Shown: one piece after another, positions 1 through 64,000 of the stretch
Layout: the number at the start of each line of letters is the position of its first letter
How positions within the stretch are numbered: position 1 is the stretch's first letter
NCBI GenBank assembly: GCA_964352425.1
Contig: CAYGRZ010000004.1
Coordinates: 2,647 to 66,646, forward strand
DNA: 64,000 nt
Direction of reading: 5' to 3'
From: an uncultured Planctomycetia bacterium
GTDB taxonomy: Bacteria > Omnitrophota > Gorgyraeia > 2-01-FULL-45-10
The notes under the pieces: model-generated
Told to the model about the DNA's origin: nothing
The model's database searches: none
Seen by the model: the letters and a program-made list of their open reading frames with translations, nothing else
Position numbers and translations under genes: made by a program

Positions 1-424
1 CGGTGAAGAATTCGCCTCCCCAAACGCATCCGTCCCAGCCGGCCCCCGTCCCGTCGAACGCCACGCCGATCACGTCGGTCTTTATGCCGTTGTCGACGAT
101 CGCGCTCGCGACGTGCGCCTCATGATGCTGGACATCGCAGAGCTCTATGATGAAGCGCTCGAGCCCGTACATCTCGGCAAAGCGCGTTGAGTGGTACGAG
201 GGGTGATGGTCGCACGCAATCAGCTTCGGCCGGATGCCGGTCAGCCGTCCGCTCCGCCGAACGGCATCCTCGTATCTGGCAAGGTTGGCGAGGTCACTCA
301 GGTCGCCGAAGCCTTCGAACAGGAATGCCTTATCGGCCTTCGCGATCGCGAAAGCCCCCTTCAGGTCAGCGCCGGTGGCCAGGATCGGTTTTTTCAGCCT
401 GAACGGCAGATGGATGGTCTTCAC
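1..424 (-). CDS. hypF: Partial CDS (GTG start at 424, runs off the window at 1) encoding only the C-terminal Kae1-like carbamoyltransferase domain of a HypF-type [NiFe]-hydrogenase maturation protein. The N-terminal acylphosphatase, Zn-finger and YrdC parts are absent upstream.
   Basis: My translation of the reverse complement gives VKTIHLPFRLKKPILATGADLKGAFAIAKADKAFLFEGFGDLSDL...LIACDHHPSYHST...VQHHEAHVASA...FDGTGAGWDGCVWGGEFF with no stop down to coordinate 1. The HHxAH and LDG-G-G-WGGE motifs are typical of the HypF Kae1-like domain. There is an in-frame stop 3 codons upstream of the GTG, and a TATAAT box sits just upstream. Confidence 0.55.
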   Translation of the reverse strand, partial: MKTIHLPFRLKKPILATGADLKGAFAIAKADKAFLFEGFGDLSDLANLARYEDAVRRSGRLTGIRPKLIACDHHPSYHSTRFAEMYGLERFIIELCDVQHHEAHVASAIVDNGIKTDVIGVAFDGTGAGWDGCVWGGEFFT

Positions 425-505
425 AGGGTAATATTATATCAAATGGGCGCGCTTTGGGGGAGATTTTTCGGCAGCTACAAGAGCGGCGGTGACTTTTGGG
501 CACTC

Positions 506-539
506 GCCTCCGCCTGCCTGCCGGCAGGAAGGCGGAGGC
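506..539 (-). terminator. GC-rich near-perfect hairpin (gcctccgcctgcctgcc / ggcaggaaggcggaggc) downstream of the MetE-like gene. It is a possible terminator or attenuator but has a weak U-tract.
   Basis: A 17-bp inverted repeat with one mismatch lies between the stop of the 588..1607 CDS and the start of the hypF fragment. Confidence 0.4.
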
Positions 540-587
540 ACCTTCCGAAAGTAAACGCCCTCAGGTGAAGCAGAAAAATTTTCCTAT

Positions 588-1607
588 CTATTTCTGGAGA
601 TTTGCGGAGACGATGCGGGCGGTCTCGAGGACCTTCGTCGCGCGGTCTTCGTCGAGCGTGCCGACGCCGCAGCTCGGCGTGACGATCGACGATATGCCGT
701 CTCCGGGGATACCCTTATCGGTGAGGACGTTAAGCTCTGCCTTAAGCTTCTCGGCGAGCGCCTTGCCGGATTCCCTGTCGATAGCGTCCGAGCTCGGGAC
801 GATACCCCAGGCTATCGTAGAGCCCCTGGCCAGGAACGCCCTGATATCGGCGCTGTAGAGGAGGAACTCCTTTGAGAAGCCGTAGGCGTCGAAGTTCACT
901 ATGTCGAGGTTTCGCTTCAGGAGAAGCGACCAGTCGGTGTTGCCGCAGCAATGCAGGCCGGCCAGCGCCCCCTCTTCCTTGATCGCCGCTATGAGCTCGT
1001 CGAGCTTCGCGACCGCCTCCTGGAGATTGATATTCACGTAACTCGAGCCTATCGAGACCAGATATGGCTCATCGATGAATATGATTACCGCGCCAAACGC
1101 CTTCTTCAGCTTCCTGATCTGCCAGCGCGCGCGCATGCAGAGCATTTTGGTGAGGATCTCGAACAGGTCTTTATCGTATATGATCGAGCGCTTGTTCTCG
1201 TCGGTAACGGTCAGCGCGTAGCTTATCGGGCCCGTCACGTGACCCTTGACGTACTTGATGTCCCTGGGGGCGGTCTTGAGCTGCTCGAGGAACTCATAGA
1301 AACCTTCGGCAAAGCGCTCCGATATCCTGAAGAACTCGACGTTGCCGTCGAGGTAGTTCTTATAGACCTCCTCCGCGGTCTCGGCGACGCCTGCGGTCTC
1401 GAGATGTATGGTCTTATTACCCTCGTCGATGACGATCCCGGGAAGGTGCTCGGAGAACTGCGCGTACATGTTCTCGAGGAACGACCTGCGGGGAAGCTGG
1501 GGCCAGAACGGGATGGTCCTGAAATTATCGAAGACGACGCGGCATGCGGATTTCGCGTCCTTGAACGGGACGCTCCCGATGCCGGTGGCGTCGAAATTGA
1601 ACTTCAT
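588..1607 (-). CDS. Cobalamin-independent methionine synthase-like protein (MetE C-terminal domain / UroD-MetE fold, about 339 aa).
   Basis: A 339-aa ORF. IIFIDEPYL resembles MetE IQIDEPA, GLHCCGNTDW resembles the His-Cys Zn-ligand region, and VTPSCGVGT resembles the MetE C-terminal Cys ligand. The single-domain size matches short MetE-like proteins. Confidence 0.6.
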   Translation of the reverse strand: MKFNFDATGIGSVPFKDAKSACRVVFDNFRTIPFWPQLPRRSFLENMYAQFSEHLPGIVIDEGNKTIHLETAGVAETAEEVYKNYLDGNVEFFRISERFAEGFYEFLEQLKTAPRDIKYVKGHVTGPISYALTVTDENKRSIIYDKDLFEILTKMLCMRARWQIRKLKKAFGAVIIFIDEPYLVSIGSSYVNINLQEAVAKLDELIAAIKEEGALAGLHCCGNTDWSLLLKRNLDIVNFDAYGFSKEFLLYSADIRAFLARGSTIAWGIVPSSDAIDRESGKALAEKLKAELNVLTDKGIPGDGISSIVTPSCGVGTLDEDRATKVLETARIVSANLQK

Positions 1608-1632
1608 ACAATTCCCATGATTGATTGCAGAT

Positions 1633-1692
1633 GATTACACAGATTAAAATAGATTACACAGATTTCATTGGATAGCTTTAATCTGTGTAATC
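1633..1692. repeat. Three copies of the 13-nt motif GATTACACAGATT. Two are direct (1633-1645 and 1652-1664) and one is inverted (1680-1692). This is a candidate operator upstream of the MetE-like gene and a terminator-like hairpin for the htpX-like gene.
   Basis: Direct reading of the 96-nt intergenic region 1608..1703. The inverted copy can pair with either direct copy, giving a 12-13-bp stem. Confidence 0.6.
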
Positions 1693-1703
1693 ATTTCTAA
1701 ATT

Positions 1704-2666
1704 TTAACTTTTATTCCACTCGCTCAGGCGCTTTATCCTCTTGAGCATGTTCGGGTGGGTGCTCAAGAGCTCCAGGAGCCTGTCGCCGGTGCCGAGCTTC
1801 ACCGCGCGGCCCTGCAGCGCGGCGAGCTCGCCCTCCGAGATGGTGCCGCTCTTGTCGAGGTCGAGGTCGCGCAGGGATTTAAGTTCTTTCATCGCCCTCG
1901 AAGGGTCGTTGGCGAAGAACGCCTTCATCCCCTCGACATCCTTGATCGCGTCTTTCGGCATCCGCGCCGAGCCGTAGACGAGCTTATAGAGCGCCGAGGC
2001 CAGCCACGCCGGCTGGTTGCCGAGGTCCATCGAGCCCTTGTCGGCGAAATATTCCCTCACGCGAGAGCCATAGAGGACGAGCAGGTTCGTGATAAAGTAA
2101 AAAACGAGCGCGACCAGCCCGACGAGGGCGGTATTGCCCGAGTTCCTGTCGCGCCTGTTCCCGTAGAAGAGGAACTGCCAGGCAATCCTGTAGAGTATGA
2201 CCGGTATGACGGAAAGGAGAGTTATTGTGAGGACGTCCCTGTTCTTGATGTGGCTCATCTCGTGGCCGAGTACGGCCCTCAGCTCCTGCTGGTTCAGCAG
2301 GTTCATGACGCCCTCGGTTACGCATATCCTGCCGTCCTTTATCGAGCGGCCGAACGCGAACGCGTTCGGGATCGAGACCTGCGCGATGCCTATGCGCGGC
2401 ATCGGAATATTGGCTGCCGTGGCGAGGTTGCGCACCATCGCCTGCAGCTCCGGGTGTTCGCCCGGCTTCAGGTACCGCACGCGCATCGACCACTCGACGA
2501 TCGTCGGGCCGAGCATATACTGGACAAGCATCATCACCAGCGACACGACCAGGTAGAAATTGAAGTTCCTGACGCCGAGGGAGTAGCTTATCATCGATAC
2601 AACGGCGTAGATTATCGCAAAGAGCAGAGCCGTCAGGAGCCACATACGGAGTCGTAATCCTATCAT
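1704..2666 (-). CDS. htpX: HtpX-like M48 zinc metalloprotease (membrane) with an EF-hand-like Ca-binding loop in its C-terminal tail.
   Basis: There are N-terminal TM helices, a HEMSH zinc motif (HExxH) and additional TM helices as in HtpX. The C-terminal DLDLDKSGTISEGEL matches the EF-hand loop pattern DxDxDGxIxxxE. Confidence 0.7.
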   Translation of the reverse strand: MIGLRLRMWLLTALLFAIIYAVVSMISYSLGVRNFNFYLVVSLVMMLVQYMLGPTIVEWSMRVRYLKPGEHPELQAMVRNLATAANIPMPRIGIAQVSIPNAFAFGRSIKDGRICVTEGVMNLLNQQELRAVLGHEMSHIKNRDVLTITLLSVIPVILYRIAWQFLFYGNRRDRNSGNTALVGLVALVFYFITNLLVLYGSRVREYFADKGSMDLGNQPAWLASALYKLVYGSARMPKDAIKDVEGMKAFFANDPSRAMKELKSLRDLDLDKSGTISEGELAALQGRAVKLGTGDRLLELLSTHPNMLKRIKRLSEWNKS

Positions 2667-2681
2667 CGCATCACCTCTATG

Positions 2682-3911
2682 TTATGCCTGTATGAACACT
2701 TCCCGTGCCGCCAGGGACGCCGCGCCGAGCACGATCGCGTTCTCCCCCAGCAGGCTCGGGGTCATCTTCACGACGCTCATCGTCTCTTCGAACCCGTACT
2801 TCCTCACCGCTGCCCTGAGCGGGTCCATGAATATATCCCCCGCCTTCTCGACGCCGCCGCCGATGACGACCACATCCGGGTTGAAGAAGTTGACCAGGTA
2901 CGCCAGCTTTACGCCCAGCGTCCTGGCAGCACCGGCGACGAGCTCGATCGCCACCTTGTCGCCCTTCTTCGCCGCGGCGATGACCGTCTCCTTGGTTATC
3001 GCCTTTACATCGCCCTGGGCCAGCCCCAGGATCTCGGTCGATATGCCTTTTTCGATGGCCTTCCGCGTCTCGGAGACGATGCCGAGATCGACGCCCCACG
3101 GCCTCAGGTGCGTGAACTCTTTCGGGTAGTTCTTCTCATCGCGCTGGAGGCCCTCGAACAATATCTGTAATTCGCCCGCGCATCCGCTCGAGCCTATGTA
3201 GACGTCGCCGTGGACGACGAGCCCGCTCCCCACGTCCGAATACATGTAGAGCATGTTCTCGACATCCGCGCCCGGGTTCAAGGTCTTCTCGCCGAATGCG
3301 GCGCAGGAGGCGTCGTTACCGATATAGGCAGGCATATTGAACTTGTCCTCGAGCGTCTTGACGACCTTCAGGAAGCCGACCTTCGTCCTCCCGCGCACCG
3401 GATCGGTGTCGTGCATGGTGCCGGACGAGTAATCGACGATGCCGGAGAGGCCGATACCGATGCACTGTATCTGGCTGCGGTCGATCTTGCTCTTGGCTAT
3501 GACGTCGTCAATGATCGTGATCACGGACGGGACAAGCTCCTCCATATTCACGTGCGGCCTGACCATCCTGGCCAGGCTTATCGCCTTTATCTTCAGGTCG
3601 GCGATGATGGCGATGATATTGTCCGGCCCGATGTCGACGCCGACGATGTAAGCGCTCCTGGCGTTCAGCTCCAGCAGCTCCGCCCTCCTTCCTCCGGTCG
3701 ATACGTCGAGGCCGACTTCGAGGACCATCCTCTTATCGATATAATAGTCGAGGTAGTTGGTGATCGTGACGATATTATAGCCGAGGATCCTCGATATCTC
3801 CGCTTTCGAGATCGGGCTCTTCTTCCTGATCAACTCAAGGATGGCAAGGTTCTTTCGCTCCCTGTCATGCAGGATATGGTACGTGAACATGCCGTCCGAT
3901 TTTAAAGCCAT
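2682..3911 (-). CDS. ROK-family transcriptional regulator (N-terminal HTH plus ROK sugar-kinase-like domain; NagC/Mlc-like).
   Basis: N-terminal winged-helix segment (ILELIRKKSPISKAEISRILGYNIVTITNYLD), a glycine-rich ROK signature (GIGLSGIVD) and an actin-like ATPase fold pattern. Confidence 0.75.
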   Translation of the reverse strand: MALKSDGMFTYHILHDRERKNLAILELIRKKSPISKAEISRILGYNIVTITNYLDYYIDKRMVLEVGLDVSTGGRRAELLELNARSAYIVGVDIGPDNIIAIIADLKIKAISLARMVRPHVNMEELVPSVITIIDDVIAKSKIDRSQIQCIGIGLSGIVDYSSGTMHDTDPVRGRTKVGFLKVVKTLEDKFNMPAYIGNDASCAAFGEKTLNPGADVENMLYMYSDVGSGLVVHGDVYIGSSGCAGELQILFEGLQRDEKNYPKEFTHLRPWGVDLGIVSETRKAIEKGISTEILGLAQGDVKAITKETVIAAAKKGDKVAIELVAGAARTLGVKLAYLVNFFNPDVVVIGGGVEKAGDIFMDPLRAAVRKYGFEETMSVVKMTPSLLGENAIVLGAASLAAREVFIQA

Positions 3912-4711
3912 CGCATCTTCCTCGCTTTGGAAAGGTATATATCTTTCAGGAATATTGTGGCGCCGGCGCTGTTGCCGACGGTAAGGTTGCCGAACTCGAA
4001 TTTTACCGCGATGATGCTCGACAGGTCGACCGCCTTCCTGACCGGTATGAAATTTATCTTGTAGAGCTGCCAGTCCCTCGACAGCGTCGTCGAGGCGTCA
4101 TGCTCCATCCTGTACGAGCGCTTGTCGATATCGACGATCACAAGCCCAAGCAGCTCGCCGCCGGAATTGCCCCGCGCGACGAACTTCAGGTCGAGCTTGC
4201 CCAGGTCAACCGGCTCTTTCAGCTCTATCGCGTAATTCGCCCAGCCGCTGCCTTTGGCGTTCGAGAGCACGATATGCTCGTCGGTCGTGCTGCTGCCGGT
4301 CAGGGCGTCGCCCATGAACGACGTGCTCTTCACAATATCGCCGTTGGTGGACGTGCCCTTCAGCAGGAAGACGCCCTTATCCTTCAGGTTCTCGAAGTTT
4401 ATCCTGCCGCCCTCGACCGTCACCGACGGTATCTCACCCAGTATCCTGACCCTGACATCGACCTGGCTCTTCGTGAACATCGCTGTGACGGCGACCGCGA
4501 TCGAGAACGCGGCGATGAGCCACGGAAGCATCTTCAGGGTGAACATGCCCCTCAAGATCTCTTTTTTGGTCTTCTTCCGCGGAGCCGTCTTAAGGTAGGT
4601 GTTCGCTATCTCGTCGCGCAGCGACGCCTGCAGGTTCCTCTCTCGAAGAGGTTTTTCCGGGGCCTTCGCGTCGCACCCCGCGTCTTTTTTCTCAGCCATA
4701 GTGACCGCCAT
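3902..4711 (-). CDS. Membrane-anchored hypothetical protein carrying a CBM-like beta-sandwich domain (paralog 1 of 5 in this window).
   Basis: Single TM anchor (LPWLIAAFSIAVAVTAMF). Its C-terminal block GATIFLKDIYLSK is paralogous to GVIYVDNIRF (19177..19800), GTLYFDDIGF (6633..8699), KGVVYVDEMIF (16814..19105) and GIIYFDLNFY (8696..14938). Confidence 0.5.
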   Translation of the reverse strand: MAVTMAEKKDAGCDAKAPEKPLRERNLQASLRDEIANTYLKTAPRKKTKKEILRGMFTLKMLPWLIAAFSIAVAVTAMFTKSQVDVRVRILGEIPSVTVEGGRINFENLKDKGVFLLKGTSTNGDIVKSTSFMGDALTGSSTTDEHIVLSNAKGSGWANYAIELKEPVDLGKLDLKFVARGNSGGELLGLVIVDIDKRSYRMEHDASTTLSRDWQLYKINFIPVRKAVDLSSIIAVKFEFGNLTVGNSAGATIFLKDIYLSKARKMRWL

Positions 4712-4716
4712 CTCTT

Positions 4717-5598
4717 TTAGCCCTTCATGCCGGTGAGCTTGATGCCTTCGACAAAGAACCTCTGGTTAAACAGGAATATGATGATGACCGGGACCATGGT
4801 GACGAGCGACCCCGCCATGAGGAGCCCCCAGTCGGGCTGCGCGTACTGGTACAGCTCCTGGAAGTACGCCAGGCCGACCGGCAGCGTCCTCTTCTCTATC
4901 GAATTCGTCACGAGGAGCGGCCACATGAAGCTGACCCAGTTGCCGAGCGATACAAAGATCGTCAGTGTCGCGAGCGCCGTCTTCGAAAGCGGCAGTATCA
5001 CCTTCGTAAAGATGCCGAACAGCGTGCACCCGTCTATCGTGGCGGCGTCCTCGAGGTCGCGCGGTATCGTCATGAAGAACTGCCGTAAGAGGAACGTCCC
5101 GTAGGCGGAGAATATCGCCGGTATGATCAGCGCCTTGTACGTATCGATCCAGCCGAACGTCCTCATCAGCGCGAATACGGGTATCATCGTCACAGAGCCG
5201 GGTATCATCATCGTCGCGAGATACGCGAAGAATATCTTGTCCCTGCCGGGGAACTTAAGCCGCGCGAACGCGTACGCCGCGAGCGCGCTCGTCGCGACCT
5301 GGCCGAACGTGACGCACGTAACGACGAAGAGGCTGTTCAGGTAGAACCGCGCGAACGGCACGACCTTCCAGACATCTATGTAGTTCTTCCAGTACATGCT
5401 CTTCGGTATCCACTGGATGTCGGCGAGGTTGAATATGAATACGGACGAATAAGACTTCAGCGACGTCGAGAGCATCCACAGGAACGGGATCACCATCGTG
5501 GCGCCGCCGACGATCAGGAAGAGGTAGACCGCCGCCTTCTTCAGGAATCCGGCGAGCGTCTTATCCATCCCTACCTGTATCAGGTCATCCTGCTGCAT
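4717..5598 (-). CDS. Carbohydrate ABC transporter permease (MalG-like).
   Basis: Six TM helices and the EAA-loop motif DLEDAATIDGCTLFGIFTKVILPL. Confidence 0.8.
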   Translation of the reverse strand: MQQDDLIQVGMDKTLAGFLKKAAVYLFLIVGGATMVIPFLWMLSTSLKSYSSVFIFNLADIQWIPKSMYWKNYIDVWKVVPFARFYLNSLFVVTCVTFGQVATSALAAYAFARLKFPGRDKIFFAYLATMMIPGSVTMIPVFALMRTFGWIDTYKALIIPAIFSAYGTFLLRQFFMTIPRDLEDAATIDGCTLFGIFTKVILPLSKTALATLTIFVSLGNWVSFMWPLLVTNSIEKRTLPVGLAYFQELYQYAQPDWGLLMAGSLVTMVPVIIIFLFNQRFFVEGIKLTGMKG

Positions 5599-5611
5599 CC
5601 GCCCCGCCCCC

Positions 5612-6556
5612 TTAATAATGCGAATACTGGACTAACTTTCCGCCGAACCGCCAGTTGAACAGCGTGATGATAAAGACGACAATGAAGACGAACCACGCGA
5701 TCGAGGCCGCATAGCCGACGTGCTGCCAGCTGTACAGGTGGTTGTAGATCAGGTACTCGAGCGTCGTCGTCGAGCGGTCCGGGCCGCCGCCCGTCATGAT
5801 ATACGCCTGCATGAACCCTCCCTGGAAGCCGCCGATCACCGCCATGACGAATACGAAGAACGTGGTCGGGCTTATCATCGGCCAGGTGATGTTCCAGAAC
5901 TTGTGCCACGCGCCTGCCCCGTCCATCTCCGCGGCCTCGTAGAGCTCCCGCGGCACGCCCTGCAGCGCCGCCATAAACAGGATCATGTTATAGCCGCCGA
6001 CCATGATCCACAATCCCATCAGCATCAGCGACGGCTTGGCCCACGCCGTCGAGGTCAGCCACGGCACCTGCGCGAGCGGCAGCGAGAGAAATGTACCGAT
6101 CCTGACGATGATATTGTTCATCAGGCCGAAATCGTAGTTGTATATCCACGCCCAGAGGAGGCATATCGCGACACCGTTCGTGATCGTCGGCAGGAAAAAG
6201 ACGGCCCTGAAGAAGTTGATGAGTCTCACCTTCTGGTTCATCACCAGCGCAAGCGCAAGCGACGCCATGATCTCGACCGGTATGATGAGCATCAGGAAGA
6301 GCGTATTGGAGACGCATTTCCAGAATAGCGGATCGTTGGATACGACACACCCTGCCTCCCTGTGGAAGCCCAGCAGGCTGACGAAATTATGGAAGCCGAC
6401 GAACTTCGGCGCGGAGAGCATGTCCCAGCTCACGAAGCTTAAGACAAGCGAAAGCGCGACCGGCACCAGCGTGAAGACGAGGAACCCCAGAAAATTCGGC
6501 ATCACGAAGAGATACCCGGCAACAGCCTCCCTGTCGGCGCTCCTTATCCGTGCCAA
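5612..6556 (-). CDS. Carbohydrate ABC transporter permease (MalF-like).
   Basis: EAA-loop YEAAEMDGAGAWHKFWNITWPMISP and a polytopic profile. It lies 13 nt upstream of the MalG-like gene. Confidence 0.8.
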   Translation of the reverse strand: MARIRSADREAVAGYLFVMPNFLGFLVFTLVPVALSLVLSFVSWDMLSAPKFVGFHNFVSLLGFHREAGCVVSNDPLFWKCVSNTLFLMLIIPVEIMASLALALVMNQKVRLINFFRAVFFLPTITNGVAICLLWAWIYNYDFGLMNNIIVRIGTFLSLPLAQVPWLTSTAWAKPSLMLMGLWIMVGGYNMILFMAALQGVPRELYEAAEMDGAGAWHKFWNITWPMISPTTFFVFVMAVIGGFQGGFMQAYIMTGGGPDRSTTTLEYLIYNHLYSWQHVGYAASIAWFVFIVVFIITLFNWRFGGKLVQYSHY

Positions 6557-6632
6557 AACTGTCTCCTTTTAGAATGTCTGTAATATCAGGGCAAAAAACA
6601 ATTACGGCCGCTTCATTGTGAATATACCACAA

Positions 6633-8699
6633 TCAGTCGAAAAAGTCCTCTACTTTTAACAATTCTTCTGCCGTTTTTGCTATCGGGTCGTTGTGGAAGC
6701 GCTTCCGTATCGCGCCGTTATTGAGGTAGTTATTGAGCGCTACGAAGCTCATCGCCTGGTCGAGACAGAGGTACTTGACCGCCACCTTGCCGGTCTCGGG
6801 GTCGATCGCGTCGTAAAAACCGTATTCGCCGTAGGCATTGTACTTCTCGAGCATTGTCCGCAGGTTCCGAATGGCCTCTTTCGGGATGAACTCAAGGGCC
6901 AGGAACGTCGCATGGGGCGTGATCACGCCGCTCTTATATCCCTTCATACCGAGCGCCTTCACGCCGTATTCCGAATATCCCTCTCCCGGCACGCACGACG
7001 GCGACATGCCGAAGACCTGATAGCCGAGCTTGTCGAGCGCGTACTGCGCCTGGATCTTCGCGTGCACAAAATCGTTGGCGCCCAGACCCTTTGGAGCCAG
7101 GCCTTTCTCATCGATTATCAGCGTGGGCATCAGCGCCTCGAACATGCTGCCGCCCCAGCTCGGCACGAACTTCATGCCCTCATATTCGTAGTAGCCGCCC
7201 ATCGTCGTGCAGCCCAGATACGTCTTCTCGCGCCGGTCTTTCGGGGCCTGGGTCTGCCAGTACCAGTCTTCGGGGAACGTCCTGGCCAGGGAGAACCAGT
7301 GCTGTGTGGGCACATCGCCCTTGCCGATCGCGATGTAGCTTACGGCCCGGGGCTCGGTGTAGAACGCGCCGTAGCGGTACTCGGCGTAATAATCGATGTT
7401 CGTGTAGAACCCGTGGTACATGTACTCTTCGACCGGGTCATAGAAGAACGAGAAGTTCATGCTGTCGATGATGGTCTGGCACGCGGGCGCAAGTTCATCC
7501 GGGAACGCGTTCTTGGCAACGATGAGGCCGGCAACGAGCCACCCCGAGTCGACGAACGAGATGAAGTTCGACGTCCTCTGGAAGATGGTGATGTCGTAGT
7601 AATTGTACGGGAAGTTGTTGAACTTTTCGAGCTTCTGTATCGAATCGAGCGTGAGCTTAAGCCGTCGCACCGCCTCTTCCTTTGTGATAAATCCGAAGTC
7701 GCAGCCGGAGACGATGCACATCATGTAGACGCCGACATTCGTGATATTCGTGTAATCGCCGACCTTCGTATCCGCCGATATGGCCGCCTTCTCGCTGAAC
7801 TGGATATTGTCGAGCGGCAGGCCGTACTGCCTATCGACGATCTGGTCGAAATACTTCCACGTGTCCCTGGCGATCTCGAGGAGGAATTCACGGTCGCTGT
7901 TCGAGAACGTCTTCTTGACAAATACCGTGGAGGGAAAACCGCGGAGCCGCGCTATGAGGAACCTCGCGAACTCCTCGGGCGGGAGATCTTTGGGCGTCTT
8001 CTGCACCCTGTGGGGTACCGGGTCGCTGATGCTCGGGCCGGGCGCGCCGGTGCTGACGAAGCCGATGTCGTCGAAATAGAGCGTTCCCGACTTGTGGTCG
8101 GCGCGCTTTTTTTCGAACGTGATCACGAACTCCTTGATGTCGTGCCAGTCGAGGATACCGTTCATCACATTGAGCGGGATCGAGACTTTCCGCCAGTCTT
8201 TCGTTACGCCCCGCACGATGTAGTCGGCCCTGATCGTCTCATCCCGGCCCTCGGCGTCCTTCTGCGATTTCTTGAACTCGATCTTGAAGACCGTCGTGAA
8301 GCCTTTCGCCTCGTCGCCCTTCACCCAGAACTCGAAGTGGTCGTACGGTGAGGCGTCCAGGTTGCGCAGCTGCGTCCAGAAGCCGTTGGCGGCGTTCTGC
8401 GGGGAATTGACATTGTATTCGAGCTTCAGCGACGAGCCGACCGTGCCGTGCCGCTCGGTGCCGTCGAGCGATGCGGCGATCCCCTGCGCCCTGTCCTCGG
8501 GGTCTTTCTCCCACGCTCCCGACTCGCCGCCGACGTTGTTGTTGAGCGCGTTCGCGTTGAAATCGGCGACCACGATCGACGCGAGTTTCGGCTCCCCGGA
8601 CGCGCCCTTCGCGGGGTTACCCCGCGACACGTACGCGCCCAGCATCAACACCGCCGCCAGGACCGCGGCAAAGAACGTGAAACGGAATTTTTTCATCAA
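6633..8699 (-). CDS. Secreted protein with an N-terminal CBM-like domain and a C-terminal six-hairpin (alpha/alpha)6 glycoside hydrolase-like domain (GH144/DUF3131-like, putative endo-beta-1,2-glucanase family). The likely ATG is at 8696.
   Basis: Signal peptide (MKKFRFTFFAAVLAAVLMLGAYVS). The CBM block is GTLYFDDIGFV. The C-terminal region is paralogous to 16814..19105 and 25089..26366 (PYNYYDITIFQRTSNFISFVDSGWLVAGLIVAKNAF). The family call comes from my reading of motifs and needs HMM confirmation. Confidence 0.5.
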   Translation of the reverse strand: MMKKFRFTFFAAVLAAVLMLGAYVSRGNPAKGASGEPKLASIVVADFNANALNNNVGGESGAWEKDPEDRAQGIAASLDGTERHGTVGSSLKLEYNVNSPQNAANGFWTQLRNLDASPYDHFEFWVKGDEAKGFTTVFKIEFKKSQKDAEGRDETIRADYIVRGVTKDWRKVSIPLNVMNGILDWHDIKEFVITFEKKRADHKSGTLYFDDIGFVSTGAPGPSISDPVPHRVQKTPKDLPPEEFARFLIARLRGFPSTVFVKKTFSNSDREFLLEIARDTWKYFDQIVDRQYGLPLDNIQFSEKAAISADTKVGDYTNITNVGVYMMCIVSGCDFGFITKEEAVRRLKLTLDSIQKLEKFNNFPYNYYDITIFQRTSNFISFVDSGWLVAGLIVAKNAFPDELAPACQTIIDSMNFSFFYDPVEEYMYHGFYTNIDYYAEYRYGAFYTEPRAVSYIAIGKGDVPTQHWFSLARTFPEDWYWQTQAPKDRREKTYLGCTTMGGYYEYEGMKFVPSWGGSMFEALMPTLIIDEKGLAPKGLGANDFVHAKIQAQYALDKLGYQVFGMSPSCVPGEGYSEYGVKALGMKGYKSGVITPHATFLALEFIPKEAIRNLRTMLEKYNAYGEYGFYDAIDPETGKVAVKYLCLDQAMSFVALNNYLNNGAIRKRFHNDPIAKTAEELLKVEDFFD

Positions 8700-11600
8700 C
8701 GCACCTTTATGCCGGCAAGCGGGCTCTTATTGATATCCCGGCGCACGGCCTTTATCTTCAGGTCACCCCTCGGTTTGTCGAGGTCGGAAGGCAGATGGAG
8801 CTCGTTACCCGCCAGGGTTGCCCCCACCACGCCTTCCATCGCCTGGCGCAGCATCCACCCGGCGGCGCCGGTGTACCCGTGCCAGATCATGCGCCCCGGC
8901 TCGAAATTTGTCAGCATGTCGGCCGACTGCTTGTTCGGCTGCCCGCCGTAGATCTCCTGCTCCGGGCCCTTCACGTGCGGTATCGGCGAGATCTTGAGCC
9001 AGAGACGATAGGCTGTCGCACGGTACTCGTCCGCTTTCGCGCGGTCGCCCCGCCTCTCAAACTCTTCGGCAATAAGGCGGGCAGCCCTGACGAGCCACTG
9101 CACGCCGTGGCAGTACATGCCGTTCTCACGCACGCCTTCGGGATATTTGCTCGAGCGCCCGAGGTACGGCTTGGTATCCTCGCGCAGCGCCGGCCACCCG
9201 AGGAGGATCGCATTGTCCTTCTCGAGGATCTTGAGGGCCGTGTTAAATATGGTCAACCCCCGCTCGAAGTTGATGCCGCTGGTAACCGCCCATGAGGCGG
9301 TGAGCGCGTCTATCTCCCATATCCCGCTGCCCTTCATGCCGATCTCAGTTCCGTCGTCGTGGATCGCGCGCAGGTACCGGTCGCCCCTCCAGGTCTTTTC
9401 GAGCGCCTCCTCGAGGAGCTTCATCCTCTTCACATAATGTTCTTTGCGGGCCGCTCCGTCCTTCCGGCCGATACAATCGGCCATCCCTTTCAGGATGTAA
9501 TGAAGGAAAAACCCGAGCCATATGCTCTCGCCGCGGCCCTCGCTTCCGATCTCGTCGAGGCCGTCGTTCCAGTCTCCCATCTGTATAAGCGGAAGTCCGT
9601 GCTTTCCCATCCGGTCATTCAGGACAAGGTCGATCGAGCGCATGCAGTGCCGGTACACGGTGTCGGAGCGGGTCGTGCGGTGATAGAGGTGCCCCCACCC
9701 CTGCTTGTTCTTTGGGAGCTTCGCGAATGGGAACTCCGAGTACGCGTAAAAGGTCATCTCGTCAAGGATCGACCGGTCGCCCGTCATCCTGATGTACTCG
9801 GCGACGCCCCAGGCAAGCCATACGGGGTTATCGGAGGCATGCGTGCGGCAGGAAAACGCCATCCGGCCGTCAGTGAGGGTGAAGAACCAGTGAAAGACGT
9901 CGCCCTCGAGGAACTGCTGGGACGCGGCCAGTACGATATGCGTGCGCGCCAGCGCCGGGTCGACCCATATCAGGTTTATCGTATCCTGGAGCTGGTCGCG
10001 GAAGCCATAGGCGCCGCTCGTCTGGTAGAATCCGCGGCGCGCCCAAATACGCTCGGCGAGCGCCTGGTACTTAAGCCAGTTCTGGTACCGGTCGAACTCG
10101 GGCGAGCTCGTCTCGACCTTCACGGTCTCCATGAGGCCCAGCCACCATCTTCTGGTATCGGCGAGGCTCTTCTTGGCCGCTTCGATATCCTTATATTTCT
10201 TTATGATGCCGACGGCCTCTTTCATCCGGTCGGTCTGGCCGAGGATGATCGCCACCGAAGCTTGCCCGCGCGCGGGGACCTCCAGCGTCGCCAGAAATGC
10301 AGCCACCTGGCCGTCGTCGGTCAGCTGCGTGGCATCCGGGGAACCCATCTCGACCATGTACGGCCGCGCGACAGTGCGGCCGGTCCCGAAGAAACGCCCT
10401 CGCCGTATCTCGTGGGATTCCGACTGCACCGACATCGATACGAACGCAGGACCTGAACGGAAGATGTTGCGCGGGTTCTCGTAGAAGAGCGCGTCGAGCT
10501 TCTTATCATAGCGGGTGGGCAGCGGCCCCGACTTCTCGGGCATGAACCCGAGCACCATCTGGAAGTACGGCGCGACCCTCATCTTTCTCGGATGGTCGGC
10601 GCTATTCTTTATCGTCAGCAGGTACACCCCCGTCGGCTCGTCCGGCGGAACGAAGACGGCCAGTTCCGTCGAGATCGTCCCGTCCGTCATGCGGAAGACA
10701 GCACTGCCGTCGACCGAGAACGCGCACTCGTGCGCGGCACCCGGCTTATTCAGCGGGTGGTATGTCGGGGAGTACCATTCGTTGGTGTCCCGGTCATAGA
10801 GGTAGATCGCCTCGGACGGTATCTCGCGCGTCACCATATCGGCCCAGTCGGGCGTCAGGCGGTTCTGCTGCGAATTGCCGTTGCACGAGGTGTGTAAGCC
10901 CCGGTTCGTCACCATGACCGAATGTATGGCGTTGGAGACCGCGTGGTCGATCGGCCTGGGCGTGAACGGCGTCTTCACGACGAGCGTGTTGCCGTCCTTG
11001 GTAAAGTCCGAGTACGGCACCGGCGTCCCCAGGGGTATCTCGCCGTGGCCGATCAAGAGAGCCCTCTTCTTCTTTTCCGGCGGCGGCGTCTTCGGAACCT
11101 GAGCCTTGATATACTTTTTGGCGAGCTCAACAGCCTTCTCTTTGTTCTTGGCGTACCCGATTAAAAGCTGCATCGTCACGGATCCCTTCGCTCCCACTGC
11201 CGCGTTCAGCATGAGGCTGCCGATCGGATCGAAGGTCGGGTATTCGTCGGTGTCGCGCGGGCTTAAGAAATCGAGCGTCTCGAGGATGCGGGGCGACCAG
11301 ATGCTCCTGGCGCGGCCGATAAAATCGAAGCGTGACGTCGAGAACCCCTCCGGCGCGACATCGCTTGCGAGAACACCGGTCGACTTGGTGCTCTTCTGCG
11401 ACGAGACGATAGCGTTGACCGAGCTGTCATACCCCATCTCAGGATAGAGGCGCTGGTACTGCGTGTGGAACCTGTCGTGGAGGCCGCCATTCAGGACCCA
11501 CTCGAGATACGGTACGACTTTAAGCGCTCGCGGCTTGTCCGTCAGGTTCTCGATCTTTATCTTCCAGATCTCAGCGGTCGCGTCCTGGTCGGGCAGGCTG

Positions 11601-14600
11601 ATCTCGACGGTCGTCAGGATGCCGTTCGCGGAATTGATTACCTTGAGCGAGCCGTCGCACTGCTCGACGATCGAGGGGGCGAACTTCTCCGCCGGGCAAT
11701 TACCCACGACCGGCCAGAACCGCTTGGGGCTTGAGGCGCTCTGGGCCGTATCGACGACGAATATGATCCTGCCGCACGGATCGACCGTGTCATACGAGCG
11801 CCGCGTGATATCGCATTCCTTGCCGGTGAGCTCGCTGTAACCCGCGCCGTCTTCTCTCACGATCGTTTTGTATTCCCTGTTGCAAAGTTCGTAGCTCGCC
11901 AGGCGGCACTTGCGGTTTCTGAGGCTCAGGGTGCGAAGGATAAATGAGGCCGCGATACAGACGAGGAGAGCCACTATTATTAGGATGGCAACCTGGCCAG
12001 GCGACATCGCCTGCAGGGCCGGGACTATCCCCTTGCCCCTGGCGGCCTCCTGGATGGCCCCTGACGTTGTCCACGCGTAATCCCAATCCTTGCCGCGCGG
12101 CAGGTAAAAAGGTATGAGGAGCGGCGCCCATGTCGCGAAACGCTTGACGCCTTCGGGGATATATCGCTGTGCCGATGCCTTCCCTATAAAGCGGCCTATT
12201 CTTTCGTCGAGCCTGTCCATGCCGAGGAAGCTTAAGTTCACCAGTGTGGCGACTCTTAAGCCCATATGGTCCATCCATATGAGAACGCGGAACCAGTCGA
12301 AGGCCAGCACCCAGACAAAGACCTGGAGGCTCCACTGCCGGAATGCTTCCGGCGTCATCGCGAAATTATTAAAGATGCACGTGAAGGTGTGGATCATGCC
12401 GTCCTGGTTATACCAGGTCGGGTCCGGCATCATGCGCAGGAACGTGAAGATGATGGGCGACATCCAGAGGCCCCACCGGAGGACGTATATCATGTGCTCG
12501 ACCAGCTGCGCGAACCCCGCCTTCGAGAAGAAGAACTTGATAGGGGTCTTGTCTTTCTCAAAATACGCCTGCATGAAGACCTTGTTGATGGCAAAGAGCC
12601 ACGCGGCGATGGACCAGTTGATGACACCCGCCAGAGATTCAAGAAAAAGCAGCTTGGCTCCTCCGGTGCACTGCCCCAAATCCATGTGCCCCCATTTCAT
12701 AACCAAGGGCCACGTGTTATAAAAACCTTCCGAAGAAAAAGTCGCCGCATTGTACTGATTTAATCGAGCCGGTGCTAAAACGGTGCTTACATAAAGGTTG
12801 AACTTTTCCACGATCACCGGGACTTGTAGAGTATCCAGATAGAATGCCATGGCGCTTCCCAAAAATGCGCCCAGGCACGAATCGACGAAGTAGAGCCGCC
12901 ATGTCTGGATCTTGCCCTGGCGCTTCATTGCCCAGACGGCATCTCTTAGGAAGCTTACGCCGCCTGAGGACAGGACTCCTATAATAAGGCCGAAGAGGCA
13001 GCGGTGTCCCATCGGCCACTGAACCATACCCCTGGTCAGGGCGAAGGCAAATCCGAACCCGACGACCACTCCCCTGGCGTAGAGGCTCCCGTCACTGTAG
13101 CTATACTGCGCGCGTTCGAAGAACTTGAGGCTGCCGTCAAAGGTCTCGATTATGGTCTTGAGGAGCGGAAAGATTAGTGCGCCGCAGACGATGCCGATCA
13201 GTATCGGCATGCCGCCCATTATCTTCTGGGCCACGGGCCAGCTCACGATCATGTAGAGAGCGTACATAATCGCCACAAGGATGGCGCTGTAAGCCATACC
13301 CTTCTTCATGCCGGCGTTTACGTGCTTTGAGATCGTCTCAGCCGTAGGCGCGACGCTGTGGCCGCCGTCCAGGAGGCCGCCCGTTATGAGATAGACTTCC
13401 GCCCACAGGCCGCCGTATGAAAGCATCGTCGTTACTATCGCGGTGATTGCCCTCAAGCCGATCGGCAGTTTTGCGACGAAGGCAACCGAACCGAGGTTTG
13501 CGATGACCGGGGCAACGACGGCACCGAGCGAGACAAGAAATATCGAAAGGTGCGCCTTGGGGGCCTTGAGCAGCCTCGACTTCGTCACGAGGCCGATCCC
13601 GTTCATGACGATCTCGTTGAAGACGAACATGACGATGATCCTGCCGATGAATTCTGTTATGTGCGGCCACGCGGCGAGGAGCCCCGCGCTTATGGTGCCG
13701 CCCAACACTTTTAGGAGGCCGACGCTCTCCAGGAGCAGCAGCCAGTTGAAGATGTACGGCGCGGCAAAGATGAACGCGGCGCTTGCCGCTTTCAGGTGCC
13801 TGCCGGACGAGGCGATCGAGCGGGCATTGGCCGCATGATAGACGACGACGGTGATCGTCGCTACCCAGTTACTGAACATGAGAAGCTGCATCCACGAGGA
13901 CGGGGCCGCCAGGACGCCAAGCTTGCTCGAGGCGACCGCTAGTAACCCCGTGAAGAGAGTATTCTGGAAAGTCTCCGCCGGTGTCAGGTGCCTGCCGGTC
14001 AGCCCGCGCTTCAAAAGCTCTGCTATGGCTGCGCCCGCAAGCCCGGCTCCGAGAAAACCGAATGAGGTGGTGGCCTGCAGCGAGGGCGCAAAGCCCTGAG
14101 AATAAACGAAGAGAGCGACAGCTGCAATCAGCATGGCGACAATGCCGTAGAGGACGTCCCGTGCAAGCCTCGTGAGAAGCGTCGCCGGTGATGACGATAA
14201 TTTCGCTATTTCTCTCATGACCTCATTGCGCGTGCATACGACGCGGGGACGGAAGATCATGCCAAGGAGCGCAGCTATGAGCGCCAATAGCGCCGCGAGC
14301 GCCGCGGCCGCGGCTGCCTTTACGAAGATGATATTCTTCTGGAACAGCGACATCTTATAGAAGTTGAGGTCAAAATATATTATACCCTCGAGCTTCTTGG
14401 ACATATCCCGCGGGATGATGAGAATAACGACCTCCTTAAGCTCACCTATCCTGTTCCAGTCAACCGGTTCCCGGATATAGTTCCAGCCTGTGCTGACGGG
14501 AAGCGAGACGACCTGCGCGGAAGGCCTGTCCCCCTTGACCTCCAGCCTTATCGAGATCTGGCCCAGCTGTTCCGGGGTCGAGACCCTGGCAGCGGCCATG

Positions 14601-14938
14601 AAAGCGTCCACAACGTCAGCCTTGAATTTCGGCGGATACTTCTTTATTACGGGGCCGATGAGCCCTCCCGGCAATATCGTGTAGTCGAATTTTATGACAT
14701 CTTTCTTGAGGGATCCGTCAGCCTCGGAGGTCACGTCGCCCATGGCCGGGCCCTCATTGTACATGACCTTCTCTTCGGCTTCCAGGATGCTGAACCCCGT
14801 CGGATCGTTCACGATCGTGGCGCGCTCATCGGCACACTCGGCGATAGACGCCGAGGCAGCCGCCAGAACCGCCAGGGCCGCCATGATGCGAAGACCTCTC
14901 CGGAACATTCTTCCTCCCCACATGTTATCATGTGCCAT
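8696..14938 (-). CDS. 2080-aa fusion protein: signal peptide, periplasmic CBM-like domain, about 800-aa polytopic membrane region and a cytoplasmic GH94-family glycoside phosphorylase-like module (cellobiose phosphorylase / Cgs-NdvB C-terminal type).
   Basis: GH94 hallmarks appear in the last ~1050 aa: tandem N-terminal beta-sandwich domains, then an (alpha/alpha)6 region with GFRDQLQD, QMGDWNDGLDE and VRENGMYCHGVQW. No GT-A (DxD) glycosyltransferase domain is recognisable in the membrane part. It has a strong SD (AAAGAGGAG) and a 1-nt stop/start overlap (TGATG) with the downstream GH144-like gene. Confidence 0.6.
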   Translation of the reverse strand: MAHDNMWGGRMFRRGLRIMAALAVLAAASASIAECADERATIVNDPTGFSILEAEEKVMYNEGPAMGDVTSEADGSLKKDVIKFDYTILPGGLIGPVIKKYPPKFKADVVDAFMAAARVSTPEQLGQISIRLEVKGDRPSAQVVSLPVSTGWNYIREPVDWNRIGELKEVVILIIPRDMSKKLEGIIYFDLNFYKMSLFQKNIIFVKAAAAAALAALLALIAALLGMIFRPRVVCTRNEVMREIAKLSSSPATLLTRLARDVLYGIVAMLIAAVALFVYSQGFAPSLQATTSFGFLGAGLAGAAIAELLKRGLTGRHLTPAETFQNTLFTGLLAVASSKLGVLAAPSSWMQLLMFSNWVATITVVVYHAANARSIASSGRHLKAASAAFIFAAPYIFNWLLLLESVGLLKVLGGTISAGLLAAWPHITEFIGRIIVMFVFNEIVMNGIGLVTKSRLLKAPKAHLSIFLVSLGAVVAPVIANLGSVAFVAKLPIGLRAITAIVTTMLSYGGLWAEVYLITGGLLDGGHSVAPTAETISKHVNAGMKKGMAYSAILVAIMYALYMIVSWPVAQKIMGGMPILIGIVCGALIFPLLKTIIETFDGSLKFFERAQYSYSDGSLYARGVVVGFGFAFALTRGMVQWPMGHRCLFGLIIGVLSSGGVSFLRDAVWAMKRQGKIQTWRLYFVDSCLGAFLGSAMAFYLDTLQVPVIVEKFNLYVSTVLAPARLNQYNAATFSSEGFYNTWPLVMKWGHMDLGQCTGGAKLLFLESLAGVINWSIAAWLFAINKVFMQAYFEKDKTPIKFFFSKAGFAQLVEHMIYVLRWGLWMSPIIFTFLRMMPDPTWYNQDGMIHTFTCIFNNFAMTPEAFRQWSLQVFVWVLAFDWFRVLIWMDHMGLRVATLVNLSFLGMDRLDERIGRFIGKASAQRYIPEGVKRFATWAPLLIPFYLPRGKDWDYAWTTSGAIQEAARGKGIVPALQAMSPGQVAILIIVALLVCIAASFILRTLSLRNRKCRLASYELCNREYKTIVREDGAGYSELTGKECDITRRSYDTVDPCGRIIFVVDTAQSASSPKRFWPVVGNCPAEKFAPSIVEQCDGSLKVINSANGILTTVEISLPDQDATAEIWKIKIENLTDKPRALKVVPYLEWVLNGGLHDRFHTQYQRLYPEMGYDSSVNAIVSSQKSTKSTGVLASDVAPEGFSTSRFDFIGRARSIWSPRILETLDFLSPRDTDEYPTFDPIGSLMLNAAVGAKGSVTMQLLIGYAKNKEKAVELAKKYIKAQVPKTPPPEKKKRALLIGHGEIPLGTPVPYSDFTKDGNTLVVKTPFTPRPIDHAVSNAIHSVMVTNRGLHTSCNGNSQQNRLTPDWADMVTREIPSEAIYLYDRDTNEWYSPTYHPLNKPGAAHECAFSVDGSAVFRMTDGTISTELAVFVPPDEPTGVYLLTIKNSADHPRKMRVAPYFQMVLGFMPEKSGPLPTRYDKKLDALFYENPRNIFRSGPAFVSMSVQSESHEIRRGRFFGTGRTVARPYMVEMGSPDATQLTDDGQVAAFLATLEVPARGQASVAIILGQTDRMKEAVGIIKKYKDIEAAKKSLADTRRWWLGLMETVKVETSSPEFDRYQNWLKYQALAERIWARRGFYQTSGAYGFRDQLQDTINLIWVDPALARTHIVLAASQQFLEGDVFHWFFTLTDGRMAFSCRTHASDNPVWLAWGVAEYIRMTGDRSILDEMTFYAYSEFPFAKLPKNKQGWGHLYHRTTRSDTVYRHCMRSIDLVLNDRMGKHGLPLIQMGDWNDGLDEIGSEGRGESIWLGFFLHYILKGMADCIGRKDGAARKEHYVKRMKLLEEALEKTWRGDRYLRAIHDDGTEIGMKGSGIWEIDALTASWAVTSGINFERGLTIFNTALKILEKDNAILLGWPALREDTKPYLGRSSKYPEGVRENGMYCHGVQWLVRAARLIAEEFERRGDRAKADEYRATAYRLWLKISPIPHVKGPEQEIYGGQPNKQSADMLTNFEPGRMIWHGYTGAAGWMLRQAMEGVVGATLAGNELHLPSDLDKPRGDLKIKAVRRDINKSPLAGIKVR
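8699..11851 (-). other. GH94-like phosphorylase module (residues ~1030-2080).
   Basis: See the parent CDS. DWNDG and ENG-Y-H motifs lie in the (alpha/alpha)6 barrel. Confidence 0.6.
11939..14326 (-). other. Polytopic membrane region (about 15 predicted hydrophobic helices, residues ~205-1000) of the GH94 fusion protein. Its function is unknown.
   Basis: Repeated 18-25-residue hydrophobic stretches with short loops. I did not recognise any enzyme motif. Confidence 0.5.
14354..14830 (-). other. CBM-like beta-sandwich domain (paralog 3) at the periplasmic N-terminus of the GH94 fusion protein.
   Basis: Residues ~37-195 end in KLEGIIYFDLNFY, matching the shared C-terminal block of the other four copies. 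Confidence 0.45.
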
Positions 14939-14987
14939 GGTGAATGATACTCCTCTTTATGCTTCGACAGTGCTTGGTATAAATCTA

Positions 14988-16817
14988 TTATTTAACGACC
15001 ACGACCAGCGTCAGGTCCTTCGCCGCGTCTTTCCTTAAACCCTTATCCGGCGTGCGCACGAGCCCAAAATCATCCAGCTTCGCGGATATCTTGTAGGTTC
15101 CCGGCTCGGACGGCGCCTTCCAGGACTTGGACGGTGATTCCTTGTCGTCGGCGAAACTGCCGTTCTCAGAGGCCCAGTGCAGGACGAGCAGATCCGGCTC
15201 CGTCTCTTCCCTCAGCTCCTTCGGCAGGCGCGAGAGGTCCTCCTTGTCGAGTTGGTACTCATTGAACCGGTCTTTATCGTCCAGCCCCTCAAGGGCGACC
15301 TGTATCTGCGTGCCGGGGCCGACTTCGACCTGCAGCGAACCGTCGCCGGCAGTCGTCGTCTCGAGCTTCTGGCCGCCGGCCGTCGGAACGATCGCGCCGT
15401 TCGTCGGCATGTGAGGATCCCACACTTTGTACGAATCGCTGATGTCGCTGCCGAACTTGGGCGCGGCCTTCTGCTCCCGTATCTGCTTGATATCGTCGAG
15501 GATCGTCTGCGCCGCGAAGGAATACATGCTCGTCGGATCGACCTTCTGCAGCTTCTCGACAGCCGTCTCGTAATTCTTGGCTCTGTAATAGAGGAGTCCT
15601 ATCAGGACCTGGGCGAAATCGCCGGTGTTCTTCCTGTAATAGTTGTCGACGAGGCGCTGCAGCCCCTCTATCGCCTGCACCCTCGGCAGCTGCTCATAAT
15701 AGAGCTTCGCGAGCATCTCGAATGCCTTGTCGAACCAGACGCTGTTCTGATACTTTGTCAGGAAGCCTTCGAGCGCATCCTGGGCCTTCACGTAATCCTT
15801 CTCCAGGTTGTAGCACATCGCTATCTTGTAACTGCAGTAGTCGACGACCTTCGACTCGCCGTAGCTGGCGCAGTAGGCCTCATAATACCGCCTGGCCTCT
15901 TTATGCTTGCCCGCGGCGAAATACTTCTCGGCGATCTCCATCACCTTCGTCGCCATCTCTTCTTTCTCGAAATACGCGGGCGCGGAGGCCGCATACTGCT
16001 CATACAGGTACGTGGCGTTCTTCAGGTCGTGATTGGCAAAGCGGCCGTCGGCCGCCTTCTTTATTTCGTCGAGGACGCCGCGCGCGGTCGCCCTGTCAGC
16101 CTTTGCGGCAAAGATGATCTTCAGCTTCGTGCCGTATTGCACCAGCCCCATACGGTCCAGCTCGCCGCATACCCTGGCAAGCTCCCGCAGGTTCGCCCGG
16201 GGGTCGCTGCTGTACCGGGCTATCGCGGCCGCTATCCCGTCGAGTATCGCGTCCGACTTCTCCGACTGGAACTTCTCTTTGAAGACGAGGAACTTCAGCA
16301 GGTTCACGTCGATGATAAGGCTTTTCGACGCGGTCGCGGCCGCCCGATCCAGGTAGTGAAGCGCTTCGCTGTAATAACGGTCGTTCACCGACATGTAGAG
16401 CCGTCCGGCCTCCAGGTCGTTAGATTTTGAAAGGCAGAGCAGCTGCTCGATCCTGATCCTGCCCAGGCCATAATAGAGGACGTCCTTATTTTCTGCCGAG
16501 GCGTCCTGGGCCATGCTCTTCAGGTCGGAGGCGAGTTTTTCGTAATCGTCGTACGTCCTGCATTCCGAGCATGTCTCCTTGATCACGCCGAGCGCCGACT
16601 CCCCGTCCTTCGCCGCCAGGAGCCTCAACATGATATCGTTAAAGTCCAGCGTGTAGTTCGGCGCGTGGCCTGCGGCCGCATTTTCGGTTGCGGCGCTCCC
16701 GCCGCCGGCCGGCGAGGGGCCCTCGTCCTGCGTTGCTCGGGCCGCGCACCGGGTGTGCGCACACAGCGCAAAAATAATCACGGATACAGCAAGGTCTATC
16801 TTTCTCATCACGGTCAC
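14988..16817 (-). CDS. Secreted TPR-like repeat protein (609 aa) with a C-terminal beta-rich domain.
   Basis: Signal-peptide-like N-terminus. Helical-repeat segments such as AKLYYEQ and IGLLYYRAKNYETAVEKLQK. ATGA-type 4-nt overlap with the upstream gene. Confidence 0.45.
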   Translation of the reverse strand: MTVMRKIDLAVSVIIFALCAHTRCAARATQDEGPSPAGGGSAATENAAAGHAPNYTLDFNDIMLRLLAAKDGESALGVIKETCSECRTYDDYEKLASDLKSMAQDASAENKDVLYYGLGRIRIEQLLCLSKSNDLEAGRLYMSVNDRYYSEALHYLDRAAATASKSLIIDVNLLKFLVFKEKFQSEKSDAILDGIAAAIARYSSDPRANLRELARVCGELDRMGLVQYGTKLKIIFAAKADRATARGVLDEIKKAADGRFANHDLKNATYLYEQYAASAPAYFEKEEMATKVMEIAEKYFAAGKHKEARRYYEAYCASYGESKVVDYCSYKIAMCYNLEKDYVKAQDALEGFLTKYQNSVWFDKAFEMLAKLYYEQLPRVQAIEGLQRLVDNYYRKNTGDFAQVLIGLLYYRAKNYETAVEKLQKVDPTSMYSFAAQTILDDIKQIREQKAAPKFGSDISDSYKVWDPHMPTNGAIVPTAGGQKLETTTAGDGSLQVEVGPGTQIQVALEGLDDKDRFNEYQLDKEDLSRLPKELREETEPDLLVLHWASENGSFADDKESPSKSWKAPSEPGTYKISAKLDDFGLVRTPDKGLRKDAAKDLTLVVVVK

Positions 16818-19105
16818 CTCTTCTTTACGTTGGTAAAGCCCGCTTTCACAAGCGCTTCCTTTACATATGTGTTCTTCATGAAGTTCTTCCAGACGAACCC
16901 CGTCCGGAAGTTCTCTACCGGTATCAGGAACATCCCCACCCCTATGCCGTAGTAGGTCGGGGCGTACCAGTTCAGGTCGAGGTTATATGAGTCCTTGAGG
17001 CCGTACTGCCCCCAGAGGTTCGGATAGGTCACGTACATATATTTCAGCGCGGATATCGATAAGTACGGAGCGAAGACGATGGAGCCCGCGGGCCCCGTCG
17101 GCGAGATGGTGCCGTCGTACTGCGGCTCGCCGTTGCCCGCCGGCGGCGGCCCGAAATGCATGACATAGCCGCCCGGCCTCGCCATCGATGTGATGCCCCA
17201 GCTGTTCGGCCCGTATCCCTTGAACTTGTCGGCGTTATCGATGCAGAACTGCCGGTTGGCCAGCGTCGCGTTGGTGGAGTTCTCGAACCAGTTGACGCCC
17301 TTCCTGTCGGTCATGCCGCGGAAGTCGAACCAGAGGTTGGCATACTGGTAGGAGAAGAGCGCCCCGTGCCAGCTGTAGATGAAGCTCTTTCCGTTCTCGT
17401 AAGCGCCGGACTGCCGTGTCCACGCGTAAAAGGAGTCGGGGGTGACCGGGTGCGTCGGCGAGCCTATCGCCAGCAGCGATATCAGGATGACTTCGTCGGT
17501 GTAGTAGTCCCAGTATGAACCGAGGAAGCCCCGTTCGGGCGACCACCCCATCGAGAAGGTGTTGAGGTACGGCCCCGCGTCCTTCGAGAGGAATTTTTCC
17601 CACTCCACCCTCATGTATATCGCCTCCGCCCTCGTCTGCACGTCGCCGCCGAAATATTCACCGGCCGCCAGCGCCCCGGCGACGAGGATCGCGGTGTCGA
17701 CGGTAGATATCTCCGCCTTGCCGGCGCGGCGCGCCGTGTGCCTGTTCAGGAAATGATAAAAAAATCCGTATCTGCCTTCCGCGAGGCTCTCCTCGGCGCC
17801 CGGCAGGGGCAGGAAGGTGTCCAGCGTCATCAGGACCCTCTGCCTCGCCTCATCCTTATCGATCCATTTCCTCTCGGCGCCTATGCACAGCGCCGCGAGC
17901 CCCAGCCCCGTCGCCGCGATCGACGCGTCGCCGCCCCCGGAGGTATCGGCAAAGAGGCCCGTCTTCGGGTCCTGGTGGTCCCTGAAGAATTCGAACGCCT
18001 TCCTTTCGATGAGGTTAAGGAATTCGTCATCGGTGATCGATTCGACGCCGCACTCTATCAGCGCACCGGTCGGTTTCTCATTACCCCGTATGTCGGCGGC
18101 GAGGGCCCGCACCTGGTAGGTGTGAAGCTGCCTGACCGTATCCGGGGCCCAATCTATCTTGAAAACCCTCTTGTTGACATTGTAATCGGTGCCTATGGTC
18201 CGCCACGTGGCGCCCGTATCGGTGGAATATTCGAACCTGACGCTCTCGAGAAAATGGTTGTCGCGTATGCCGTCCGAGCGTATCTCGAGCTGGTTGGCGC
18301 CCTTGAAGACGGGGCACTGGGCCCCGGGCGCGCCGTTGACCTTAAAGCTGTTCGGGTCGGGCGCCTTTACGGGCTTGACATCCTCGTCTTTGGCGAACAA
18401 TACCTCATCCGGCCTGTAACCGAAGATCATCTCATCGACGTACACGACCCCTTTCTTGTTGCCCGCCTTGTTCTCGAAGACGAAGACCAGCTCCAGCAGT
18501 TTCGACCGGTCGGAGATCTTCGCAAAGGCCTTCAGCGGTATCGTCACCTTCCTCCAGTCCTGCCCCATGATCCCGCCTTTTATATAGGCGTTCATGTATA
18601 CATAAGTCGTGATGTCCCTGCCATACGTGAAGGCGCCGTCGCCGTCCGTATCCTCGTGCAGCTCGACCTTTATATTGCCGCCCTCCTCGAGGCCCCGCAC
18701 CCAGAACGAAAGGTAACTGTACTCCGTCAGGTCCAGCGTCTCGGTCGCGCCGGGCTTGCCCGTGACCTCTTTGCCGAGCTTTATCCAGTAGTAGGTGAAC
18801 TCGCCCGGGTTCTGCACATCGTAGTCGAGCCTTACCGCGTAGCCCGTATTGCCCAGCACGCAGCCGTCATCGTGCTCGACAGCCACAGAGAGCGTGCCCG
18901 GCCTGTTGTCGTCGCCGCCCGACATGCCGCCGAGTTCGGTGAACGCGGTGCCGTTCGAATAATCGGCCAGGAGAAGCGGTTTTACGAATTTTATCGGGAA
19001 GCGCTGTTCCTGCGCCAGAGAGTGCGTATGTAAAAAGAGGGTAAAAAGTGCGGGGACAAAAGCTGACAATGCAAGTTTTCGAAACGCGCCGTTCCAGGCT
19101 CCCAT
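16814..19105 (-). CDS. Secreted CBM-like plus GH144/DUF3131-like (alpha/alpha)6 hydrolase (paralog 2). Start corrected to ATG at 19105.
   Basis: The track ORF extends to 19330. However, the signal peptide (MGAWNGAFRKLALSAFVPALFTLFLHT) begins at the ATG at 19105, which has a GAGGA SD. The CBM block is KGVVYVDEMIF. The C-terminal region (GLFADTSGGGDASIAATGLGLAALCIG...FFYHFLNRHT...VDTAILVAGALAAGEYF) is paralogous to 25089..26366. Confidence 0.55.
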   Translation of the reverse strand: MGAWNGAFRKLALSAFVPALFTLFLHTHSLAQEQRFPIKFVKPLLLADYSNGTAFTELGGMSGGDDNRPGTLSVAVEHDDGCVLGNTGYAVRLDYDVQNPGEFTYYWIKLGKEVTGKPGATETLDLTEYSYLSFWVRGLEEGGNIKVELHEDTDGDGAFTYGRDITTYVYMNAYIKGGIMGQDWRKVTIPLKAFAKISDRSKLLELVFVFENKAGNKKGVVYVDEMIFGYRPDEVLFAKDEDVKPVKAPDPNSFKVNGAPGAQCPVFKGANQLEIRSDGIRDNHFLESVRFEYSTDTGATWRTIGTDYNVNKRVFKIDWAPDTVRQLHTYQVRALAADIRGNEKPTGALIECGVESITDDEFLNLIERKAFEFFRDHQDPKTGLFADTSGGGDASIAATGLGLAALCIGAERKWIDKDEARQRVLMTLDTFLPLPGAEESLAEGRYGFFYHFLNRHTARRAGKAEISTVDTAILVAGALAAGEYFGGDVQTRAEAIYMRVEWEKFLSKDAGPYLNTFSMGWSPERGFLGSYWDYYTDEVILISLLAIGSPTHPVTPDSFYAWTRQSGAYENGKSFIYSWHGALFSYQYANLWFDFRGMTDRKGVNWFENSTNATLANRQFCIDNADKFKGYGPNSWGITSMARPGGYVMHFGPPPAGNGEPQYDGTISPTGPAGSIVFAPYLSISALKYMYVTYPNLWGQYGLKDSYNLDLNWYAPTYYGIGVGMFLIPVENFRTGFVWKNFMKNTYVKEALVKAGFTNVKKR

Positions 19106-19127
19106 GGCAAGGCTTCCTCTACATAAA

Positions 19128-19162
19128 GCGGATAGGCGCTTCTGTGAGATGCGCCTATCCGC
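19128..19162 (-). terminator. Perfect 12-bp GC-rich hairpin (gcggataggcgc / gcgcctatccgc, 11-nt loop) 15 nt after the stop of the CBM-only gene. It is probably a partial terminator or an mRNA-stabilising stem-loop.
   Basis: Read directly. It is followed on the minus strand by a TTTATG context and the RBS of the next gene. Confidence 0.5.
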
Positions 19163-19176
19163 TGCGATACCGGTGC

Positions 19177-19800
19177 TTATTTGTTCTTCGTGAACCTGAT
19201 GTTGTCTACGTAGATAACGCCCTTCTTGTTCGATGCGATCCTGTCTTCGAACACGACGACGAACTCGGTCAGATTCGAGAAATCGGTCAACCCCTTGAAC
19301 TCCTTCAGCGGGATGACGATATCCTGCCACGTATCGGTGACGCTGGTCACGTAGTAGCGGCCGATCTGCTTCGCGGTGTTCTTTAGCTCCACCTTGAAGA
19401 CGGTGGTGTAACCGACTTTGCCGTCACCTTTGACCCACAAAGCGACGTTGTCATACTTCGACGCATCGAAGTTCTGGAGCATCATCCAGAAACCGTTGTA
19501 CGCCGGGTTCTTGGACTCGACCGAATAGTCGAGCTTCATCGCGAAACCCGTCGAACCCTGCCTGTTGACGCTGTCAAACGCTTCGTTGCACCCCTGCGAG
19601 AAATCTGTGGGGTCTTTGTTCCACGCTCCGAAGTCACCTCCGATATTGTTCGGCTTCTCACCGCTGTTGAAGTCAGCGATAATGAACTCGTTCCCGCTGG
19701 CCTTTGCGGCAGCAGGCGCATCGGCTGCGCACGCGATGCCGGCCACGAGCACGACCGTCATGACCACTATCATGGCGGCATAGATACATCTCTTAACCAT
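19177..19800 (-). CDS. Small secreted protein consisting only of a signal peptide and a CBM-like beta-sandwich domain (CBM11-like; paralog 5).
   Basis: Signal peptide VVMTVVLVAGIACAA, then a ~170-aa domain ending in KKGVIYVDNIRFTK. Confidence 0.55.
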   Translation of the reverse strand: MVKRCIYAAMIVVMTVVLVAGIACAADAPAAAKASGNEFIIADFNSGEKPNNIGGDFGAWNKDPTDFSQGCNEAFDSVNRQGSTGFAMKLDYSVESKNPAYNGFWMMLQNFDASKYDNVALWVKGDGKVGYTTVFKVELKNTAKQIGRYYVTSVTDTWQDIVIPLKEFKGLTDFSNLTEFVVVFEDRIASNKKGVIYVDNIRFTKNK

Positions 19801-20015
19801 AACCTCCTCCTTTCTTTTTCTTTTTAAACCCTTCGACGCATCCCTGAGCTTAACTCCGGGGTATTTGCTCAGGGTTTATACTGAGCCGTGTCGAAGTATA
19901 AGTCTTTCACCACAGAGTATACTACAGGGCCCATTAAAAACAGGTTAGAAGAATATTATAATTCTCTAATGTGGGGGGCGCCTTCAACCATATTTTTGGG
20001 ACAGTGCCTGACGTG
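19801..20015 (-). promoter_or_regulatory. 215-nt promoter/operator region upstream of the CBM-GH144-TPR-GH94 gene string. It contains an inverted repeat GCTCAG-N8-CTGAGC and three GTATA/TATAC half-sites spaced ~20 bp apart, making it a candidate response-regulator binding site.
   Basis: Direct reading. It lies immediately downstream of the histidine-kinase gene and upstream of 19177..19800. Confidence 0.35.
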
Positions 20016-21488
20016 CTAGGCTATAGGCAGGGTAACGGTGAACGTGGTGCCGGCGCTGTACCGGCTCTTCACCGTGATCGTGCCGCCGTGGGCGTCGACG
20101 ACCGACTTGACGATGCTGAGTCCCAGGCCGAACCCCTGGTCTGTCCTGGACTTGTCCGCGCGGTAGAAGCGGTCGAATACGTGGGCGAGGTGCTCTCCGG
20201 TCATGCCGATGCCGGTGTCCTGTATCTCTATCCTGGCCAGCCCGCCGTCCCGTGCGGCGCGTACCGTTATCATGCCGGAGGGGTTCGTGTACTTTACGGC
20301 GTTGTCGAGCAGGTTGAAGAAGAGCTGCTTCAGCTGCTGCTCGTCGGCCTTCACCATTATCCCGTCGGCTTTGATGACCCTTACCTCTATATCCTTCTTC
20401 AGGGCAAGCTTCCCGATCGTGTTGGCGATGCCCTGCACGAGGATGCCCAGGTCGAGGTCCCTGCGCTCCTGCAGGATCTTCTTCGATTCGAAGCTCGCCA
20501 GCATCAGCAGGTTGTCGACGAGGCGTATGATCTTGTTCGCTTCTTCAAGGCTCGACTTCAGGACCGCCTCATACTCTTCGGCTGAGCGCATCTTCTTCAG
20601 TATCACCTCGAACTCCCCCTTCATGACGGTGAGCGGCGTCTTCAGGTCATGGGAGAGGTCTTCGAACAGCCGTTTCTGCGAGGTGAAGGCGCTGTCGAGC
20701 CGTGCGAGCATATCGTTGAAGGTCTCGGCGAGCTTCTCTATCTCGTCGCGGGTGCCGGGCAGGGCGAGCTTCAGCTTCATATTCTCGGCGGTGATCGCGT
20801 GTATCGTCTTTATCATGCTGTCGACCGGCCGCAGCGTGATCGTCGCCAGGAGCGAGCCCATGATACCGGTCAGGAGCACCGTGAGCGGGAAGAGTATGAA
20901 GAGCGTGACCTTCATTGTATCGAGCGTCGTCTGGATCGAGGTTAAGGGGCTGGCGACCTCGACAACGTATTCGACGCGCTCATTCTGGACCGCGGGCGTG
21001 ATGAAAACGCGGAACCGGACGAGCTTCTTCGTCGGAAATGACGGCTCAAGCGTATCGAAGATCGATGTGCCGTCCAGGGCCGAGATAAAGACATCTTCGG
21101 AAATTCTCGCTATCCCCTGGGTATTCCTTGATGAGGCCACGACCGTACCGTCGGGGTCATAGATCTGGATGATGATGTCGAGGAGCTTCGGGTCCTTGTA
21201 GCGCTCCTGGACCCATTTCTGGGCTATCGTGGCGAAGTCTATCATCTCGTCCTTGGCGTACTGGTCCGGACCGGTGCCGTACCGCTTGGTGCCGAGCTTC
21301 TCGGTCGCCCAGTAGGTGTTGATAGCGTGGATGATGCCTTCGGCCTTTGAGCGCAGGAGCGTGTCCATGTTCTCGTGGAGGCTCATCCTGACGTAGTGGT
21401 GGAGGGCGGCGCTGAATACGGAAAGCGTCAGCGCCAGTATCGCCATATAGACGATCGTGATCTTGAAGCGGATGGATTTGTAGAACAT
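20016..21488 (-). CDS. Sensor histidine kinase (2 TM, periplasmic sensor, HAMP, HisKA, HATPase_c).
   Basis: H-box LSHDLKTPLTV. The N, G1 and G2 boxes are present (QLFFNLLDNAVKYT, IQDTGIGM, GFGLGLSIV). Confidence 0.85.
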   Translation of the reverse strand: MFYKSIRFKITIVYMAILALTLSVFSAALHHYVRMSLHENMDTLLRSKAEGIIHAINTYWATEKLGTKRYGTGPDQYAKDEMIDFATIAQKWVQERYKDPKLLDIIIQIYDPDGTVVASSRNTQGIARISEDVFISALDGTSIFDTLEPSFPTKKLVRFRVFITPAVQNERVEYVVEVASPLTSIQTTLDTMKVTLFILFPLTVLLTGIMGSLLATITLRPVDSMIKTIHAITAENMKLKLALPGTRDEIEKLAETFNDMLARLDSAFTSQKRLFEDLSHDLKTPLTVMKGEFEVILKKMRSAEEYEAVLKSSLEEANKIIRLVDNLLMLASFESKKILQERRDLDLGILVQGIANTIGKLALKKDIEVRVIKADGIMVKADEQQLKQLFFNLLDNAVKYTNPSGMITVRAARDGGLARIEIQDTGIGMTGEHLAHVFDRFYRADKSRTDQGFGLGLSIVKSVVDAHGGTITVKSRYSAGTTFTVTLPIA

Positions 21489-21512
21489 GCGAGGTGCTTA
21501 TGCCCTTTTCCT

Positions 21513-22181
21513 TTATTCTTTCAGAATGTATCCCCTGCCGCGGACCGTCTGGATCAGCTTCTTGTCGAAGTCAGAGTCTATCTTATTGCGCAGGTAATTT
21601 ATGTAAACGTCGATGACGTTCGTGAAGGTGTCGAAATCGATGTCCCAGACGTGCTCGGATATCATCGTCCTCGTGACGATCGTGTTCTTGTTGCGCATCA
21701 GATATTCGAGCAGGGAATATTCTTTGGCGGTCAGCTCGATCTGCCTGGCGCCGCGGGTGACCTTGTGCGTCAAAAGGTCGAGCGCCAGATCCCCCGCCAG
21801 GAGATTCGTGGCCGCCTGCGGGCCCTTCTTCCTTAATATGGCGCGGACGCGCGCCAGCAATTCTTCGAACGCGAACGGTTTCGTGATATAGTCGTCGGCG
21901 CCGGAATCGAGGCCGGTGACCTTGTCCTGGACGGAGGTCTTCGCGGTGAGCATGATGACGGGCGCGGCAGTTCTCTTCTCTTTGAGGGTTCTGCAGACGG
22001 CCATGCCGTCCATCTTCGGGAGCATCAGGTCGAGCAGGATGAGGTCGTAGTCGTTCGTCGTGGCCAGGAAGAGCCCCTGCTCGCCGTCATACGCCACGTC
22101 GACGGCGTAGCCCTCCTCTTTCAGGCCGCGCTTCACGAAATCGGCGATCTTCTTTTCGTCTTCGATGACAAGGATGCGCAC
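21513..22181 (-). CDS. OmpR-family response regulator (receiver domain plus winged-helix domain). The true start is GTG at 22181.
   Basis: VRILVIEDEKK...DLILLDLMLPKMDG...LTAKT for the receiver, and a C-terminal wHTH (TRGARQIELTAKEYSLLEYLM...VRGRGYIL). The longer track ORF (to 22406) overlaps the SBP gene and codes for a Arg/Gln-rich low-complexity N-extension. Confidence 0.8.
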   Translation of the reverse strand: MRILVIEDEKKIADFVKRGLKEEGYAVDVAYDGEQGLFLATTNDYDLILLDLMLPKMDGMAVCRTLKEKRTAAPVIMLTAKTSVQDKVTGLDSGADDYITKPFAFEELLARVRAILRKKGPQAATNLLAGDLALDLLTHKVTRGARQIELTAKEYSLLEYLMRNKNTIVTRTMISEHVWDIDFDTFTNVIDVYINYLRNKIDSDFDKKLIQTVRGRGYILKE

Positions 22182-22183
22182 TG

Positions 22184-23509
22184 CTAGTAACTCTTCTCGC
22201 CCTTCAGCAGGCTGTCGACTTTTCCCTTGAAAGCCTTCACGGCCTCTTCGACGGTCTTTGTGCCGCTGAAGACGAGGTCCCACTCCGGTATGATGTACAT
22301 CTCCCTGGCCTCCCGCCACGACCCGCTGAACGGCTCGTAGACGACGTAGCGCATGGCGTCGTTCAGCATCTTCTTGTTGTGGGGGACCTTGCCGTCGTAG
22401 GCCCACAGGTTCGACATCGCTATTGTCATGATCGCCGGCTGCGCCAGGCCCGTCTCCGCGAGCTTCATCTGCGCTGCCCGCCCGGTGAGCGCCTTGATGA
22501 CCTCAAAGGCCTCCTTCGGGTGTTTCGTATCCTTCAATATGCAGTAACCGGAGCCGCCCGTGCCGAAGCCGCGCTTGCCATTGGGGCCCCTCGGGAACAT
22601 CGCGACGTCCCAGTCGAATTCCGTTATCTTCCGCAGGCCCGGCGTCTCCCATATACCCGACGAGAACATCGCCAGGCGCCCCGTCATGAACATGCCCTGG
22701 ACCCCCATCGCCATATTGCTCATCGTCACCGACGACGGCTGGACTTTGTATTTGTTGATGAGGTCTGTGTAGAACTGCATGCCGGCGAGAGCCTCTTTCG
22801 AGCCGAGCGTGCACTCGGTCGGGTTCTTCACGTTGTTGACGAGCGTCCCGCCGAACGCGTAGACGAAGTTCTGCCAGGCCCACGCGTAGAAGCCGTACTG
22901 GGTGACGCGCCCATCCTTGTCGAGCCTGGTGAGCTTCTTTGCCTTATCGAGCATGTCGTTTACATCCCAACCGTCATCCGGATACGGGATGCCCGCTTCG
23001 TCGAAGAGCTTCTTGTTGTAGTAGACGCAGGCGAACGGCGCGGTGTCGCGCGGTATCGAATAGAGCTTCCCGCCGACGGTAAAACGGTTGATGATCTCAG
23101 GGTAGAACTCCTGGAGCTTGAAGTCGGGGTCGCCGGTGACATACGGGGTGAGGTCTAAGAGGACATCCTTGGTCTGGAACGTGACGAAGAGGTCGACCTC
23201 GGTGCAGATGATATCCGGCGCCGCGCGGCCGGCGATGCGTGTCAAGAGCTTATCGATGTAGCCGCGGTACGGTGTGTGCTCGAGCCGCACGATGATGCCG
23301 GGATGGGACGCCTGCCATGCGCTGATGATATCGCTTGTGATATTCACTTCGTCGGGCGCGCCCCAGAAGGCGACCTTTATCTCGACGGGGCCGGGGAGCC
23401 CTGCGCCGCCTTTCGGAGACGGAGCCTCTTTACTGCCGCATCCGGAAAAAACGAGCACCAGTGACAGCGCTGCCACCAGGAAGGACGCGTGCGACTTTCG
23501 TATTCTCAC
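22184..23509 (-). CDS. Extracellular solute-binding lipoprotein of a carbohydrate ABC transporter (SBP family 1).
   Basis: Lipoprotein signal (LVLVFSGCGS) and a periplasmic-binding fold of typical ~440-aa length. Its stop lies 2 nt before the RR start. Confidence 0.75.
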   Translation of the reverse strand: MRIRKSHASFLVAALSLVLVFSGCGSKEAPSPKGGAGLPGPVEIKVAFWGAPDEVNITSDIISAWQASHPGIIVRLEHTPYRGYIDKLLTRIAGRAAPDIICTEVDLFVTFQTKDVLLDLTPYVTGDPDFKLQEFYPEIINRFTVGGKLYSIPRDTAPFACVYYNKKLFDEAGIPYPDDGWDVNDMLDKAKKLTRLDKDGRVTQYGFYAWAWQNFVYAFGGTLVNNVKNPTECTLGSKEALAGMQFYTDLINKYKVQPSSVTMSNMAMGVQGMFMTGRLAMFSSGIWETPGLRKITEFDWDVAMFPRGPNGKRGFGTGGSGYCILKDTKHPKEAFEVIKALTGRAAQMKLAETGLAQPAIMTIAMSNLWAYDGKVPHNKKMLNDAMRYVVYEPFSGSWREAREMYIIPEWDLVFSGTKTVEEAVKAFKGKVDSLLKGEKSY

Positions 23510-23538
23510 CCCGTATGATCCTTTCCTTTATGCCGATG

Positions 23539-25017
23539 TTACATGAAGAAGTAGACTTTAAAATAAACCGTTGGCAGGAAATCGTCGATATTGTAGAAGT
23601 GGTTGCCGCGCACACCGACGTCGACCCGTATGACGCCGGGCGCATAATATTCGAGGCCCGCCAGCCATCCGATATTATCAAAATCAGACATATTGAGACC
23701 GGCGCTGAGATCGAACCCTGCCTGGACCCACAACTTGTCATAGACCCTGTACTGGGCTCTCGATTCCCAGGTAAGGGCCAGAGCCGTGACGTCGAACGGA
23801 GCCGGGAGCGGCATGCCACCTGCATACCCCGGAGGAGCAGCCCACCACGCATTATCCTGGGAATTAGTGTGGCCTAATGCGTATTTCAGCATGGTGTAGC
23901 CTTTGAACCTGTCATTGAAGTCGTGGCCGACACGGCCCGATATCTCGTATTTTTCATATATGTTGCTGAACGGCGAATAGACGTCGATCGAATAGCTGAA
24001 CCGGCCTGTGTAGCTGGTCTTCATGTCTTTCGATTTGAGCCTCAGCTCGCCGGCGATAAGATAATGGTCGGGCTTATACGCCCAATCGCAATTGTAATGA
24101 TTGGATTTAAAATACTCACCCTGAGCGAAGAGTTCGCAGCGGGGGTTCGGCGCGAGCGCCTGATTGATATAGTAGGTGCTTCTATATTCCGTCGACGAAT
24201 GGAAATCCCAGTTATGCAGGGTATCGAATGATTTTTGATTTATATTCGAGAACCGGTACCCTATATTGGACGTGTACATCCACCCGATGGGATCGATCTT
24301 GTCCATCGAGATTATCGAGATGTCGTGCTGGAACCAGTTTGAGGCTTTGAGGTCGGGATATTTCGGATAGTATTCCCTGTACACATCGCGGTAATCCAGG
24401 GTATACCGTATCTGGCCTTGCGTGTCACTCTTGGATGCATTCGGATCGCTTACCGTGAACTCGGTACCGTAGGCCCGCACGGCAAGCGGCACGATGATAC
24501 TTCGGTAATTAGCATGCGTCATCTCTACGCTATTTTGCCGCCAGCGATGGAAATCACTCCATATATACTGCATCTCTTTCGCCATGATCATATAGGCGTC
24601 GATCGGCTTCGGCTCGTTGTATATCTCGATCCTCTGGCCGACGCCTATCGATGGGCTCTTCAGGATCTTTTCGGGTATCTTCACACCGGCGAATGTCTCG
24701 TACGATACCTCGGTGCCTATCCTGTTGGGGTCTATCTTCTTAAGGACATATATCTCTTGCGGCTGTTCGACGGTGGGCAGGTCGATCTTCTCCGCCGGCT
24801 GGCTCAGGGTAAGCTCCTGCTTGGCGTCCGCAGGCTGGCGTGCGGGTTGGGACGGCGCCGGTTGACTCGGCGAGCTCTCTTGGGTGCTCTGAGCCGTCTT
24901 GGTCAGGTTGAGTTCGTCATAATTCTCGGCAGCTGCGAGAGTTATAAAAATAACGGCATACAGGCATGAGATGAAGGTAATGGCGTTGAAGATGGCGCGG
25001 TATTCCTGTCTTCCCAT
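23539..25017 (-). CDS. Putative outer-membrane beta-barrel (porin-like) protein, 492 aa.
   Basis: N-terminal signal-like segment. The sequence is very rich in Tyr/Trp/Gly/Asn with alternating amphipathic beta-strand patterns (LALTWESRAQYRVYDKLWVQAGFDLSAG), and the C-terminus is aromatic-rich (VYFKVYFFM). I recognised no enzymatic motif. Confidence 0.35.
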   Translation of the reverse strand: MGRQEYRAIFNAITFISCLYAVIFITLAAAENYDELNLTKTAQSTQESSPSQPAPSQPARQPADAKQELTLSQPAEKIDLPTVEQPQEIYVLKKIDPNRIGTEVSYETFAGVKIPEKILKSPSIGVGQRIEIYNEPKPIDAYMIMAKEMQYIWSDFHRWRQNSVEMTHANYRSIIVPLAVRAYGTEFTVSDPNASKSDTQGQIRYTLDYRDVYREYYPKYPDLKASNWFQHDISIISMDKIDPIGWMYTSNIGYRFSNINQKSFDTLHNWDFHSSTEYRSTYYINQALAPNPRCELFAQGEYFKSNHYNCDWAYKPDHYLIAGELRLKSKDMKTSYTGRFSYSIDVYSPFSNIYEKYEISGRVGHDFNDRFKGYTMLKYALGHTNSQDNAWWAAPPGYAGGMPLPAPFDVTALALTWESRAQYRVYDKLWVQAGFDLSAGLNMSDFDNIGWLAGLEYYAPGVIRVDVGVRGNHFYNIDDFLPTVYFKVYFFM

Positions 25018-25088
25018 CGGGTCTTCCCCCTTATCGGTTAGATACCAGTATAGTAATATTATGTTCTAATAACATACCTGCATTATCG

Positions 25089-26366
25089 CTATTTGTCAAA
25101 TTTATTTTCGGTTTTACCGGCACTCGTGTCTTTGACGGTGAGGCAGAGGGCTATCCACTTTTTTACGGCATCCAGCCGCATGAACTCGCTCCAGATAAGA
25201 GACGTCCTGTAGTTCTCGATCATGAGAAGCGTGATCCCCACGTCTATGCCGAGATACTCTTCCGCCCACCACCCCTTATCGAGGTTAAAGGCATCCTTGA
25301 AGCCGTATTTGCCGTACAGGAAGTTCTTATGTTGTTCGTGGAGGTTCTTCAGGCCGGCGATCGATGCCTGCCAGTCAAAGACGATCGAACCTGCCATCGC
25401 GCAGGGCGCGATCGTGCCGTCATTCAGGGCCGCGCCGGGTTTGGCGCCGTATCCCTTGTAGCCTTCCGGCCCGAGGCAGGCTGTCAGCCCCCACGAGTTC
25501 TCATCGTATGTCGTGTAGCTGACGGCATTGTCCGCGCAGAAGGCGCGGTTCGCCTTGACCGCGTTGACCGAATTCTCGAAATAGTTTATGCCGCCGTCGT
25601 AGAGGTTGCGGAAGTCGATGAAGGCGTGCGAATACTGGTACGTGAAGAGGCTCCCCGTATAGCAATAGACGACCTTGAAATCTTTGTACGTATCCACGGG
25701 CCGCGCCCACGCCTTCCATGACTCGGCCGGGATCGGATGGGTCGGGGAACCTATCGCGAGGGCGTAGAGTATCATCGCCTCGCTGTACGAGTCCCAGTAA
25801 TACCACAGGAAACCCGATTCCGGTCTCCAGCCCATACACAGGACGGACTTACCGTTCAGCATCCACGGCCAGTCGACCCGCTCGTAGATCTGCCGTGCTA
25901 TCAGCTGGGCCTCTGTCCCCTTAAAATGTTCGCCCGCGTAAAGCGCGCCGGCGATGAAGAGCGCGGTGTCGATCGATGAGACCTCGGAATTCCACGTCCT
26001 TGAGCCCGTACGCATATCGAGGAAATGGTAGAGAAAGCCGTGCTCGTTCGGGACGACGTCCCTGAAGGTCTTCAGCGTCGTTAAGATCCGCTCGTACGCC
26101 TTCTCGCGGTCTATCCAGCCGCGCGATTCGCCGACGCATATCGCGGCGAGGCCGAAGCCCACCGCCGCGACGCTGCAGGGCGCCCCGGGGCGGGAGCTGT
26201 CCTTGATAAGGCCGTTGGCGGGGTTCGCCTGCTGCGCGAAATAGAGGATCGAGTCGTACTCGAGCCGGTCGAGAAATCTTTCGTCGGGAGTGGAAGCTTC
26301 GAGAGGGCAGGCATATCCGAGTACGAGCGATACGGATACCAAAAGGGCTACGGTCTTCAGGGTCAT
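25089..26366 (-). CDS. Secreted GH144/DUF3131-like (alpha/alpha)6 glycoside hydrolase (paralog 3, no CBM). The start is ATG at 26366.
   Basis: The signal peptide MTLKTVALLVSVSLVLGYA starts at the internal Met. The 29-aa Arg/Gly-rich extension in the track ORF overlaps the upstream gene and is rejected. Domain motifs are EHGFLYHFLDMRTG and SIDTALFIAGALYAGEHF. Confidence 0.55.
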   Translation of the reverse strand: MTLKTVALLVSVSLVLGYACPLEASTPDERFLDRLEYDSILYFAQQANPANGLIKDSSRPGAPCSVAAVGFGLAAICVGESRGWIDREKAYERILTTLKTFRDVVPNEHGFLYHFLDMRTGSRTWNSEVSSIDTALFIAGALYAGEHFKGTEAQLIARQIYERVDWPWMLNGKSVLCMGWRPESGFLWYYWDSYSEAMILYALAIGSPTHPIPAESWKAWARPVDTYKDFKVVYCYTGSLFTYQYSHAFIDFRNLYDGGINYFENSVNAVKANRAFCADNAVSYTTYDENSWGLTACLGPEGYKGYGAKPGAALNDGTIAPCAMAGSIVFDWQASIAGLKNLHEQHKNFLYGKYGFKDAFNLDKGWWAEEYLGIDVGITLLMIENYRTSLIWSEFMRLDAVKKWIALCLTVKDTSAGKTENKFDK

Positions 26367-27031
26367 GTCTTGTACTTCGCCAGGACGGCGTCTATCTCCT
26401 TTATCGCCTGCCTCATCGCGTCGGCGTCCTGGCCCTTCACCTGGCCCAGACATGCGCCCATCTTTGATTCGAGCGCCGCGGTAGCCGCTTTTATCCTGCC
26501 AAAATCGCTCTGGAGCGAATCGACCATCGACTCCAGCGCGCCGGCCGTGTCCTTCATCTCGTCCGATTTCCGCAGGCGGAAACTGACGCGAAGGTCGCCG
26601 CCCTGTATGGCAGCGGCCGAGCGCTCTATCCGGTACATGGGGCCGGCGATCTTATGCGAGAAGAATATGCCGGCGATGAAGATGAGGACGAAGAGTATTA
26701 TTATCTTGGGAAGGAGCGACCGGTTGACCGAATGGAGCGCGTCCTTGATCGCCGCGCGTTCCCGCTCGCTCAGGAGCTCCGCCTCCCTGAATATCCGCTC
26801 GAGGCGGTAGTCGCCCTTCTGGTACCTGGCCTGCTCGTAGTCGGCAATGCGACGCGCGGTCTCGAGGTTCTGGGAGACCTTGAACTTCGAGAAATTCTCG
26901 ATGATCGAACCCCACATGCCCAGGTACAGGCCCAGGAAGCTTGCGGCCATCACGACCACGAGCATTCCCACGATCATGAAGGTATATTTGAGCTGGAACT
27001 CTTTCTTGATGAGATAATTCCTGCGCTTCAT
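26363..27031 (-). CDS. Small membrane protein with two TM helices and a HAMP-like domain but no output domain.
   Basis: TM1 and TM2 flank an ~80-aa periplasmic segment. It carries a HAMP-like amphipathic helix pair (HKIAGPMYRIERSAAAIQGGDLRVSF...DEMKDTAGALESMVDSLQ). ATGA overlap (TGA at 26363-5, ATG at 26364-6) couples it to the GH144-like gene. Confidence 0.5.
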   Translation of the reverse strand: MKRRNYLIKKEFQLKYTFMIVGMLVVVMAASFLGLYLGMWGSIIENFSKFKVSQNLETARRIADYEQARYQKGDYRLERIFREAELLSERERAAIKDALHSVNRSLLPKIIILFVLIFIAGIFFSHKIAGPMYRIERSAAAIQGGDLRVSFRLRKSDEMKDTAGALESMVDSLQSDFGRIKAATAALESKMGACLGQVKGQDADAMRQAIKEIDAVLAKYKT

Positions 27032-27086
27032 ATTCCCCTCCCGTATTTAGTGCTCATGATTATATCATACTGGCATAAATAAACAA

Positions 27087-27116
27087 GGGGTCAGGCCCCG
27101 CAATGGGCCTGACCCC
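27087..27116 (-). terminator. Rho-independent terminator following the 2656-aa giant gene.
   Basis: Perfect 12-bp GC stem (ggggtcaggccc / gggcctgacccc) with a 6-nt loop. On the minus strand it is followed by TTGTTTATTTAT. Confidence 0.75.
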
Positions 27117-27146
27117 TGTCAGTAGTGAACGGCCAGTCAGTATGTG

Positions 27147-30100
27147 TTACATGGACCGCAGCGCGGCGAGCTCGGCCTCGTATTTCGCGTGGGCGTCGTT
27201 CAGATTGGCCGGCGTGATGGAAGCAAGCCCCTCGAGCAGCATCTTTACCAGGTCGTCCTTCGTGAACATCTCACCGTTGCTATTCCGCCCTGCCCGGTTC
27301 AGCGCCATAAGGATCTTATCCGGATCCCGGTTGAACCCGATATTGAGCAATATGTTATAGAGGGCGGTCGGCGACATCGGCTTCTCGACCTTTATGATTG
27401 CACTCATGGGCCCGTCGAGCACATTCTTCCTCTTTTCGTCGCTCTTCGCCTTCATCGCATCGTTCACTCTCTTGATGATGGGCTTAAGCCTCGTCTCGAT
27501 TGCCGAGAACGTGTCATTCCCTGTCGCGGCGACGATCGCGAGCTTCTTGCCCGACTTCTCCGCGTCTTTGATAATTTCATTGATCTGGTCTTCGGTATCC
27601 TGGTCGAGAAGATTCGTGCCCTTTCCCCTGAACTCCGTGACCGAGCCGCCGAGGTATTTATTGATGACGACACCGACCTTCTGGACGACCTGCTGGGCAG
27701 CGGGATCGATCGCCGTATCATAGAGGAGTATGATTTTGGTATTGTCGGCGATCGACTTATCGAACCACATCGGCCCGATCGTATTACGGAGAGCGGCCGC
27801 GTCGTCGTCCGCTTCCTTCCGGAGCGCGGCCAGGCGGCCCGCTTCCGCAGGCGTCCGGGCAGGCGGTTCCGTCGAAGCGCCTATACCGATACCCGACAGT
27901 TCCCCGGGAGCCGGAAGCGCCGGTACCGAGGGCTGCGGAGTCTGGCCTGCTTCCTCATCATACGCGGGTTCTGCCGTTTCAGGCTTTACCTCTTCGGGCG
28001 TTTGGGCCTCGAGTCCCTTAAGCCTCGCTATCTCCTTATCGAGCGGGGCGACATTGACCGCGCCCTCCTGGCGCAGGCGTTCGGTGACCTCTTCAGTGAT
28101 GCTGACGAGATCCGCCGGCGTCCTGCCCTCGAATATCGTGGTGAGCTTTTCGCTCGTATTGGACCAGCGCACGAGCGCGGTCCTGCCGTCCTTGAGCTGT
28201 ATCTTGAAGCCTGAAACGGTCACAAATCCATCGTCTTTGGGCTGTATCGTATAATCGTTCTCTTTTTTCGCGTCGCTATAGGCCTTAAGGTCGTTCTTGA
28301 ACCGCTCCTTCATCCACGCGCCGATCTTTTTCGCCGTGGCTATTTTGATAGCATTCGGTATATCGGCCGTCACCTCGCGGCTTGAATACGCGGGCGGGAA
28401 CTTATCGAAAAGCTCCGCAAGCTCGTAGCGCTCCTTGCCGGGCTGAAGCTTGAGCGCAGGCGCCTCATAACGGCTTATCGTCTCGCGTATGTTCATGAGC
28501 GTCACGAAGCCGGAAATGGCGCAGTCGCATACCCTCGACGGATAAGCCTTTGATATGTGGAAGAAGTTGTGGCCCGACGCCTCCGCCGTGAAGTACGTGC
28601 GTTTCAGATTGTCAAAATTCTTCATGAACGCCGCATCGTTCCTGAGTTCCGGCTTACCTGCCACGAACTTTTCGAGCTCGGCGATCCGGTTCTGCATAAA
28701 ACCGAGCTGCGGCGGATAACCCGTCGTGATGAAGTACCCTTCGATGATATTCCTGTCCGTTATGCCTGCCCCGGCCTGCAGCTGGGCGTTGATAGTGTTG
28801 ATGAGGTTTAAGAGCTTCGAGTTTGCCCTGACATCGCAGACGATCCTGATGGGCTCGGCACCCGTCTGCACAAGCCGCATCATGACCTCCTGATTAGACG
28901 GGTTTATAAGGAAGCGCTGGTAATACGGCAGCGTCATCTCGAAGGCCGGGATAGCGCGGCCGGTCTCGTCGATGGCCGATATCCTGTCCGCGTCGCCGTC
29001 GAACACCGCGCCGAAGGCGCGCGGGGTGATCGGGCTGACAGGGTTCGCGTTAATGAGCTTCACCAGCCTCTGCGTCGGCTCAAGGGCTTCCGGAAGCGAC
29101 GGGTCCCATATGCCGCGCCCCATATTGCCGTCGGGAGCCATGTTCAGCATGACGGCTATCCTGCGCGCTCCGCCGTCCCACTCTTTCTTTATTGCCGCAA
29201 TAAGATCGGGCTCTTTCGTCTTGTCCATGTCGATGATCTTGAAACCTCTCTTTTCCAATAGCGCCGTGATGATAGGCCCCGCGGCGCCGGCCCTCGGATC
29301 GATGACCACTATCTCGTCCTTGAGGGTGGCGGGAAGCGTCTCGTTCAGCATATTCACGACGTACTGTTCTATACCGCCCGTCTGGGTTACAGAACCGGCC
29401 GGCACATCGGTACGGACGACCGACCTCTGCTTATACAGGTCTGCGAGCTTCTCCGCATAAAGGGGCTCGAGGACCTTGTTGCCGAGATCGACCTTTATCT
29501 TGAAACCGTTCTTCTCCTTAGGGCCGTGGCTGCCCGAAACCTGGACCATGAACTTGTAGCCGCCGCTGTTCTCGGTCGCCATAAGGTTGTGCGCGCCTGT
29601 CGTGAGGAGGTCCGGTGCATATTCGACATTAACGCCCACCGATGAGATGCCGAGCGCCATGCAATACCTTGATATAGGCGTGTGAAGACGTATGTCGCCG
29701 GTAAGGAGCGCCTTGTCGCCCGGTTTCGCATGATAGGTGCCGAGGAGCTTTCCGACAAGGTACATGTTGGCCGGAGTAAGGTTGGCCTCGATGGTCTTGC
29801 CCATTACTTTGATAGGCTGGGCATTACCCCTGACGTCATACCCATTGCCGAAGCCGAATATGTCCTCCGGCAGCTTCGCGGTGGTTTCACTCAGGTTAGA
29901 TTCGAAATATTTGATGAGGTCCTGTTTCGGCATCGCGACTATCGTCTTGTATGCCTGCGGCAACCCGTCTATAGCGAGCTTGAAATTCGCCTCTAATTCT
30001 GACATTCCGTCTCTCATCAGGAGTGCCTTTCTTACATCATACGTGGACCATTTCGCCTCGATCTGCGCTTCGGATAATTTTCGATTTTCAATATGCGCCT

Positions 30101-33100
30101 TCTCATGCCTGAGCGCTTGAACTATTTTACCCACGCCATCGGGTAAAGACAAGAGATATAATAGGTCCTCCTCGTCCAGATAGGCGACGCGCCTGCCGAT
30201 GCCGGGATGGAATACCATGTCCGTCGCAACCTCACGTTTTTCAAGTTCTTTCGTAAGCCCTTTCACGATAACAACGCCGATGTTGATCGCCGGCAGTTCG
30301 GCCATGAGTTTGCTCAAGTTCCTTTCCTGAATCTCGCTGAGCTGCTGCGTAGGCGCGGAGAAGGGGATATCTATCTCACCCGGCCCGGAAAGGTCGGGCT
30401 GTTTCGCCAGGTAAAGGGTATAGACACTGTCTCTTGCGCGGAACCGCGCGCCGAGGGCCGCGTTCGCGCTTCTTTCATCTTCGTTTATTGTGCCGGCCGT
30501 AAGGCCCCGCGTGCCATGCTCGGCTTCCGTCAGGGCGCCGCCGGCCCCGCGTATCGCGCCGACGGCGCCGGAGGCGATAAGTTCGCTCTGCGGCGCCCAA
30601 CTGCCGAAATACTTTTCCAGCATCGAATAGTCGCCCCGGCTCGCAGCATCTAAATCCATAAGATTCTTTCTCCTGCGCTCATCGGTACGCTTATAGTTTA
30701 TCCTCTTTTGGGCCTGCGAGAACGTGAATCCGCCCAGGCCGGGGTTGGGAAGGCTGAAGAATCCCCCCGGCACATTCTTGACCTTGCTCCACACCAATTC
30801 GGGATCGAGCAAGATATCTGAATGTTCATCGCGGAGGGCATTATACACCACTTCCGCTATGTTATCTTTCGCCGTATCGCTGAGCGCGGACAGATGGAGC
30901 GGGAGCGCTTTGACACCGTCTTTCCTGACTTCATTGGGTATCCCCGCACCATTCGCCAAATACCATCCGAGCGTATCATTGATATTGGGATAGACATCCA
31001 ACAATACTGCCCACCTGCCCATATCGCTCAGATAGTCATTGATCATCGCCTTTATCCCTTTGTCAAATTTAAAAGGCAGGAAGATGGAGCTTCTTGAGAT
31101 CATGACATTGTACCCTCCGCCCGGGGTACCGATGCGGACCGTATTGACATTTTCATCACTGCGCACATTGATGCTCGTCGTGCTCACTTCAGGGAAGAAG
31201 TTGGATATCCTTATATACCCCCGCTTATAGGCGCCCCTGCTGAATGTCACCCTGTCCCAGCGGAAAGCGGCATCCAACACATGCGTCCTGGGCGGCACTC
31301 TCCATACCTTTCCCTTCGGGACGTAGATGGCAACGTTGGACATCACGATCCGGTCAGAGTCTTCCGGTATCTCTATGCTTCCGCCCCCTATTACGCGAAC
31401 GTTGTCTATAAGGTATACCGCATTCCTATTCTTCACTATCAGGTTCTTGCCGACCTCGAGGTTCGTATTGATGAGGTTCTGGTTGGATTCTTTCGGGATC
31501 TGCATACTCATCCGGCCTTCCGGATTAAAAGCGATATACTCGAATAATTGATGGACGGGCGTCAGGTGGCCCGTATCCTGCCAGATATGGCCTTCGCCGA
31601 AATCGAAGCAATACAGCCTCGTCCTGTCTTCTTTCTCAATGTCAAACAAGTTGTCAAACACCTTCTTCAGCTCACGCCAGTCATCCAGATCGATCTTCCC
31701 CTTTTCGCCGGCGATCTCAACGGTAGGCACCATCCCTTCCCACGTCTTCATATCACAGAACCTCGACTGGTAGGCCACGGTCATGTAGCTTACAGGAAGG
31801 GCATCCAGGCCGCAGTAATCTAAGTTGTACCTGGCAAGGGTCTTGCTATTTCTCCTAGAAAATTCCTTCGTTACCTTGACCGCGAATTCTTTGTGAAGGA
31901 TCTCGCCGAATGGGTTCTTATAAAGAGAACCCTTGTCTTCATTCAAATGCGCGATCTGGATGATCTTGAGGTCATCCTTGCACTTCTCCCAGAAACCGCT
32001 CATTTCATAGGCCCTGCGATGGCCCTTCGGATATGCGGTGTATATGCCGAGCTCCTGCAGGTTCTCCGCCTTGATGCGTTGCCTGATCTTCGCCAGCCCC
32101 TCGGAGTTAAGTACGTCCGAAAGCTTTTTCCTCAATGCCTCGTTTGCCATAATTGTATTCCACGCTTCTTTGAGATCACTCTTTCCTGAGATCTCCTGAA
32201 CCGCCTGATCCAGCATCTGCAGCTCTGTCGCTGTATCGATGAGCTGAACACGGGAACCTGAAGTGAGGACGGCGAACTTACCCGCTATCGCCGGATCCTG
32301 CAGAAGTTCCGGAAGATTTGACTTGCCGAGCCACGTGTAATTATCCGACGCGGACCATATCAGCACTTGATCCCGCAATTCTTTGGGCATCATCTTGAGC
32401 ATGGTGAGGTCGACTATGAGGTTAAGCATCCTGGCATCGAGCCCCCTGACAAAGGTCCAGAGGCCTGAATGGAGTCTCCCCAGGGTCTCATTCCCTGCGC
32501 GTGTCTTAAGACCGCCGTCCGTGATGACAACAACGATCTCATTGAGCATCTGCTTATAGAATGCCGCCCACTCATCGTCCGTCAATGAGGGAACCTTCTT
32601 CATCAGGAAATCCTCATACCTGGCGATACCCATCTTCTCCAAGGCGGCTTTATTAAGTTCAAAATACATGCGCAACATATTATTTGTGAACGCGGGGAAG
32701 TCGTGCTTGCGTTCTTCACTGTCCTCAACGGCGAGAACCGGCCGTATTCTGCCTTTCGATATTCTCAGAAGTTCGGCATCTGCCCTGGCATAGAGGTCGG
32801 GGGATTCTTCGTTCATCTGCTTAATATTGGTAAGCGAGTAGGCTTCTACCGTCCCCTCGTAGATCTGGTTCAATGTCGCGTAGACTTCCGCTATGAACTG
32901 ACCAATGTTCTCCACCTTGATCTGCGGGCTGTCCTTGACCGCGTCCCAACCAAGCCGTTTCTGGCCTGCCCTATCGGGTTCCGCTAGATCAGGCATACTG
33001 ACGCCACCCGCTGCTATGTCCCATTTGCCGTTGTTCTTATACGCGACAACTGATGGATTTCCTCTATTACGCATCATGAAGCCGTTCACCCTCTCCCACT

Positions 33101-35117
33101 CGGCCCAGTCAACTTGTGCTCCGCCAGAGAAATATTCGTCCGCCGGCTGCACTATCCCGATCTCCGGCGCCTGAGCAGCTAACGCGTACGTTTCGTTGAA
33201 AGCCCGCTTGAACGGGCTCGAGGACATGATAGCGTCGATGCGAGTCTTGCGCACCTCCGGCTCCACGTTGAGCGTGGCAGCCAGATTTTCGCACGCGACC
33301 TTGTACGCGTTAGACATGAAGTCCCTGTCGTGCGGGATATGTTGCTCGCTGGCATACTTGATCTTCTTCTGCAGCCATAGTTTCACCTGCAGGTAGACAG
33401 CTTCCTCTATAAACCTGTCCATCCTCCCTTTGAGGTAGGGCCCATAAACCTGTTCGAAGCCTTCGGGGTCCGCTTGCTCGAACGCGACGCCGTATGTCGC
33501 CGGCAGCGGCGCGAGCATCCCCTGCTTCGTATCCTGCGGGGCGCCGACGAGGATCTCCTCGAACGGCGTGCGCTGGTTGGTCAGTATCTGGATATAGTTG
33601 GTCGGGACGTCCTTGGTGATCGACGGGCAGACGACGATATATGAGACATCCTGTTTTTCCAGGAGCTTCGCGATGCCTTCCGAGTGGAACCCTCCGGTGA
33701 CGAGCACCGCTATTTTCTGGCCGGCCTTCTCCATACCGTTCAACGTATTTTCGACGAGCGCCTTGTCGCGCTTGATCGCGATATAGTAGAACTCTTCCAG
33801 CTTCGAAACGGCATCCGCGACGGTATCGCTCGGCTCATCGAGTTCGTAGGCCAGGCCGTACTGGATGATCTTGTCCTTTATAAAGGAGCCGAATGCCTCA
33901 TGGGTAAACTCCTCCTTGTGGGTCTTGTAATATTCGAAATCGTCATTGAGGAGCTTTATGCTGACGAGGCCCAGCAGGGTATCTATGTGGCGGGAAAGCT
34001 TCTCGAGGGTGCGCTGGTCGTCATTCTGGAAGAGCTTCTCCTTGATGGCCGTCTCCAGTTTTTTGATCTCCTTGAAGAGCTCTTCGTTCTCTATCTTTGA
34101 ATAGACGCTGTTGTAGATGATATAGTTGTAGAGGTTCGGGTAATCCTTCATCAGGTCGATACCGTTCCTGGTGGCGAGGTTCCTTACGTATACGTAGTAT
34201 TCGGCGGACGACACCTTGCCGACCTTGAACGCGATAGACTGGTTGACGAGTTCCGTGAGGACATCCTTGGTTATACGTTTCGACAGGTCATCGATGAGGG
34301 CGCTGCGCTCCTTGTCGGTCACGTCAAAATCGATCTTCTTCTCGTAGACAAGGACATTGATGAGCTTGAAGAGGTTATCGTACTCGCGCAGGTTTATCCT
34401 GTACTTCTCGGCCTCTGCCTGCAGAAAGCGGATATAGTCGTTGAACGGCAGCTTCTTGGATTCATATTCCGCGGCTTTCGCGTCCATCGCCCTGAGGTCT
34501 TCATTATAGATATAGCCTTTGAGCGTATTGAGGAGCGACTTGATCTGGTTAAAATATTTTTCGGTCTGTTCTTTGAGAGGATAGCTGGAGGTGAACGCGT
34601 TCAGGTTCTCGATGTAATATTCGCGCGTTTCGGCGCCGAAAAGCTTGATTGGAAGGTCAGTGGTGATCGAAAGGAATTCGGGGCCGGTGATCTCGCCCTT
34701 CTTCATGAAGTAGCTGGCGACCTCCTTGCGGACCTCGGCATCGGGGAATGACTTGAACCACGACGTGTCGATGAGCCCGTCCGCACCCTCAACCGATACA
34801 AAGCTCAAATTGTCGTTCTTTATCAGCGTTTCGATGATCTTCGCGATATTTGACTGTGCCTCGAAATTGCAATGGGCGTCCTGGATATGGACTATGAGCA
34901 TGCCGCTCTTTCCGGTGAACTTGGACTTGACGAGGCCGCAATCCCTCGGAATGATGATCTTTTCCGGATCGGTAACACCCTCTTTGGAGGCAGCCGTCTC
35001 GCTCTCAGTCCCTGCCGGGACCGCGAACGCTATGCTCGAAAGGACAAATGACTGCACGATCACGACGCTGATAATCTTCAATAATACTTTACGCGTGCGC
35101 ATTGATTCGATCACCAT
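27147..35117 (-). CDS. Giant secreted multidomain protein (2656 aa) with an embedded alpha-D-phosphohexomutase (phosphoglucomutase/phosphomannomutase) domain and two HExxH-type motifs. The rest is of unknown function.
   Basis: Uninterrupted 7971-nt ORF with an AGGGG SD 5 nt upstream and N-terminal signal peptide MRTRKVLLKIISVVIVQSFVLSSIAFA. The PGM hallmarks appear in the correct order: the phosphoserine loop SGSHGPKEKNGFKIKV (cf. TASHNPKEDNGFK), the metal loop FDGDADRISAIDETG, and the sugar loop TAEASGHNFF (cf. GEESGH). Confidence 0.8.
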   Translation of the reverse strand: MVIESMRTRKVLLKIISVVIVQSFVLSSIAFAVPAGTESETAASKEGVTDPEKIIIPRDCGLVKSKFTGKSGMLIVHIQDAHCNFEAQSNIAKIIETLIKNDNLSFVSVEGADGLIDTSWFKSFPDAEVRKEVASYFMKKGEITGPEFLSITTDLPIKLFGAETREYYIENLNAFTSSYPLKEQTEKYFNQIKSLLNTLKGYIYNEDLRAMDAKAAEYESKKLPFNDYIRFLQAEAEKYRINLREYDNLFKLINVLVYEKKIDFDVTDKERSALIDDLSKRITKDVLTELVNQSIAFKVGKVSSAEYYVYVRNLATRNGIDLMKDYPNLYNYIIYNSVYSKIENEELFKEIKKLETAIKEKLFQNDDQRTLEKLSRHIDTLLGLVSIKLLNDDFEYYKTHKEEFTHEAFGSFIKDKIIQYGLAYELDEPSDTVADAVSKLEEFYYIAIKRDKALVENTLNGMEKAGQKIAVLVTGGFHSEGIAKLLEKQDVSYIVVCPSITKDVPTNYIQILTNQRTPFEEILVGAPQDTKQGMLAPLPATYGVAFEQADPEGFEQVYGPYLKGRMDRFIEEAVYLQVKLWLQKKIKYASEQHIPHDRDFMSNAYKVACENLAATLNVEPEVRKTRIDAIMSSSPFKRAFNETYALAAQAPEIGIVQPADEYFSGGAQVDWAEWERVNGFMMRNRGNPSVVAYKNNGKWDIAAGGVSMPDLAEPDRAGQKRLGWDAVKDSPQIKVENIGQFIAEVYATLNQIYEGTVEAYSLTNIKQMNEESPDLYARADAELLRISKGRIRPVLAVEDSEERKHDFPAFTNNMLRMYFELNKAALEKMGIARYEDFLMKKVPSLTDDEWAAFYKQMLNEIVVVITDGGLKTRAGNETLGRLHSGLWTFVRGLDARMLNLIVDLTMLKMMPKELRDQVLIWSASDNYTWLGKSNLPELLQDPAIAGKFAVLTSGSRVQLIDTATELQMLDQAVQEISGKSDLKEAWNTIMANEALRKKLSDVLNSEGLAKIRQRIKAENLQELGIYTAYPKGHRRAYEMSGFWEKCKDDLKIIQIAHLNEDKGSLYKNPFGEILHKEFAVKVTKEFSRRNSKTLARYNLDYCGLDALPVSYMTVAYQSRFCDMKTWEGMVPTVEIAGEKGKIDLDDWRELKKVFDNLFDIEKEDRTRLYCFDFGEGHIWQDTGHLTPVHQLFEYIAFNPEGRMSMQIPKESNQNLINTNLEVGKNLIVKNRNAVYLIDNVRVIGGGSIEIPEDSDRIVMSNVAIYVPKGKVWRVPPRTHVLDAAFRWDRVTFSRGAYKRGYIRISNFFPEVSTTSINVRSDENVNTVRIGTPGGGYNVMISRSSIFLPFKFDKGIKAMINDYLSDMGRWAVLLDVYPNINDTLGWYLANGAGIPNEVRKDGVKALPLHLSALSDTAKDNIAEVVYNALRDEHSDILLDPELVWSKVKNVPGGFFSLPNPGLGGFTFSQAQKRINYKRTDERRRKNLMDLDAASRGDYSMLEKYFGSWAPQSELIASGAVGAIRGAGGALTEAEHGTRGLTAGTINEDERSANAALGARFRARDSVYTLYLAKQPDLSGPGEIDIPFSAPTQQLSEIQERNLSKLMAELPAINIGVVIVKGLTKELEKREVATDMVFHPGIGRRVAYLDEEDLLYLLSLPDGVGKIVQALRHEKAHIENRKLSEAQIEAKWSTYDVRKALLMRDGMSELEANFKLAIDGLPQAYKTIVAMPKQDLIKYFESNLSETTAKLPEDIFGFGNGYDVRGNAQPIKVMGKTIEANLTPANMYLVGKLLGTYHAKPGDKALLTGDIRLHTPISRYCMALGISSVGVNVEYAPDLLTTGAHNLMATENSGGYKFMVQVSGSHGPKEKNGFKIKVDLGNKVLEPLYAEKLADLYKQRSVVRTDVPAGSVTQTGGIEQYVVNMLNETLPATLKDEIVVIDPRAGAAGPIITALLEKRGFKIIDMDKTKEPDLIAAIKKEWDGGARRIAVMLNMAPDGNMGRGIWDPSLPEALEPTQRLVKLINANPVSPITPRAFGAVFDGDADRISAIDETGRAIPAFEMTLPYYQRFLINPSNQEVMMRLVQTGAEPIRIVCDVRANSKLLNLINTINAQLQAGAGITDRNIIEGYFITTGYPPQLGFMQNRIAELEKFVAGKPELRNDAAFMKNFDNLKRTYFTAEASGHNFFHISKAYPSRVCDCAISGFVTLMNIRETISRYEAPALKLQPGKERYELAELFDKFPPAYSSREVTADIPNAIKIATAKKIGAWMKERFKNDLKAYSDAKKENDYTIQPKDDGFVTVSGFKIQLKDGRTALVRWSNTSEKLTTIFEGRTPADLVSITEEVTERLRQEGAVNVAPLDKEIARLKGLEAQTPEEVKPETAEPAYDEEAGQTPQPSVPALPAPGELSGIGIGASTEPPARTPAEAGRLAALRKEADDDAAALRNTIGPMWFDKSIADNTKIILLYDTAIDPAAQQVVQKVGVVINKYLGGSVTEFRGKGTNLLDQDTEDQINEIIKDAEKSGKKLAIVAATGNDTFSAIETRLKPIIKRVNDAMKAKSDEKRKNVLDGPMSAIIKVEKPMSPTALYNILLNIGFNRDPDKILMALNRAGRNSNGEMFTKDDLVKMLLEGLASITPANLNDAHAKYEAELAALRSM
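28098..29780 (-). other. Phosphoglucomutase/phosphomannomutase-like four-domain module (residues ~1780-2340) inside the 2656-aa protein.
   Basis: The Ser loop at residues 1861-1866 is encoded around nt 29520-29537 and the metal loop FDGDADR at nt 28983-29003. Confidence 0.7.
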
Positions 35118-35172
35118 AAACCCCTCTCTTATAATATATACAGTGAATATACCATAGATAGCATATCAGTAC

Positions 35173-35276
35173 AATTTATGTAGCCCACCCCCGCCCTCTA
35201 AAAGGCTGCTTGGCGGGCCCTAAAGAAGGCGGAGGCGGCTTGGGGGGTAATCTCCATTTCCCCTGCTACATAAATT
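35173..35276 (-). promoter_or_regulatory. Structured element in the 239-nt spacer between the two giant genes. A 12-bp long-range inverted repeat (aatttatgtagc at 35173-84 and gctacataaatt at 35265-76) encloses three copies of GCTTGG(C/G)GG and G/C-complementary tracts.
   Basis: Direct reading of 35118..35356. It could be a transcript-processing site, an attenuator, or the promoter/leader of the 2656-aa gene. Confidence 0.4.
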
Positions 35277-35356
35277 CCGCGCTCAGGGGTGCTTGGCGGC
35301 TCCCTGACGCGTCAAAGATCAATATCAAACTGCTGACTCCCGAATGCCGACCAATC

Positions 35357-38300
35357 TTATGCCGAGCTACGGATCAAGGCTATGCCGTCCCAGTATGCCC
35401 TGAGCTCCGTTCCGTAGTTGAGCGGCAGTATCGGCGGCATGAAGTTATATATATCGCCATTCTTGGTGACGCCCGGAGGCAGCTGGCCTTCCGCGACTGC
35501 ACCCGTTACCATCAGGAAGAGCGCCTCGTACGAATTGATCGCCGGCACGACCTTCACGCCGTTCATCTCGATCTCTTCGGCGACGAGCACCTTTTCTCCG
35601 GCGGACGTGGGCTTTCCAAGTTCTGAGGCCTCTGCAGTGATACCGATATTGCCCATACTCTTCTCGTCCAGGCCTGCGGCATCTACTACATCCGCCCTGA
35701 TGTCGGCGTATGACCGGTCCTTCTTATTGATGAGTTTGATATCATTGACATTGCCCGTGTAACCGGATGCCGCGATAAAGGAGCGCGCTGCTTCCTCTGT
35801 CTTATATATATCTCCATAGATGAAGCAATTGACGACCTCTCCTCCGGCCTGTTTGCCTAGCGCTTCGGCCCTGTTCATGCCCTTGCCGAAGCGTATGTTG
35901 GACATGGCCATCTTCTCTGTCGTCGCCATGGCGAATTTCTTAACCGCGCTCCGGGCCATCAAGCTCTTGAGGGAGGAGGCGTCCGGAAGCTCCATAGGCC
36001 TGTATGCCTTCGTCTTCGTAGCGAGCTCGTCCCTCCGCTTCTCGACGATCGACGTTACTGTGTCGTGTAACCGCTGCCGCAGGGCAGGGTCCTTGGCTGC
36101 TGCCATGCTCGCTGCATCCAGGAGATTGTCCCAGTCCATCTTTTCTGTTCCCGGCAGCATGGCCTTGATCGCCTCGGCGATCTCCTGCCTCGTCGCATCA
36201 TCGATACCGGCCATCGCGAATATCACGTCATAGGCGCGGGCCAGCCTGATCGAGGCGATGTCCTGCTTGAATTCCGCGGATGTTATCTGGCTTACGGGCA
36301 TCGTACCGTCAAGGAGTATGCGGGCGGGGCTTCCTTCTGAAGCCATCTTCCTGAGCTCTTCCTCGCCCGTAACACTGACGACCCTGGTCCCGGTGCCGTA
36401 CGCGCGCCCAACCGCCTCCACCGTTTCGGCGGACGCGCCAGCCAGGCCGATGATGAATGCCGCAGCGCTGACTTTCGCCGGCTTCGGGAGCGGGAGGCCT
36501 TCGGCGGGTTCTTTCATCTCAACTGTCTCTTCCAACCGGTGTATGAGATCGCCGACATATCCTTCGCCCGATGGCTCCCGCGCAGATTCCATCATAAGCG
36601 CCGTTTTGACCGCCTGGTCGGTGATGTACCTTTCATTCACCGTCACGGGCGCAGGGCGCATCCTGTCAAGCTGTTTCCATATGACGTATGCCGCGGCGGC
36701 CGCGGCACCGATCGCAAGCACCATCCACGGCGGGAGCGCCAGATAGACGAATATCCCGAGAAGAATGAACGAACCGGCTTCCACGAGCCTCGGCGTGGTC
36801 GTCGTGGTGGTGGACTGGCCCATCCTCGCGGTGAACTCGGCAATAAATTCCGGCTCATTCTCTATCCTCTCGACGACGACCTGCGTCTTATTTCTGACGA
36901 TCTTATTGATCTCATCGTCCGTTTTCGCCTGCCAGTTTTCGAGCAGGTCGCCGCAGGCAGCGGCAGAGCACTGCCCCGCAACCGTCTTCAGCTCGGGTAT
37001 CATGCCGTATATGACGCCCGGTATCATGAATATATTATATTTTTTCTGCAGGTACAGGCTGAACATGAGCGTTTTATGATACCGCGCCGCGTCGCCGCAG
37101 ATCGTGACCGGCAACCCCCGCTGCGCTGCCTCTTTCACAACGCCTTCGATGATCCCGAGTATCTGTTTGTCATAATCATGGGCGGTGATCCCGCTCCTGT
37201 CCTTCTCCTTGACGCTCGCCGTCATGTCGTTCGAGCCGATACTCAGGAACCGTATCGGCACGAGCCCGTTATCGAGGATCAGCATGAGATTCTCGAACGT
37301 CAGGTTGCCGGCCTTGTCCATAACGAGGTCCCGGTGCTCGACCATGATGCCGATGGGCATCTCGTCCAGCAGCCTGACCACCTCCGCTTTCTCTTTGCGG
37401 GCACTTCTGAACATCTTGTGGTGCTGCGCGGCGAGTTCGTCCATGAACTGCTCGGTCTTTATCTCTTTCAGGAGGTCGCTGATGAAGACGATATCATCCA
37501 TCGTCTTCACCATCGGGAACATCATCCTCAGGTTGTGATAGTCGGATAACATCTGGGCCCGCAGGATCGCGGTTATCTGCGTCTTCAGCGCCTCGCGGCC
37601 TGTCTTCGTCCTGTAGTAATCGAAGCTGTACGGCTTGCCATTCACGCCGGCCAGGCGCTCCGTATCGGGCAGGGCGGGGCATGCTTTATCATCCTGCTTG
37701 TCGAACGTCCTTATCGTGACGGTCTTGTTGGCGAGATTCGCCAGGCCCATATACAGCCGCTCCTGATGAGCAGCGTCAGGCGCCTGGCTTCTGCCGTACA
37801 TAAATTCCGTCCTCGCCAGCGCATTGCCGTTCGCCCCGCTGCTATATGCCGTTCTCAGCGCGCCGAGAGCCCCTTCATCCTCGATGCCGAATTCACCCTT
37901 CTCGAGGTTGTAACCGACGTTGATGTTGGCATAGACCGGGGTTTCGACGCCGTCGAGGGTCCTGACCACCTCATCCGGTTCTTTACTCTGTTTGGAGAGG
38001 TAGTAATCTTTGAGCGCCTTCGCCCTTGCTACCTTGACCGCCATCGCGGCGCCCTGATCGCTCGTCGCGGGTCCGGCATAGAAGTAGGCCTCGAAACCGG
38101 CCTCCGACACGTAGAAAGAGCAGGACGCGTTCGTGTGGGCGAGCTTTGCCAGGACGATCTTCGGCGGGCCCAGCAGCAGCGTCGCGCCCCGCGCCGTAGC
38201 GACGAGGGCGGCATGCTGCGAGGTCGAGCCGCCGGACGAGACGAATGCCTTGACTTTGTATTTCTCCGTGAGCGCGCGCAGGATAAGCTCGTCTTCGATG

Positions 38301-41300
38301 AGGCCCGCGGACACGACGACGATCTCCCTCTTCTCCTGCCTCGCCCTTTCCGCCACTTCGTCGATATCCTCGAGCCTGACCTCTTCGATATCGAGCTTGA
38401 GGCATATATTCTTCACGATCTCCTCGGCAAGCCGGCCCTCGTCGCTCCGCTTGCCTTGCGCATCCACAGGATAATTTGCTTCGAGCCATTGCCACAGGGC
38501 GAAATGCGCGGTATGGCGGGCCGTCTTTATCGTTTCGCTGACACCGCGGAACATGCGCTCGGCGACCTGGGCGGCGGTTGTAGAGGGCGACATCTCCGCC
38601 ATAGCCGCCGTGTGGCAGGCAAAATACTTGCCCTGTTCCGCCTCGACCCCGTCCTCGCTTATCACGTATCCTTCGTCAACGGCTTTTATGACGCGGATGA
38701 TCCTGCTCTTCGTGTCAGGCCTGGCGAACACAGGCACCTTCAGGAGCATTTCACAGGCTTTCCTTACCTGGGCCGCTGCGCTGTCACTGCCGTTCTCGAC
38801 CCTGACATTCTCCAGGATGTGGTCATACAGGGCGATCATCGCCTTGAACACTTCCGCCATCTCTCCCGTCGCCGTCTTGAGATCTTTCTCAACCCGGTAG
38901 ACCTGCGGACGTATCCTGCTTATCAGGTGCGTCATCTCGTCGGCGGGTGATGTCCTGATGTGTTTGACCCGGTCGCCGACCTTGTACCCCGACTTCAGGC
39001 CATCGAGCGTGAGGCTGTCTTCAACATAGTTCAATATGATGCCGTTCCATACGCCGCCGGGCACACCGTTCGTCGCGCACTTATGTATGCCGCGCAGTTT
39101 TTCGTAACAGAGCCCGTACGCCTTATCGGACAGGGCCTTGGCGCCTTCAAGATTAACGGCGTTGGCCCTGCCAAGCAGCTCGGCCGCCGTCTCGGCGGAA
39201 AGCTCTTCCGCTACCGCAGGCGATTTCTGGAGCTGGAGCAATTCGATATACACGCCGTCGTAGATAAGGTCGAGCGTCCTGGCCCTTTCTATCCCGCGGT
39301 CGCCGACCATTGTTACAAATTCCTTATCGGCGCCGATCCTGTTCGGCGTGGCGATCAGGACCTGCGTCACCGGCACGTCGTGGGACGTGACCCTCTTCAG
39401 GTCATTCAGCGCAACGTGGGTAGCCGTCTGGCCGGCTTCTTTCGTCTTGCGTGCCAGCAGATACAGCTGCCACAGCTCGAATATCTCGTTATACAACTTG
39501 CTCTTGTTCTTGGGATCGACGACGTGGTTTTCCGTGAACATCTCGGTCAGGCATTTCTGCACAAAATCGACAGGCATGGGCTCTAAGCCGCGCAGCTCAT
39601 CGGGCAGCGTCTCTTTGAATACTTCATAGACATCGCGCTCTTCCCTTGCCCTGTCAAGCATCGCCTTCTCAATGCCTTCGCGGCCTGTCGCTTCGCCGAC
39701 AACGTCTTCGCCGACGGCCCTTGAGATGTAAGGAGCTGTCGCGCCTTCGGGAGGAGCCCCGACGGCGCCTTCCTGTCCGGCGGTGACCATGCCGAGCATC
39801 ATGCCTGCCGCCGCTATATTCATGGAGCTGATCTCGTGCCCAAAGGCTATGGAGGCAAGCGTACCGATGCCGGCAAGGAGCATCATCTTCGTCGTAGCAC
39901 TGAGGCTCTTGGACCTCTTTGTGAACCTTTCCACCACGCGGCTAACCCTGTCTTTAAGAGGCGCCGCTGCTGTAACGGCCTCTGCCGGAATAAACGACTG
40001 TTCGTTGATATCCACACCGACATCGAGATCGTTATTAAGCTTTTCGAGCAGGAGGTTGACATTATTCTCGTACACATTGCAGGACGGGCATTTATGTATG
40101 TCGAAATCTTTTCTGGCGCGCGTCGTCCCTACCAATATGTCATGGAGCCGCTTGCCGCCCGTGCTCAGATCACCTATCTGGAAGATCCTGTCTTCGAATG
40201 TCGGCTGGGCAGTGAGACAGCACCTGTATACTTCGCCCCACGGGTTGATGACGATCTTGGTCAGGGTGGCCCAGCAATCCCTGGGCATCTTGACCGGCTT
40301 GGCCGATTTTACAAGGCCTCCGGCCAATACGTTGAAACGCTCGGCTATATCTATCCTCATATTCCCGAACTCCCCGAGCCTCTGCATCTTCCTTATCTTG
40401 AATATCATCTTGAGGAGCCCTTTCATCTCCTCCTCGCTGAAGTCTCCGATCTTTCCTATGATGTCGGCCCTTATATCGAAGAAGTCCGCTCCCATGAGGT
40501 GTGCGAGCTTGATGGCCATGTAAAGCTCTTTATAATTCTGGGACATCGCGAGGAAGCTCACGCCGATGCTGACGTCGCTCTTAGTCTTCCTCTTTATCTC
40601 CACCATACCTCTTATATTGCTCTTTATCCACTCGACATCCGAGCCGGGCCTGCGGTAGACCGCCTCATAGGTTTCCGGCGTGGCCGCGTTGAAGCTGACT
40701 CGGATCTGTTTTGCGTGAGTGACGACCTCCTGAGCCCTGGCGGTATCAAGGAACGTACCTTCGGTATATATGTAGACATTCAGCCCTTTCCCTGCGGCAT
40801 ACTGCACGACATCTACACTATCCTTATTTGTAAACGGCTCTCTGCCGCCGGAGAAATAGATGTCTCTCACGCCGTTTGCTGCAAAATCGTCTATCAGGGC
40901 GAAGAGCCTCTCCTTATCAATGGCGGGCTTGCCCTGCCTGTCGGCATAGTCCCGGCCCTGGCTATAGCAGAAGATGCAATTGCTCGGACACTTCAGGCCA
41001 AGATGCAGCTCCACGATCTTCGGATATACCGGCTCACCATTAAGGATCTTCCTGACGTAATCCTCATCCTCCATGAGCAGCCGCGCTATCTTGATAAAGG
41101 TGGCGTTCGGCGACTCCATGGCGAGCATCTCCTGCATGAACTGGCTCGACTTCACTATCTTATACAGCTCCTTCAGGTCGCCTATATCGAGCCCTGTCTT
41201 TTTCATCACCTCATGGGAGGAGCTATACGGATAGAGCAACAACTCCCGCAATAGCCGCAGGAGCGGGATCCTCAGCCTGTCTCTCACCTCTATCCCATCC

Positions 41301-44300
41301 GCCTTCAATGCCTCCATGGCAAGTTCAAGTGCCTTATTATCCTGCGTTATGTCGACACGGGCATCCTTCAGCCGGCGTGCGAGGTTGCCGACAGGCTCAT
41401 ATAGCGAATGTATGTAGTCTTCGAGGTAAGTGGATGACCTGCTGATGCCGTAATCCCGGGCATACTGCAGCACCTTGTGGAATTTGAAATCATCCAGGTC
41501 ATCGCTGTTTTTGAGAGCACTGAGTATATTGTCCTGTGTCTTTTGCGGGAATGCGAGGAACAGCTCTACTTCTTTGGAGGTGATATACATCTCTTCTTCC
41601 ATGGGAGAAAGAGGCGGCGCGTTCGTCGGCATGCTGCGGAGCCTGGCGTGCATGAGCTCATGGATAAATTCCATGAATAAGAGCTCGTTATTCGCCGCCA
41701 ATGAGTCGACATCGAGCGTTATACTATCAGCACCTTCCGTGAAATGCATGAGGCGGTCGTTCCCCTCGACGATCCGGATAGATTTTTCTTTCATGAGCGC
41801 CTTTCTCTTTATGGCTGCGGCATCTCCGCTTCCCATTTCCAGGAGCTCCTCTACCTTTTCCCTGGCGGATTCGCTTAAATCATGGAGCGTGATAACTCTC
41901 TGCAGCAATGCTTCCAGAGCCGCCTTCATGCCGTTATCTATACCTTTGTAATTCTCGACCTGTCCATCGATGATGGTGGCCCAGGCCAGGTCGTGCCTGC
42001 CGCCGAGGACACCTGCCTTCATCGCTATGGGCGACGGCGCGAGTGCAGCGGGGGCCGCCGGAGCCGCAGCCGGCGCAGGAAGATCTAACAATCGCTCTAA
42101 GCCTGTCGCGCCGCTCTTTGTTACGACCGCCTGCCTTTTCGCGATATCCAAGTCGGGCCAGTATTTTTCAAAAAACCGCCGCGGGCCGGCAGCTTCCAGG
42201 ACCTCCATTATTCTGTTGATACGCTCCAGTTTTACGGCATCGACCTGTCCGGCCAGAAGGCCGCCCTTCTGCCGTTTAACTATTTCATTCAGTACCCGCA
42301 CCCTGGCGAATTCATTCAGCTGATCCCATGCGCCCTTCCATTCCGTCTCGGTCCACGCCTTTATTTTCTTATGCTGCAGTTCTATTTCGGAGAGATCCAT
42401 CATCTTCATCGCATCAGCGACCTCGTTGCGCAGATCCTGCTTATCGGTACCGGCCAGGTCCAGTTCTGTGAGATAAAGTATATAGAGCCTTAACGCGTGC
42501 CTGTCCTTATTGTATATCGTCTCATTTTTTGTAAGCTCTTTTATCTTTTGTATGGCCGCGCCGTCCGACAGCGCCGCTTTCCCCATCACCGTACCCGTCT
42601 CTTTCATCCAGGCGTTCAGTTCGTGTATCATGAACTGGAAAGGCTGGGTCCTGTGCTCCCTGGTCCCGCCGTACTTCGCCGTATACCAGGCGGCATATGG
42701 CCCGAATACCCATGACAGGATAAATATCGGGAAGCCCTTGAAGACAAAAGCCGGGTCAAATATTCTGAAAAGGAAATAGTCGCTCGGGAAGAATACCCCC
42801 ACAAGGACAAGGACAAGCAGCGTGATCCCGGCTATCGGCGCCCATTTAAACTCTTTATACGCCTGCCAGACAGTCATTCCCTTTTCCAGTCTGGCCTCGA
42901 CTGCTGTAAGCGTATCCCACCTGAATTCTCTTCCTTGTATGACAGCCTTTGTAGATTTTTTAAGATCGAGAGGGCCGTATATCAGGTTCATCATCATGAT
43001 CGAGGTATGCAGGAAGGTCTCGACAGCTAGGCGCTTTGTCGTCAGATAGACCTTATTCACCATGCCAAAAAAGTCTTTGACAAATAAGGCCGGTCCTGAT
43101 GCGGCGCGTGCCATGGCGTGTTGTAACATACCCGCAAGCGTCGCGATCCCGACGTAGATTATAGTATATGCACAGATACCGAAGTTGTGCTTAAGCAGGT
43201 CTTCCGTAAGGTAAGCCGCTGACGGCACACTCCTTAAACATAGCTCGATATACGGCGTGGCGGCCCAGAACATGGCCACCAATCCGGCGGGCATACCGAT
43301 CTTAACCGGTATCTCCGTCCACTTCATGCCGACGCTAATAAGTTTCTTGACCGGATTCCGCAAGATCACGATGAGCAATACTACGACTGCCGCCCAGACC
43401 GCCAATGCCGGTGCCGCTATTATTATCTTCGGCAAGGCGACCAATAACGCCACGGACGCGAGACCGCCCGCTACGTTTGCCCAGGTCTTCAGGCTCCGGG
43501 GGCCTCTTTCGAACGTCTCTCGCAGTATAGGACTGCCTTTCTGGCCTATCAGTATGAGCATCACGATCGCGAAGAGGTCGCGTGCTGTGACCGGATGAGT
43601 TCCGGTAAGGACAGCGGGAATCTGTGTAGCAATCAATCCTAAGACGACGAGCCATATTGTAAAGACCGGAGTGGACAGCATCCCCCGTATTATGCCTGAA
43701 ATGTGGTGTTCCGATTCAAGGTTCACGTTTGCGCTTCCCAGTACCGATTCTCGTATCTGTTTTTTCGCGGCGATCATAGCCTCTATGCCATGGCCCTGAG
43801 CATACGCGAACATGGCTTTTGCCGCGTTCCATTCCCTGCGCAGCGCCTCGACATCGCCCGGCACCCACCGCCTCATCCTTATGATCATTGAGGAGAAACT
43901 GGTCACCGTCTCTTCGAGTATATATATCGGCGCTAAGAGCGTCCCTACAAGATATGCGGTCGCCGTCCACATCGCCTCCCAGAAATCATGGCTTCTGACC
44001 GTCCAGGGAAGGACCTGCTTCTTGATAACATCGTTCAGATACTTTGGACCGTAAAACGTCATCTTGCCGACTGCCGAGCCCTTGCCGAAGATCCAGAAAA
44101 AGACAAGGGAGATATAACTGAGCATGCTCTGCGCCCAGCTCTGCAGCCGTGCGAACAGGGACTTACCGATATTGGGGTATTGTATCTGCGGCTGGTACAT
44201 CCCCCAAAGCTCCTTGCCCAATATGTCATACGCGGCCCTGCTGCCTATCCGCTTGGCCACTCCCGAGATGACCTCATTCTTATTATCTATCTCTATCGGT

Positions 44301-47300
44301 AACTGTATATATATATCCGGTTCCACCTCATTACCCAGCATATCTTTGGCATACACGTATCCGGCGTCTCTCTTCACTAAAATATAGGTCCCGACCCGCG
44401 CTATCCTGTTCTTGCCGTTATCTATCGCCCACCCCTCTTCATCGATATCAAAACCGTCTTTTTGCTGTAAGGTCCTCTCGACAATGAGATCGCCCGTCTT
44501 CTCATCGACCGCGACCTCTCCGGCGCCGAATGTCCCGTTCATATTTATGACAGGATCGCCGGCGTCAACGGCTATCCTGCGTAAATTATTATCTTCATCT
44601 AAAACGAATTCGCCGCTGGCTGCCAGCTCCCCGTCCGTAGTCTTCAGATGAGCATTCCCGTAGCCGTCAAAATAGACATCGTCATATTGCGCGAGGAGCC
44701 TTCGCGTCCTGTAGATGCCGTTGTTGTCCTTGGCGAATGTTCCGTATCTGGCAAGCCGCTGCGATTGTTTCAGGGCCTCCGTCTTCTGGTCCAGTATAAT
44801 GTTATCCTGCACAACGCTCGTGATGCCATCCTTAGCGAGATCCCACCTTCTCAGGGGTTCCTTATCATACCGTGACACGCTGCCATCCATGGGATACTGT
44901 AGAAGTTCTCCGCCTTTTATTACAAACCCGTCTTTTTCATTTGCAAGATAGCCGTCCTCGACCTCTCTCAACCTCAATGCGCTCGTGTCTGCTATTAACA
45001 TTCCGCCTGCGTCCCTGGTGAGCGAATGAGCGCGATCGGCTATAAAGTAAGTGGTCTCCCTGCCGGTCTTGCCGAGCCCAAGCTCAAAGAAGTCGGTTAT
45101 GGCGCCCTCGCGCGCGTATAACTTTGCCTCTTGCTTGGTTATCCCTCCTGCGTACAGGTCGCCTTTCAGGTCTTTCTTCCATGTCCCGTATTTTGCGAGT
45201 ATACGGCCGCTTGCAGTATGTATGGCATCTCCTGTGGCCTTCTCTACGTGCCATGAGCCGGCCAGGGCTTTCAACCCCTCGTCCACGATCAGGTTGCCAT
45301 CCGCATCCGCAGACCACCACCCGACGGGAACGAGGACATCGCCCGTAATTGTAACGGCGTTGCCTGTTTCAGGATCACGCTTCCATTCGCCTTCTTTTGC
45401 CCTTGTCTTTACAAAGGCTCCGCCCCTCTCTGTAATGACGCCGTTGGCGTCCAGCGTATCTATGAATGTCTCCAAGTTCTCCGGAATGATCGGCCTCTGC
45501 CCGTCGAACTCGGCCGCGCGGGTCAGGAGATATTCGCCGCCATATTCGTTTACAGCGGGGGTAATCTTGCCGTCCGCGCCTAATATATATTTCTTATATG
45601 CTACACCTTGATCGATATGCCCTATCTCATCTATCGACGCGAAATATGCCCCTGTCGCGGCATCCAACAGCTTGCCGTCTTTCGTCAATATCAGCGTATG
45701 CCGTATCGCGCCGCTTTTATCCTTCAGATAGATATGCTGGTCATATATAGTGGCGACCCTGTCCGGCAGCTCCTGGCCGTCCTTTCCCTTGGCCCTCTGC
45801 GTACTGTCATTCCTGTCCCTGAGCAGGCCTGACTTGGGAAGCTCGTCATACATATCCTTTGTCGCGATAAGTTTTCCCGTCGCGTCATCATAGATGTCCC
45901 CCTTAAGGAGCCTGTAACGGCGGGCCGGATTATCCGCGTCAATATAGTATACCTCTGACTCGGCGCTGACCTGCCACTCACGGTCATCTATCTTGATCGT
46001 GCGCCTTTCTATAGCATACTCGCCCTTAAGTAGCTCCACCGCAAAGTCTGTTACCAGCTCAAACCCTTCATTCTCTTCATCATATACGGGACTGCGCGTG
46101 TATGTGCCGCGCGGGAACCTCTTCACTTCGGTAGTCTTGCTGGTGTCGCTGTATACGATCGCCTCTCCGGTCACGCCGTCTATGGTATATGTTCCCGGCT
46201 CTGCCAGGATACCCTGCCTGAGAGTGCCGGAGGCGTCTTCCGCTACTGTGATCTTAGGCCTGTCATCATCCAGTCTTGTGACATAGAGATGCGGGTGGGT
46301 CCAGCACTCCAACATCCACTCAAAATCCGACCTGTAAGAGCCGGGCTTCATCATATGCGTCGGATTATACACGTGTTTCTGGAAATTTCTGTGCGCATAG
46401 GTAACCTTGTCGCGGCCCCACAGCCTTCTCGCATTTAATATCTGGGCTATCTCTTCCATTATAAGCCCGGCTTCCTTCAGCGCCGTATCGCTGTGCATCC
46501 ATGCGCCGAGATTATCCTGCTCATCAGGAACAAATTTATTGCCGGCTGAATCCTCATAGAGATATTTCGCCTTGTCCGCGCCGACCCTCTCCATCTTCAC
46601 GCTGTTTATCATGGAATCAAACAATGTTTTCGCGATAAGTTTTACGTCAAGCGGCCCTTCCTGGCGGCCGATGTCATAGATGACGGCCTTATATTTTTTG
46701 GCTATCCTCTGCGTCTTTTCGACAAGTTTATATTTTGGCAGGTCCCACGGCGCTCTTTCCTTAAATAGGCCTACCATGTTGCCTAGGAATAATGCGCCAT
46801 TTGCCACTGTAAGGGTACCGATGGCGACAAATAGCTCTGCCATGCAGTAATTGCAATAGGTATACAGGACCGCTGCCACGGCTATAATGCCGAGCAGGGA
46901 CGTGTCCGCGTTTATGGTGCTTAATGCGTAAATAGCCGTAACTGAGGTGGCGGCCGTGGTTATCGCCAGTTTCGCCAGGCGCGCGAAGAAGGTGTGGGTC
47001 AGCTCTCTCTGATTGCCTCTTCCTGTAATGGCTGTGGCCGCCAATTTCAAGGTATCCCGTCCGAAATCGACCGCGGCGGATATAGTGATATATACCAGGA
47101 TGCCGGACGCAAGCGCCATTAATGTATAATTTAATCCCGGGATCCCCGATATATAAATACACGAGAAGACCGCCAGGGGGACCGCCCACTTTATGACAGG
47201 CCGTATAGGAGGCTTTGTCGCTTTATCGATAAAATAATTCCACCACACCAATACTGGCGCGAGCAGTATGAAGAGCCAGCTTGAATATGTACCCAGCACC

Positions 47301-50300
47301 GTAAAGTGGGTTATGTCATTAAAGTGGTAGAGCGTAAGCCCGGTAAGCACCAATTTTGAGATAAATACCATAGCGCGGAAAAGCCCCATCAACGCTTCGA
47401 TCGTTACGGCTCCTGCCTGGCCGGAGGTGTCTTTCGGGGCCGCGGCAGGCTTCGCGCCGGCTACCGGCGGCGTGGGCGCCGCGGGAGCTGTACCAGGCGC
47501 CGGTACGTTGGCGTTGGGTCCGTATAATATCTTCTTATTTTTACGGATCTCTCTGCGGTGGCGGTAGAGGGCTATCTTGTAGAATCCCATAATGCTAAGG
47601 ATAGAGATAAGCATATAGGTAAGGCCGGCTATAAGCTTGTGCTTCGGTTCCGGCGCTATTTTCCCCAATTCCATTTCAATGATGCTCCGGATGACTTTCT
47701 GCAGCCGCGCATCCTGATCTGCGGAAAAAGCGCGAACAGCGCGGGGCCGAATTATCGCCGTGTCGCCCTTTCCTTCTTTGACATAGTCTATCTTTACAAG
47801 GCCCCGGCTTATGATCCTGTCTTTGATCCGCGCTGTCATCTTCTCTCTGTCCCTACGCGACATCCCTTCGATCTTCTCCTGAGCTTCAAGAGATAGCTTT
47901 ACGTCAGACAGCGGGTCTTTGCCTTTGAATACGTTATCGTCCAGATAATTCTTTAACGTCTCATGCAGTGACAGGAGGCGATCATTCTGAAAATCGTTCC
48001 AGGTGACATCCATGGGCGCCTTGACATCCTGTATCAATAATTTCTCCCGAGGAGAACCGGTTTTTATGCCCAGGGCCTTGAGCTCCATGATGCCTATGAC
48101 CTTATCCTTATCAAACCCGTCTTTATCGAGCACGGCCAATATCTCAAGATCCCCCCTTTCGATACGTATCTTTTCGAGCCTTCCGAGCATCGTCGGGTCC
48201 TTGATACTCTGGCTGATCGCGGCATTGGCTTCCTTCACCTCTATGAGCCTGTTAACAAGCTTCACGAAATTTGCGGGGTGTATATTCCTTGCTTTAAGTT
48301 TCTGCGAGATCTCTCGTATGATGCTATCGCGGTCCTTTTCGAATTTCCCGAGCTCGATCCTGCCATCCTCGAACTGGGAAGCCACGATCTTCTGTATCTT
48401 GTCCGCCTCTATGTCAACTATCTCTGCTTCCGGCGGTTCGATGATATTTGTGTTGAGAGAAAGGCCGATGATATAGAAAAGATCTTCCCGGGTCTTTTTA
48501 TCCAGCGTGTACTTTTCGCTCGCCAGCTTATCCGTCATCTCCTTAACCATTTTTATGGTCCTGCTCACGGGCAGGTCCATGCCCTGAAGATCTTCCACCG
48601 TAAGCGTATCGGCCCTCCTGCCGAAAACCTCGTAGTAGTCGGTTCCCGGCGCTTTCATCGGCACCGGCATGATGCCGTTATATATCATGTGGCTGACGAG
48701 TATTTCCAGGGCGTCCTCATTAAGCGTTACGCCCAGTTTTTCCATCTCCCCTTTCAGGTATATGCCGTAGAGCAATTGCACCCTGATATAGTCGATCGGC
48801 CATCCGTCCATATCTATTTGCGTGACGTAATACTTTAACTTTTTCTCCATGGGAGGCGTCAGTTTGCTCTTACTGTAAATATTCTTTAACAGCTCCCGCA
48901 CCTCGAGCGGATGGACAAACGTCTTGGTCAGGTAGTCGCTGGCTGTCATGCCGCTTAAATATATCTGCCTCTGGATATCCCATATACTGTTTTCATCCGC
49001 GGGATCTATCCTCTTCTCAGGCGGCAGTTGCTCGTTAATGCCGGGCAGCACCGCTTCAATATCTTCCCTTATGGCAGCCAGATCCTGATCCTTGAGCGCC
49101 TTGTCGGCTGTCCGCGTCTTGTAAGCGGAAATTTTTCCCTGCCGCTCATCCTTAACCGGTTCGCGGAGATCGATCCACTTATCGATCTGCTGTTTGTTGG
49201 CTATGGTCCATTCTTTATTTCTTTCGCTCAGTTTAAGGTTGATGTTCCTGATGATATCCGGGAATATCATCGAGTCCAGGGACTTGACATCACCGGCTAT
49301 CTTTTCCCCGGGTACATCCTGTGTCTTCAGCAGCATATAGGTTATCTGCTTATGAAAACTGCCCAATTTTTCAATGGCCTCGGCCCTGGCTTTTCTCATA
49401 TAGCCGGGCCTGGTCTCCGTGATGGCCTTCAGTTGCTCCATATGCTCATTGTAACGCTGGATATCTATATCGCTGAACTGATCCTGGTCGTTAAAGAGGT
49501 CATTCCTCTCCTCTTCGATCGACGGGCCGAGGTTCGTGTAATATTGTCTCTGGGACTGGAACTCTATATTGATCCTCCTCTGCATCTTATCTCTCTGGGT
49601 CATCACGCCGGTCTCGCTTTGAGCCATCTCCCGTATAGTGTTTCTCAGCATCTTCTGCCCGAGATAATAACCAAGCGGTGAATTATTGGCCCATTCCTGG
49701 ATAAGCGAGGCATCATAGAAGTCGCGCCGGATCCTTGCCGTTTCCCGCTCCTCGCCTTTTCCTGCCTCATCCAGCTCCATGAACGTGCCGGTTATCTGGC
49801 CGTAACTTAAACGGGGAACGCCGTTGGGGTCTGTCTGGTTCTTGACCATCGCCTCTTCTTCTCTCTTTATGAGGGCTTCAAACCGTATATATTTTGCTAT
49901 CTTATTCCTGATGAACCAGTCCCCGGTCTCCTTGCGCTCCGGCTGGCTCAGGTTCTTGAACCGCGGTTGTGAAAGATATTTCTCCTTTGCATCCTGCAGA
50001 TAATTCCCGAACCTGATGGCCGCCTGCAGGAATCCCAGCTCGCCTATCTCTATCTCCTGGCCGCTCGCCCTGGATATCGCTTTGAGATAAACGGCATTCA
50101 CCAGCTCTCCCTTCGCCTCCGCCATCTTTTCCTTCATCAGATCAGCCGGCTCCTTCCCCTGCTTGGCGGCAAGAGCCTGCATCTTCTTATACATTATCTG
50201 CGCTCCGGAGGTCGCCAGAGTATCCTTGACTTTTTCCCGGTACGTGTCCAGGCTATAGAACAACCGTGCGTTATACACCGCCTTGACAAGGCCTTCCCAT

Positions 50301-53300
50301 TCTTCTCTCTGGGTGGACACCGGGCTAAAGATATTTTTTATCCGCTGCCGCATCCTCGGGAAGAACCATTCTTTAGCGAACGGAGAGGCCGCTTTTTCCG
50401 CGAGCCTTAATTTTTCTCCGAGGGCCTTCTCCCGATCGGCTACCGCATCCCGCAGCCGCTCTCTGAGCTTGAGTTCTTCTTTCCTGGCATTAGCCGCCTT
50501 CTTCCTAACCTCATCGAACTTTTTTAACAGGCTGTCGGCCTTTATAAACGAGCTCTCGAGCGGTTCCTCCTTCGCGAACTCCTCTATGTCTGCATCGTTG
50601 TCCCGCAAGTCGGCCGCGAGCTCCTCAAGCTCCCGGATCAGATTGAATTCCGCCATCCCCCGCATCTTCGGGTCACTGCGATATGCGTCCGTCAATTCCT
50701 TGATGTCCGATAATATCTGGCGTAACTTTGCGGGCTTTTCTTTGGTGAATCTCTCCTGCTGGTACACGTCGTTCGCTTTCGCCACTTTTTCTATGCTGCC
50801 GCGCAGGGCCTCCCATGCGATGAATTTCGGATCTTTTACGGACTTCCGCAATTTCTGTATCTTGCCGTCCAGGACACCCGCCTTCTCCAAAGCGATGAAT
50901 AGATCATTAAAAGTTTTTTTGTCATCCATGCCCTCGACCTGCTTGAGGCGCTTCTTTATGCTGTCTACGGCCGCTATATATCCGTTTTGTTCAAAATATA
51001 TCAATGTATACACGTTGGTGATATCGCGGATCGCCTTTCCAACGGTGCCGGTATAATTCCCGGTGACCGCCAGCATCTGCTTGACGTTATCCTGCCATAT
51101 GCTGAGATCTGCGGGGTCCGCCATCCTCCCTGTCAGAATCTTATATTTTTCGTCATCCGGCAGGTCTTTCTCGGCGGGGCTTACATATATGAAATTCAGC
51201 AGCACCTGAGCCCAGTTTGCCACTTCTTCGCCGTTGAGCGGCCTCCAATGATGTTTCGCAAGCGCGTCAACGATAAATTCGGCGGAGAGCCTCTTCTCAA
51301 TCGTAGCGGCGTCCGTTACGCCTTCGTCGTAGAAGTTGTCTACCCGTGAATTTATTACGCCCTGGCGGTGGACCAGATAGAAATCCTTCCTGAACGCCTC
51401 CATGTAGCTGCTCACCGTCCGGGGATCAAGGGCCACGCCATATCTATCCGCCTTCTTCTCCAGCTCCTTGATCTTCTTGTCGACCTCATGGTCCCTCACC
51501 ATCTCAAAATCGGTTCCCTTCCTGGAGATGGCAACGACCCTTTTATCGGCGAGGTCCGACACAAGCTCCCGCAGGTTCAGTTTAACCGCTATATCTTTCA
51601 GGGGGACGGGCTTTCGAATGCCGGACAGTCTCCTGTAATTATCATCGACTATGAACGGATCGGCTACGGACGAAAGATATCCGTCCCTGTAGATATCGGC
51701 AAATTCTTCCTCCGCGCGGTCCCGTATCAGCTTCTTCTCCTCTTCGGGGAGTGCCGCGCCGAATGCCGCTTCTTTCTGCTTGATCTTTATTGCGACGAAC
51801 AGTTCCTTCTCGGCCTGATTTGCCGCTATCGGTTTGTCCAGTATTAACCTGTTCACCTCGTTGCGGTACGCGATGATATCGTCCATCAACGTCGTATCGC
51901 TTTCTTCTATGACCTCTTTCCCCAGCAGCTCTACAAAATCCCGTGCCATGGCCATATGCTTCCCGAACATCACGGCATCGCTGTACCCGGCGAGGTTCTT
52001 GAAATTCTTTGCCGCGGGGTAGGCCTTTGTAAAAAGGAGCCTTATATTATCTTTCTGCTCATCGGCCGGAGCGAGCCCGTCGCTATTTAAGAACCGGCCG
52101 ACCCACGTGTTCTTATTGATAAGCACATCTATGGTTATGGCGAGCCTGAGACCTTCTCTCTCCTCCTCGCTCCCTGTTATGAGGTGTATATAGGGCTCTA
52201 TTGTTTTGGATACGTTTGCCAGTATGGTTAAAACACGTTCCACCTGAGATGCCGAGAGGTCTCTGTCGCTGGCGAACTGCGTCCACCACATCGTCTTGCC
52301 CATCAGGATGGTGTCGGTCACCTTGGCCAATTCCTGCCTGTACGCAGGGGTCTCGCGCTTGCCCATGAGCTTCAATACCATGAGGCGCGCGCCCTCCGGC
52401 ATCTTAAGCACCGCCTCTTCGTTCAGGTTATAAAAGCCTTTGATGAACGGCGCGATCGCGTTCATGAGTTCCACGTTTTTCGCCAACTGGGCGCCGGTCC
52501 AGTCATTCCGTATGGGCAGAGCCGCAACGGCTCCCAATACTCCGGAGTCGAGGGCATCCCCCTGTTCATATACGGCTCTTCCGTGGATCAGCTGGGCTAT
52601 GTCGCGCGACCGGTTGGCGGCGTCTATCCTTTCATCGGTCGATAATTTTGCCCATTCAGCACGGTCGAGGCGCCTGGTCACGGCGTCCTCCCACGCCAGA
52701 TACTGCCGGCTCGGCTCCAGTTTATTTGCCAGGTCAGCATCGAACCGGTTATACAGGCCGATGTTCTCAAGATCCTCCCTGGCCTCTTTTGCCATGATCC
52801 TGTCCCTGGCCTGCGCTCTGGTCATGCCAGGGTTCTCGGCCATAAGGAAAGCGACCCTGCGCGCGTAATAGGCCGGCAGCCCTATCTTCGCGTAGCTCAG
52901 GTCGTCTTCCCAGCTTAACGGCTTCAGGTGGTCTTCGAAGAAGCTGGGCAGTTTGGGGATCTTTGCCATCTCACCCTTCAGAACATCCGAAAAATACGCC
53001 AGATCTTCAACGAACTCCCCGAAATCTTTGTCGGCGGGATTCAACTTATGCGCGATACCATACCTGTACAGCATATTGGCGACGCTGACCGCCTGCTTTT
53101 CCTTTATGCCCAGGGCGCCCATTATCTTCGAAACCTCGTCGCTGTTAACGGCCTTCCGGGCCTCCGCGGAAACGGCATTTTCGATCTTTTTCCTGTACAG
53201 GTTGTTTTCGCCCTTTTCGAGAGCCTTGGCCAGGTTCATATCGGGTGCTATGCGCGATTTTATCCTGGCGGCATCTCCATCTAATTCCTTCATCCTGCCC

Positions 53301-56300
53301 TTGAGGATATCCACCTTCTGCCGTGCAATGGCAAGCTCGGCGGAGACGGCCGCAAGTCTTTCGGCGTCCGCGGCCGGCGCCGGCTTTTCGGCGACCTCTG
53401 CCGGCATCCCGGCAGCCGGCAGCGCTTCGGCCTCTTTCTTTTTCTCAAACGCCTCGCTGTCTTCCTTGGTGATGAGGTTATTGAACAGCATCTCTATCCG
53501 CATATCGATCGCGCTGATCTTCGCGATGGTATCCGCAAGGGTCATCTCGTCACGCCGCAGCCACTCTTCCTGCTCTTTAAGCTGCGTTATCCCGATCTTC
53601 CCCTCAAGATACGCCTTCCTCATGTGCGCAACGATCTTCGGCCTGTCATGATACGCTTTTTGCGCCGCCTCGAGCTCCTTCAGCGCGCCGGTCCGCTCTT
53701 TCATAAGATCGTCTAGTTGCTTCCTGAGGTCCTTTAAGGCCTGCGCTATGTCGCGCTTGAGCTGGTTGGCGGTCTCTTTAGCCTTTGCTCCTCCGCCGAA
53801 CCAGCTGAACAGCCGGAACTTGTTGAGCTTAATATTCAGATTGATGCTCCACGCCAGGTCAACCTTGTTGACGAACTTTTTGGCCGCCTGATCGTACGAT
53901 TTGTCAAATCTCGAGGCGCTCAGAGAGAGCCATATGTTCTCCCATCTTCCCATCGCCGCCTCTATCAGGGCCGCCTTCTGCCGGTTTTCCAGCTCCCTGA
54001 TATGCGGGTTATTTTTAACGATATCCGCCCATATCGCATCAAGGTCCACGGGCAGCTTCATTTCCGGTTCTTTAGTAAGGGCCGCGAGCAGTTGGTTAAC
54101 ATCTGCGGGCTTCCCTTCCTTTTCGTCCTTGCCGGCTGCGGTTATCGACGTTATGTCTCCGACCTCCTTCAGGTCGTACAGTATGCTAAGCTGCAACAAA
54201 CGGATCCTGCTCTCGGCCGCGCGCTTTATCTCTTTGGTTTTATCGATGAGCGCCTTATATTCGTCAAGGCGGGTATCGTTCAGGACGGGGTTGTGGGCAT
54301 TATACTCCTCGATCTTGCGGAGCTGGGACTCCTGCTCATTCAGCATGACCAGCAGCGATGCGACCTTCCCGCGCTCGCCGGCCAGCTGCGCGTATAATTG
54401 CTCTATCTCCATCCTCTTGTTGAATTCGACGCCTTTTCTGCTCCATACGTCCGCTTCTTTATCAAGATTTGCCTTTCTCAGGCCCCTGAAGAAGATATCA
54501 GGCTCGCTGACCGCCTTGAAGCCGTATCGCTCGGCATCCTCTGCCCGGTAATTTATCTTCCAGAGCGTCGCAGCCTCCTTTTTTTCTATCTCCTTATTCA
54601 CGTTATCTGCTCCGCCGTACTTCTCGTAGGCGGGACCAACATCTATATTGAACGTCCTCCACCACGCGCTTTGCACGTCGATATTCGCTTTATCGACCGC
54701 CGCCTGCGCAGCCGCAACCTCTTCGGATCTCTGTATCGCATCTTCCTTGACCGCCTTCCCGTCAAGCGCCGTAATCGCGTCCTTTTTGGCAAGGGCCGCT
54801 TCTACATACTTCCTGAATTTGATTATCTCTTTGGATTCGCCGTCTCTCGGCGCCGTCTGTTGTTCAAGAGCCTTGATCCTGTCGCCCGACCGCTCAAGGG
54901 CCGCCGTCACCTCCTGAAGGACGAGTTCCGCCTCTACGACCCTCTTCGAGGCATCGGCGAGTTCCGCCCGTTTCCCCGTTATGGCGGCCGGCGTCGAAAC
55001 CGTCGAGGCCTCCAGGTCGGCCAGCCCTTTTGCTATTTTGTTTTTGTGCTCTTTCGCGGCATCAAGGCCGGCCGTAGCGCTTATTACCTCGTCCCGGTCG
55101 GCCCTGTATCCATTGATCCAGCCGATAACCACCCGTTCGGCCCCGCCGATTGCCATTTGCTGGTCCTTCTTCGTCCTGGCGACATCCGGCTTGAACTTGC
55201 CTACTGTCACATTATGGAAGAACGGTATGAGGCTCGTGAACGCGCCAAAGCTCCACGTATCCTCAAGGATGTTATATTCGCCCGTCAGTGATATGTCATA
55301 CGGCTCGCCGGTCCTCGCTGCCGCCACCGCATATTCCCATGCCTCCAGGTAGCGCAGAAGCGCCATTATCGCGGCCGCGTCCGCCTCGGCCTTGTCATAC
55401 TTGCCGGCGGCCTTCAGGTCGCTGATCTCTTTGGCGATGCTTTGCAGGCTTTCGATCTCTACGGCAAGGTCCGCCCCCTCGGCCTGGAGCCTCAAGAGCT
55501 CATCCTCAGAGCTCTTTATCTGCCTGTTAACCACGTTTACTTCATCGGGGGCCACGCCTGCATACACCCCTTCTTTTTGCTGGTACTCCAGCGAGCTCTC
55601 GAGCTGTTTTTTTAATTCCTGCTCGAGCTCTATCCTGTCTCTTAACGCGGCTATCCTTTTTGTGTTCGCTTCAAGCGCCGCCCCGGCAGCCTCCTCCCTG
55701 TGCATAAGCTCATTCTTCGCGGCGACCAGCTCCCGTTCTTTCATCAGCAGGAAGGCAACCCTCTGCATGACCATGGGCTTCTTTTTGCTCGGCAATCCCT
55801 CTATCCGTATATCGAGGCCCGCGCCTATAGGCTTCGATTCCCAATCGTACACGAAATTGAGGACTTTACGGTCTTTCGGCGGAATAGCGCGCGTTTCCGG
55901 CGTAAGACGCCCTTCCGCTTCGGCCATGAACTGCTCCCGCGCATCTTTAACAGACTGCGGCAGGGGCCCTTCCTTCTGACTGGTCAAGGTTACGCTGTAT
56001 CGCATCGCGTCTTTTGCCTTAGTGCCGTAAGGAGCTGCTGAAACCGACATGCCCGGCACCATTACCGTCTTCCAGATCTTGTATTTATTATTGATCTCGT
56101 CGATGTGCGCCTGCTGTATCGCACCTGCCACCGTGATCCGCTCCAGCGCCCTTCTGTTCTGCTCGGCCCTGGCCCTGGCATCCTGGCCCTCCTTCAGCCT
56201 CTCCATATCCTGCTCGAGGGTATCGGCCGCCTGTTTCAGCCTGTCAGCATATTCTCTGGTGTTCTGGAATAAAAGCCACGTCTTCTCGGCGCCTATCTTT

Positions 56301-59300
56301 TCGCTTAAAGCGCGCAGATATGCGACCACTTCCCTGCTCATCGTGTCTATGCGTTTATCGACGATCGCGTCTATGGTTTCATCATTCAGCGCGCCTGCCG
56401 GTATAGCCGCCCTGTCAAAACCCATCTCCTCCAGCGCGCTCAGGATGTTTTCGATTGTCGCTGCGATGCGCGCGGCATCTCCCCTGCTCGAGACGGCTAT
56501 CATTTCTGCCTTCACATAATCGACCTGAGAGATGATTCCTTTGTCCGCTCTCTCCTTAGCTATCTTGGCGGAGGCGGCGGCATCGGCCTCGATCCCCTGT
56601 AAAACTTCAAGCCTGGCACGGCTTAGCGACAGCAATTTCATGAGGCGCACGCTATTCACATATCTCGCCCCCAGCTCCTCCATCAGGTCCGTCCTGGAAA
56701 GAGCCGTGTTCAGCTTCTGTATCTCTGCCGTTGAGGTGGTCGGGAATTTTATAGTAAGGCCCACCCCGAGCGGCGTCGTTGTCGTAACGGAGTATGCCTT
56801 TTCCGTGGCTGTCGCGTCAACGTCTCTGGTTGTCGTGCTGAATTTTGCGTGTAATGCCAGCCTGAAATTGCTGTTCTTATCGGCAAATATCTCATTCAAT
56901 ATGCTGCTCTGTATCCCGAATGCCTTAAGCAGCGCCCTGGCATCCCCGCCGCTTTCTTTTCCCCTTGACCGCACGGCCTTTTCTTTCAGGGCAAGAAGTT
57001 CGCTTTGCAGGGCCTGGTTCACAGCCGTCATATCGTCCGTGTCTATCGCTACGGCGTCCGCGCCGTCGTAATCACCCAGGTCCCGTATCATGGCGAGAGA
57101 CCGCTCCCGCGCTTGCCTGGCGACCTCGTAGAGCCGCTTGGCGTCTTCTTTTCTGGCCGTCAGGTCCTGTATGGGCCACGCTTTGGAAGGCCGGGCTCTC
57201 GCCTGTTTATATGCCTCCCCGAGCGCCCGGAGATTCTTCTCGTAGGCATCTTTTGCCAGCGCTTCGGCGGTCCCGGCCGCCTTGTAAATATCCATCGCCT
57301 TCCTGATGTTTAACAGGAGATCGTAACAGTAGAGATACTCTTCGAGCTCTCCGCCTTCCATGTTCTGTCTGGCGATGACCCGGCTTATATCTCTCGTGGC
57401 ATCCCATACGACCCAATCGAGCTGGGCTCCGTACGATACGAAATTCCCCGTCGCTGACGAACCTATGCCGGCGCTCAGCGTAAGCTCCGGAGCATACTGC
57501 GCCCACTTGCTCTGCTTCTTCGCCAGTATCCGCTGTATCCTTGTATTCGACCTCGTGGCCTCCGCCCGTGCCGATTCCATACCATGCCTGTACACATCTC
57601 CGAGCGTGACTTTTTTCTGAGCCTCGACAGCGCCCGTCGTAAGAAGCCCGAGCTCGCTGTTCACGGATTCTATTTCGGAATCTACGGACCTTTGCAGCTC
57701 TTTCTGCTCTCCTTCAAGGCGCAGGCTCTCGGCTTCCTTCCTCTTCAGTTCCTCTGCGGCTCTGGTACGCTTCGCGTTAAGCTCATTTTCAGAGGCCTTG
57801 ATCATGAACGCAAACTCTTTTTCGGCGGCCTCTTTGGCTGCGGCGCGCGCGGCGGCGAGATCGGGTTTCTGTCTGACTATGCCCCGTATGCCGGCCTTGA
57901 CGCGGTCGAGCATCGAGGGCGCCGGCGCGGGGATGGTTGTAGCCGGCAGTTGCACCGAAGGCTTCGGCATTGAAAGCGCGGGTGCCGTCGGTACCGGCGC
58001 TGTCGGTACCGGCGCCGGCGCTGCCTTCTCAGGCAGTATATTCTCGGGCTTTACCCCGGCAAAATCGAACTTCTGAGCGCCATAGATCTCGGCCAGGAGG
58101 CTGTATTTACCGACCGATTTTAAATACTTTTCGACATATTCCGAGTTCTTCGATCCTGCGAGCCCCAATACGAGCATTCCCTGGTCAAACGCGAGTATGG
58201 TCCTGCCCTTTGTCCCTTCTTTCGTTATGACATCGACCCATCCTTGCGGCGTCATTACACTGGGATACGCCGCCTTCAGGCTGTTGATAAGGCTGGATCC
58301 GACCCGCGGGATCACAAGGCCTGTAAGCGCGGAAGCATGAGGCGATCCTGCGCTGGTAAAGACATCCTTAGTATTATTGAATACTGCTACCGTCTCGGCT
58401 ATCGCGGGAACGCCGAATACCGGATATGTGCCGCGCTTGAGCCCGCTTGCCGTAGACAGGAGGGCCGGCAATCCCCTGACGTTAAGCGCATAATCGATGT
58501 GAATTGCAATAGTGTTGAGGTTGGCCTTCGCATAGCCTTCGGGCGATAAGGCGCTTTCGTTGATCCAGGCGTTCGGCAGCAAGGCCTGGAAGACCGTCCC
58601 GTCCCACGTATAGACGGCGTATATCTCCTCGCCCTCCCGCGTAATGTATGGAGTCTTGGTTACCGGTAATTCCATGTTAGTGAACGCCTTGACCGGTACC
58701 TGGCCGTCGCTGAACAGGATCGCCCACAGGGGTGCTATCCTGCTCTCATTGTACCTTCTGTCCAGGTGATATTCGGTTTTCAGTTTATAGCCGGCCCGCA
58801 GCAATCCGCTGCCTATTGTGGTCTTTTTGTTTCCATCATACAATGCCGCCCAACCCTTCTTCTGCGCATCTATGATCTTTTGTGCGGCCGCGGCTATATC
58901 TTTATTCTTCCCGTCATCCTGGAATCTTCCTATCAAAGCGGCCAGGGACCAGCAGAGGTTCCCGTTATCTACCGCGGACACGCCGCGCGCCTCATCCTTG
59001 ACCGCTGTGCCGTGTTTAAACTGGTACCACCAGAACAAGCCGCTGATATTTTGGCTCTTATCCGCCTGCAGTTCCTGCAGGGACCCTAAGGCTTTTCTTA
59101 TTCTGGTGAGGGCCTCGGCAGGCGTAACGCCTTCCATCTCGGCGTCGCCCGAGGCGACCAGCATCATGCAGTTCAGGTATACACCCGCATCCGTCGGGTT
59201 AAAATATTTCCCGGTACTGTCAATGGACTTCCTGCTGCTGTCCAGCAGGATGTGGTTGTACGGCAGGCCCGTAGAACTGTCTATGTTGTCCTTAAAATAC

Positions 59301-62300
59301 CTCAGGTTCTCTTTTATTGCTGCTTTTCTGCCGTTCTCTTCTATCTGTGCCGTATCAAGCGTCTTCACTTCGCTGGGAAGCTGCTCGCGCGAAGGGATCG
59401 CTGCCGCAGGCGGGGCGACTCCGGTGTGCGGCGCGGCCTCCGGCTTAGTGATCGCAACCTGCGGCGCTTGCGGCACAACGAGTTCGCTCTTCTCGAGAGC
59501 GTCAAATATGATACGTACATTTTTCCTCAGCCGCTTGAATCCGTCAAGCTCCTGAGGAGAATACTTCGATATCACTTTAAGCATGGCGGCCTGGGCTTCA
59601 TTCAGCTTTTCGCCGCGCGCCTGCGCAACCAGCGCTTCCGCTCTAAGCCTGTACTCTTCCTGCGGATACACGAGCGTCGGCGTAATGCCTGCGGATATTG
59701 CCACTGCCATGCCGAGCATCCGCGATAAGGATTGCGTAAACTCCCTTCCTGTGCGTTTTTCGATATTCATGTTATACGCGTAGATCACGCACGCCGCGAT
59801 GACCGTGACCGTAGCCGCGATCAGGTAGATGCCCAGGGCTGTGAGCGTAGCGCCCATGGCGCCGAAGAGGAAGTACGCCGAACCGCCGATCGTGAAGGCG
59901 TACATTATCACACTTCTCGAATTCGGTATAAAAGACATGAAGAACTGCCTCCAGAATCCCTGTCCCAGCTTCTCCGTCTCGCGGCCTATGCGCACGGCCA
60001 GCAGCGTCTGCATGGTGAGCATCGCTATGCCTATGATCGCTATCGGAAGCCCTATCATCCCTCCCATTATGGCGGTGGGAGTAACGACCGACAGGAGTCC
60101 GACAAGCCCGATACCTGCGGCCAGGCCCAGCACGCCTCCGGCCAGGACCGGCCATTTTGCCCTGTCGGCCTCGGCCTTCTGGGACATCGTGCTGGCACCC
60201 AGCATCACGGCCATGGACGCGCCTGCCGCGCCTTTAGCCGCGATCGAGGCGGCGATCTCGTCCGCCCCGAACTGAACCAGGAACATCACTACAACTGAAA
60301 CGGTAAGCGCCATTATAAAAGCATTGACGGCCCTGCCGAACCTGCCGGGGGCTATATCCTTTGCCTTTGACTCGAAATCTTTATTATAAATCATCGCGAG
60401 CATGATACTGGATATCAAAGCAAACAGGCTCGACCCGAATGCCAGGACGATGATGGGTATGCCGCCCAGGGCGATGCCGGGATGCGCGACCGCGATAGCG
60501 AGCGCGCCTATCGATGCCGGGATCCCCATCTGCGCCAGTACCTGCGCGACCATCATGCCGATCCATTTTATGGCGGCCACCGTGCCGCCCGTGAAGCCGC
60601 CCTTGCCTCTGCCCTGTACATATGCCATGAAGTGGTCGCTGGTCCTGTCGAGGGCCGATATCTTCAGTCCGGTCGCAAGGCGAAGCACCAGGGCCGGTAT
60701 CAGCATAGCACCTATGGAAAGGCCCGCGCCCATAAGATCGCTGTTCAACGTCGCAGTAAAAGGCGTAATAAGAGAATCTGTCAAAGGCCGTACGCCGTAA
60801 TAAGAGAATATGATGCCGACCCCCAGAATGAAAGTTATCATGGCTATCGACTTTATAAAGTTCGCCAGGAATGGGCTCAGGAAACCGGGCCTCGGAACAT
60901 CTTTGACATCCGCGACACTGCCCTTTAGAGCACCCGCCATATTATCGGCCGCGCCACGCCACAGACCATCTAAAATCGCCCTGAATTCTACCGCCACGGC
61001 ATCAAACTCCGTAAACTCTGTCGGCGGCTGGGCGAGCTGTATGCCGCGGGCGAGCTTCTGGGACAAATACCCCATCCGCTTTCTTATCTTCTGCTGACCT
61101 GTCTGGAATTTGGCGACCGCGCGTACCGCCTTCTCATTCGTGACCTGCCTGGCCGTTTCAAGCTCCACCGGATTCAGGCCGGCTTTTACCTTCTCGTATA
61201 CCGATTCCCCCTTCTCGTCTTTTCCTAACGATGCCTCAACAAGCCACTTGAATTTTTCCGGTGTGCTGGTGCCGTCTATGATATGCGCGATCCGTTTCTG
61301 TAAGTCGAAGATCTCTTTCTCTTTTTCGCGGCGCCTCTCGTCGTTCCTGTTCTCGGCGCTCACTATCATGTCCCACGCCGTGCCAACAAGCCCGCTTAAA
61401 TACGCTTTGTCCTCTGCAGAGCCTGTCGCCCTCGCTTTTCGGGCCGCATCCGCAAGCTCGTCGTATACCGACTTCAGCGTCTCTTTATTCTCCTTAAAGA
61501 CCGACTCGTCGAACGAGAAGAGGCACTCGTAGGTGCCTTCGTTTATTCCTCTGTCCGCACGCAATTTAGTCTGCGTCGCGAGGGCCCGGTATTTGTCGAG
61601 GTCAAGTGACAGGACAGCAAGCCCGGGGGCAAGCTTTCCTACTGGCGGCACCTCTACGGGGACCTGCTTACCGTCGGCAGCCGTTTCGGTCCGCTCGACA
61701 GGGTTGCCCTCAGGATCCAATACGGCTTTGCCGTCAGCGCCTTTTTCAAGATACCGTCCTTTTATACCTATATTTATAGCGCGGTGGAGTACGTTAGTGG
61801 CGATCGTGATCACATTGGCATACCCGCCCATGGCCACCGCCCTGCGCAGCTCTTCCGGATTTTCTCCGCTCGCCATGTTTATGATTATTCCGCGGGCCTC
61901 CAGCTCATTGTGCAGATTTTTCTCTATATAGTCCCTGAAGTCTTTGGCTTCCTCATCATCCCCCAGCTTTATGAGGATCGGCCGATTGTTCGCAAGCCTG
62001 TCACGAAGCTTTGCGAGAGACGCCGACCACTTCTCATCCCGCGTAGCGAAGCCCTCGTGGCCGAGATCCTTAAGCGTTATCTTCACGCCCTCGACGCGCC
62101 GCACCTCTCTTCCGAATATAGCCTTAAAGCGCGAGCCCTCCAGGGTACCGCTGGTGGCCGCAAAACCATCCGTCATCTCATTCTGGGTAAGGTACTGCAC
62201 TATGTTCTGGGCCGCCAGCGTCTCTGTCTCAGGCGAGATCTTCTCCGCTTTCAGCGCTATTTCGATAGCCTGCTGGAGCCCTTCGCCGAAATTCATCCCG

Positions 62301-63910
62301 ATCTTCTCGAACCCCGTAACCTCGTCGCGGACCGTAATCTTGCGGGTCGTTGGATCAATATACAGGTTCCGCCCGGAACCGTAGCGGACATAGAACCTGT
62401 GGGCCCTCAGGGCATCTACCGCGAACTCTTCCCACATGTCGTCTATTAACGCCGTAAGGTCGGGATATTTTGCCGTAAGCTTCCCTATCTCATCTTTGAC
62501 CCCCGGGCTCTTCAACCACGTTTCCATAAATAACGCCTGCTGCGGGTCGTCGTTGGGTTCCATAAAGGAGCTCCCGTTCTCCATCCATTTTTGCACAAGC
62601 GCATCTATCTCTTTCCGGATACGTATCCTGTCCTCGGAATCCGGGAGCGCGTCACCGGAGATTATGCAGGGCGTGGCAGACCCGAATACCAGCATGAGGT
62701 CCGCCTCATCGAACAGATCGAAATATTTGGTATTGCGCAGCGCCTTGGGCGCCCTGCCGAGCATCTCTCGTAAGTCCCTGTGGAGGAACCAATCCCATTT
62801 ACCATATATGATCGCGCATTTTTCGAATACATCTTCGATGGACGCCTTGTCTGTCACAAGCCGGCCATTCTCAAATATGACCCCCCGCTCTTCGCCGTCG
62901 GGACCGGTCAGTATGAAGCCGATGACACCGCCCTTCAACGTACCGCTCAGGATCTCGCCATAATGTTCATCTATAGCCTGCTGGACAGCGCTCTCTTCAT
63001 GGAGCATGATGATCGACTTCTTGCCCTGCTCTTCAAATTTCATAAGGCCGGCGCCTCCGAGGACGAGCGCCTTGCCGCCTCCTGCTCTCAGCTCTGTGGA
63101 CTCGCCGTCTTTCAGCGCGTTCATGGTCGGGATCTGACCTTCCCTGTAGCCTGTCCTCTTATCTGTGGGAATATTGTTTGCGTCCGCGAATCTCTCGTAT
63201 AGAACGCTTTGTAATTCTGTCAGTTTGATACCTTCCGGCGACAAGCGCATATAGCCTTTAACCGCCGGCGCTGCTGCTGGCGCCTCTTCTTTACGTGTTT
63301 CTTCGACTTTCCTTGCTTCATCCGTTATCCGCACTTCTTCCTTGCGTTTTTCCTCGGTTATCCGCGCCGCTTCCTTACGGGTCTCTTCGGCTTTGCGTGC
63401 CGCTTCGGCTATTTCTGCTTCCTCCGCGGCCTTCTTCGCGGCAGCCGCAGCTATTCGCGCTTCCTCAGCATTGCGCCGTTCCTCGGCTTTCTGCGCTATT
63501 TCTCTGGCTGCCTCTTCTGCCTTCCTTGTCTCTTCAGCTACCCGCTCTGCTTCGATCTTCTGCGCAATGACTTCCCGGGCTCTTTTGATATACGCGGCGA
63601 TACGCTCGGCCTCTTCGGGAGGCCTTTTGCTGATATTGCTAAGGAGGACGCCGAGCGCATGCTCTGCTCTCTCCTTGGTGACATTTTTATCCTCAATCGT
63701 AGCCATGGCAGCCGCGATTATATCCGGGGAAGCAACTTCTGCCGGCGGAGTGATGGCGGCCTTTTCCGTGGTAATCAACAGGGCGTTAGCAAGGTCAGAA
63801 ACTTTATTCATAAAATCTTTATAGCTATTTATTTCGGCGCTCGCTAGATAGTAGTCTTTCCCCTCCTTTATCGACTTTTGTACTATAGGGGCATTAATAA
63901 GATACGACAT
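35357..63910 (-). CDS. Giant 9517-aa composite protein (28,554-nt ORF). In order it contains a coiled coil, a SecA-like motor, 3 TM clusters, a GH144-like domain, TolC/OEP-like repeats, a YD-like beta-repeat region, an HExxH motif, a radical-SAM domain with SPASM/twitch extension and a PtsI-like PEP-utilising module.
   Basis: Single uninterrupted frame. I counted the residues in full and the count matches 9517. I verified an anchor: the CxxxCxxC motif at residues 7641-7648 maps exactly to nt 40967-40990. An in-frame stop lies 5 codons upstream of the ATG at 63910. Domain calls come from motif-level reading and are listed as separate features. Confidence 0.9.
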   Translation of the reverse strand: MSYLINAPIVQKSIKEGKDYYLASAEINSYKDFMNKVSDLANALLITTEKAAITPPAEVASPDIIAAAMATIEDKNVTKERAEHALGVLLSNISKRPPEEAERIAAYIKRAREVIAQKIEAERVAEETRKAEEAAREIAQKAEERRNAEEARIAAAAAKKAAEEAEIAEAARKAEETRKEAARITEEKRKEEVRITDEARKVEETRKEEAPAAAPAVKGYMRLSPEGIKLTELQSVLYERFADANNIPTDKRTGYREGQIPTMNALKDGESTELRAGGGKALVLGGAGLMKFEEQGKKSIIMLHEESAVQQAIDEHYGEILSGTLKGGVIGFILTGPDGEERGVIFENGRLVTDKASIEDVFEKCAIIYGKWDWFLHRDLREMLGRAPKALRNTKYFDLFDEADLMLVFGSATPCIISGDALPDSEDRIRIRKEIDALVQKWMENGSSFMEPNDDPQQALFMETWLKSPGVKDEIGKLTAKYPDLTALIDDMWEEFAVDALRAHRFYVRYGSGRNLYIDPTTRKITVRDEVTGFEKIGMNFGEGLQQAIEIALKAEKISPETETLAAQNIVQYLTQNEMTDGFAATSGTLEGSRFKAIFGREVRRVEGVKITLKDLGHEGFATRDEKWSASLAKLRDRLANNRPILIKLGDDEEAKDFRDYIEKNLHNELEARGIIINMASGENPEELRRAVAMGGYANVITIATNVLHRAINIGIKGRYLEKGADGKAVLDPEGNPVERTETAADGKQVPVEVPPVGKLAPGLAVLSLDLDKYRALATQTKLRADRGINEGTYECLFSFDESVFKENKETLKSVYDELADAARKARATGSAEDKAYLSGLVGTAWDMIVSAENRNDERRREKEKEIFDLQKRIAHIIDGTSTPEKFKWLVEASLGKDEKGESVYEKVKAGLNPVELETARQVTNEKAVRAVAKFQTGQQKIRKRMGYLSQKLARGIQLAQPPTEFTEFDAVAVEFRAILDGLWRGAADNMAGALKGSVADVKDVPRPGFLSPFLANFIKSIAMITFILGVGIIFSYYGVRPLTDSLITPFTATLNSDLMGAGLSIGAMLIPALVLRLATGLKISALDRTSDHFMAYVQGRGKGGFTGGTVAAIKWIGMMVAQVLAQMGIPASIGALAIAVAHPGIALGGIPIIVLAFGSSLFALISSIMLAMIYNKDFESKAKDIAPGRFGRAVNAFIMALTVSVVVMFLVQFGADEIAASIAAKGAAGASMAVMLGASTMSQKAEADRAKWPVLAGGVLGLAAGIGLVGLLSVVTPTAIMGGMIGLPIAIIGIAMLTMQTLLAVRIGRETEKLGQGFWRQFFMSFIPNSRSVIMYAFTIGGSAYFLFGAMGATLTALGIYLIAATVTVIAACVIYAYNMNIEKRTGREFTQSLSRMLGMAVAISAGITPTLVYPQEEYRLRAEALVAQARGEKLNEAQAAMLKVISKYSPQELDGFKRLRKNVRIIFDALEKSELVVPQAPQVAITKPEAAPHTGVAPPAAAIPSREQLPSEVKTLDTAQIEENGRKAAIKENLRYFKDNIDSSTGLPYNHILLDSSRKSIDSTGKYFNPTDAGVYLNCMMLVASGDAEMEGVTPAEALTRIRKALGSLQELQADKSQNISGLFWWYQFKHGTAVKDEARGVSAVDNGNLCWSLAALIGRFQDDGKNKDIAAAAQKIIDAQKKGWAALYDGNKKTTIGSGLLRAGYKLKTEYHLDRRYNESRIAPLWAILFSDGQVPVKAFTNMELPVTKTPYITREGEEIYAVYTWDGTVFQALLPNAWINESALSPEGYAKANLNTIAIHIDYALNVRGLPALLSTASGLKRGTYPVFGVPAIAETVAVFNNTKDVFTSAGSPHASALTGLVIPRVGSSLINSLKAAYPSVMTPQGWVDVITKEGTKGRTILAFDQGMLVLGLAGSKNSEYVEKYLKSVGKYSLLAEIYGAQKFDFAGVKPENILPEKAAPAPVPTAPVPTAPALSMPKPSVQLPATTIPAPAPSMLDRVKAGIRGIVRQKPDLAAARAAAKEAAEKEFAFMIKASENELNAKRTRAAEELKRKEAESLRLEGEQKELQRSVDSEIESVNSELGLLTTGAVEAQKKVTLGDVYRHGMESARAEATRSNTRIQRILAKKQSKWAQYAPELTLSAGIGSSATGNFVSYGAQLDWVVWDATRDISRVIARQNMEGGELEEYLYCYDLLLNIRKAMDIYKAAGTAEALAKDAYEKNLRALGEAYKQARARPSKAWPIQDLTARKEDAKRLYEVARQARERSLAMIRDLGDYDGADAVAIDTDDMTAVNQALQSELLALKEKAVRSRGKESGGDARALLKAFGIQSSILNEIFADKNSNFRLALHAKFSTTTRDVDATATEKAYSVTTTTPLGVGLTIKFPTTSTAEIQKLNTALSRTDLMEELGARYVNSVRLMKLLSLSRARLEVLQGIEADAAASAKIAKERADKGIISQVDYVKAEMIAVSSRGDAARIAATIENILSALEEMGFDRAAIPAGALNDETIDAIVDKRIDTMSREVVAYLRALSEKIGAEKTWLLFQNTREYADRLKQAADTLEQDMERLKEGQDARARAEQNRRALERITVAGAIQQAHIDEINNKYKIWKTVMVPGMSVSAAPYGTKAKDAMRYSVTLTSQKEGPLPQSVKDAREQFMAEAEGRLTPETRAIPPKDRKVLNFVYDWESKPIGAGLDIRIEGLPSKKKPMVMQRVAFLLMKERELVAAKNELMHREEAAGAALEANTKRIAALRDRIELEQELKKQLESSLEYQQKEGVYAGVAPDEVNVVNRQIKSSEDELLRLQAEGADLAVEIESLQSIAKEISDLKAAGKYDKAEADAAAIMALLRYLEAWEYAVAAARTGEPYDISLTGEYNILEDTWSFGAFTSLIPFFHNVTVGKFKPDVARTKKDQQMAIGGAERVVIGWINGYRADRDEVISATAGLDAAKEHKNKIAKGLADLEASTVSTPAAITGKRAELADASKRVVEAELVLQEVTAALERSGDRIKALEQQTAPRDGESKEIIKFRKYVEAALAKKDAITALDGKAVKEDAIQRSEEVAAAQAAVDKANIDVQSAWWRTFNIDVGPAYEKYGGADNVNKEIEKKEAATLWKINYRAEDAERYGFKAVSEPDIFFRGLRKANLDKEADVWSRKGVEFNKRMEIEQLYAQLAGERGKVASLLVMLNEQESQLRKIEEYNAHNPVLNDTRLDEYKALIDKTKEIKRAAESRIRLLQLSILYDLKEVGDITSITAAGKDEKEGKPADVNQLLAALTKEPEMKLPVDLDAIWADIVKNNPHIRELENRQKAALIEAAMGRWENIWLSLSASRFDKSYDQAAKKFVNKVDLAWSINLNIKLNKFRLFSWFGGGAKAKETANQLKRDIAQALKDLRKQLDDLMKERTGALKELEAAQKAYHDRPKIVAHMRKAYLEGKIGITQLKEQEEWLRRDEMTLADTIAKISAIDMRIEMLFNNLITKEDSEAFEKKKEAEALPAAGMPAEVAEKPAPAADAERLAAVSAELAIARQKVDILKGRMKELDGDAARIKSRIAPDMNLAKALEKGENNLYRKKIENAVSAEARKAVNSDEVSKIMGALGIKEKQAVSVANMLYRYGIAHKLNPADKDFGEFVEDLAYFSDVLKGEMAKIPKLPSFFEDHLKPLSWEDDLSYAKIGLPAYYARRVAFLMAENPGMTRAQARDRIMAKEAREDLENIGLYNRFDADLANKLEPSRQYLAWEDAVTRRLDRAEWAKLSTDERIDAANRSRDIAQLIHGRAVYEQGDALDSGVLGAVAALPIRNDWTGAQLAKNVELMNAIAPFIKGFYNLNEEAVLKMPEGARLMVLKLMGKRETPAYRQELAKVTDTILMGKTMWWTQFASDRDLSASQVERVLTILANVSKTIEPYIHLITGSEEEREGLRLAITIDVLINKNTWVGRFLNSDGLAPADEQKDNIRLLFTKAYPAAKNFKNLAGYSDAVMFGKHMAMARDFVELLGKEVIEESDTTLMDDIIAYRNEVNRLILDKPIAANQAEKELFVAIKIKQKEAAFGAALPEEEKKLIRDRAEEEFADIYRDGYLSSVADPFIVDDNYRRLSGIRKPVPLKDIAVKLNLRELVSDLADKRVVAISRKGTDFEMVRDHEVDKKIKELEKKADRYGVALDPRTVSSYMEAFRKDFYLVHRQGVINSRVDNFYDEGVTDAATIEKRLSAEFIVDALAKHHWRPLNGEEVANWAQVLLNFIYVSPAEKDLPDDEKYKILTGRMADPADLSIWQDNVKQMLAVTGNYTGTVGKAIRDITNVYTLIYFEQNGYIAAVDSIKKRLKQVEGMDDKKTFNDLFIALEKAGVLDGKIQKLRKSVKDPKFIAWEALRGSIEKVAKANDVYQQERFTKEKPAKLRQILSDIKELTDAYRSDPKMRGMAEFNLIRELEELAADLRDNDADIEEFAKEEPLESSFIKADSLLKKFDEVRKKAANARKEELKLRERLRDAVADREKALGEKLRLAEKAASPFAKEWFFPRMRQRIKNIFSPVSTQREEWEGLVKAVYNARLFYSLDTYREKVKDTLATSGAQIMYKKMQALAAKQGKEPADLMKEKMAEAKGELVNAVYLKAISRASGQEIEIGELGFLQAAIRFGNYLQDAKEKYLSQPRFKNLSQPERKETGDWFIRNKIAKYIRFEALIKREEEAMVKNQTDPNGVPRLSYGQITGTFMELDEAGKGEERETARIRRDFYDASLIQEWANNSPLGYYLGQKMLRNTIREMAQSETGVMTQRDKMQRRINIEFQSQRQYYTNLGPSIEEERNDLFNDQDQFSDIDIQRYNEHMEQLKAITETRPGYMRKARAEAIEKLGSFHKQITYMLLKTQDVPGEKIAGDVKSLDSMIFPDIIRNINLKLSERNKEWTIANKQQIDKWIDLREPVKDERQGKISAYKTRTADKALKDQDLAAIREDIEAVLPGINEQLPPEKRIDPADENSIWDIQRQIYLSGMTASDYLTKTFVHPLEVRELLKNIYSKSKLTPPMEKKLKYYVTQIDMDGWPIDYIRVQLLYGIYLKGEMEKLGVTLNEDALEILVSHMIYNGIMPVPMKAPGTDYYEVFGRRADTLTVEDLQGMDLPVSRTIKMVKEMTDKLASEKYTLDKKTREDLFYIIGLSLNTNIIEPPEAEIVDIEADKIQKIVASQFEDGRIELGKFEKDRDSIIREISQKLKARNIHPANFVKLVNRLIEVKEANAAISQSIKDPTMLGRLEKIRIERGDLEILAVLDKDGFDKDKVIGIMELKALGIKTGSPREKLLIQDVKAPMDVTWNDFQNDRLLSLHETLKNYLDDNVFKGKDPLSDVKLSLEAQEKIEGMSRRDREKMTARIKDRIISRGLVKIDYVKEGKGDTAIIRPRAVRAFSADQDARLQKVIRSIIEMELGKIAPEPKHKLIAGLTYMLISILSIMGFYKIALYRHRREIRKNKKILYGPNANVPAPGTAPAAPTPPVAGAKPAAAPKDTSGQAGAVTIEALMGLFRAMVFISKLVLTGLTLYHFNDITHFTVLGTYSSWLFILLAPVLVWWNYFIDKATKPPIRPVIKWAVPLAVFSCIYISGIPGLNYTLMALASGILVYITISAAVDFGRDTLKLAATAITGRGNQRELTHTFFARLAKLAITTAATSVTAIYALSTINADTSLLGIIAVAAVLYTYCNYCMAELFVAIGTLTVANGALFLGNMVGLFKERAPWDLPKYKLVEKTQRIAKKYKAVIYDIGRQEGPLDVKLIAKTLFDSMINSVKMERVGADKAKYLYEDSAGNKFVPDEQDNLGAWMHSDTALKEAGLIMEEIAQILNARRLWGRDKVTYAHRNFQKHVYNPTHMMKPGSYRSDFEWMLECWTHPHLYVTRLDDDRPKITVAEDASGTLRQGILAEPGTYTIDGVTGEAIVYSDTSKTTEVKRFPRGTYTRSPVYDEENEGFELVTDFAVELLKGEYAIERRTIKIDDREWQVSAESEVYYIDADNPARRYRLLKGDIYDDATGKLIATKDMYDELPKSGLLRDRNDSTQRAKGKDGQELPDRVATIYDQHIYLKDKSGAIRHTLILTKDGKLLDAATGAYFASIDEIGHIDQGVAYKKYILGADGKITPAVNEYGGEYLLTRAAEFDGQRPIIPENLETFIDTLDANGVITERGGAFVKTRAKEGEWKRDPETGNAVTITGDVLVPVGWWSADADGNLIVDEGLKALAGSWHVEKATGDAIHTASGRILAKYGTWKKDLKGDLYAGGITKQEAKLYAREGAITDFFELGLGKTGRETTYFIADRAHSLTRDAGGMLIADTSALRLREVEDGYLANEKDGFVIKGGELLQYPMDGSVSRYDKEPLRRWDLAKDGITSVVQDNIILDQKTEALKQSQRLARYGTFAKDNNGIYRTRRLLAQYDDVYFDGYGNAHLKTTDGELAASGEFVLDEDNNLRRIAVDAGDPVINMNGTFGAGEVAVDEKTGDLIVERTLQQKDGFDIDEEGWAIDNGKNRIARVGTYILVKRDAGYVYAKDMLGNEVEPDIYIQLPIEIDNKNEVISGVAKRIGSRAAYDILGKELWGMYQPQIQYPNIGKSLFARLQSWAQSMLSYISLVFFWIFGKGSAVGKMTFYGPKYLNDVIKKQVLPWTVRSHDFWEAMWTATAYLVGTLLAPIYILEETVTSFSSMIIRMRRWVPGDVEALRREWNAAKAMFAYAQGHGIEAMIAAKKQIRESVLGSANVNLESEHHISGIIRGMLSTPVFTIWLVVLGLIATQIPAVLTGTHPVTARDLFAIVMLILIGQKGSPILRETFERGPRSLKTWANVAGGLASVALLVALPKIIIAAPALAVWAAVVVLLIVILRNPVKKLISVGMKWTEIPVKIGMPAGLVAMFWAATPYIELCLRSVPSAAYLTEDLLKHNFGICAYTIIYVGIATLAGMLQHAMARAASGPALFVKDFFGMVNKVYLTTKRLAVETFLHTSIMMMNLIYGPLDLKKSTKAVIQGREFRWDTLTAVEARLEKGMTVWQAYKEFKWAPIAGITLLVLVLVGVFFPSDYFLFRIFDPAFVFKGFPIFILSWVFGPYAAWYTAKYGGTREHRTQPFQFMIHELNAWMKETGTVMGKAALSDGAAIQKIKELTKNETIYNKDRHALRLYILYLTELDLAGTDKQDLRNEVADAMKMMDLSEIELQHKKIKAWTETEWKGAWDQLNEFARVRVLNEIVKRQKGGLLAGQVDAVKLERINRIMEVLEAAGPRRFFEKYWPDLDIAKRQAVVTKSGATGLERLLDLPAPAAAPAAPAALAPSPIAMKAGVLGGRHDLAWATIIDGQVENYKGIDNGMKAALEALLQRVITLHDLSESAREKVEELLEMGSGDAAAIKRKALMKEKSIRIVEGNDRLMHFTEGADSITLDVDSLAANNELLFMEFIHELMHARLRSMPTNAPPLSPMEEEMYITSKEVELFLAFPQKTQDNILSALKNSDDLDDFKFHKVLQYARDYGISRSSTYLEDYIHSLYEPVGNLARRLKDARVDITQDNKALELAMEALKADGIEVRDRLRIPLLRLLRELLLYPYSSSHEVMKKTGLDIGDLKELYKIVKSSQFMQEMLAMESPNATFIKIARLLMEDEDYVRKILNGEPVYPKIVELHLGLKCPSNCIFCYSQGRDYADRQGKPAIDKERLFALIDDFAANGVRDIYFSGGREPFTNKDSVDVVQYAAGKGLNVYIYTEGTFLDTARAQEVVTHAKQIRVSFNAATPETYEAVYRRPGSDVEWIKSNIRGMVEIKRKTKSDVSIGVSFLAMSQNYKELYMAIKLAHLMGADFFDIRADIIGKIGDFSEEEMKGLLKMIFKIRKMQRLGEFGNMRIDIAERFNVLAGGLVKSAKPVKMPRDCWATLTKIVINPWGEVYRCCLTAQPTFEDRIFQIGDLSTGGKRLHDILVGTTRARKDFDIHKCPSCNVYENNVNLLLEKLNNDLDVGVDINEQSFIPAEAVTAAAPLKDRVSRVVERFTKRSKSLSATTKMMLLAGIGTLASIAFGHEISSMNIAAAGMMLGMVTAGQEGAVGAPPEGATAPYISRAVGEDVVGEATGREGIEKAMLDRAREERDVYEVFKETLPDELRGLEPMPVDFVQKCLTEMFTENHVVDPKNKSKLYNEIFELWQLYLLARKTKEAGQTATHVALNDLKRVTSHDVPVTQVLIATPNRIGADKEFVTMVGDRGIERARTLDLIYDGVYIELLQLQKSPAVAEELSAETAAELLGRANAVNLEGAKALSDKAYGLCYEKLRGIHKCATNGVPGGVWNGIILNYVEDSLTLDGLKSGYKVGDRVKHIRTSPADEMTHLISRIRPQVYRVEKDLKTATGEMAEVFKAMIALYDHILENVRVENGSDSAAAQVRKACEMLLKVPVFARPDTKSRIIRVIKAVDEGYVISEDGVEAEQGKYFACHTAAMAEMSPSTTAAQVAERMFRGVSETIKTARHTAHFALWQWLEANYPVDAQGKRSDEGRLAEEIVKNICLKLDIEEVRLEDIDEVAERARQEKREIVVVSAGLIEDELILRALTEKYKVKAFVSSGGSTSQHAALVATARGATLLLGPPKIVLAKLAHTNASCSFYVSEAGFEAYFYAGPATSDQGAAMAVKVARAKALKDYYLSKQSKEPDEVVRTLDGVETPVYANINVGYNLEKGEFGIEDEGALGALRTAYSSGANGNALARTEFMYGRSQAPDAAHQERLYMGLANLANKTVTIRTFDKQDDKACPALPDTERLAGVNGKPYSFDYYRTKTGREALKTQITAILRAQMLSDYHNLRMMFPMVKTMDDIVFISDLLKEIKTEQFMDELAAQHHKMFRSARKEKAEVVRLLDEMPIGIMVEHRDLVMDKAGNLTFENLMLILDNGLVPIRFLSIGSNDMTASVKEKDRSGITAHDYDKQILGIIEGVVKEAAQRGLPVTICGDAARYHKTLMFSLYLQKKYNIFMIPGVIYGMIPELKTVAGQCSAAACGDLLENWQAKTDDEINKIVRNKTQVVVERIENEPEFIAEFTARMGQSTTTTTTPRLVEAGSFILLGIFVYLALPPWMVLAIGAAAAAAYVIWKQLDRMRPAPVTVNERYITDQAVKTALMMESAREPSGEGYVGDLIHRLEETVEMKEPAEGLPLPKPAKVSAAAFIIGLAGASAETVEAVGRAYGTGTRVVSVTGEEELRKMASEGSPARILLDGTMPVSQITSAEFKQDIASIRLARAYDVIFAMAGIDDATRQEIAEAIKAMLPGTEKMDWDNLLDAASMAAAKDPALRQRLHDTVTSIVEKRRDELATKTKAYRPMELPDASSLKSLMARSAVKKFAMATTEKMAMSNIRFGKGMNRAEALGKQAGGEVVNCFIYGDIYKTEEAARSFIAASGYTGNVNDIKLINKKDRSYADIRADVVDAAGLDEKSMGNIGITAEASELGKPTSAGEKVLVAEEIEMNGVKVVPAINSYEALFLMVTGAVAEGQLPPGVTKNGDIYNFMPPILPLNYGTELRAYWDGIALIRSSA
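36941..38353 (-). other. PtsI (PTS Enzyme I) / PEP-utilising-enzyme-like module: phosphohistidine swivel domain plus PEP-binding TIM barrel (residues ~8520-8990).
   Basis: Colinear matches to E. coli PtsI as I recall it:
- KAFVSSGGSTSQHAALVATARGATLLLG vs [27 protein letters not shown] (His shifted by one position);
- ALARTEFMYGR vs GLYRTEFLFMDR;
- VTIRTFD vs VIVRTMD;
- LRMMFPMVKTMDDI vs LRIMFPMIISVEEV;
- IGIMVEHR vs IGVMVETP;
- FLSIGSNDMTA vs FFSIGTNDLTQ;
- TICGD vs GMCGE. Confidence 0.65.
40061..41038 (-). other. Radical-SAM domain with a SPASM/twitch-like C-terminal extension (residues ~7625-7950).
   Basis: CPSNCIFC (CxxxCxxC) at nt 40967-40990, verified on DNA. A glycine-rich SAM-binding segment IYFSGGREPF follows. 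Downstream lie CWATLTKIVINPWGEVYRCC (C-x13-G-x4-CC) and CPSC. Confidence 0.75.
41648..41662 (-). other. HExxH zincin-like motif (HELMH, residues 7417-7421) in a helical region upstream of the radical-SAM domain.
   Basis: Local context LFMEFIHELMHARLRS. The motif alone is weak evidence for a metalloprotease. Confidence 0.25.
42641..44143 (-). other. Transmembrane cluster 3 (about 10-12 helices, residues ~6590-7090).
   Basis: Helices such as SYISLVFFWIFG, TIWLVVLGLIATQIPAVL, LAVWAAVVVLLIVIL, ITLLVLVLVGVFF and PIFILSWVFGPYAAW. Confidence 0.55.
44231..46273 (-). other. Beta-hairpin repeat region (residues ~5880-6560) with recurring xDxxTGxxI / YDxxG units (YD/RHS-like, low confidence).
   Basis: Units such as DIYDDATGKLIATKDMYDE, TKDGKLLDAATGAYFASIDEIG, YDDVYFDGYGNAHLKTTDGELAASGEF and DEKTGDLIVERT. 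Confidence 0.35.
46751..47638 (-). other. Transmembrane cluster 2 (residues ~5425-5720), containing a Pro/Ala-rich linker (APGTAPAAPTPPVAGAKPAAAP).
   Basis: Hydrophobic helices, e.g. LIAGLTYMLISILSIMGFYKIAL and WLFILLAPVLVWWNYFI. Confidence 0.55.
53411..57763 (-). other. Region containing several TolC/outer-membrane-efflux-protein (OEP)-like repeats (beta-strand pairs followed by long helices), residues ~2050-3500. It is preceded by a Pro-rich linker (PAPVPTAPVPTAPA).
   Basis: Pattern matches to the OEP family: LSAGIGSSATGNFVSYGAQLDWVVWDATRDISRV..., ARLEVLQGIEADAAASAKIAKERADKGIISQVDYVKAEMIAVSSRGDAARIAATIENILS, and DLAWSINLNIKLNKFRLFSWFGGGAKAKE...LEGKIGITQLKEQEEWLRRDEMTLADTIAKISAI. Confidence 0.45.
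58061..59353 (-). other. GH144/DUF3131-like (alpha/alpha)6 domain (residues ~1520-1950), paralogous to the three standalone hydrolase-like proteins of this window.
   Basis: STGLPYNHILLDSS...GVYLNCMMLVASGD matches NGLIKDSS...VAAVGFGLAAICVG. GLFWWYQFKHG...VSAVDNGNLCWSLAALIG matches GFLYHFLDMRTG...VSSIDTALFIAGALYAGE. YTWDGTVFQALLPNAWIN matches CYTGSLFTYQYSHAFID. Confidence 0.5.
59651..60883 (-). other. Transmembrane cluster 1 (about 10 hydrophobic helices, residues ~1010-1420).
   Basis: Repeated 20-25-residue Ala/Gly/Ile/Leu-rich stretches (e.g. MITFILGVGIIFSYYGV, GIPIIVLAFGSSLFALISSIMLAMIY). Confidence 0.6.
61481..63148 (-). other. SecA-like preprotein-translocase motor module (NBD1, preprotein-binding domain and NBD2; residues ~255-810) with degenerate catalytic motifs.
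   Basis: Colinear matches to SecA from my memory of its sequence:
- ELRAGGGKALVLGG vs EMRTGEGKTLTATLP (Walker A: GK kept, T replaced by A);
- AIIYGKWDWFLHRDLRE vs DITYGTNNEYGFDYLRDN;
- LFDEADLMLVFGSATPCIISG vs [21 protein letters not shown];
- ALRAH identical;
- GLQQAIE vs GLHQAVE;
- VITIATNVLHRAINIG vs VTIATNMAGRGTDI (motif VI);
- LRADRGINEGTYECLFSFDE vs [22 protein letters not shown]. Confidence 0.65.
63281..63628 (-). other. N-terminal Lys/Glu/Ala-rich coiled-coil segment with degenerate tandem repeats (residues ~95-210).
   Basis: The protein repeats (RKAEETRKEAARITEE / KRKEEVRITDEARKVEETRKEEA). A matching ~24-36-nt periodicity (cttcc...gcg units) is visible in the DNA. Confidence 0.6.
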
Positions 63911-64000
63911 ATTAGCTGCGAGCGATTTTAATAGCTTTATGACTATTTCTCTATCTTCGGCCGGTATCGTTCTAAGCTCTTTAAATTGTAAAGAAAGATT

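Follow-up and report, generated by a model that had tools for sequence, protein, structure and literature searches.

The window analyzed here, the whole stretch of 64,000 nucleotides, encodes on its minus strand a giant protein (one open frame, 35357..63910; 9,517 amino acids, ~1.05 MDa, from the ORF list and translation) in which a radical SAM module is embedded (Table 1). Judged by its motifs, this module is an intact and complete radical SAM enzyme domain, and we consider it likely that it represents a three-domain enzyme of the DesII lineage with a four-Cys twitch domain, carried as cargo by a membrane-anchored giant of the Omnitrophota type and probably acting on a sugar. The module lies, as the preliminary description had it, between the third transmembrane cluster and the PtsI-like module of the giant. 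Its borders were set by an exhaustive phmmer search (query residues 214-676; best match with 45% identity, E 1e-132), and we note that the interval originally proposed for it (40061-41662, amino acids 7417-7950) mixes two modules and misses the last 25 residues.

Table 1. Coordinates of the radical SAM module, its motifs, and the surrounding features in the window
Feature	Nucleotides	Amino acids	Strand	Basis
DesII-like radical SAM module, 463 aa, three subdomains	39986..41374	7513-7975	-	Exhaustive phmmer and alignment A1
All-helical N-terminal subdomain	41042..41374	7513-7623	-	DSSP of model: helices only, residues 13-111
Radical SAM core, partial TIM barrel	40340..41026	7629-7857	-	PF04055; strand/helix alternation, model residues 120-343
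CX3CX2C motif, C-PSN-C-IF-C (C7641, C7645, C7648)	40967..40990	7641-7648	-	Translation
GGREP, "GGE" SAM methionine-binding motif	40835..40849	7688-7692	-	A1: G176, G177, E179, P180 invariant
Twitch-type C-terminal subdomain	39986..40303	7870-7975	-	A1; model hairpin residues 373-376, 381-383
Separate HExxH module, directly upstream of radical SAM module	41408..42076	7279-7501	-	phmmer/alignment borders
HELMH motif	41648..41662	7417-7421	-	Translation
Hydrophobic clusters of the giant		1011-1365, 5426-5690, 6749-7041, 9042-9060	-	Hydropathy scan
Divergent SecA-like ATPase region	61526..62812	367-795	-	PDB SecA chains E ~1e-15; Pfam SecA below gathering scores
GH192-type beta-1,2-glucanase domain of the giant	58064..59323	1530-1949	-	phmmer vs PDB 8xuj_A, E 7.5e-52
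PTS Enzyme-I-like PEP-utilising module	37055..38335	8526-8952	-	PF02896, E 1.2e-21
Two weakly hydrophobic segments	39776..39898	8005-8045	-	Kyte-Doolittle 1.3-1.4, after K/R-rich stretch
C-terminal module of the giant	35360..36451	9154-9517	-	BLASTP, 30-36% identity
Downstream 2,656-aa protein, phosphoglucomutase/phosphomannomutase domains I-II	27147..35117		-	PF02878 and PF02879 above gathering scores

The CX3CX2C, GGREP, and C-x12-G-x4-C...CxxC motifs all fall within amino acids 7641-7944 of the giant. The complete CX3CX2C core and the SAM-binding glycine motif, both claimed previously, are present on translation, and the Pfam Radical_SAM profile (PF04055) scores 42 bits (E 1.4e-10) against a gathering score of 29.5. 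The three Cys residues of the core, which are the predicted ligands of the SAM-binding [4Fe-4S] cluster, belong to a motif that shows no variation among the 28 aligned family members (alignment A1), is found in 59 of 59 full-length copies, and occurs once in the whole giant. Further, FSGGREPF (amino acids 7686-7693 of the translation) includes the GGREP motif, which aligns with the GGE motif of DesII, G187-E190 (G187, G188, L189, E190) (PMC11434129). On alignment with the family, both the SAM-binding and the auxiliary-cluster elements are present and conserved. A chance origin does not account for the Cys motifs because the Radical_SAM profile is above threshold and 8 of the 33 Cys residues in the entire giant (Cys map) lie inside the 463-residue module (probability of at least 8 in 463 residues, 5e-5); given the Cys frequency of the giant, 4e-4 matches to CX3CX2C would be expected. 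A decayed or purely structural pseudo-enzyme remnant in a fast-evolving giant would fit with the lack of detectable homologues for most of the giant and with the free shuffling of modules in giants, but the three cluster Cys residues, GGxEP, the four twitch Cys residues, and the C-terminal signature are all intact, and the module is the sole part conserved with its closest relative, P0002 (43.6% identity over 491 amino acids), which points to purifying selection on the module and makes a remnant extremely improbable.

The preliminary description also placed an HExxH motif beside the radical SAM domain. The motif is present, and occurs once in the giant, but falls in a distinct module, together with an invariant Glu (E7439; E170 of alignment A2) 18 residues downstream of HELMH. 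HExxH is kept in eight of nine copies of this module, being lost in P0040. The module shows a weak minigluzincin-like similarity, and of the eight further carriers that were examined, seven have no radical SAM domain. Long carriers (P0056, P0017, P0024, P0037, and P0131) have in common with the giant its C-terminal module, which BLASTP places at their own C-termini. We conclude from these comparisons of module copies that the HExxH motif lies outside the radical SAM enzyme, in a module of its own that is shuffled independently.

The radical SAM HMMs, which had been suggested as a means of assigning a subfamily, gave TIGR04426 as the best NCBIfam match for the copy in the window as well as for each of the 28 aligned relatives, yet the score is 79 bits where an equivalog requires 450. 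A phmmer search of the PDB matched the module to DesII with an E value of 2e-13, N-domain included, and the family profile matched DesII (PDB 8HZV) with an E value of 8.8e-39 over residues 50-476 of 493, of which residues 50-130 align with the N-terminal subdomain; the next PDB entries by this profile (E ~1e-13) were matched in the core only. The AF2 model of the module (pLDDT 91.3, pTM 0.90) was likewise matched by Foldseek to DesII (E 5e-22, TM 0.77-0.79, identity ~19-20%), followed by a second tier of RiPP maturases (SuiB, CteB, and SkfB; TM 0.44-0.51), and no full-length relative other than DesII has a solved structure. As judged by profile and predicted fold, the module belongs to the DesII lineage without being a DesII orthologue. 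A true orthologue, i.e. a TDP-4-amino-4,6-dideoxyglucose deaminase for a desosamine-like deoxysugar, would agree with the top rank of DesII in the HMM, PDB sequence, and fold searches and with one stand-alone relative that has genes for a DegT/DesI-type aminotransferase and a 4,6-dehydratase-like protein nearby. We regard it as very improbable, given the TIGR04426 score and the low identity, the four auxiliary-cluster Cys residues where DesII has none, and the replacement of D456 by N7945 in a variable column; further, profile searches detected no aminotransferase or 4,6-dehydratase in the window. D456 is a catalytic residue of DesII, the D456A mutant of which is inactive (PMC11434129); because it is not conserved, the chemistry of DesII is not simply transferable to the module.

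The C-terminal subdomain contains the pattern C7879-x12-G-x4-C7897(C7898), then C7941-PS-C7944, and the conserved tail LEKLxxDxxxGxxxxxQ(P/S)F. C7879, C7897, C7941, and C7944 are each kept in at least 90% of A1 members, and the full four-Cys pattern is found in 51 of 59 full-length copies; in the "CC" pair, the family conserves C7897 but not C7898 (A1). In the AF2 model, C7879-x12-G-x4-C7897 is carried by a beta-hairpin with a geometry that fits a twitch domain. As the four Cys residues take the place of T388, Y406, V448, and M455 of DesII, a second Fe-S cluster, which DesII lacks, is expected in the module, and these residues should bind one auxiliary [4Fe-4S] cluster, as a twitch domain does (PMC9012708). 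The SPASM Pfam profile scored 21.1 bits, just below its 21.5 cut-off, and a motif scan of the translation found no CX2CX5CX3C motif for the second cluster of SPASM; the auxiliary-cluster Cys pattern reported at the outset thus holds for a one-cluster twitch domain and not for a two-cluster SPASM domain. SkfB, a twitch enzyme that is a sactisynthase (PMC10470005), shows that a twitch domain is in itself compatible with peptide substrates.

It had been proposed that the domain might act on the megaprotein itself or on another substrate exported with it, and our results lend this no support. A maturase that places thioether, C-C, or epimer marks on the giant, the 2,656-amino-acid neighbor, or a co-exported peptide would be in keeping with the dominance of RiPP maturases in the SPASM/twitch class, with the rank of SuiB, CteB, and SkfB next to DesII in the structural matches, and with the very high local substrate concentration that a cis fusion would give. 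However, the RiPP enzymes match the core only (profile E ~1e-13), whereas DesII matches over its full length, and the N-domain is devoid of beta-strands in the AF2 model and hence of a winged-helix RiPP recognition element (RRE). Cys-rich thioether or sactionine targets were not found, with, outside the domain, at most 3 Cys per 60 amino acids of the giant and at most 2 for the neighbor, which has 12 Cys in its 2,656 residues, and the gap between the two genes contains no Cys-containing small ORF as a candidate precursor. Nothing outside the module aligns between P0002 and the giant, so there is no co-conserved target region. Because of the full-length match to DesII alone, the helical N-domain, the missing second cluster, the absence of targets, and the sugar contexts of the family, we consider a peptide or protein maturase quite unlikely, and the module is most likely a cytoplasmic sugar-tailoring radical enzyme.

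The module has 924 relatives at E<=1e-10. Among those examined, some are free-standing proteins encoded in gene clusters for glycans or deoxysugars, and others are parts of fusions, both in giant ORFs of Omnitrophota and elsewhere; the closest are from Omnitrophota MAGs, in ORFs spanning entire 21-kb loci. The stand-alone relative P0013 is surrounded by GT8, GT4, Polysacc_synt, and PMT_2 genes, and P0033 lies within one to two genes of a GDP-mannose-dehydratase-like epimerase, a DegT/DnrJ/EryC1 aminotransferase, a HAD hydrolase, and an SDR. In L011, L012, and L013, long ORFs that are independent of each other, a relative is fused to an NAD epimerase/dehydratase (RmlD/GDP_Man_Dehyd) within one polypeptide, and other fusion partners are GFO_IDH_MocA, PIG-L, HAD, and methyltransferase domains. 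Several stand-alone relatives have an uninformative context, or one of other radical SAM and methyltransferase genes, and those relatives whose contexts are informative are only 25-31% identical to the module, so a drift in function is possible. A non-carbohydrate small molecule as the substrate (a nucleotide, as for viperin- or MoaA-like enzymes, a cofactor, or a lipid), with the sugar context being coincidental, would accord with relatives that adjoin methyltransferase and other radical SAM genes instead of sugar genes, with the PEP-utilising module of the giant, and with similarities of 1e-10 to 1e-20 to viperin, MoaA, tungsten-cofactor maturase, and NirJ/Ahb. We consider this unlikely, as these similarities span the shared barrel only, the N- and C-domains are matched by DesII alone, and carbohydrate enzymes recur, fused to the family in no fewer than six independent long proteins and encoded next to it in two informative operons.

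A role in sugar metabolism is favored by the contexts of the relatives, by the GH192 domain in cis (8XUJ being EeSGL1, a GH192 endo-beta-1,2-glucanase; PMC12102758), and by the PGM/PMM domains in the next gene. The operon of the giant is a beta-1,2-glucan operon, the downstream genes of which encode GH94, three PF10091 proteins, a sugar ABC importer, and a ROK protein. Profile searches detected no NDP-sugar-forming or NDP-sugar epimerase/dehydratase domain in the giant. The PtsI-like module scores 82.8 bits with TIGR01417, below the cut-off of 341.7, and matches PDB 2bg5 (E 1.6e-11). The membrane topology of the giant is read from a crude hydropathy scan, in which a Kyte-Doolittle value of 1.6 is the level for clear TM helices; the two weakly hydrophobic segments downstream of the radical SAM module could possibly form a membrane hairpin.

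The motifs, the fold, the family, its fusion partners, and its gene contexts are results of the analysis, whereas the substrate class, the side of the membrane, and the chemistry in the following scheme are inferred. We propose that the module is one catalytic cargo unit in a membrane-anchored giant multi-enzyme protein, most likely at the cytoplasmic face, where SAM, reductant, ATP (SecA-like part), and PEP (Enzyme-I-like part) would be available. The SAM cluster would cleave SAM reductively to give a 5'-deoxyadenosyl radical, which would remove a hydrogen atom at a carbinol carbon of the substrate. This would be a sugar or an aminosugar that probably derives from glucose and is activated by a nucleotide or a phosphate. 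The auxiliary cluster, predicted to sit where DesII has its acid-base residues E408 and D456, would then accept an electron from the alpha-hydroxyalkyl radical, giving a keto-sugar by a two-electron oxidation as by BtrN, and by DesII on TDP-quinovose; alternatively, the radical might eliminate a neighboring leaving group.

In comparison with known systems, DesII (the TDP-4-amino-4,6-dideoxy-D-glucose deaminase of S. venezuelae; 8HZV/8HZY; TIGR04426) has the same three-domain layout as the module, with a helical N-domain, a radical SAM core, and a C-domain of a beta-hairpin plus helices, and has CX3CX2C and GGE at equivalent places. The module keeps part of the SAM-contact motifs of DesII for ribose and at beta6 (R, S, and D retained; both Tyr residues replaced). 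However, E408, like D456, is not conserved, and DesII is a soluble enzyme of a macrolide-sugar operon, whereas the module sits inside a membrane protein. BtrN (2-deoxy-scyllo-inosamine dehydrogenase, the archetypal twitch enzyme) resembles the module in having one auxiliary site with four Cys ligands, C-x(n)-C ... C-x2-C, on a post-barrel beta-hairpin, and acts on the carbohydrate-like substrate class proposed for the module. Its auxiliary cluster, for which a role as electron acceptor is proposed (PMC9012708), is the model for that of the module in a two-electron alcohol oxidation. BtrN lacks the DesII-type helical N-domain and was recovered neither by the family profile (E<=1e-3) nor among the top 50 Foldseek matches, so the oxidation chemistry is proposed solely by analogy between four-Cys twitch domains, and the likeness is one of possible working mode, not of family. 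SuiB, CteB, SkfB, and PqqE (SPASM/twitch RiPP maturases) have, like the module, a radical SAM core and a C-terminal Cys extension that opens with C-x9-15-G-x4-C; the module differs from them in having no RRE-type N-domain, CX2CX5CX3C motif, or precursor peptide. BlsE (cytosylglucuronate decarboxylase; PDB 7VOB) is a radical SAM enzyme for a nucleoside-linked sugar (profile E 7e-12, TMt 0.65), but aligns with the core only, and lacks the DesII-type N-domain; with TIGR04466, the score is 27 bits, far below the cut-off of 400.

The framework for giant genes has been described (bioRxiv 10.1101/2023.11.21.568195), and radical SAM domains in Omnitrophota giants are already known at the Pfam level from a 2026 preprint, which counts 90 such proteins (bioRxiv 10.64898/2026.06.07.730766). 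In its Omnitrophota proteins of at least 10 kAA, PF04055 is accompanied by starch synthase, GT1, PGM/PMM, and ROK domains, a content read there as cytoplasmic-face. Like the giant studied here, which at 9.5 kAA is slightly below the 10-kAA cut-off, those giants have multiple TM segments, a divergent SecA-like ATPase, and radical SAM domains together with sugar-metabolism domains (PGM/PMM, ROK, and glycoside hydrolases). The subfamily, the auxiliary cluster, and the proposed mechanism, none of which is given in the preprint, go beyond its catalogue.

In the translation of the giant protein, which is encoded by a single open frame of 28.5 kb, the radical SAM core reads C-PSN-C-IF-C at residues 7641-7648 (C7641, C7645, and C7648). 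This is the sole CX3CX2C motif in the 9,517 residues, where 4e-4 occurrences were expected. The core is accompanied by FSGGREPF at residues 7686-7693 and by a C-terminal pattern in which C7879-x12-G-x4-C7897-C7898 precedes C7941-PS-C7944. Eight of the 33 cysteines in the whole giant lie inside the 463-residue module (P = 5e-5 at background frequency), and Pfam Radical_SAM (PF04055) scored 42.0 bits on the module (gathering score, 29.5; E 1.4e-10). The motif statistics and the Pfam score thus confirm the CxxxCxxC core, the SAM-binding glycine motif, and the C-terminal cysteine pattern reported in the preliminary description, and they exclude chance as the origin of the cysteine motif, as that description had expected.

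An exhaustive HMMER search with residues 7300-7975 of the giant as the query against 1.84 billion cluster representatives returned 7,586 matches at E≤1e-3, 924 at E≤1e-10, and 83 at E≤1e-30. Two different protein sets were matched, one by query residues 214-676 (residues 7513-7975 of the giant) and the other by query residues 1-201 (residues 7300-7500, which include HELMH). The interval at first assigned to the enzyme (residues 7417-7950) does contain a real domain, but it spans two modules, beginning in the middle of one and ending 25 residues early. Other searches with the single domain yielded little: a word-indexed homology search gave one weak match (and four generic radical SAM matches with the family alignment), and a genome-contig scan found no relative. 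Genomic relatives were found by a contig scan with a 5-sequence alignment, and a metagenome scan with the family yielded short contigs only.

Positions of the modules of the giant protein and of the genes on its downstream side
Feature	Protein residues	Window positions	Strand	Remark
Giant ORF, 9,517 aa	1-9517	35357-63910	-	ORF listing
GH192-type endo-β-1,2-glucanase domain	1530-1949	58064-59323	-	PDB 8XUJ (EeSGL1), E 7.5e-52
HExxH module, ~220 aa	7279-7501	41408-42076	-	HMM from second protein set; one copy in giant
Radical SAM module, 463 aa	7513-7975	39986-41374	-
C-terminal module, ~360 aa	9154-9517	35360-36451	-	30-36% identity to other long proteins
Neighbouring protein, 2,656 aa		27147-35117	-	PGM/PMM domains I-II at residues 1773-2053; downstream, same strand
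PF10091/GH144-type protein		25089-26453	-
PF10091/GH144-type protein		16814-19330	-
GH94 protein, 2,080 aa		8696-14938	-
PF10091/GH144-type protein		6633-8699	-

The HExxH motif that had been placed near the radical SAM domain is present (HELMH, residues 7417-7421, the sole HExxH in the giant) but belongs to the separate module at residues 7279-7501. Residues 7300-7500 are 44-58% identical to the set of long proteins that they match, and seven of the eight other carriers examined bear no radical SAM domain next to the HExxH module. In the homologue P0040, the HExxH module comes after the radical SAM domain, in the reverse of the order seen in the giant, and the HExxH itself is lost. Because the match sets are separate and seven of eight carriers lack an adjacent radical SAM domain, we conclude that the radical SAM enzyme does not include the HExxH. 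At the start of the HExxH module is a SPIAM(R/K)AG-like stretch that is conserved, and eight of the nine module copies keep F-x-E-F-(I/V/M)-H-E-L-(L/M)-H, with an invariant Glu 13-18 residues downstream. The module is plausibly a small zincin-like metallopeptidase, and any role in the processing of the giant would be speculation. We note that this module corresponds to no Pfam family, is present in at least nine long proteins, and has weak minigluzincin-like fold similarity.

The C-terminal module of the giant is also found at the extreme C termini of five other long proteins (P0056, P0017, P0024, P0037, and P0131), four of which (all but P0056) have the HExxH module and two of which have PPDK_N; this distribution suggests a conserved C-terminal cassette that receives variable enzyme modules. 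In some of the proteins sharing both the HExxH module and the C terminus, PPDK_N and a methyltransferase stand in place of the radical SAM module. Further, the radical SAM module has its closest match in the 6,442-aa protein P0002 (probably locus L009 of the Omnitrophota MAG JAZDPX010000009.1), at 43.6% identity over 491 aa (residues 7507-7996 of the giant), and the remaining ~9,000 residues of the giant gave no alignment with P0002 at E<0.1. A protein scaffold common to the two giants was rejected, as the module alone aligns. Because the match to P0002 is confined to the module, and the HExxH module and C terminus are common to other proteins, we regard the radical SAM module as a cargo unit that is strongly conserved and can be exchanged. 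The GC content is 0.50-0.54 over the radical SAM and HExxH modules (positions 39700-42100) and much of the middle of the giant, and 0.57-0.62 in its C-terminal 1,500 residues and the downstream genes. The change from the middle is gradual, and no sharp step was seen at the module edges in a fine-scale GC profile.

The preliminary description had proposed that radical SAM HMMs be used to assign a subfamily. In NCBIfam, whose models take in the radical SAM set of TIGRFAM, TIGR04426 (DesII) was the best family both for the window copy and for each of the 28 relatives, at a score for the module (79.4 bits) far under the equivalog cut-off of 450. No member of our alignment of 28 module copies came near that cut-off (best E, 8.3e-30). 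Compared with PDB sequences, the single domain matched DesII at E 2e-13, in an alignment extending upstream of the cluster motif, and the family profile matched DesII at E 8.8e-39 over residues 50-476 of 493, whereas all other solved radical SAM enzymes matched the profile at 1e-13 or worse and over the core only. An AlphaFold2 model built on the alignment (mean pLDDT, 91.3; pTM, 0.90) has helices only in residues 13-111, a core of alternating strands and helices, a hairpin (residues 373-376 and 381-383), and then helices. When the model was compared with the PDB by Foldseek, six DesII chains ranked on top (E 5e-22 to 1e-20; TM 0.74-0.79), followed by SuiB, SkfB, and CteB (TM 0.44-0.51), and the top matches were all radical SAM structures. 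DesII consists of a six-helix N-terminal domain, a radical SAM domain, and a C-terminal β-hairpin with two helices, and it holds a single [4Fe-4S] cluster (PMC11434129). The module has the same three-domain layout of helical N-domain, radical SAM core, and hairpin plus helices.

Across the 28 aligned copies, the three CX3CX2C cysteines, G-G-x-E-P, one C-terminal Asp, and one C-terminal Gly are invariant, and the GGREP of the module aligns with the GGE motif of DesII. Only four C-terminal cysteines are conserved (module residues C367, C385, C429, and C432, i.e. C7879, C7897, C7941, and C7944 of the giant). These are at least 90% conserved, as is a QP close to the module end, and C7898, the second cysteine of the "CC," is not conserved. 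Among full three-domain copies, CX3CX2C is kept in 59 of 59 and the complete four-cysteine pattern in 51 of 59. In the model, C7879 and C7897 flank the two strands of the hairpin. A one-cluster twitch domain has a C-x9-15-G-x4-C hairpin and then CxxC, without further cysteines, whereas a full SPASM domain holds two auxiliary clusters and has CX2CX5CX3C plus a distal cysteine, seven or eight cysteines in all (PMC9012708, PMC10470005). The second-cluster motif CX2CX5CX3C is absent from the module, and the next cysteine after C7944 is C8120, which lies outside it; a full SPASM domain was rejected on these grounds. Pfam SPASM (PF13186) scored 21.1 bits on the module, marginally under its gathering score of 21.5, as expected of a truncated SPASM domain. 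Thus, the auxiliary-cluster pattern noticed earlier stands, but its assignment to the SPASM type gives way to the one-cluster twitch pattern. We conclude that the four conserved cysteines are a putative site for one auxiliary [4Fe-4S] cluster of the twitch type.

In the profile alignment, these four cysteines fall on Thr-388, Tyr-406, Val-448, and Met-455 of DesII, and Glu-408 and Asp-456 of DesII are replaced in the module by L7899 and N7945, the latter in a variable column. The D456A substitution abolishes the activity of DesII (PMC11434129). From this alignment, we conclude that the module keeps a four-cysteine site at the position of the acid-base residues of DesII. The subfamily to which the module belongs bridges DesII, which has no auxiliary cluster, and the twitch enzymes, which have one, and this bridging suggests that the C-terminal domain of DesII is a twitch domain that has lost its cluster. 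Orthology with DesII was rejected, given the score of the module under the cut-off, its four extra conserved cysteines, and the missing Asp-456 and Glu-408. No DesI-type aminotransferase or NDP-hexose 4,6-dehydratase was detected in the window; DegT/DnrJ/EryC1 aminotransferase and dehydratase-like genes do lie near P0033, a distant stand-alone relative. Overall, we are highly confident that the module is a DesII-like twitch radical SAM domain, which would cleave SAM reductively to the 5′-deoxyadenosyl radical.

The preliminary description had suggested that the domain might act in the manner of a peptide maturase, modifying either the megaprotein itself or a co-exported substrate. Because SkfB, a twitch enzyme, acts on a peptide, we retain this reading, but consider it very unlikely for the following reasons. 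First, the module has no RRE (a winged helix with a three-stranded sheet): residues 1-111 of the model contain helices only and align with the N-domain of DesII. The second SPASM cluster is likewise absent. An RRE-containing RiPP maturase was rejected on the basis of this all-helical domain and of the TM scores (0.44-0.51 for RiPP maturases versus 0.74-0.79 for DesII). Second, targets are wanting: the search for cysteine-rich stretches that the description had called for found none in the giant or in the neighbouring 2,656-aa protein, and inspection of the region next to the gene revealed no plausible small precursor ORF in the gap at 35118-35356. Third, apart from the enzyme module, no region of the giant is co-conserved with P0002.

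A hydropathy scan of the host protein detected at least 19 hydrophobic segments, grouped into four clusters, and residues 367-795 resemble SecA (PDB E 1e-15), although Pfam SecA stays under its gathering score. The giant therefore has the many predicted transmembrane segments and the divergent SecA-like region of the Omnitrophota giant framework, which combines many transmembrane helices with a divergent SecA DEAD-like ATPase lacking scaffold and wing domains (bioRxiv 10.1101/2023.11.21.568195). The GH192-type domain comes soon after the first transmembrane cluster, in a region common to P0056 at 39% identity, and was not detected by a Pfam scan of the giant; residues 8526-8952 resemble PTS Enzyme I. 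We also note a sub-threshold OEP/TolC-like Pfam match (20.9 bits versus 22) at residues 3290-3475 (approximately 53486-54043, minus strand), in a long stretch rich in coiled coil. BLASTP detected no similarity between the neighbouring protein and the giant at E≤1e-3; the neighbour has a signal-anchor-like N terminus and an HExxH of its own (…ALRHEKAHIENRK…). With their GH94 and PF10091/GH144-type proteins, the genes at 588-27031 (minus strand) look like an operon for β-1,2-glucan utilisation or synthesis. The same-strand downstream genes also encode a solute-binding protein with two ABC permeases, a ROK protein, a two-component set (HAMP, His-kinase, and response regulator), and an M48 peptidase. 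Both the host giant and the operon are sugar-centred and, specifically, β-1,2-glucan-centred.

Among the best 150 cluster representatives, 125 have the domain, and these carriers range from 71 of at most 520 aa through 18 of 521-1000 aa and 25 of 1001-3000 aa to 11 of more than 3000 aa. The closest copies in reference genomes are in Candidatus Omnitrophota MAGs (45%, 35%, 30%, and 29% identity), with another in a Clostridia MAG. Four of the five closest genomic copies lie in long frames (at least 4,499, at least 7,116, at least 7,102, and 2,769 aa) and the fifth in a frame truncated where its contig stops (at least 1,786 aa); two of these frames extend past both ends of their 21-kb loci. About 15 fusion or neighbourhood contexts were covered. 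An NAD-dependent epimerase/dehydratase of the GDP-mannose 4,6-dehydratase/RmlD type is fused to the domain in three independent proteins (loci L011, L012, and L013), and other partners in the same polypeptide are a GFO/IDH/MocA oxidoreductase, a PIG-L de-N-acetylase, a HAD hydrolase, and a methyltransferase. One stand-alone relative sits in a glycosyltransferase/flippase cluster (GT8, GT4, Polysacc_synt, and PMT_2). The cluster around P0033 contains a dehydratase-like epimerase, a DegT/DnrJ/EryC1 aminotransferase fused to TauD, a HAD hydrolase, and an SDR, and the remaining stand-alone contexts are short or uninformative, or show methyltransferases and further radical SAM genes. The giant ORF at L013 (Omnitrophota MAG JAQTOI010000013.1), which carries related radical SAM and NDP-sugar epimerase domains, also contains an RNHCP domain (PF12647, E 3e-26; residues ~4625-4711 of the scanned piece).

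The radical SAM superfamily, twitch domains, and DesII are already known, as is PF04055, in the form of Pfam counts, in Omnitrophota giants. A 2026 preprint on long proteins of this phylum lists it in 90 proteins, where it co-occurs with starch synthase, GT1, PGM/PMM, and ROK in what its authors read as the cytoplasmic face (bioRxiv 10.64898/2026.06.07.730766), and the earlier study that described the multi-transmembrane, SecA-like framework makes no mention of radical SAM (bioRxiv 10.1101/2023.11.21.568195). What is new is that the embedded domains fall within a DesII-like subfamily that is large and uncurated, that this subfamily is predicted to keep a four-cysteine auxiliary-cluster site at the active-site position of DesII, that the module is exchangeable and recurrently fused to nucleotide-sugar tailoring domains, and that the window copy is housed in a β-1,2-glucan-centred megaprotein. 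The module defines a sizeable uncharacterised radical SAM subfamily of 924 cluster representatives at E≤1e-10, 83 of them at E≤1e-30. Its recurrent fusion to domains that tailor nucleotide sugars and aminosugars suggests that Omnitrophota and other uncultured bacteria carry out a radical sugar chemistry not yet described. Because giant bacterial proteins are mostly unannotated, a confidently assigned module (463 aa; pLDDT 91) offers an excisable experimental handle. The finding is less surprising than the first reading suggested, yet useful and testable.

We think it probable that the substrate of the module is a carbohydrate and not a peptide, although its identity to the relatives with informative contexts is low and no NDP-sugar enzyme was detected in the giant. 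The module would lie in the cytoplasm, according to a topology taken from a crude hydropathy scan. There, it would abstract a hydrogen atom from a sugar or aminosugar that is probably derived from glucose and activated by a nucleotide or phosphate, and the auxiliary cluster would take an electron from the resulting α-hydroxyalkyl radical to give a keto-sugar; alternatively, this step could be a radical β-elimination. The specific oxidation chemistry is drawn by analogy and is tentative. A bolder reading, which we consider unlikely, is that the module is a cluster-bearing, possibly ancestral-like DesII fold that serves as a membrane-tethered oxidase or eliminase in a β-1,2-glucan megaenzyme, acting not on a free NDP-sugar but on the glucan or oligosaccharide bound and cut by the same polypeptide, with the adjoining minigluzincin-like HExxH module perhaps releasing or regulating the enzyme by proteolysis. 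If this reading is true, glucan hydrolysis, PEP-driven phosphotransfer, and export would all be tied physically to radical tailoring.

The electron-accepting part assigned to the auxiliary cluster in the proposed keto-sugar formation is the same as that proposed for BtrN, which was not detectable as a homologue of the module. DesII itself dehydrogenates TDP-quinovose, in parallel to the keto-sugar formation proposed here, and the gene set around P0033 looks similar to a pathway for a deoxy-aminosugar, as is the pathway that DesII serves.

Follow-up and report, generated by a model that had tools for sequence, protein, structure and literature searches.

Known OMFs of the TolC family (TolC, OprM, CusC, and CmeC; PF02321) carry two repeats per chain of ~450 aa, possess a signal peptide (often with a lipobox), and form homotrimers. 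The array described here shares with them the succession of half helix, two strands, long helix of ~60 aa, and return half helix, together with the repeat sequence signature, an L-x-x-x-G motif that ends the return half helix, and a G-x-[IV]-[ST]-x-x-[DE] tip (here in units 2 and 6). In contrast to these proteins, however, the array comprises six repeats, lacks a signal peptide, and lies between inner-membrane helix clusters of a 9,517-aa protein. To our knowledge, there is little precedent for a chain that combines an alpha-helical inner-membrane anchor with an outer-membrane beta-barrel. VirB10/TraF of type IV secretion provides a precedent for a single chain touching both membranes, being one polypeptide that is anchored in the inner membrane and also forms part of an outer-membrane pore. 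Nevertheless, in the outer membrane, 14 copies of VirB10 make up an alpha-helical antenna and not a one-chain beta-barrel, and VirB10/TraF has no sequence relationship to the array.

The host protein itself resembles the Omnitrophota 'Archaeovorin-type' giants (10.1101/2023.11.21.568195; 10.64898/2026.06.07.730766), with which it shares a divergent SecA-like domain, many transmembrane (TM) helices, PGM/PMM, radical-SAM, and PEP-utilising domains within or adjoining the giant, and solute-binding-protein sugar importers plus glycoside hydrolases downstream; at 9.5 kaa, it is a small member by comparison. Neither of these two papers mentions TolC/OEP domains, and both leave without an answer how the extracellular parts of such giants cross the outer membrane (10.1101/2023.11.21.568195; 10.64898/2026.06.07.730766). 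In addition, gspD secretins have been reported adjoining Omnitrophota giant genes.

Here, we analyzed a window of 64,000 nt (the whole stretch of DNA under study), the features of which are collected in Table 1. Judging from the neighbouring genes, the window belongs to Omnitrophota, a diderm-type lineage, with its HtpX being 74–80% identical to Omnitrophota proteins. The giant falls among the SecA-domain giants of this lineage, as it is several thousand residues long and combines a divergent SecA DEAD/P-loop domain with many TM helices. LptF/LptG, which marks outer membranes that contain LPS, is encoded at the locus of a relative (246.6 bits). The Omnitrophota lineage, the relative's LptF/LptG, and the gspD reported beside giant genes of this lineage suggest a diderm host, so that the refutation by a monoderm organism, as named in the first-pass annotation, probably does not apply. 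A SecA-like module, which the first-pass annotation had noticed in the same chain, was borne out as a divergent SecA-like ATPase upstream of the array. Specifically, P-loop_SecA matched aa 615–807 with 27.8 bits (gathering score, 27), while SecA_DEAD matched aa 364–589 with 22 bits, which is below its gathering score of 24.6. The giant ORF is missing from a collection of 15 billion proteins, in which the neighbouring proteins are present.

Table 1. Features of the giant ORF and its array (nucleotide positions in the window; residues of the giant)
Feature	Position	Strand	Residues (aa)	Details
Giant ORF holding the module	35357..63910	minus	9,517 in total	ORF list and translation without internal stop
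SecA-like ATPase module, divergent	61490..62821	minus	364–807	Pfam scan
TM-helix cluster 1	59663..60880	minus	1011–1416	8 clear and 3 possible helices; Kyte-Doolittle scan, positive-inside scoring
Pro-rich linker preceding the array	57911..58048	minus	~1955–2000	20% Pro
OEP unit 1	57062..57625	minus	2096–2283	Predicted strands near 2141–2150 and 2160–2170
OEP unit 2	56411..57061	minus	2284–2500	Predicted strands near 2347–2359 and 2379–2390
Unit 3, most divergent	55406..56410	minus	2501–2835	
OEP unit 4	54821..55405	minus	2836–3030	Strand motif GEPYDISLTGE
OEP unit 5	54125..54820	minus	3031–3262	Helices 3149–3206 and 3213–3250
OEP unit 6, most canonical	53465..54124	minus	3263–3482	KNNP motif; G-I-T-Q-L tip
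Ala/Pro-rich linker following the array	53351..53443	minus	3490–3520	
TM-helix cluster 2	46778..47635	minus	5426–5711	Closes the ~4,000-aa hydrophilic loop containing the array

The first-pass annotation placed an array of TolC/OEP-like repeats at 53411–57763, an interval that corresponds to aa 2050–3500 of a single uninterrupted minus-strand ORF (35357..63910). Within it, we found six collinear units at 53465–57625 (minus strand; aa 2096–3482); serial OEP repeats are thus present, but the original count of "at least three or four" was too low. Likewise, the Pro-rich linker said to precede the repeats exists but is located just beyond the interval, and the NNP-type motif proposed for the start of every repeat occurs only once, at aa 3300 in unit 6, within the peptide first quoted as an example (AIWADIVKNNPHIRELENRQKA, beginning at aa 3292). 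Each unit proceeds from a short helix through a hairpin rich in Gly/Ser/Thr/aromatic residues to a helix of 54–70 aa and a return helix of 32–47 aa. All six units stay adjacent, because the spacers between them (from the end of a return helix to the next helix) measure ~5–20 aa; the longest inter-unit segments are a ~100-aa helical extension ahead of unit 3 and a segment of 20–39 aa ahead of unit 6. Besides this N-terminal extension, unit 3 contains a long inter-strand loop.

Five of the six predicted hairpins (those in units 1, 2, 3, 4, and 6) contain strands that alternate strictly between hydrophobic and polar residues, in the window or in homologue P0001, and the hairpin segments rank among the best conserved parts of the array. 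In the window, the alternation is strict and of strand type at aa 2158–2168 (unit 1) and recurs at aa 2349–2357 and 2381–2389 (unit 2), 2695–2703 (unit 3), and 3350–3362 (unit 6), while the GEPYDISLTGE motif of unit 4 is invariant across three sequences. The tip of unit 2 (aa 2458–2464) reads as a canonical G-I-I-S-x-x-D. No sequence similarity was detectable from unit to unit, between the array repeats and PDB OMF sequences, or to NCBIfam OMF subfamily models, from which the repeats are too diverged.

Profile searches nevertheless identified OEP (PF02321; profile length, 187; gathering score, 22 bits) as the top Pfam family for five of the six units (E-values of 1e-4 to 1e-10), with alignments that take in the strand region. 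The clearest match in the window was that of unit 6, in which aa 3290–3475 align to OEP positions 1–185 of 187 (20.9 bits when scanning a 4,800-aa piece; 27.3 bits, E-value of 3.8e-6, when scanning a 261-aa piece). Native unit 2 scored 13.9 bits in the window and 9.2 bits in homologue P0003. Among the homologues, whose scores were assigned to units through collinear alignment with the window, unit 1 scored 32.3 bits (P0001), unit 4 scored 33.3 and 26.2 bits (P0001 and P0002, respectively), and unit 5 scored 22.4 and 18.8 bits (P0001 and P0002, respectively). The family consensus yielded 26.9, 26.4, 21.6, 28.3, and 41.8 bits for units 1, 2, 4, 5, and 6, respectively. The gathering score was therefore reached by unit 6 in the window, by units 1, 4, and 5 in homologues, and by units 1, 2, 5, and 6 in the consensus. 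Unit 3 had no OEP match in native sequences and never reached the Pfam threshold; its loop-trimmed consensus gave a weak match (17.4 bits; E-value of 0.004; profile positions 40–145). Beyond the helices, the matches take in the beta-hairpin of the profile, at positions ~40–85 in units 1, 4, 5, and 6 and from strand 2 on in unit 2. Ten pieces from the flanks with a composition like that of the array (aa 1377–2100 and 3480–5430) gave no OEP match at an E-value of ≤1, indicating that the signal is specific and not a coiled-coil artefact. The Pfam searches did not return generic coiled-coil hits only, the outcome that the first-pass annotation had named as a refutation.

Three homologues are known, all of them fragments (UCD55527.1, MFH1593843.1, and NIM02774.1) that end at 100-N scaffold gaps or contig ends, and none of their records annotates the six-repeat nature. 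One of them, UCD55527.1 (P0001; Candidatus Omnitrophota bin17, CP070780.1, in which the gene pieces are out of order), is named "MAG: TolC family protein, partial" by NCBI. All six units are collinear between it and the window at ~27% identity (23.5–31.4% per unit), with E-values of 1.9e-51 for aa 2281–3480 (units 2–6; phmmer) and 1e-81 across aa 1958–3627 (tblastn). UCD55527.1 also resembles the window in having a linker ahead of the array (a Lys/Pro/Ala-rich repeat in UCD55527.1) and a homologous region behind it. By this alignment, the six-unit order is conserved in an Omnitrophota relative.

AlphaFold2 (AF2) models built from 3–4 sequences were poor (mean pLDDT of 57 and 53). Their hairpins, at pLDDT < 50, were not built as sheet. 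The AF2 secondary structure nevertheless followed the order helix, hairpin, long helix, return helix in six of six units, with long helix pairs at pLDDT 70–91; helices were placed, for example, at aa 2103–2139, 2186–2239, and 2247–2278 in unit 1, the pair at aa 2711–2780 and 2788–2834 in unit 3, and aa 2910–2968 and 2974–3018 in unit 4 (pLDDT 75–91). The same element order has been described for the OMF repeat (PMC8277102, section 6.2), and helix order and lengths fit that repeat in all six units, with strands at pLDDT < 50. For a model of units 1–3, the top seven PDB matches in Foldseek were OMFs (CmeC, TOprJ1, OprM, and TolC; probability, 0.85–0.97; E-value, 0.02–0.08), although structure matches overall were non-significant or generic.

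OMF precursors are stand-alone proteins of ~450–500 aa with an N-terminal signal peptide or lipobox, whereas this module lies inside a polytopic chain, from aa 2096 on. No signal peptide or lipobox was found: the N-terminus lacks a hydrophobic signal sequence, and the first hydrophobic segment lies at aa 1011. Cysteine is absent between aa 2196 and 5583. For TM-helix cluster 1, an 11-helix model that puts the loop outside (positive-inside score, 21) and a 10-helix model that puts it in the cytoplasm (22) score equally well. Cluster 2 favours an outside-to-inside orientation (+16 versus −16), with ten Lys/Arg residues in the 59-residue loop after its first helix. Pfam scans of all larger neighbouring ORFs and the rest of the giant revealed no HlyD, RND, MFS, or ABC-exporter domains, the only transport-related domains being BPD_transp_1 importer permeases and the SecA-like ATPase. 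The window likewise showed no gene for a membrane-fusion protein or a pump, and the locus thus differs from tripartite efflux and type I secretion, in which an inner-membrane transporter and a periplasmic adaptor are encoded with the OMF.

Taken together, aa 2096–3482 very probably constitute a genuine array of six OEP-type repeats, and at least five of the units are, by their profile matches, homologous to TolC/OEP repeats. Six repeats per polypeptide, against two per OMF polypeptide, are the complement of three two-repeat TolC protomers, i.e., one channel's worth; as this is the number in a full TolC trimer, a single chain might hold an outer-membrane exit channel of its own. From this arrangement, we infer that the array may be periplasmic, close in cis to a single barrel, insert into the outer membrane, and serve in transport. 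In such a mechanism, the helix clusters that bracket the hydrophilic loop of ~4,000 aa (aa ~1417–5425), which is free of cysteine, would anchor the giant in the inner membrane, and the loop would be moved into the periplasm, plausibly aided by the chain's own SecA-like ATPase. Between the Pro-rich linkers, the six units would then fold into one pseudo-sixfold channel-tunnel, placing twelve beta-strands in the outer membrane and twelve long helices within the periplasm. Such a module would link the giant's inner-membrane part to the outer membrane, and parts of the giant itself or other cargo would use it as an exit duct. We give this mechanism as a whole an even chance of being correct.

The same repeats could instead form conventional protomers, with pairs 1-2, 3-4, and 5-6 each acting as a two-repeat unit, such that three giants build three trimeric channels or the chains mix pairs. 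All solved OMFs are trimers of two-repeat protomers (PMC8277102), six equals 3 × 2, and the longest inter-unit segments precede units 3 (~100 aa) and 6 (20–39 aa). We consider this arrangement unlikely, however, as no pairwise periodicity is apparent: the 2-to-3 and 4-to-5 spacers (~14 and ~8 aa, respectively) are as short as those within pairs, and neither OEP profile coverage nor tip motifs alternate between odd and even units. Moreover, three 1-MDa polytopic chains would have to co-assemble. It is similarly improbable that the array is an OEP-derived scaffold, i.e., a rigid stalk or spacer in the periplasm or cytoplasm that kept its helical hairpins, lost its strands to degeneration, and forms no channel. 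The conservation of the hairpin segments, including the invariant GEPYDISLTGE, argues against it, as do the strict hydrophobic/polar alternation typical of lipid-exposed strands, the inclusion of hairpins in the OEP alignments, and an orientation of cluster 2 that favours an outside location.

Omnitrophota giants have been proposed to be possibly cleaved into smaller polypeptides (West-Roberts et al., 10.1101/2023.11.21.568195), and the module is bordered at each end by a flexible Pro-rich linker; a polyprotein cut at these linkers could therefore release a free single-chain OMF of ~150 kDa that serves pumps or type I systems from other loci. We regard this as quite improbable, since Pfam detected no peptidase domain in the giant, no cleavage site is evident, and the window offers no partner pump or adaptor gene. 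Finally, a chance resemblance, in which a generic Lys/Glu-rich coiled coil scores on the OEP profile, can practically be dismissed given nine independent matches in consistent register across the strand region, ten OEP-free flanking pieces of like composition, and the same assignment reached by the NCBI pipeline on a homologue.

We thus read the array as what may be an exit duct integral to the giant, or its anchor in the outer membrane. Its fullest form, a complete pseudo-sixfold TolC-type channel-tunnel made from one chain that stays covalently linked at either end with inner-membrane helix bundles and a SecA-like motor, i.e., a one-chain trans-envelope conduit, is conceivable but on balance doubtful. 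The characterised TolC-family channels are all trimers of two-repeat subunits, and a natural six-repeat chain would be their fused counterpart. Such a chain would test ideas on the assembly of 12-strand barrels by BAM, because it would dispense with the association of subunits. If the reading is true, the chain would also unite alpha-helical inner-membrane anchors with an outer-membrane beta-barrel, a combination rarely met in a single polypeptide. Protein databases, as the missing giant ORF shows, largely overlook modules of this kind. A one-chain conduit would also explain how the extracellular parts of Omnitrophota giants cross the outer membrane, and an exit duct beside a SecA-like motor, both built in, would make the export of giant proteins experimentally approachable.

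The TolC-like array proposed in the first-pass annotation lies entirely within a single uninterrupted ORF (35357..63910, minus strand; 9,517 aa), where it corresponds to aa 2050-3500 of the encoded giant protein and the peptide quoted as an example begins at aa 3292. Pfam scans of the whole giant protein returned a mosaic of domains (see the table), among them the SecA-like module that had also been suggested, in a divergent form. Enzymes of cytoplasmic type (radical SAM, SPASM, and PEP-utilising) are located in the C-terminal third (aa ~7640-8950; window 37061-40993, minus strand), indicating that the chain crosses the inner membrane several times. A weak PF10091 glucoamylase-like match (14.8 bits, E 0.021) was also found at aa ~1717-1809 (window 58484-58762), in a globular-looking segment with helix cluster 1 on one side and a Pro-rich linker on the other; judging by this match, the segment could represent a divergent glycoside-hydrolase domain with relatives among the products of neighbouring genes.

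Features of the giant protein (aa) and its neighbourhood (nt of the window), with OEP scores of the corresponding units in homologue fragments (P0001, UCD55527.1; P0002 and P0003, further fragments)
Feature	Position	Strand	Evidence	OEP score in homologues
SecA-like ATPase, divergent	aa 364-807	minus	P-loop_SecA 27.8 bits (cut-off 27), SecA_DEAD 22 bits	
Helix cluster 1	aa 1011-1416	minus	hydrophobicity scans	
Unit 1	aa 2096-2283	minus	TolC repeat grammar	P0001 32.3 bits
Unit 2	aa 2284-2500	minus	TolC repeat grammar	P0003 9.2 bits, same register as the window unit 2 match
Unit 3	aa 2501-2835	minus	TolC repeat grammar	
Unit 4	aa 2836-3030	minus	TolC repeat grammar	P0001 33.3 bits; P0002 26.2 bits
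Unit 5	aa 3031-3262	minus	TolC repeat grammar	P0001 22.4 bits; P0002 18.8 bits
Unit 6	aa 3263-3482	minus	TolC repeat grammar	P0001 19.1 bits
OEP match, single in whole-protein scan	aa 3290-3475	minus	Pfam	
Helix cluster 2	aa 5426-5711	minus	hydrophobicity scans	
Helix cluster	aa 6749-7041	minus	hydrophobicity scans	
Radical SAM + SPASM	aa ~7640-7945	minus	Pfam; CxxxCxxC at aa 7641/7645/7648	
PEP-utilising domain	aa ~8686-8950	minus	Pfam, 77.7 bits	
Helix cluster	aa 9042-9067	minus	hydrophobicity scans	
Beta-glucan utilisation set	2682-26453	minus	Pfam; downstream of giant gene	
GH94 protein, 2,080 aa	8696-14938	minus	Pfam	
Three PF10091 'glucoamylase' (glucanase-like) proteins	within 2682-26453	minus	Pfam	
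CBM11/CBM30 domains	within 2682-26453	minus	Pfam	
Solute-binding protein + two BPD_transp_1 permeases	within 2682-26453	minus	Pfam	
ROK kinase	within 2682-26453	minus	Pfam	
OmpR-type two-component system	within 2682-26453	minus	Pfam	

Parsed by the rules for TolC repeats given in PMC8277102 (section 6.2), the region falls into six units spanning 1,387 aa (aa 2096-3482), so that the idea of TolC/OEP-like repeats in series held, with a count of six where at least three or four had been proposed. Only unit 6 reached the Pfam threshold in the window sequence (27.3 bits, E 3.8e-6, over the whole OEP profile), with a partial match in unit 2 (13.9 bits). When HMM consensus sequences from each unit's small alignment were scanned against Pfam, OEP was the top family for units 1, 2, 4, 5, and 6 (26.9, 26.4, 21.6, 28.3, and 41.8 bits, respectively). 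The native sequences of unit 3 gave no OEP match, and its consensus, with the long inter-strand loop trimmed, scored 17.4 bits (E 0.004). As a negative control, 10 pieces taken from the hydrophilic stretches on either side (aa 1377-2100 and 3480-5430) gave no OEP matches at E ≤ 1. The alignments span the strand part of the profile as well as the helices, which distinguishes them from generic coiled-coil matches, and chance resemblance to OEP is effectively excluded. From these profile matches, we conclude that five of the units are OEP repeats and that unit 3, which sits where a further repeat would be expected, is probably a highly divergent one. A Pro-rich linker does precede the array, with such linkers on both sides of the block; the NNP motif said to begin each repeat was found only once.

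The units proved recognizable only via the broad Pfam OEP profile. Specifically, a phmmer comparison of unit 6 with the whole giant protein detected no significant internal repeat, all-versus-all hhalign comparison of the unit profiles found no significant similarity among them, and phmmer and profile searches of the PDB with the region returned no matches. Among NCBIfam OMF models, the best score was 16 bits (outer_NodT against unit 4 of P0001), with nothing beyond it.

AlphaFold2 modelling of the two halves of the array (units 4-6 and units 1-3), each from an alignment of 3-4 sequences, gave low-confidence models (mean pLDDT 57.4 and 52.8) without a barrel. Despite the poor models, the predicted secondary structure was regular: every unit shows a helix of 28-69 aa, a non-helical low-confidence segment, a helix of 54-70 aa, and a return helix of 32-47 aa, with pLDDT of up to 70-91 in the long helix pairs and short spacers between units. 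The non-helical segments are charge-poor and rich in Gly, Ser, Thr, and aromatic residues, the remainder of the region being 32% charged. A strict alternating-pattern scan, which replaced a hydrophobic-moment scan that was too noisy, located alternating hydrophobic/polar runs inside these segments (e.g., VDLAWSINLNIKL, IGAGLDIRI, and LGVGLTIKF), the pattern that would be expected of lipid-exposed strands. In P0001, six of the seven strict runs fell inside predicted hairpins, and the unit 4 strand motif GEPYDISLTGE is invariant across three sequences. In Foldseek searches with the unit 1-3 model, the top seven matches were all OMFs (CmeC, TOprJ1, OprM, and TolC), as were 25 of the 38 top matches, though only at E 0.02-0.4 and TM ~0.2; structure matches to the unit 4-6 model had E ≥ 0.23.

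HMMER, run exhaustively against 1.84 billion representatives, yielded three relatives, all fragments: UCD55527.1 (1,647 aa; named 'TolC family protein, partial' at NCBI) and MFH1593843.1 (835 aa), both from Omnitrophota MAGs, and NIM02774.1 (353 aa). The homologues are collinear with the window sequence across all six units at 24-27% identity (23.5-31.4% per unit). Homologous-protein searches with the region itself and with an alignment of it gave no matches; likewise, no relatives turned up when genome and metagenome DNA was scanned with the window region or with an alignment, and a DNA-level search recovered P0001's own locus alone. At that locus (CP070780.1, Omnitrophota bin17, 1-24941), four 100-N gaps break the homologous giant gene. 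The final 46 residues encoded before the third gap recur in the piece that follows the first gap, which means that the scaffold pieces were joined in the wrong order; this broken, misordered gene accounts for the 'partial TolC family protein' annotation. The exact sequence of the window's giant protein (35357-63910) is absent from a collection of 15 billion proteins, in which seven of its neighbours are present (from a 76,619-bp NCBI contig, Logan runs ERR3804373/4, or both). Very long ORFs thus seem to be missing from protein databases, and three homologues is therefore a lower bound.

Hydrophobicity scans of the giant protein revealed no signal peptide. In our hand-made positive-inside scoring, helix cluster 1 was ambiguous (22 for a 10-helix model, 21 for an 11-helix model) and cluster 2 strongly outside-to-inside (+16 versus −16); the combined best model therefore places aa ~1417-5425, array included, outside the cytoplasm. 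Between aa 2196 and 5583 (window 47162-57325), 3,388 consecutive residues contain no cysteine, with cysteines present on either side, which is compatible with an extracytoplasmic location. As for the host, the HtpX of the window shares 74-80% identity with proteins whose named sources are without exception Candidatus Omnitrophota/Omnitrophica, P0001's locus encodes ddl, murC-murB, murG, and lptF/lptG, and secretin genes have been reported next to Omnitrophota giants. Asked whether the organism is diderm, the HtpX lineage, the relative's lptF/lptG, and the secretins point to a probable LPS-type outer membrane. The gene neighbourhood reported for Omnitrophota giants agrees with the beta-glucan set of the window. 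Another very long ORF (2,656 aa; window 27147-35117, minus strand) follows immediately downstream of the giant gene and has phosphoglucomutase/phosphomannomutase domains I and II at aa 1773-2053, the remainder being unannotated.

On sequence evidence, the block is a six-repeat TolC-type module within a polytopic giant protein. Its six repeats are exactly the complement of one TolC channel, and the number is conserved. Literature searches found no natural single-chain or fused TolC and no TolC in Omnitrophota giants; two papers on these giants (10.1101/2023.11.21.568195; 10.64898/2026.06.07.730766) mention neither TolC nor OEP. Three giants might instead build three canonical trimers out of unit pairs, the units might form a helical scaffold that has lost membrane entry, or proteolysis might free a single-chain OMF from the giant protein. 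The most economical reading is that the six units form a putative single-chain, pseudo-sixfold channel-tunnel, which would anchor the giant protein to the outer membrane and could offer an exit duct.

Follow-up and report, generated by a model that had tools for sequence, protein, structure and literature searches.

A SecA-like motor module with degenerate ATPase motifs in a giant Omnitrophota membrane protein

What a SecA-like motor does inside a giant membrane protein, and whether it can still hydrolyse ATP, are the questions raised by a very long minus-strand ORF in the window, that is, the whole 64-kb stretch of DNA analysed here. The initial annotation had placed a SecA-like module, at 61481-63148 (residues 255-810 of the ORF), at the N-terminus of a megaprotein. 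A SecA paralogue is indeed found inside a giant membrane protein, but its N-terminal placement is unproven: the 30 codons between the ATG at 63910 and the window edge contain no in-frame stop, and the frame is open to window position 64000. The size of the ORF is thus a lower bound (at least 9517 aa). An exact-protein look-up led to an NCBI contig of 76,619 bp, and from runs ERR3804373 and ERR3804374 short Logan contigs were recovered. A promoter scan upstream of this ATG gave a single 9/12 match, which is the level expected by chance. The ORF is intact across 28.5 kb, with neither frameshifts nor stops, and contains about 25 hydrophobic segments. The features are listed in Table 1; the charged stretch upstream of the motor showed no homology to the relatives of the protein.

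Table 1. Features of the giant ORF (window coordinates; residues numbered from the ATG at 63910).
Feature	Position	Strand	Residues	Remarks
Giant ORF	35357..63910	minus		9517 codons counted from ATG 63910; single open frame
Charged low-complexity stretch	63266..63628	minus	~95-215	Glu/Ala/Lys/Arg-rich; upstream of motor
Whole conserved cassette	59411..63241	minus	~224-1500	aligns colinearly with every relative in one BLAST segment
SecA-like motor module	61274..63238	minus	225-879	NBD1, PPXD, NBD2 and first long helix
NBD1	62654..63148	minus	255-419	Q-motif-like YREGQ (255-259); SecA-specific TPCIISG (413-419)
Walker A, LRAGGGKAL	63065..63091	minus	274-282	degenerate; Lys kept, both Thr of family RTGGGKT replaced by Ala
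Walker B, FDEADL	62696..62713	minus	400-405	intact, family-typical
PPXD-equivalent insertion	62231..62653	minus	~420-560	ALRAH (500-504), GEGLQQAIE (542-550)
NBD2	61466..62143	minus	~590-815	carries motifs V and VI
Motif V, TIATNVLHRAINI	61769..61807	minus	702-714	Arg kept; G to A and D to N vs family HRGIDI
Motif VI, QTKLRADRG	61547..61573	minus	780-788	Gln and both Arg kept; G to L vs family QTxGRADRG
Predicted 49-residue helix	61271..61417	minus	~832-880	right after NBD2; conserved NRNDERRRE
Helical linker	60881..61270	minus	881-1010	family-conserved FQTGQQ..R.R..YL; predicted helix hairpin, low confidence
Polytopic membrane domain	59711..60880	minus	~1011-1400	conserved; ~ten TM helices (five hairpins)

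The relationship to SecA was evident in profile, sequence and structure searches. The NCBIfam SecA model PRK12904, which has 814 positions, matched the motor at E=7e-21 with its positions 87-577; TIGR00963 did so at 3e-19 and the SecA2 model at 2e-11. A phmmer search of the PDB returned SecA and SecA2 exclusively (E=4e-17), with an alignment that spans E. coli SecA residues 162-577 and passes through the PPXD. With the profile of the family, too, all PDB matches were SecA or SecA2 (1e-32), and one of them was an isolated PPXD construct (5k94; 1.5e-5). In Foldseek, the top 36 PDB matches to the AlphaFold model of the motor were all SecA or SecA2 (3e-21 to 1e-10), and the best match outside these proteins was DinG (1e-9). 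The NBDs of this model are confident (pLDDT 85-95). Pfam matches of the window copy, to PF07517 and PF21090, were both below threshold. These comparisons of sequences and models indicate that residues ~255-810 are a real but highly divergent SecA homologue, in which NBD1, PPXD and NBD2 are colinear over about 550 residues as the initial annotation had proposed, and every motif string quoted there was found in the ORF.

The likeness is not limited to generic RecA-fold motifs, since the motor contains SecA-specific elements, namely the TPxIISG stem, the PPXD and a SecA-type NBD2. Motif III (TSGT) lies at residues 586-589, just upstream of the NBD2 stretch, and LFSFDES occupies residues 797-803. 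The PPXD insertion of the window copy did not match PF01043, and its pLDDT ranges from below 50 to 75. In the model, the 49-residue helix lies where SecA has its scaffold helix, and the later helix hairpin has a pLDDT of 32-68. In an hhalign comparison of the region after NBD2 with the scaffold and two-helix finger of SecA, the finger region was selected without significance (E=0.27). Neither a wing domain nor a C-terminal tail was detected: the PRK12904 alignment does not continue past profile position 577, the model contains no wing, and only ~200 helical residues separate NBD2 from the first TM helix.

The catalytic positions were then compared between this copy and the family. Walker A lies within ELRAGGGKAL (residues 273-282), and the substitution of Thr/Ser by Ala that had been reported is seen both in the residues and in the codons (GCA GGA GGC GGC AAG GCG). 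The DEAD box is present as described, although it is no peculiarity of this protein, since DEAD is typical of the family. HRAINI, which had been read as a degenerate motif VI derived from GRGTDI, is also present, within VITIATNVLHRAINI (residues 700-714). However, GRGTDI is helicase motif V in the SF2 nomenclature, motif VI being QLRGRSGR, and the His of HRAINI is family-typical. The family consensus has intact ATPase motifs (GGGK[T/S], DEAD, HRGIDI and QxxGRxxR), and in our motif table about 20 members carry GGGK[T/S], HRG[IV]D[IV] and Q..GR..R. The window copy is the only one among the members compared to combine GKA, HRAINI and QTKLR. A P-loop Ser/Thr is present in all other members of the tight family except P0039, which has GKP, and in all canonical SecAs sampled. 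Degeneracy of the ATPase motifs therefore describes this copy and not the family as a whole.

The window copy is not a unique outlier at invariant positions. In the leave-one-out comparison it deviates at 12 of 76 such positions, P0037 at 13 of 77 and P0038 at 15 of 79, and it belongs to a set of three long-branch members, with an identity of 0.477 to the family consensus. Since the deviations are similar to those of P0037 and P0038, part of the motif decay may reflect general divergence. In P-loop NTPases in general the P-loop Ser/Thr is the Mg2+ ligand, and the effect of a replacement of Thr by Ala is deduced from these enzymes. To judge from its motifs, the motor of this copy probably has weak ATPase activity or none. 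Most family members appear to retain a competent ATPase site, key residues having been lost in some, most clearly in the window copy.

The nearest relatives, giant or partial ORFs in Omnitrophota MAGs, are 37-42% identical to the window copy, as compared with ~20-25% for canonical SecAs; the source records of the relatives are Omnitrophota MAGs and one bin labelled Planctomycetia. Family matches have E values of 1e-133 or lower, versus 1e-35 or lower for canonical SecAs. By scores and identity, the SecA-like module of giant proteins appears to form a clade apart from housekeeping SecA, mostly found in Omnitrophota. A single-sequence scan of JGI metagenomes found no closer relatives, the family-pattern scan added just two loci (L008 and L009), in both of which the signatures of Walker A, motif V and motif VI are preserved, and a GTDB scan gave five loci, none of them close.

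Conservation extends well beyond the motor. A single BLAST HSP per relative covers residues ~224-1505, and outside it the giant protein shows no conservation. This segment is common to about 20 relatives, all of them in very long ORFs. In all 13 relatives long enough to judge, the TM cluster begins 700-870 residues past Walker A, with conserved motifs; in the window copy the distance is 735 residues. By its sequence conservation, the motor makes up the front half of a cassette of ~1300 residues that comprises the motor, a helical linker of ~130 residues and a predicted ten-helix membrane domain. In the membrane domain, K and R are frequent in every long loop (mean 3.8-6.5 K+R) and scarce in the one short loop that could be resolved (0.8). 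Because all long loops are K/R-rich, we infer an N-in/C-in topology, which would argue against a simple model in which everything downstream is exported. A SecY-type channel was considered for this domain, for which hydropathy suggests ten TM helices with both termini inside. Sequence searches returned no SecY match: the profile of the membrane domain gave noise against the PDB, where SecY was absent at E<=10, and noise alone against Pfam. Its AlphaFold model is poor (mean pLDDT 54.7), and the best Foldseek match had E=0.14, with TM-scores of ~0.12.

We favour, with moderate confidence, the interpretation that this copy acts as a hydrolysis-impaired, nucleotide-binding and membrane-tethered clamp, dock or scaffold that derives from a SecA-family cassette, and not as a processive motor. 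The motor would be the cytoplasmic front half of the cassette, covalently tethered to the membrane through its own TM domain. Because the ATPase motifs are intact family-wide, the cassette in the family at large most likely works on polypeptides at the membrane as an ATP-driven clamp. [quoted passage not shown] Sequence tools do not discriminate between the three roles put forward in the initial annotation, namely a SecYEG dock, self-export and a pseudo-ATPase scaffold. This copy has lost both P-loop Thr residues (GGGKA), the Gly and Asp of motif V and the Gly of motif VI, and has kept the Lys, the DEAD box, the Arg of motif V and the Gln and Arg residues of motif VI. A more far-reaching proposal, which we regard as rather improbable, is that the cassette is a SecYEG-independent fused translocon, a SecA-derived motor with its own ten-helix conduit, in which ATPase-dead copies would serve as locked clamps or plugs. 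If so, Omnitrophota would thread or insert segments of their giant proteins by means of it, and it would be the first Sec-derived fusion of motor and channel.

Other explanations differ in how much of the motor they take to be alive. The motor could be a fully active translocation motor that still hydrolyses ATP in spite of the substitutions and thereby powers, as has been proposed for the family, the self-export of the giant protein or its insertion, with Mg2+ held through water or the acidic residues of DEAD. This is a distinct possibility, though an unlikely one, and is consistent with the retained Walker A Lys, DEAD box, motif III SGT, motif V Arg and motif VI Gln/Arg, with the unbroken 28.5-kb frame, with a well-kept non-catalytic signature of the family (TPCIISG, GEGLQQAIE, FSFDE, NRNDERRRE) and with an overall divergence on a par with that of other long-branch members. 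The P-loop Ser/Thr, however, is lost here against its presence in the tight family (bar P0039) and in the sampled canonical SecAs, and three separate motifs are altered in a single copy. At the other extreme, the motor could be a decaying vestige that drifts without function, while only the TM domain or the downstream enzymatic domains matter. A consensus identity in the lowest tier, 12 deviations at otherwise invariant positions and a PPXD too divergent for PF01043 would fit such decay. We consider it improbable, given the absence of frameshifts and stops, the ~40% identity that it shares across 650 residues with relatives no closer among themselves, the 64 of 76 invariant positions that are kept and the confident AlphaFold cores of the NBDs.

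Two further explanations concern the origin of the module. That it is a generic nucleic-acid helicase of the SF2/DEAD-box type, similar to SecA only in its RecA-fold motifs, is suggested by the resemblance of DEAD and HRGIDI to DEAD-box motifs II and V and by weak Pfam matches of the relatives to DEAD (2e-6) and ResIII (8e-5). This is very unlikely and effectively refuted, since all significant sequence matches are to SecA or SecA2 and the alignment covers the PPXD, whose isolated construct is matched by the family profile; moreover, the relatives match PF01043 at 1e-8, and in Foldseek E value SecA is ahead of the best helicase by ~12 orders of magnitude. It is also hardly credible that the module is the housekeeping SecA of the organism fused to a giant protein, even though no canonical secA was found within the 64-kb window. 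The motor scores 74 bits versus an equivalog cutoff of 814, it has no wing domain or C-terminal tail and its P-loop is degenerate. In addition, a normal SecA and SecYEG are found as well in complete Omnitrophota genomes that carry giants of this kind (10.1101/2023.11.21.568195). The clamp, dock or scaffold with impaired hydrolysis remains the reading that we prefer for this copy.

For the synthesis, insertion and export by bacteria of proteins with tens of thousands of residues, no obvious clue to the machinery exists other than the embedded SecA-like module, which has so far been described at the level of Pfam domains only. The motor is always accompanied by a specific ten-helix membrane domain, the cassette of ~1300 residues is a defined construct, and the intact and degenerate copies of the family provide a natural comparison. 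If degenerate copies function without hydrolysis, SecA would join the motors that have pseudo-enzyme descendants, and if the TM domain is a conduit, a new type of translocon would be represented.

Canonical SecA (PDB 2fsf, 1m6n, 3din) shares with this motor the colinear NBD1-PPXD-NBD2, the long helix after NBD2 (in the model) and the signatures TPxIISG, ALRAH, GLxQAxE, TIATN..R and Q..R..R. The scores of the window motor, however, are far below the canonical cutoffs (74.1 bits vs 814 for PRK12904 and 68.7 vs 800 for TIGR00963), the N-terminal ~85 residues of canonical SecA are not matched by the profile, and the wing domain, C-terminal linker and zinc finger are all missing. Walker A and motif V are GxxGxGK[T/S] and GRGTD in canonical SecA and AGGGKA and HRAINI in the window copy. 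Moreover, canonical SecA is free-standing and soluble, with ~800-1000 residues, whereas this motor is fused to a membrane domain in the giant ORF. SecA2 (TIGR03714; PDB 6sxh, 4uaq) is likewise a second, specialised SecA paralogue beside the housekeeping SecA, and some SecA2 proteins, such as that of M. tuberculosis, have no wing domain. SecA2 is nevertheless a free-standing, soluble ATPase with intact motifs that serves particular substrates in Gram-positives and mycobacteria, while the window module is fused to TM helices and reaches 43.2 bits versus the model cutoff of 930. Membership in either housekeeping SecA or SecA2 is ruled out by the curated cutoffs and the missing domains.

The closest known systems are the giant Omnitrophota proteins themselves. 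The arrangement has a precedent: West-Roberts et al. (2023; 10.1101/2023.11.21.568195) already described, in most giant Omnitrophota proteins, divergent SecA DEAD and preprotein-binding domains that have no wing or scaffold and adjoin TM regions, and proposed self-export; a 2026 preprint (10.64898/2026.06.07.730766) reports a PF07517 architecture cluster of 20 proteins. The window ORF shares with these proteins a divergent motor that has a PPXD but no wing or tail, great length with many TM segments, a motor position beside TM helices, Omnitrophota relatives, radical SAM and PEP/PPDK-type domains elsewhere in the protein and carbohydrate-import genes nearby. It differs in length, at least 9.5 kaa compared with the focus of West-Roberts et al. 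on proteins above 30 kaa, and in the degenerate ATPase site of this copy as against the intact family consensus. Neither preprint analyses the catalytic motifs (the word "Walker" does not occur in their text) or defines a cassette of motor, linker and ten TM helices. The architecture is thus known from the preprints, and our analysis adds the definition of the cassette and the states of the ATPase motifs in the family and in this copy.

The motor of the giant ORF (NBD1, PPXD and NBD2, near residues 225-879) shows a similarity to SecA that exceeds chance and generic RecA-fold motifs. The initial annotation had recognized a SecA-like module at 61481-63148 (giant ORF residues 255-810), and translation and motif location recovered all the strings it quoted. 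In NCBIfam, the SecA equivalog PRK12904 aligned residues 263-806 with profile positions 87-577 of 814 (E=7e-21), TIGR00963 (E=3e-19) and the SecA2 model (E=2e-11) were also matched, and no other significant family was found. Pfam matches of the window module were restricted to SecA families, P-loop_SecA (4e-5) and SecA_DEAD (2.5e-3), both slightly below the gathering score; SecA_PP_bind was matched by three of four family members (best 1.2e-8) and not by the window copy. The phmmer comparison with all PDB sequences matched SecA/SecA2 alone (E=4e-17), in an alignment spanning the PPXD (FAVDALRAH...VRDEVTG...GEGLQQAIE vs VTAALRAH...IVDEHTG...SDGLHQAVE), as did a profile of the window and three relatives (1e-32), which also matched the isolated PPXD construct 5k94 (1.5e-5). 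An AlphaFold2 model of residues 225-1010, generated with a 21-sequence alignment that included canonical SecAs (a caveat on the structural match), had a mean pLDDT of 75 and a pTM of 0.69 (pLDDT 85-95 in the two NBDs, below 50 to 75 in the PPXD bulb). Its 36 best Foldseek matches in the PDB were SecA or SecA2 (3e-21 to 1e-10), the best non-SecA match being DinG (1e-9). HMM, PDB-sequence and structural comparisons thus bear out the SecA-likeness, PPXD included, and the resemblance is therefore not limited to helicase motifs; that the motor is a generic helicase is very improbable. Directly after NBD2 the model has a 49-residue helix (pLDDT ~65), and hhalign of the post-NBD2 helices against the SecA scaffold and two-helix finger picked the MDYLRQGIHLRGY region (E=0.27), a result only suggestive of homology.

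Features of the giant ORF and its neighbourhood (residues numbered from ATG 63910).
Feature	Window position	Strand	Residues	Remarks
Giant ORF	63910 to 35357	minus		single open frame, 9517 codons (window translation)
Glu/Ala/Lys/Arg-rich stretch	63266-63628	minus	~95-215	~120 residues; near-repeats EEARK, AEETRK
ELRAGGGKAL		minus	273-282	
FDEADL		minus	400-405	
TPCIISG		minus	413-419	
ALRAH		minus	500-504	
VITIATNVLHRAINI		minus	700-714	
QTKLRADRG		minus	780-788	
LFSFDES		minus	797-803	
Conserved ~ten-helix membrane domain	59711-60880	minus	~1011-1400	TM block alignable across family
OEP/TolC-like (outer-membrane efflux protein) match	53486-54043	minus	~3290-3475	sub-threshold, 20.9 bits vs cutoff 22
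Further TM clusters		minus	~5426-5709, 6749-7041, 9042-9067	
Radical SAM + SPASM extension	40076-40993	minus	~7640-7945	3.5e-10 and 2.8e-3
PEP-utilising-enzyme PEP-binding domain	37061-37855	minus	~8686-8950	1.2e-21
Second very long ORF	27147-35117	minus		2656 aa; directly downstream of giant gene
Three PF10091 glucoamylase-like proteins	6633-8699, 16814-19330, 25089-26453	minus		
Sugar ABC transporter	4717-6556, 22184-23509	minus		two permeases; binding protein
Histidine kinase + response regulator	20016-22406	minus		two-component system
GH94 protein	8696-14938	minus		2080 aa
CBM11-like protein	within 4717-26453	minus		in carbohydrate locus
ROK protein, M48 peptidase		minus		downstream of giant gene

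To compare the catalytic motifs, all members were aligned to the family HMM. The ATPase motifs are intact in the family and degenerate in the window copy. The degenerate motor described initially stands in its Walker A and motif V changes (the latter first labelled motif VI); the DEAD box and the motif V His, also taken as signs of degeneration, are family traits. The window-specific changes are two Thr→Ala in the P-loop, G→A and D→N in motif V and G→L in motif VI. Both P-loop Ala codons (in ACA GAG CTG AGA GCA GGA GGC GGC AAG GCG CTC) are a single transition away from Thr codons. Still present in the copy are the Lys of Walker A, Asp and Glu of Walker B, the Arg of motif V, and the Gln and both Arg of motif VI. 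Among more distant modules, P0046 and P0064 have GGGKG and DESD, P0043 lacks the motif V Arg and P0062 lacks motif V altogether, so that loss of catalytic residues seems recurrent in the wider group. Several, not all, of these degenerate modules and P0039 lie in ORFs of several thousand residues.

Catalytic motifs of the family and of the window copy.
Motif	Family consensus	Window	Exceptions in other tight-family members
Walker A	ELRTGGGK[T/S]	ELRAGGGKA	P0039 (GKP), the other tight-family exception
Walker B	FDEADL	FDEADL	L001, P0031, P0037, P0038 vary at third position (DETD, DEID, DEGD)
III	(A)SGT	TSGT	P0031 (ATGT), P0039 (AIGT)
V	HRG[IV]D[IV]	HRAINI	P0032 (HRGVNI)
VI	Q.xGR[AG]DRG	QTKLRADRG	P0038 (G→K)

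In P-loop NTPases, Mg2+ is coordinated by the Ser/Thr that follows the Lys, and losing this residue usually harms hydrolysis more than binding. From this general role, we rate the window module as probably hydrolysis-impaired: it would likely bind nucleotide, hydrolyse it poorly and serve as a clamp, dock or scaffold. An active motor, which the retained residues would suit and the P-loop and motif V and VI substitutions would not, is possible but rather unlikely. The leave-one-out comparison bears on a drifting vestige: the window departs at 12/76 positions invariant in other members, comparable to the long-branch members P0037 (13/77) and P0038 (15/79). It is a divergent member in which catalytic residues happen to be among those substituted, and in overall decay it does not stand alone; a vestige is improbable.

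The SecA-derived motor with its PPXD is covalently joined to a polytopic membrane domain that is conserved in the family. When the entire giant protein was compared by BLAST with every fetched relative, a single colinear segment aligned (residues ~224-1505, ~29-37% identity over 1250-1400 residues), outside which there was almost no conservation. In 13/13 relatives long enough to judge, hydrophobic helices cluster from a point 700-870 residues past Walker A; the corresponding residues in the window copy are 276 (Walker A) and 1011 (first TM helix). The TM block keeps the motifs VYLRQ.YGKKI..LDRS, RW.G.M.LQLLAGPG, ESF[IV]P[NS]SRN..MY and YSVNIEK..GR. TM1 and TM2 are resolved in the family-averaged hydropathy, together with four hydrophobic blocks of ~35-52 residues, which we read as hairpins. 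The long loops are all K/R-rich (mean 3.8-6.5 K+R) and the sole resolved short loop is K/R-poor (0.8), which by the positive-inside rule fits ten helices with both ends cytoplasmic. Neither PDB sequences, Pfam nor the word-index search gave a match for this domain, and its poor AlphaFold model (pLDDT 54.7) had no meaningful Foldseek match.

Four proteins, all partial and all from Omnitrophica MAGs, came up in the word-index search (39-42% identity, E=1e-109 to 2e-47), with canonical SecAs at only ~25% identity (E ≥5e-13). Searched exhaustively with the profile, 1.84 billion representatives yielded a discrete family of ~14 proteins (E ≤1e-133), a looser shell (P0040-P0044, 5e-73 to 1e-47) and canonical SecAs from ~1e-35. 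The GTDB genome scan added five loci (L001-L005), four from Omnitrophota MAGs and one from a bin labelled Planctomycetia, and JGI metagenomes two more (L008, L009). The module frame exits the fetched DNA in four of these GTDB loci, giving at least 5542, 7172, 3367 and 5740 aa, and 689 to more than 3200 residues separate the open-frame start from Walker A; the remaining GTDB locus, L002, consists of a 2.7-kb contig wholly filled by the frame (at least 907 aa). A HExxH-like string (LVHEAVHHKKG) several hundred residues upstream of the motor in one relative (P0003/P0004 N-terminal regions) hints at a metalloprotease-like element. The Glu/Ala/Lys/Arg-rich stretch upstream of the window motor is not common to relatives and resembles a spacer or a single charged helix.

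Upstream of ATG 63910 the giant frame runs for 30 codons free of stops and alternative starts to the window edge (63911-64000, minus strand), where a promoter scan gave only a promoter-like match at chance level. The giant protein may continue beyond the edge, and therefore both its 9517-aa length and the N-terminal placement of the motor are provisional. The initial observation is confirmed and its interpretation supported in part. An exact-protein look-up places the sequence on an NCBI contig of 76,619 bp, and it was also assembled from runs ERR3804373 and ERR3804374. The radical SAM and PEP-utilising domains are cytoplasmic-type enzymes set between TM clusters. Downstream genes are all on the same strand, as is every sizeable gene identified across the 64 kb; GC skew is below zero in the majority of 2-kb bins and throughout from 26 kb on. 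The sole Pfam matches of the 2656-aa ORF are phosphoglucomutase/phosphomannomutase (PGM/PMM) domains I-II near residues 1773-2053, and 4717-26453 (minus) is a glucan-type carbohydrate locus.

The motor would lie on the cytoplasmic face, held by its own TM domain, a tether that may replace SecA's wing, tail and lipid-binding N-terminus, and in the family it would spend ATP clamping and moving polypeptide at the membrane. As the chain seems to be led back into the cytoplasm by the TM domain, the cassette (residues ~224-1500) is unlikely to simply export everything downstream.

The SecA-like module of a giant protein is already described in a preprint, and the window copy adds a member. West-Roberts et al. 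(10.1101/2023.11.21.568195) reported that such modules form a long-branched clade apart from housekeeping SecA, in genomes that also encode housekeeping SecA and SecYEG, that neighbouring TM regions may anchor them, and that they may take part in export of their own giant protein; carbohydrate import genes often adjoin giant-protein genes, and Radical_SAM and PPDK domains are frequent in giant Omnitrophota proteins. Its text contains no Walker or other ATPase motif analysis. A 2026 preprint (10.64898/2026.06.07.730766) lists a PF07517 architecture cluster of 20 proteins within a set of 916 long Omnitrophota proteins, and a full-text literature search found no other paper on these modules. Our additions are the cassette definition and the family-level motif comparison; the headline feature was already reported, and the interest lies in giant-protein biogenesis.

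No canonical secA was found within the 64-kb window. That the module itself is the organism's housekeeping SecA is next to impossible: it scored 74 bits against the NCBIfam cutoff of 814 for canonical SecA, and 43 against 930 for SecA2. Beyond position 577 of the SecA profile nothing aligned, and the module is without SecA's wing domain or C-terminal tail. Unlike canonical SecA and SecA2, the window motor is part of a protein of at least 9.5 kaa.
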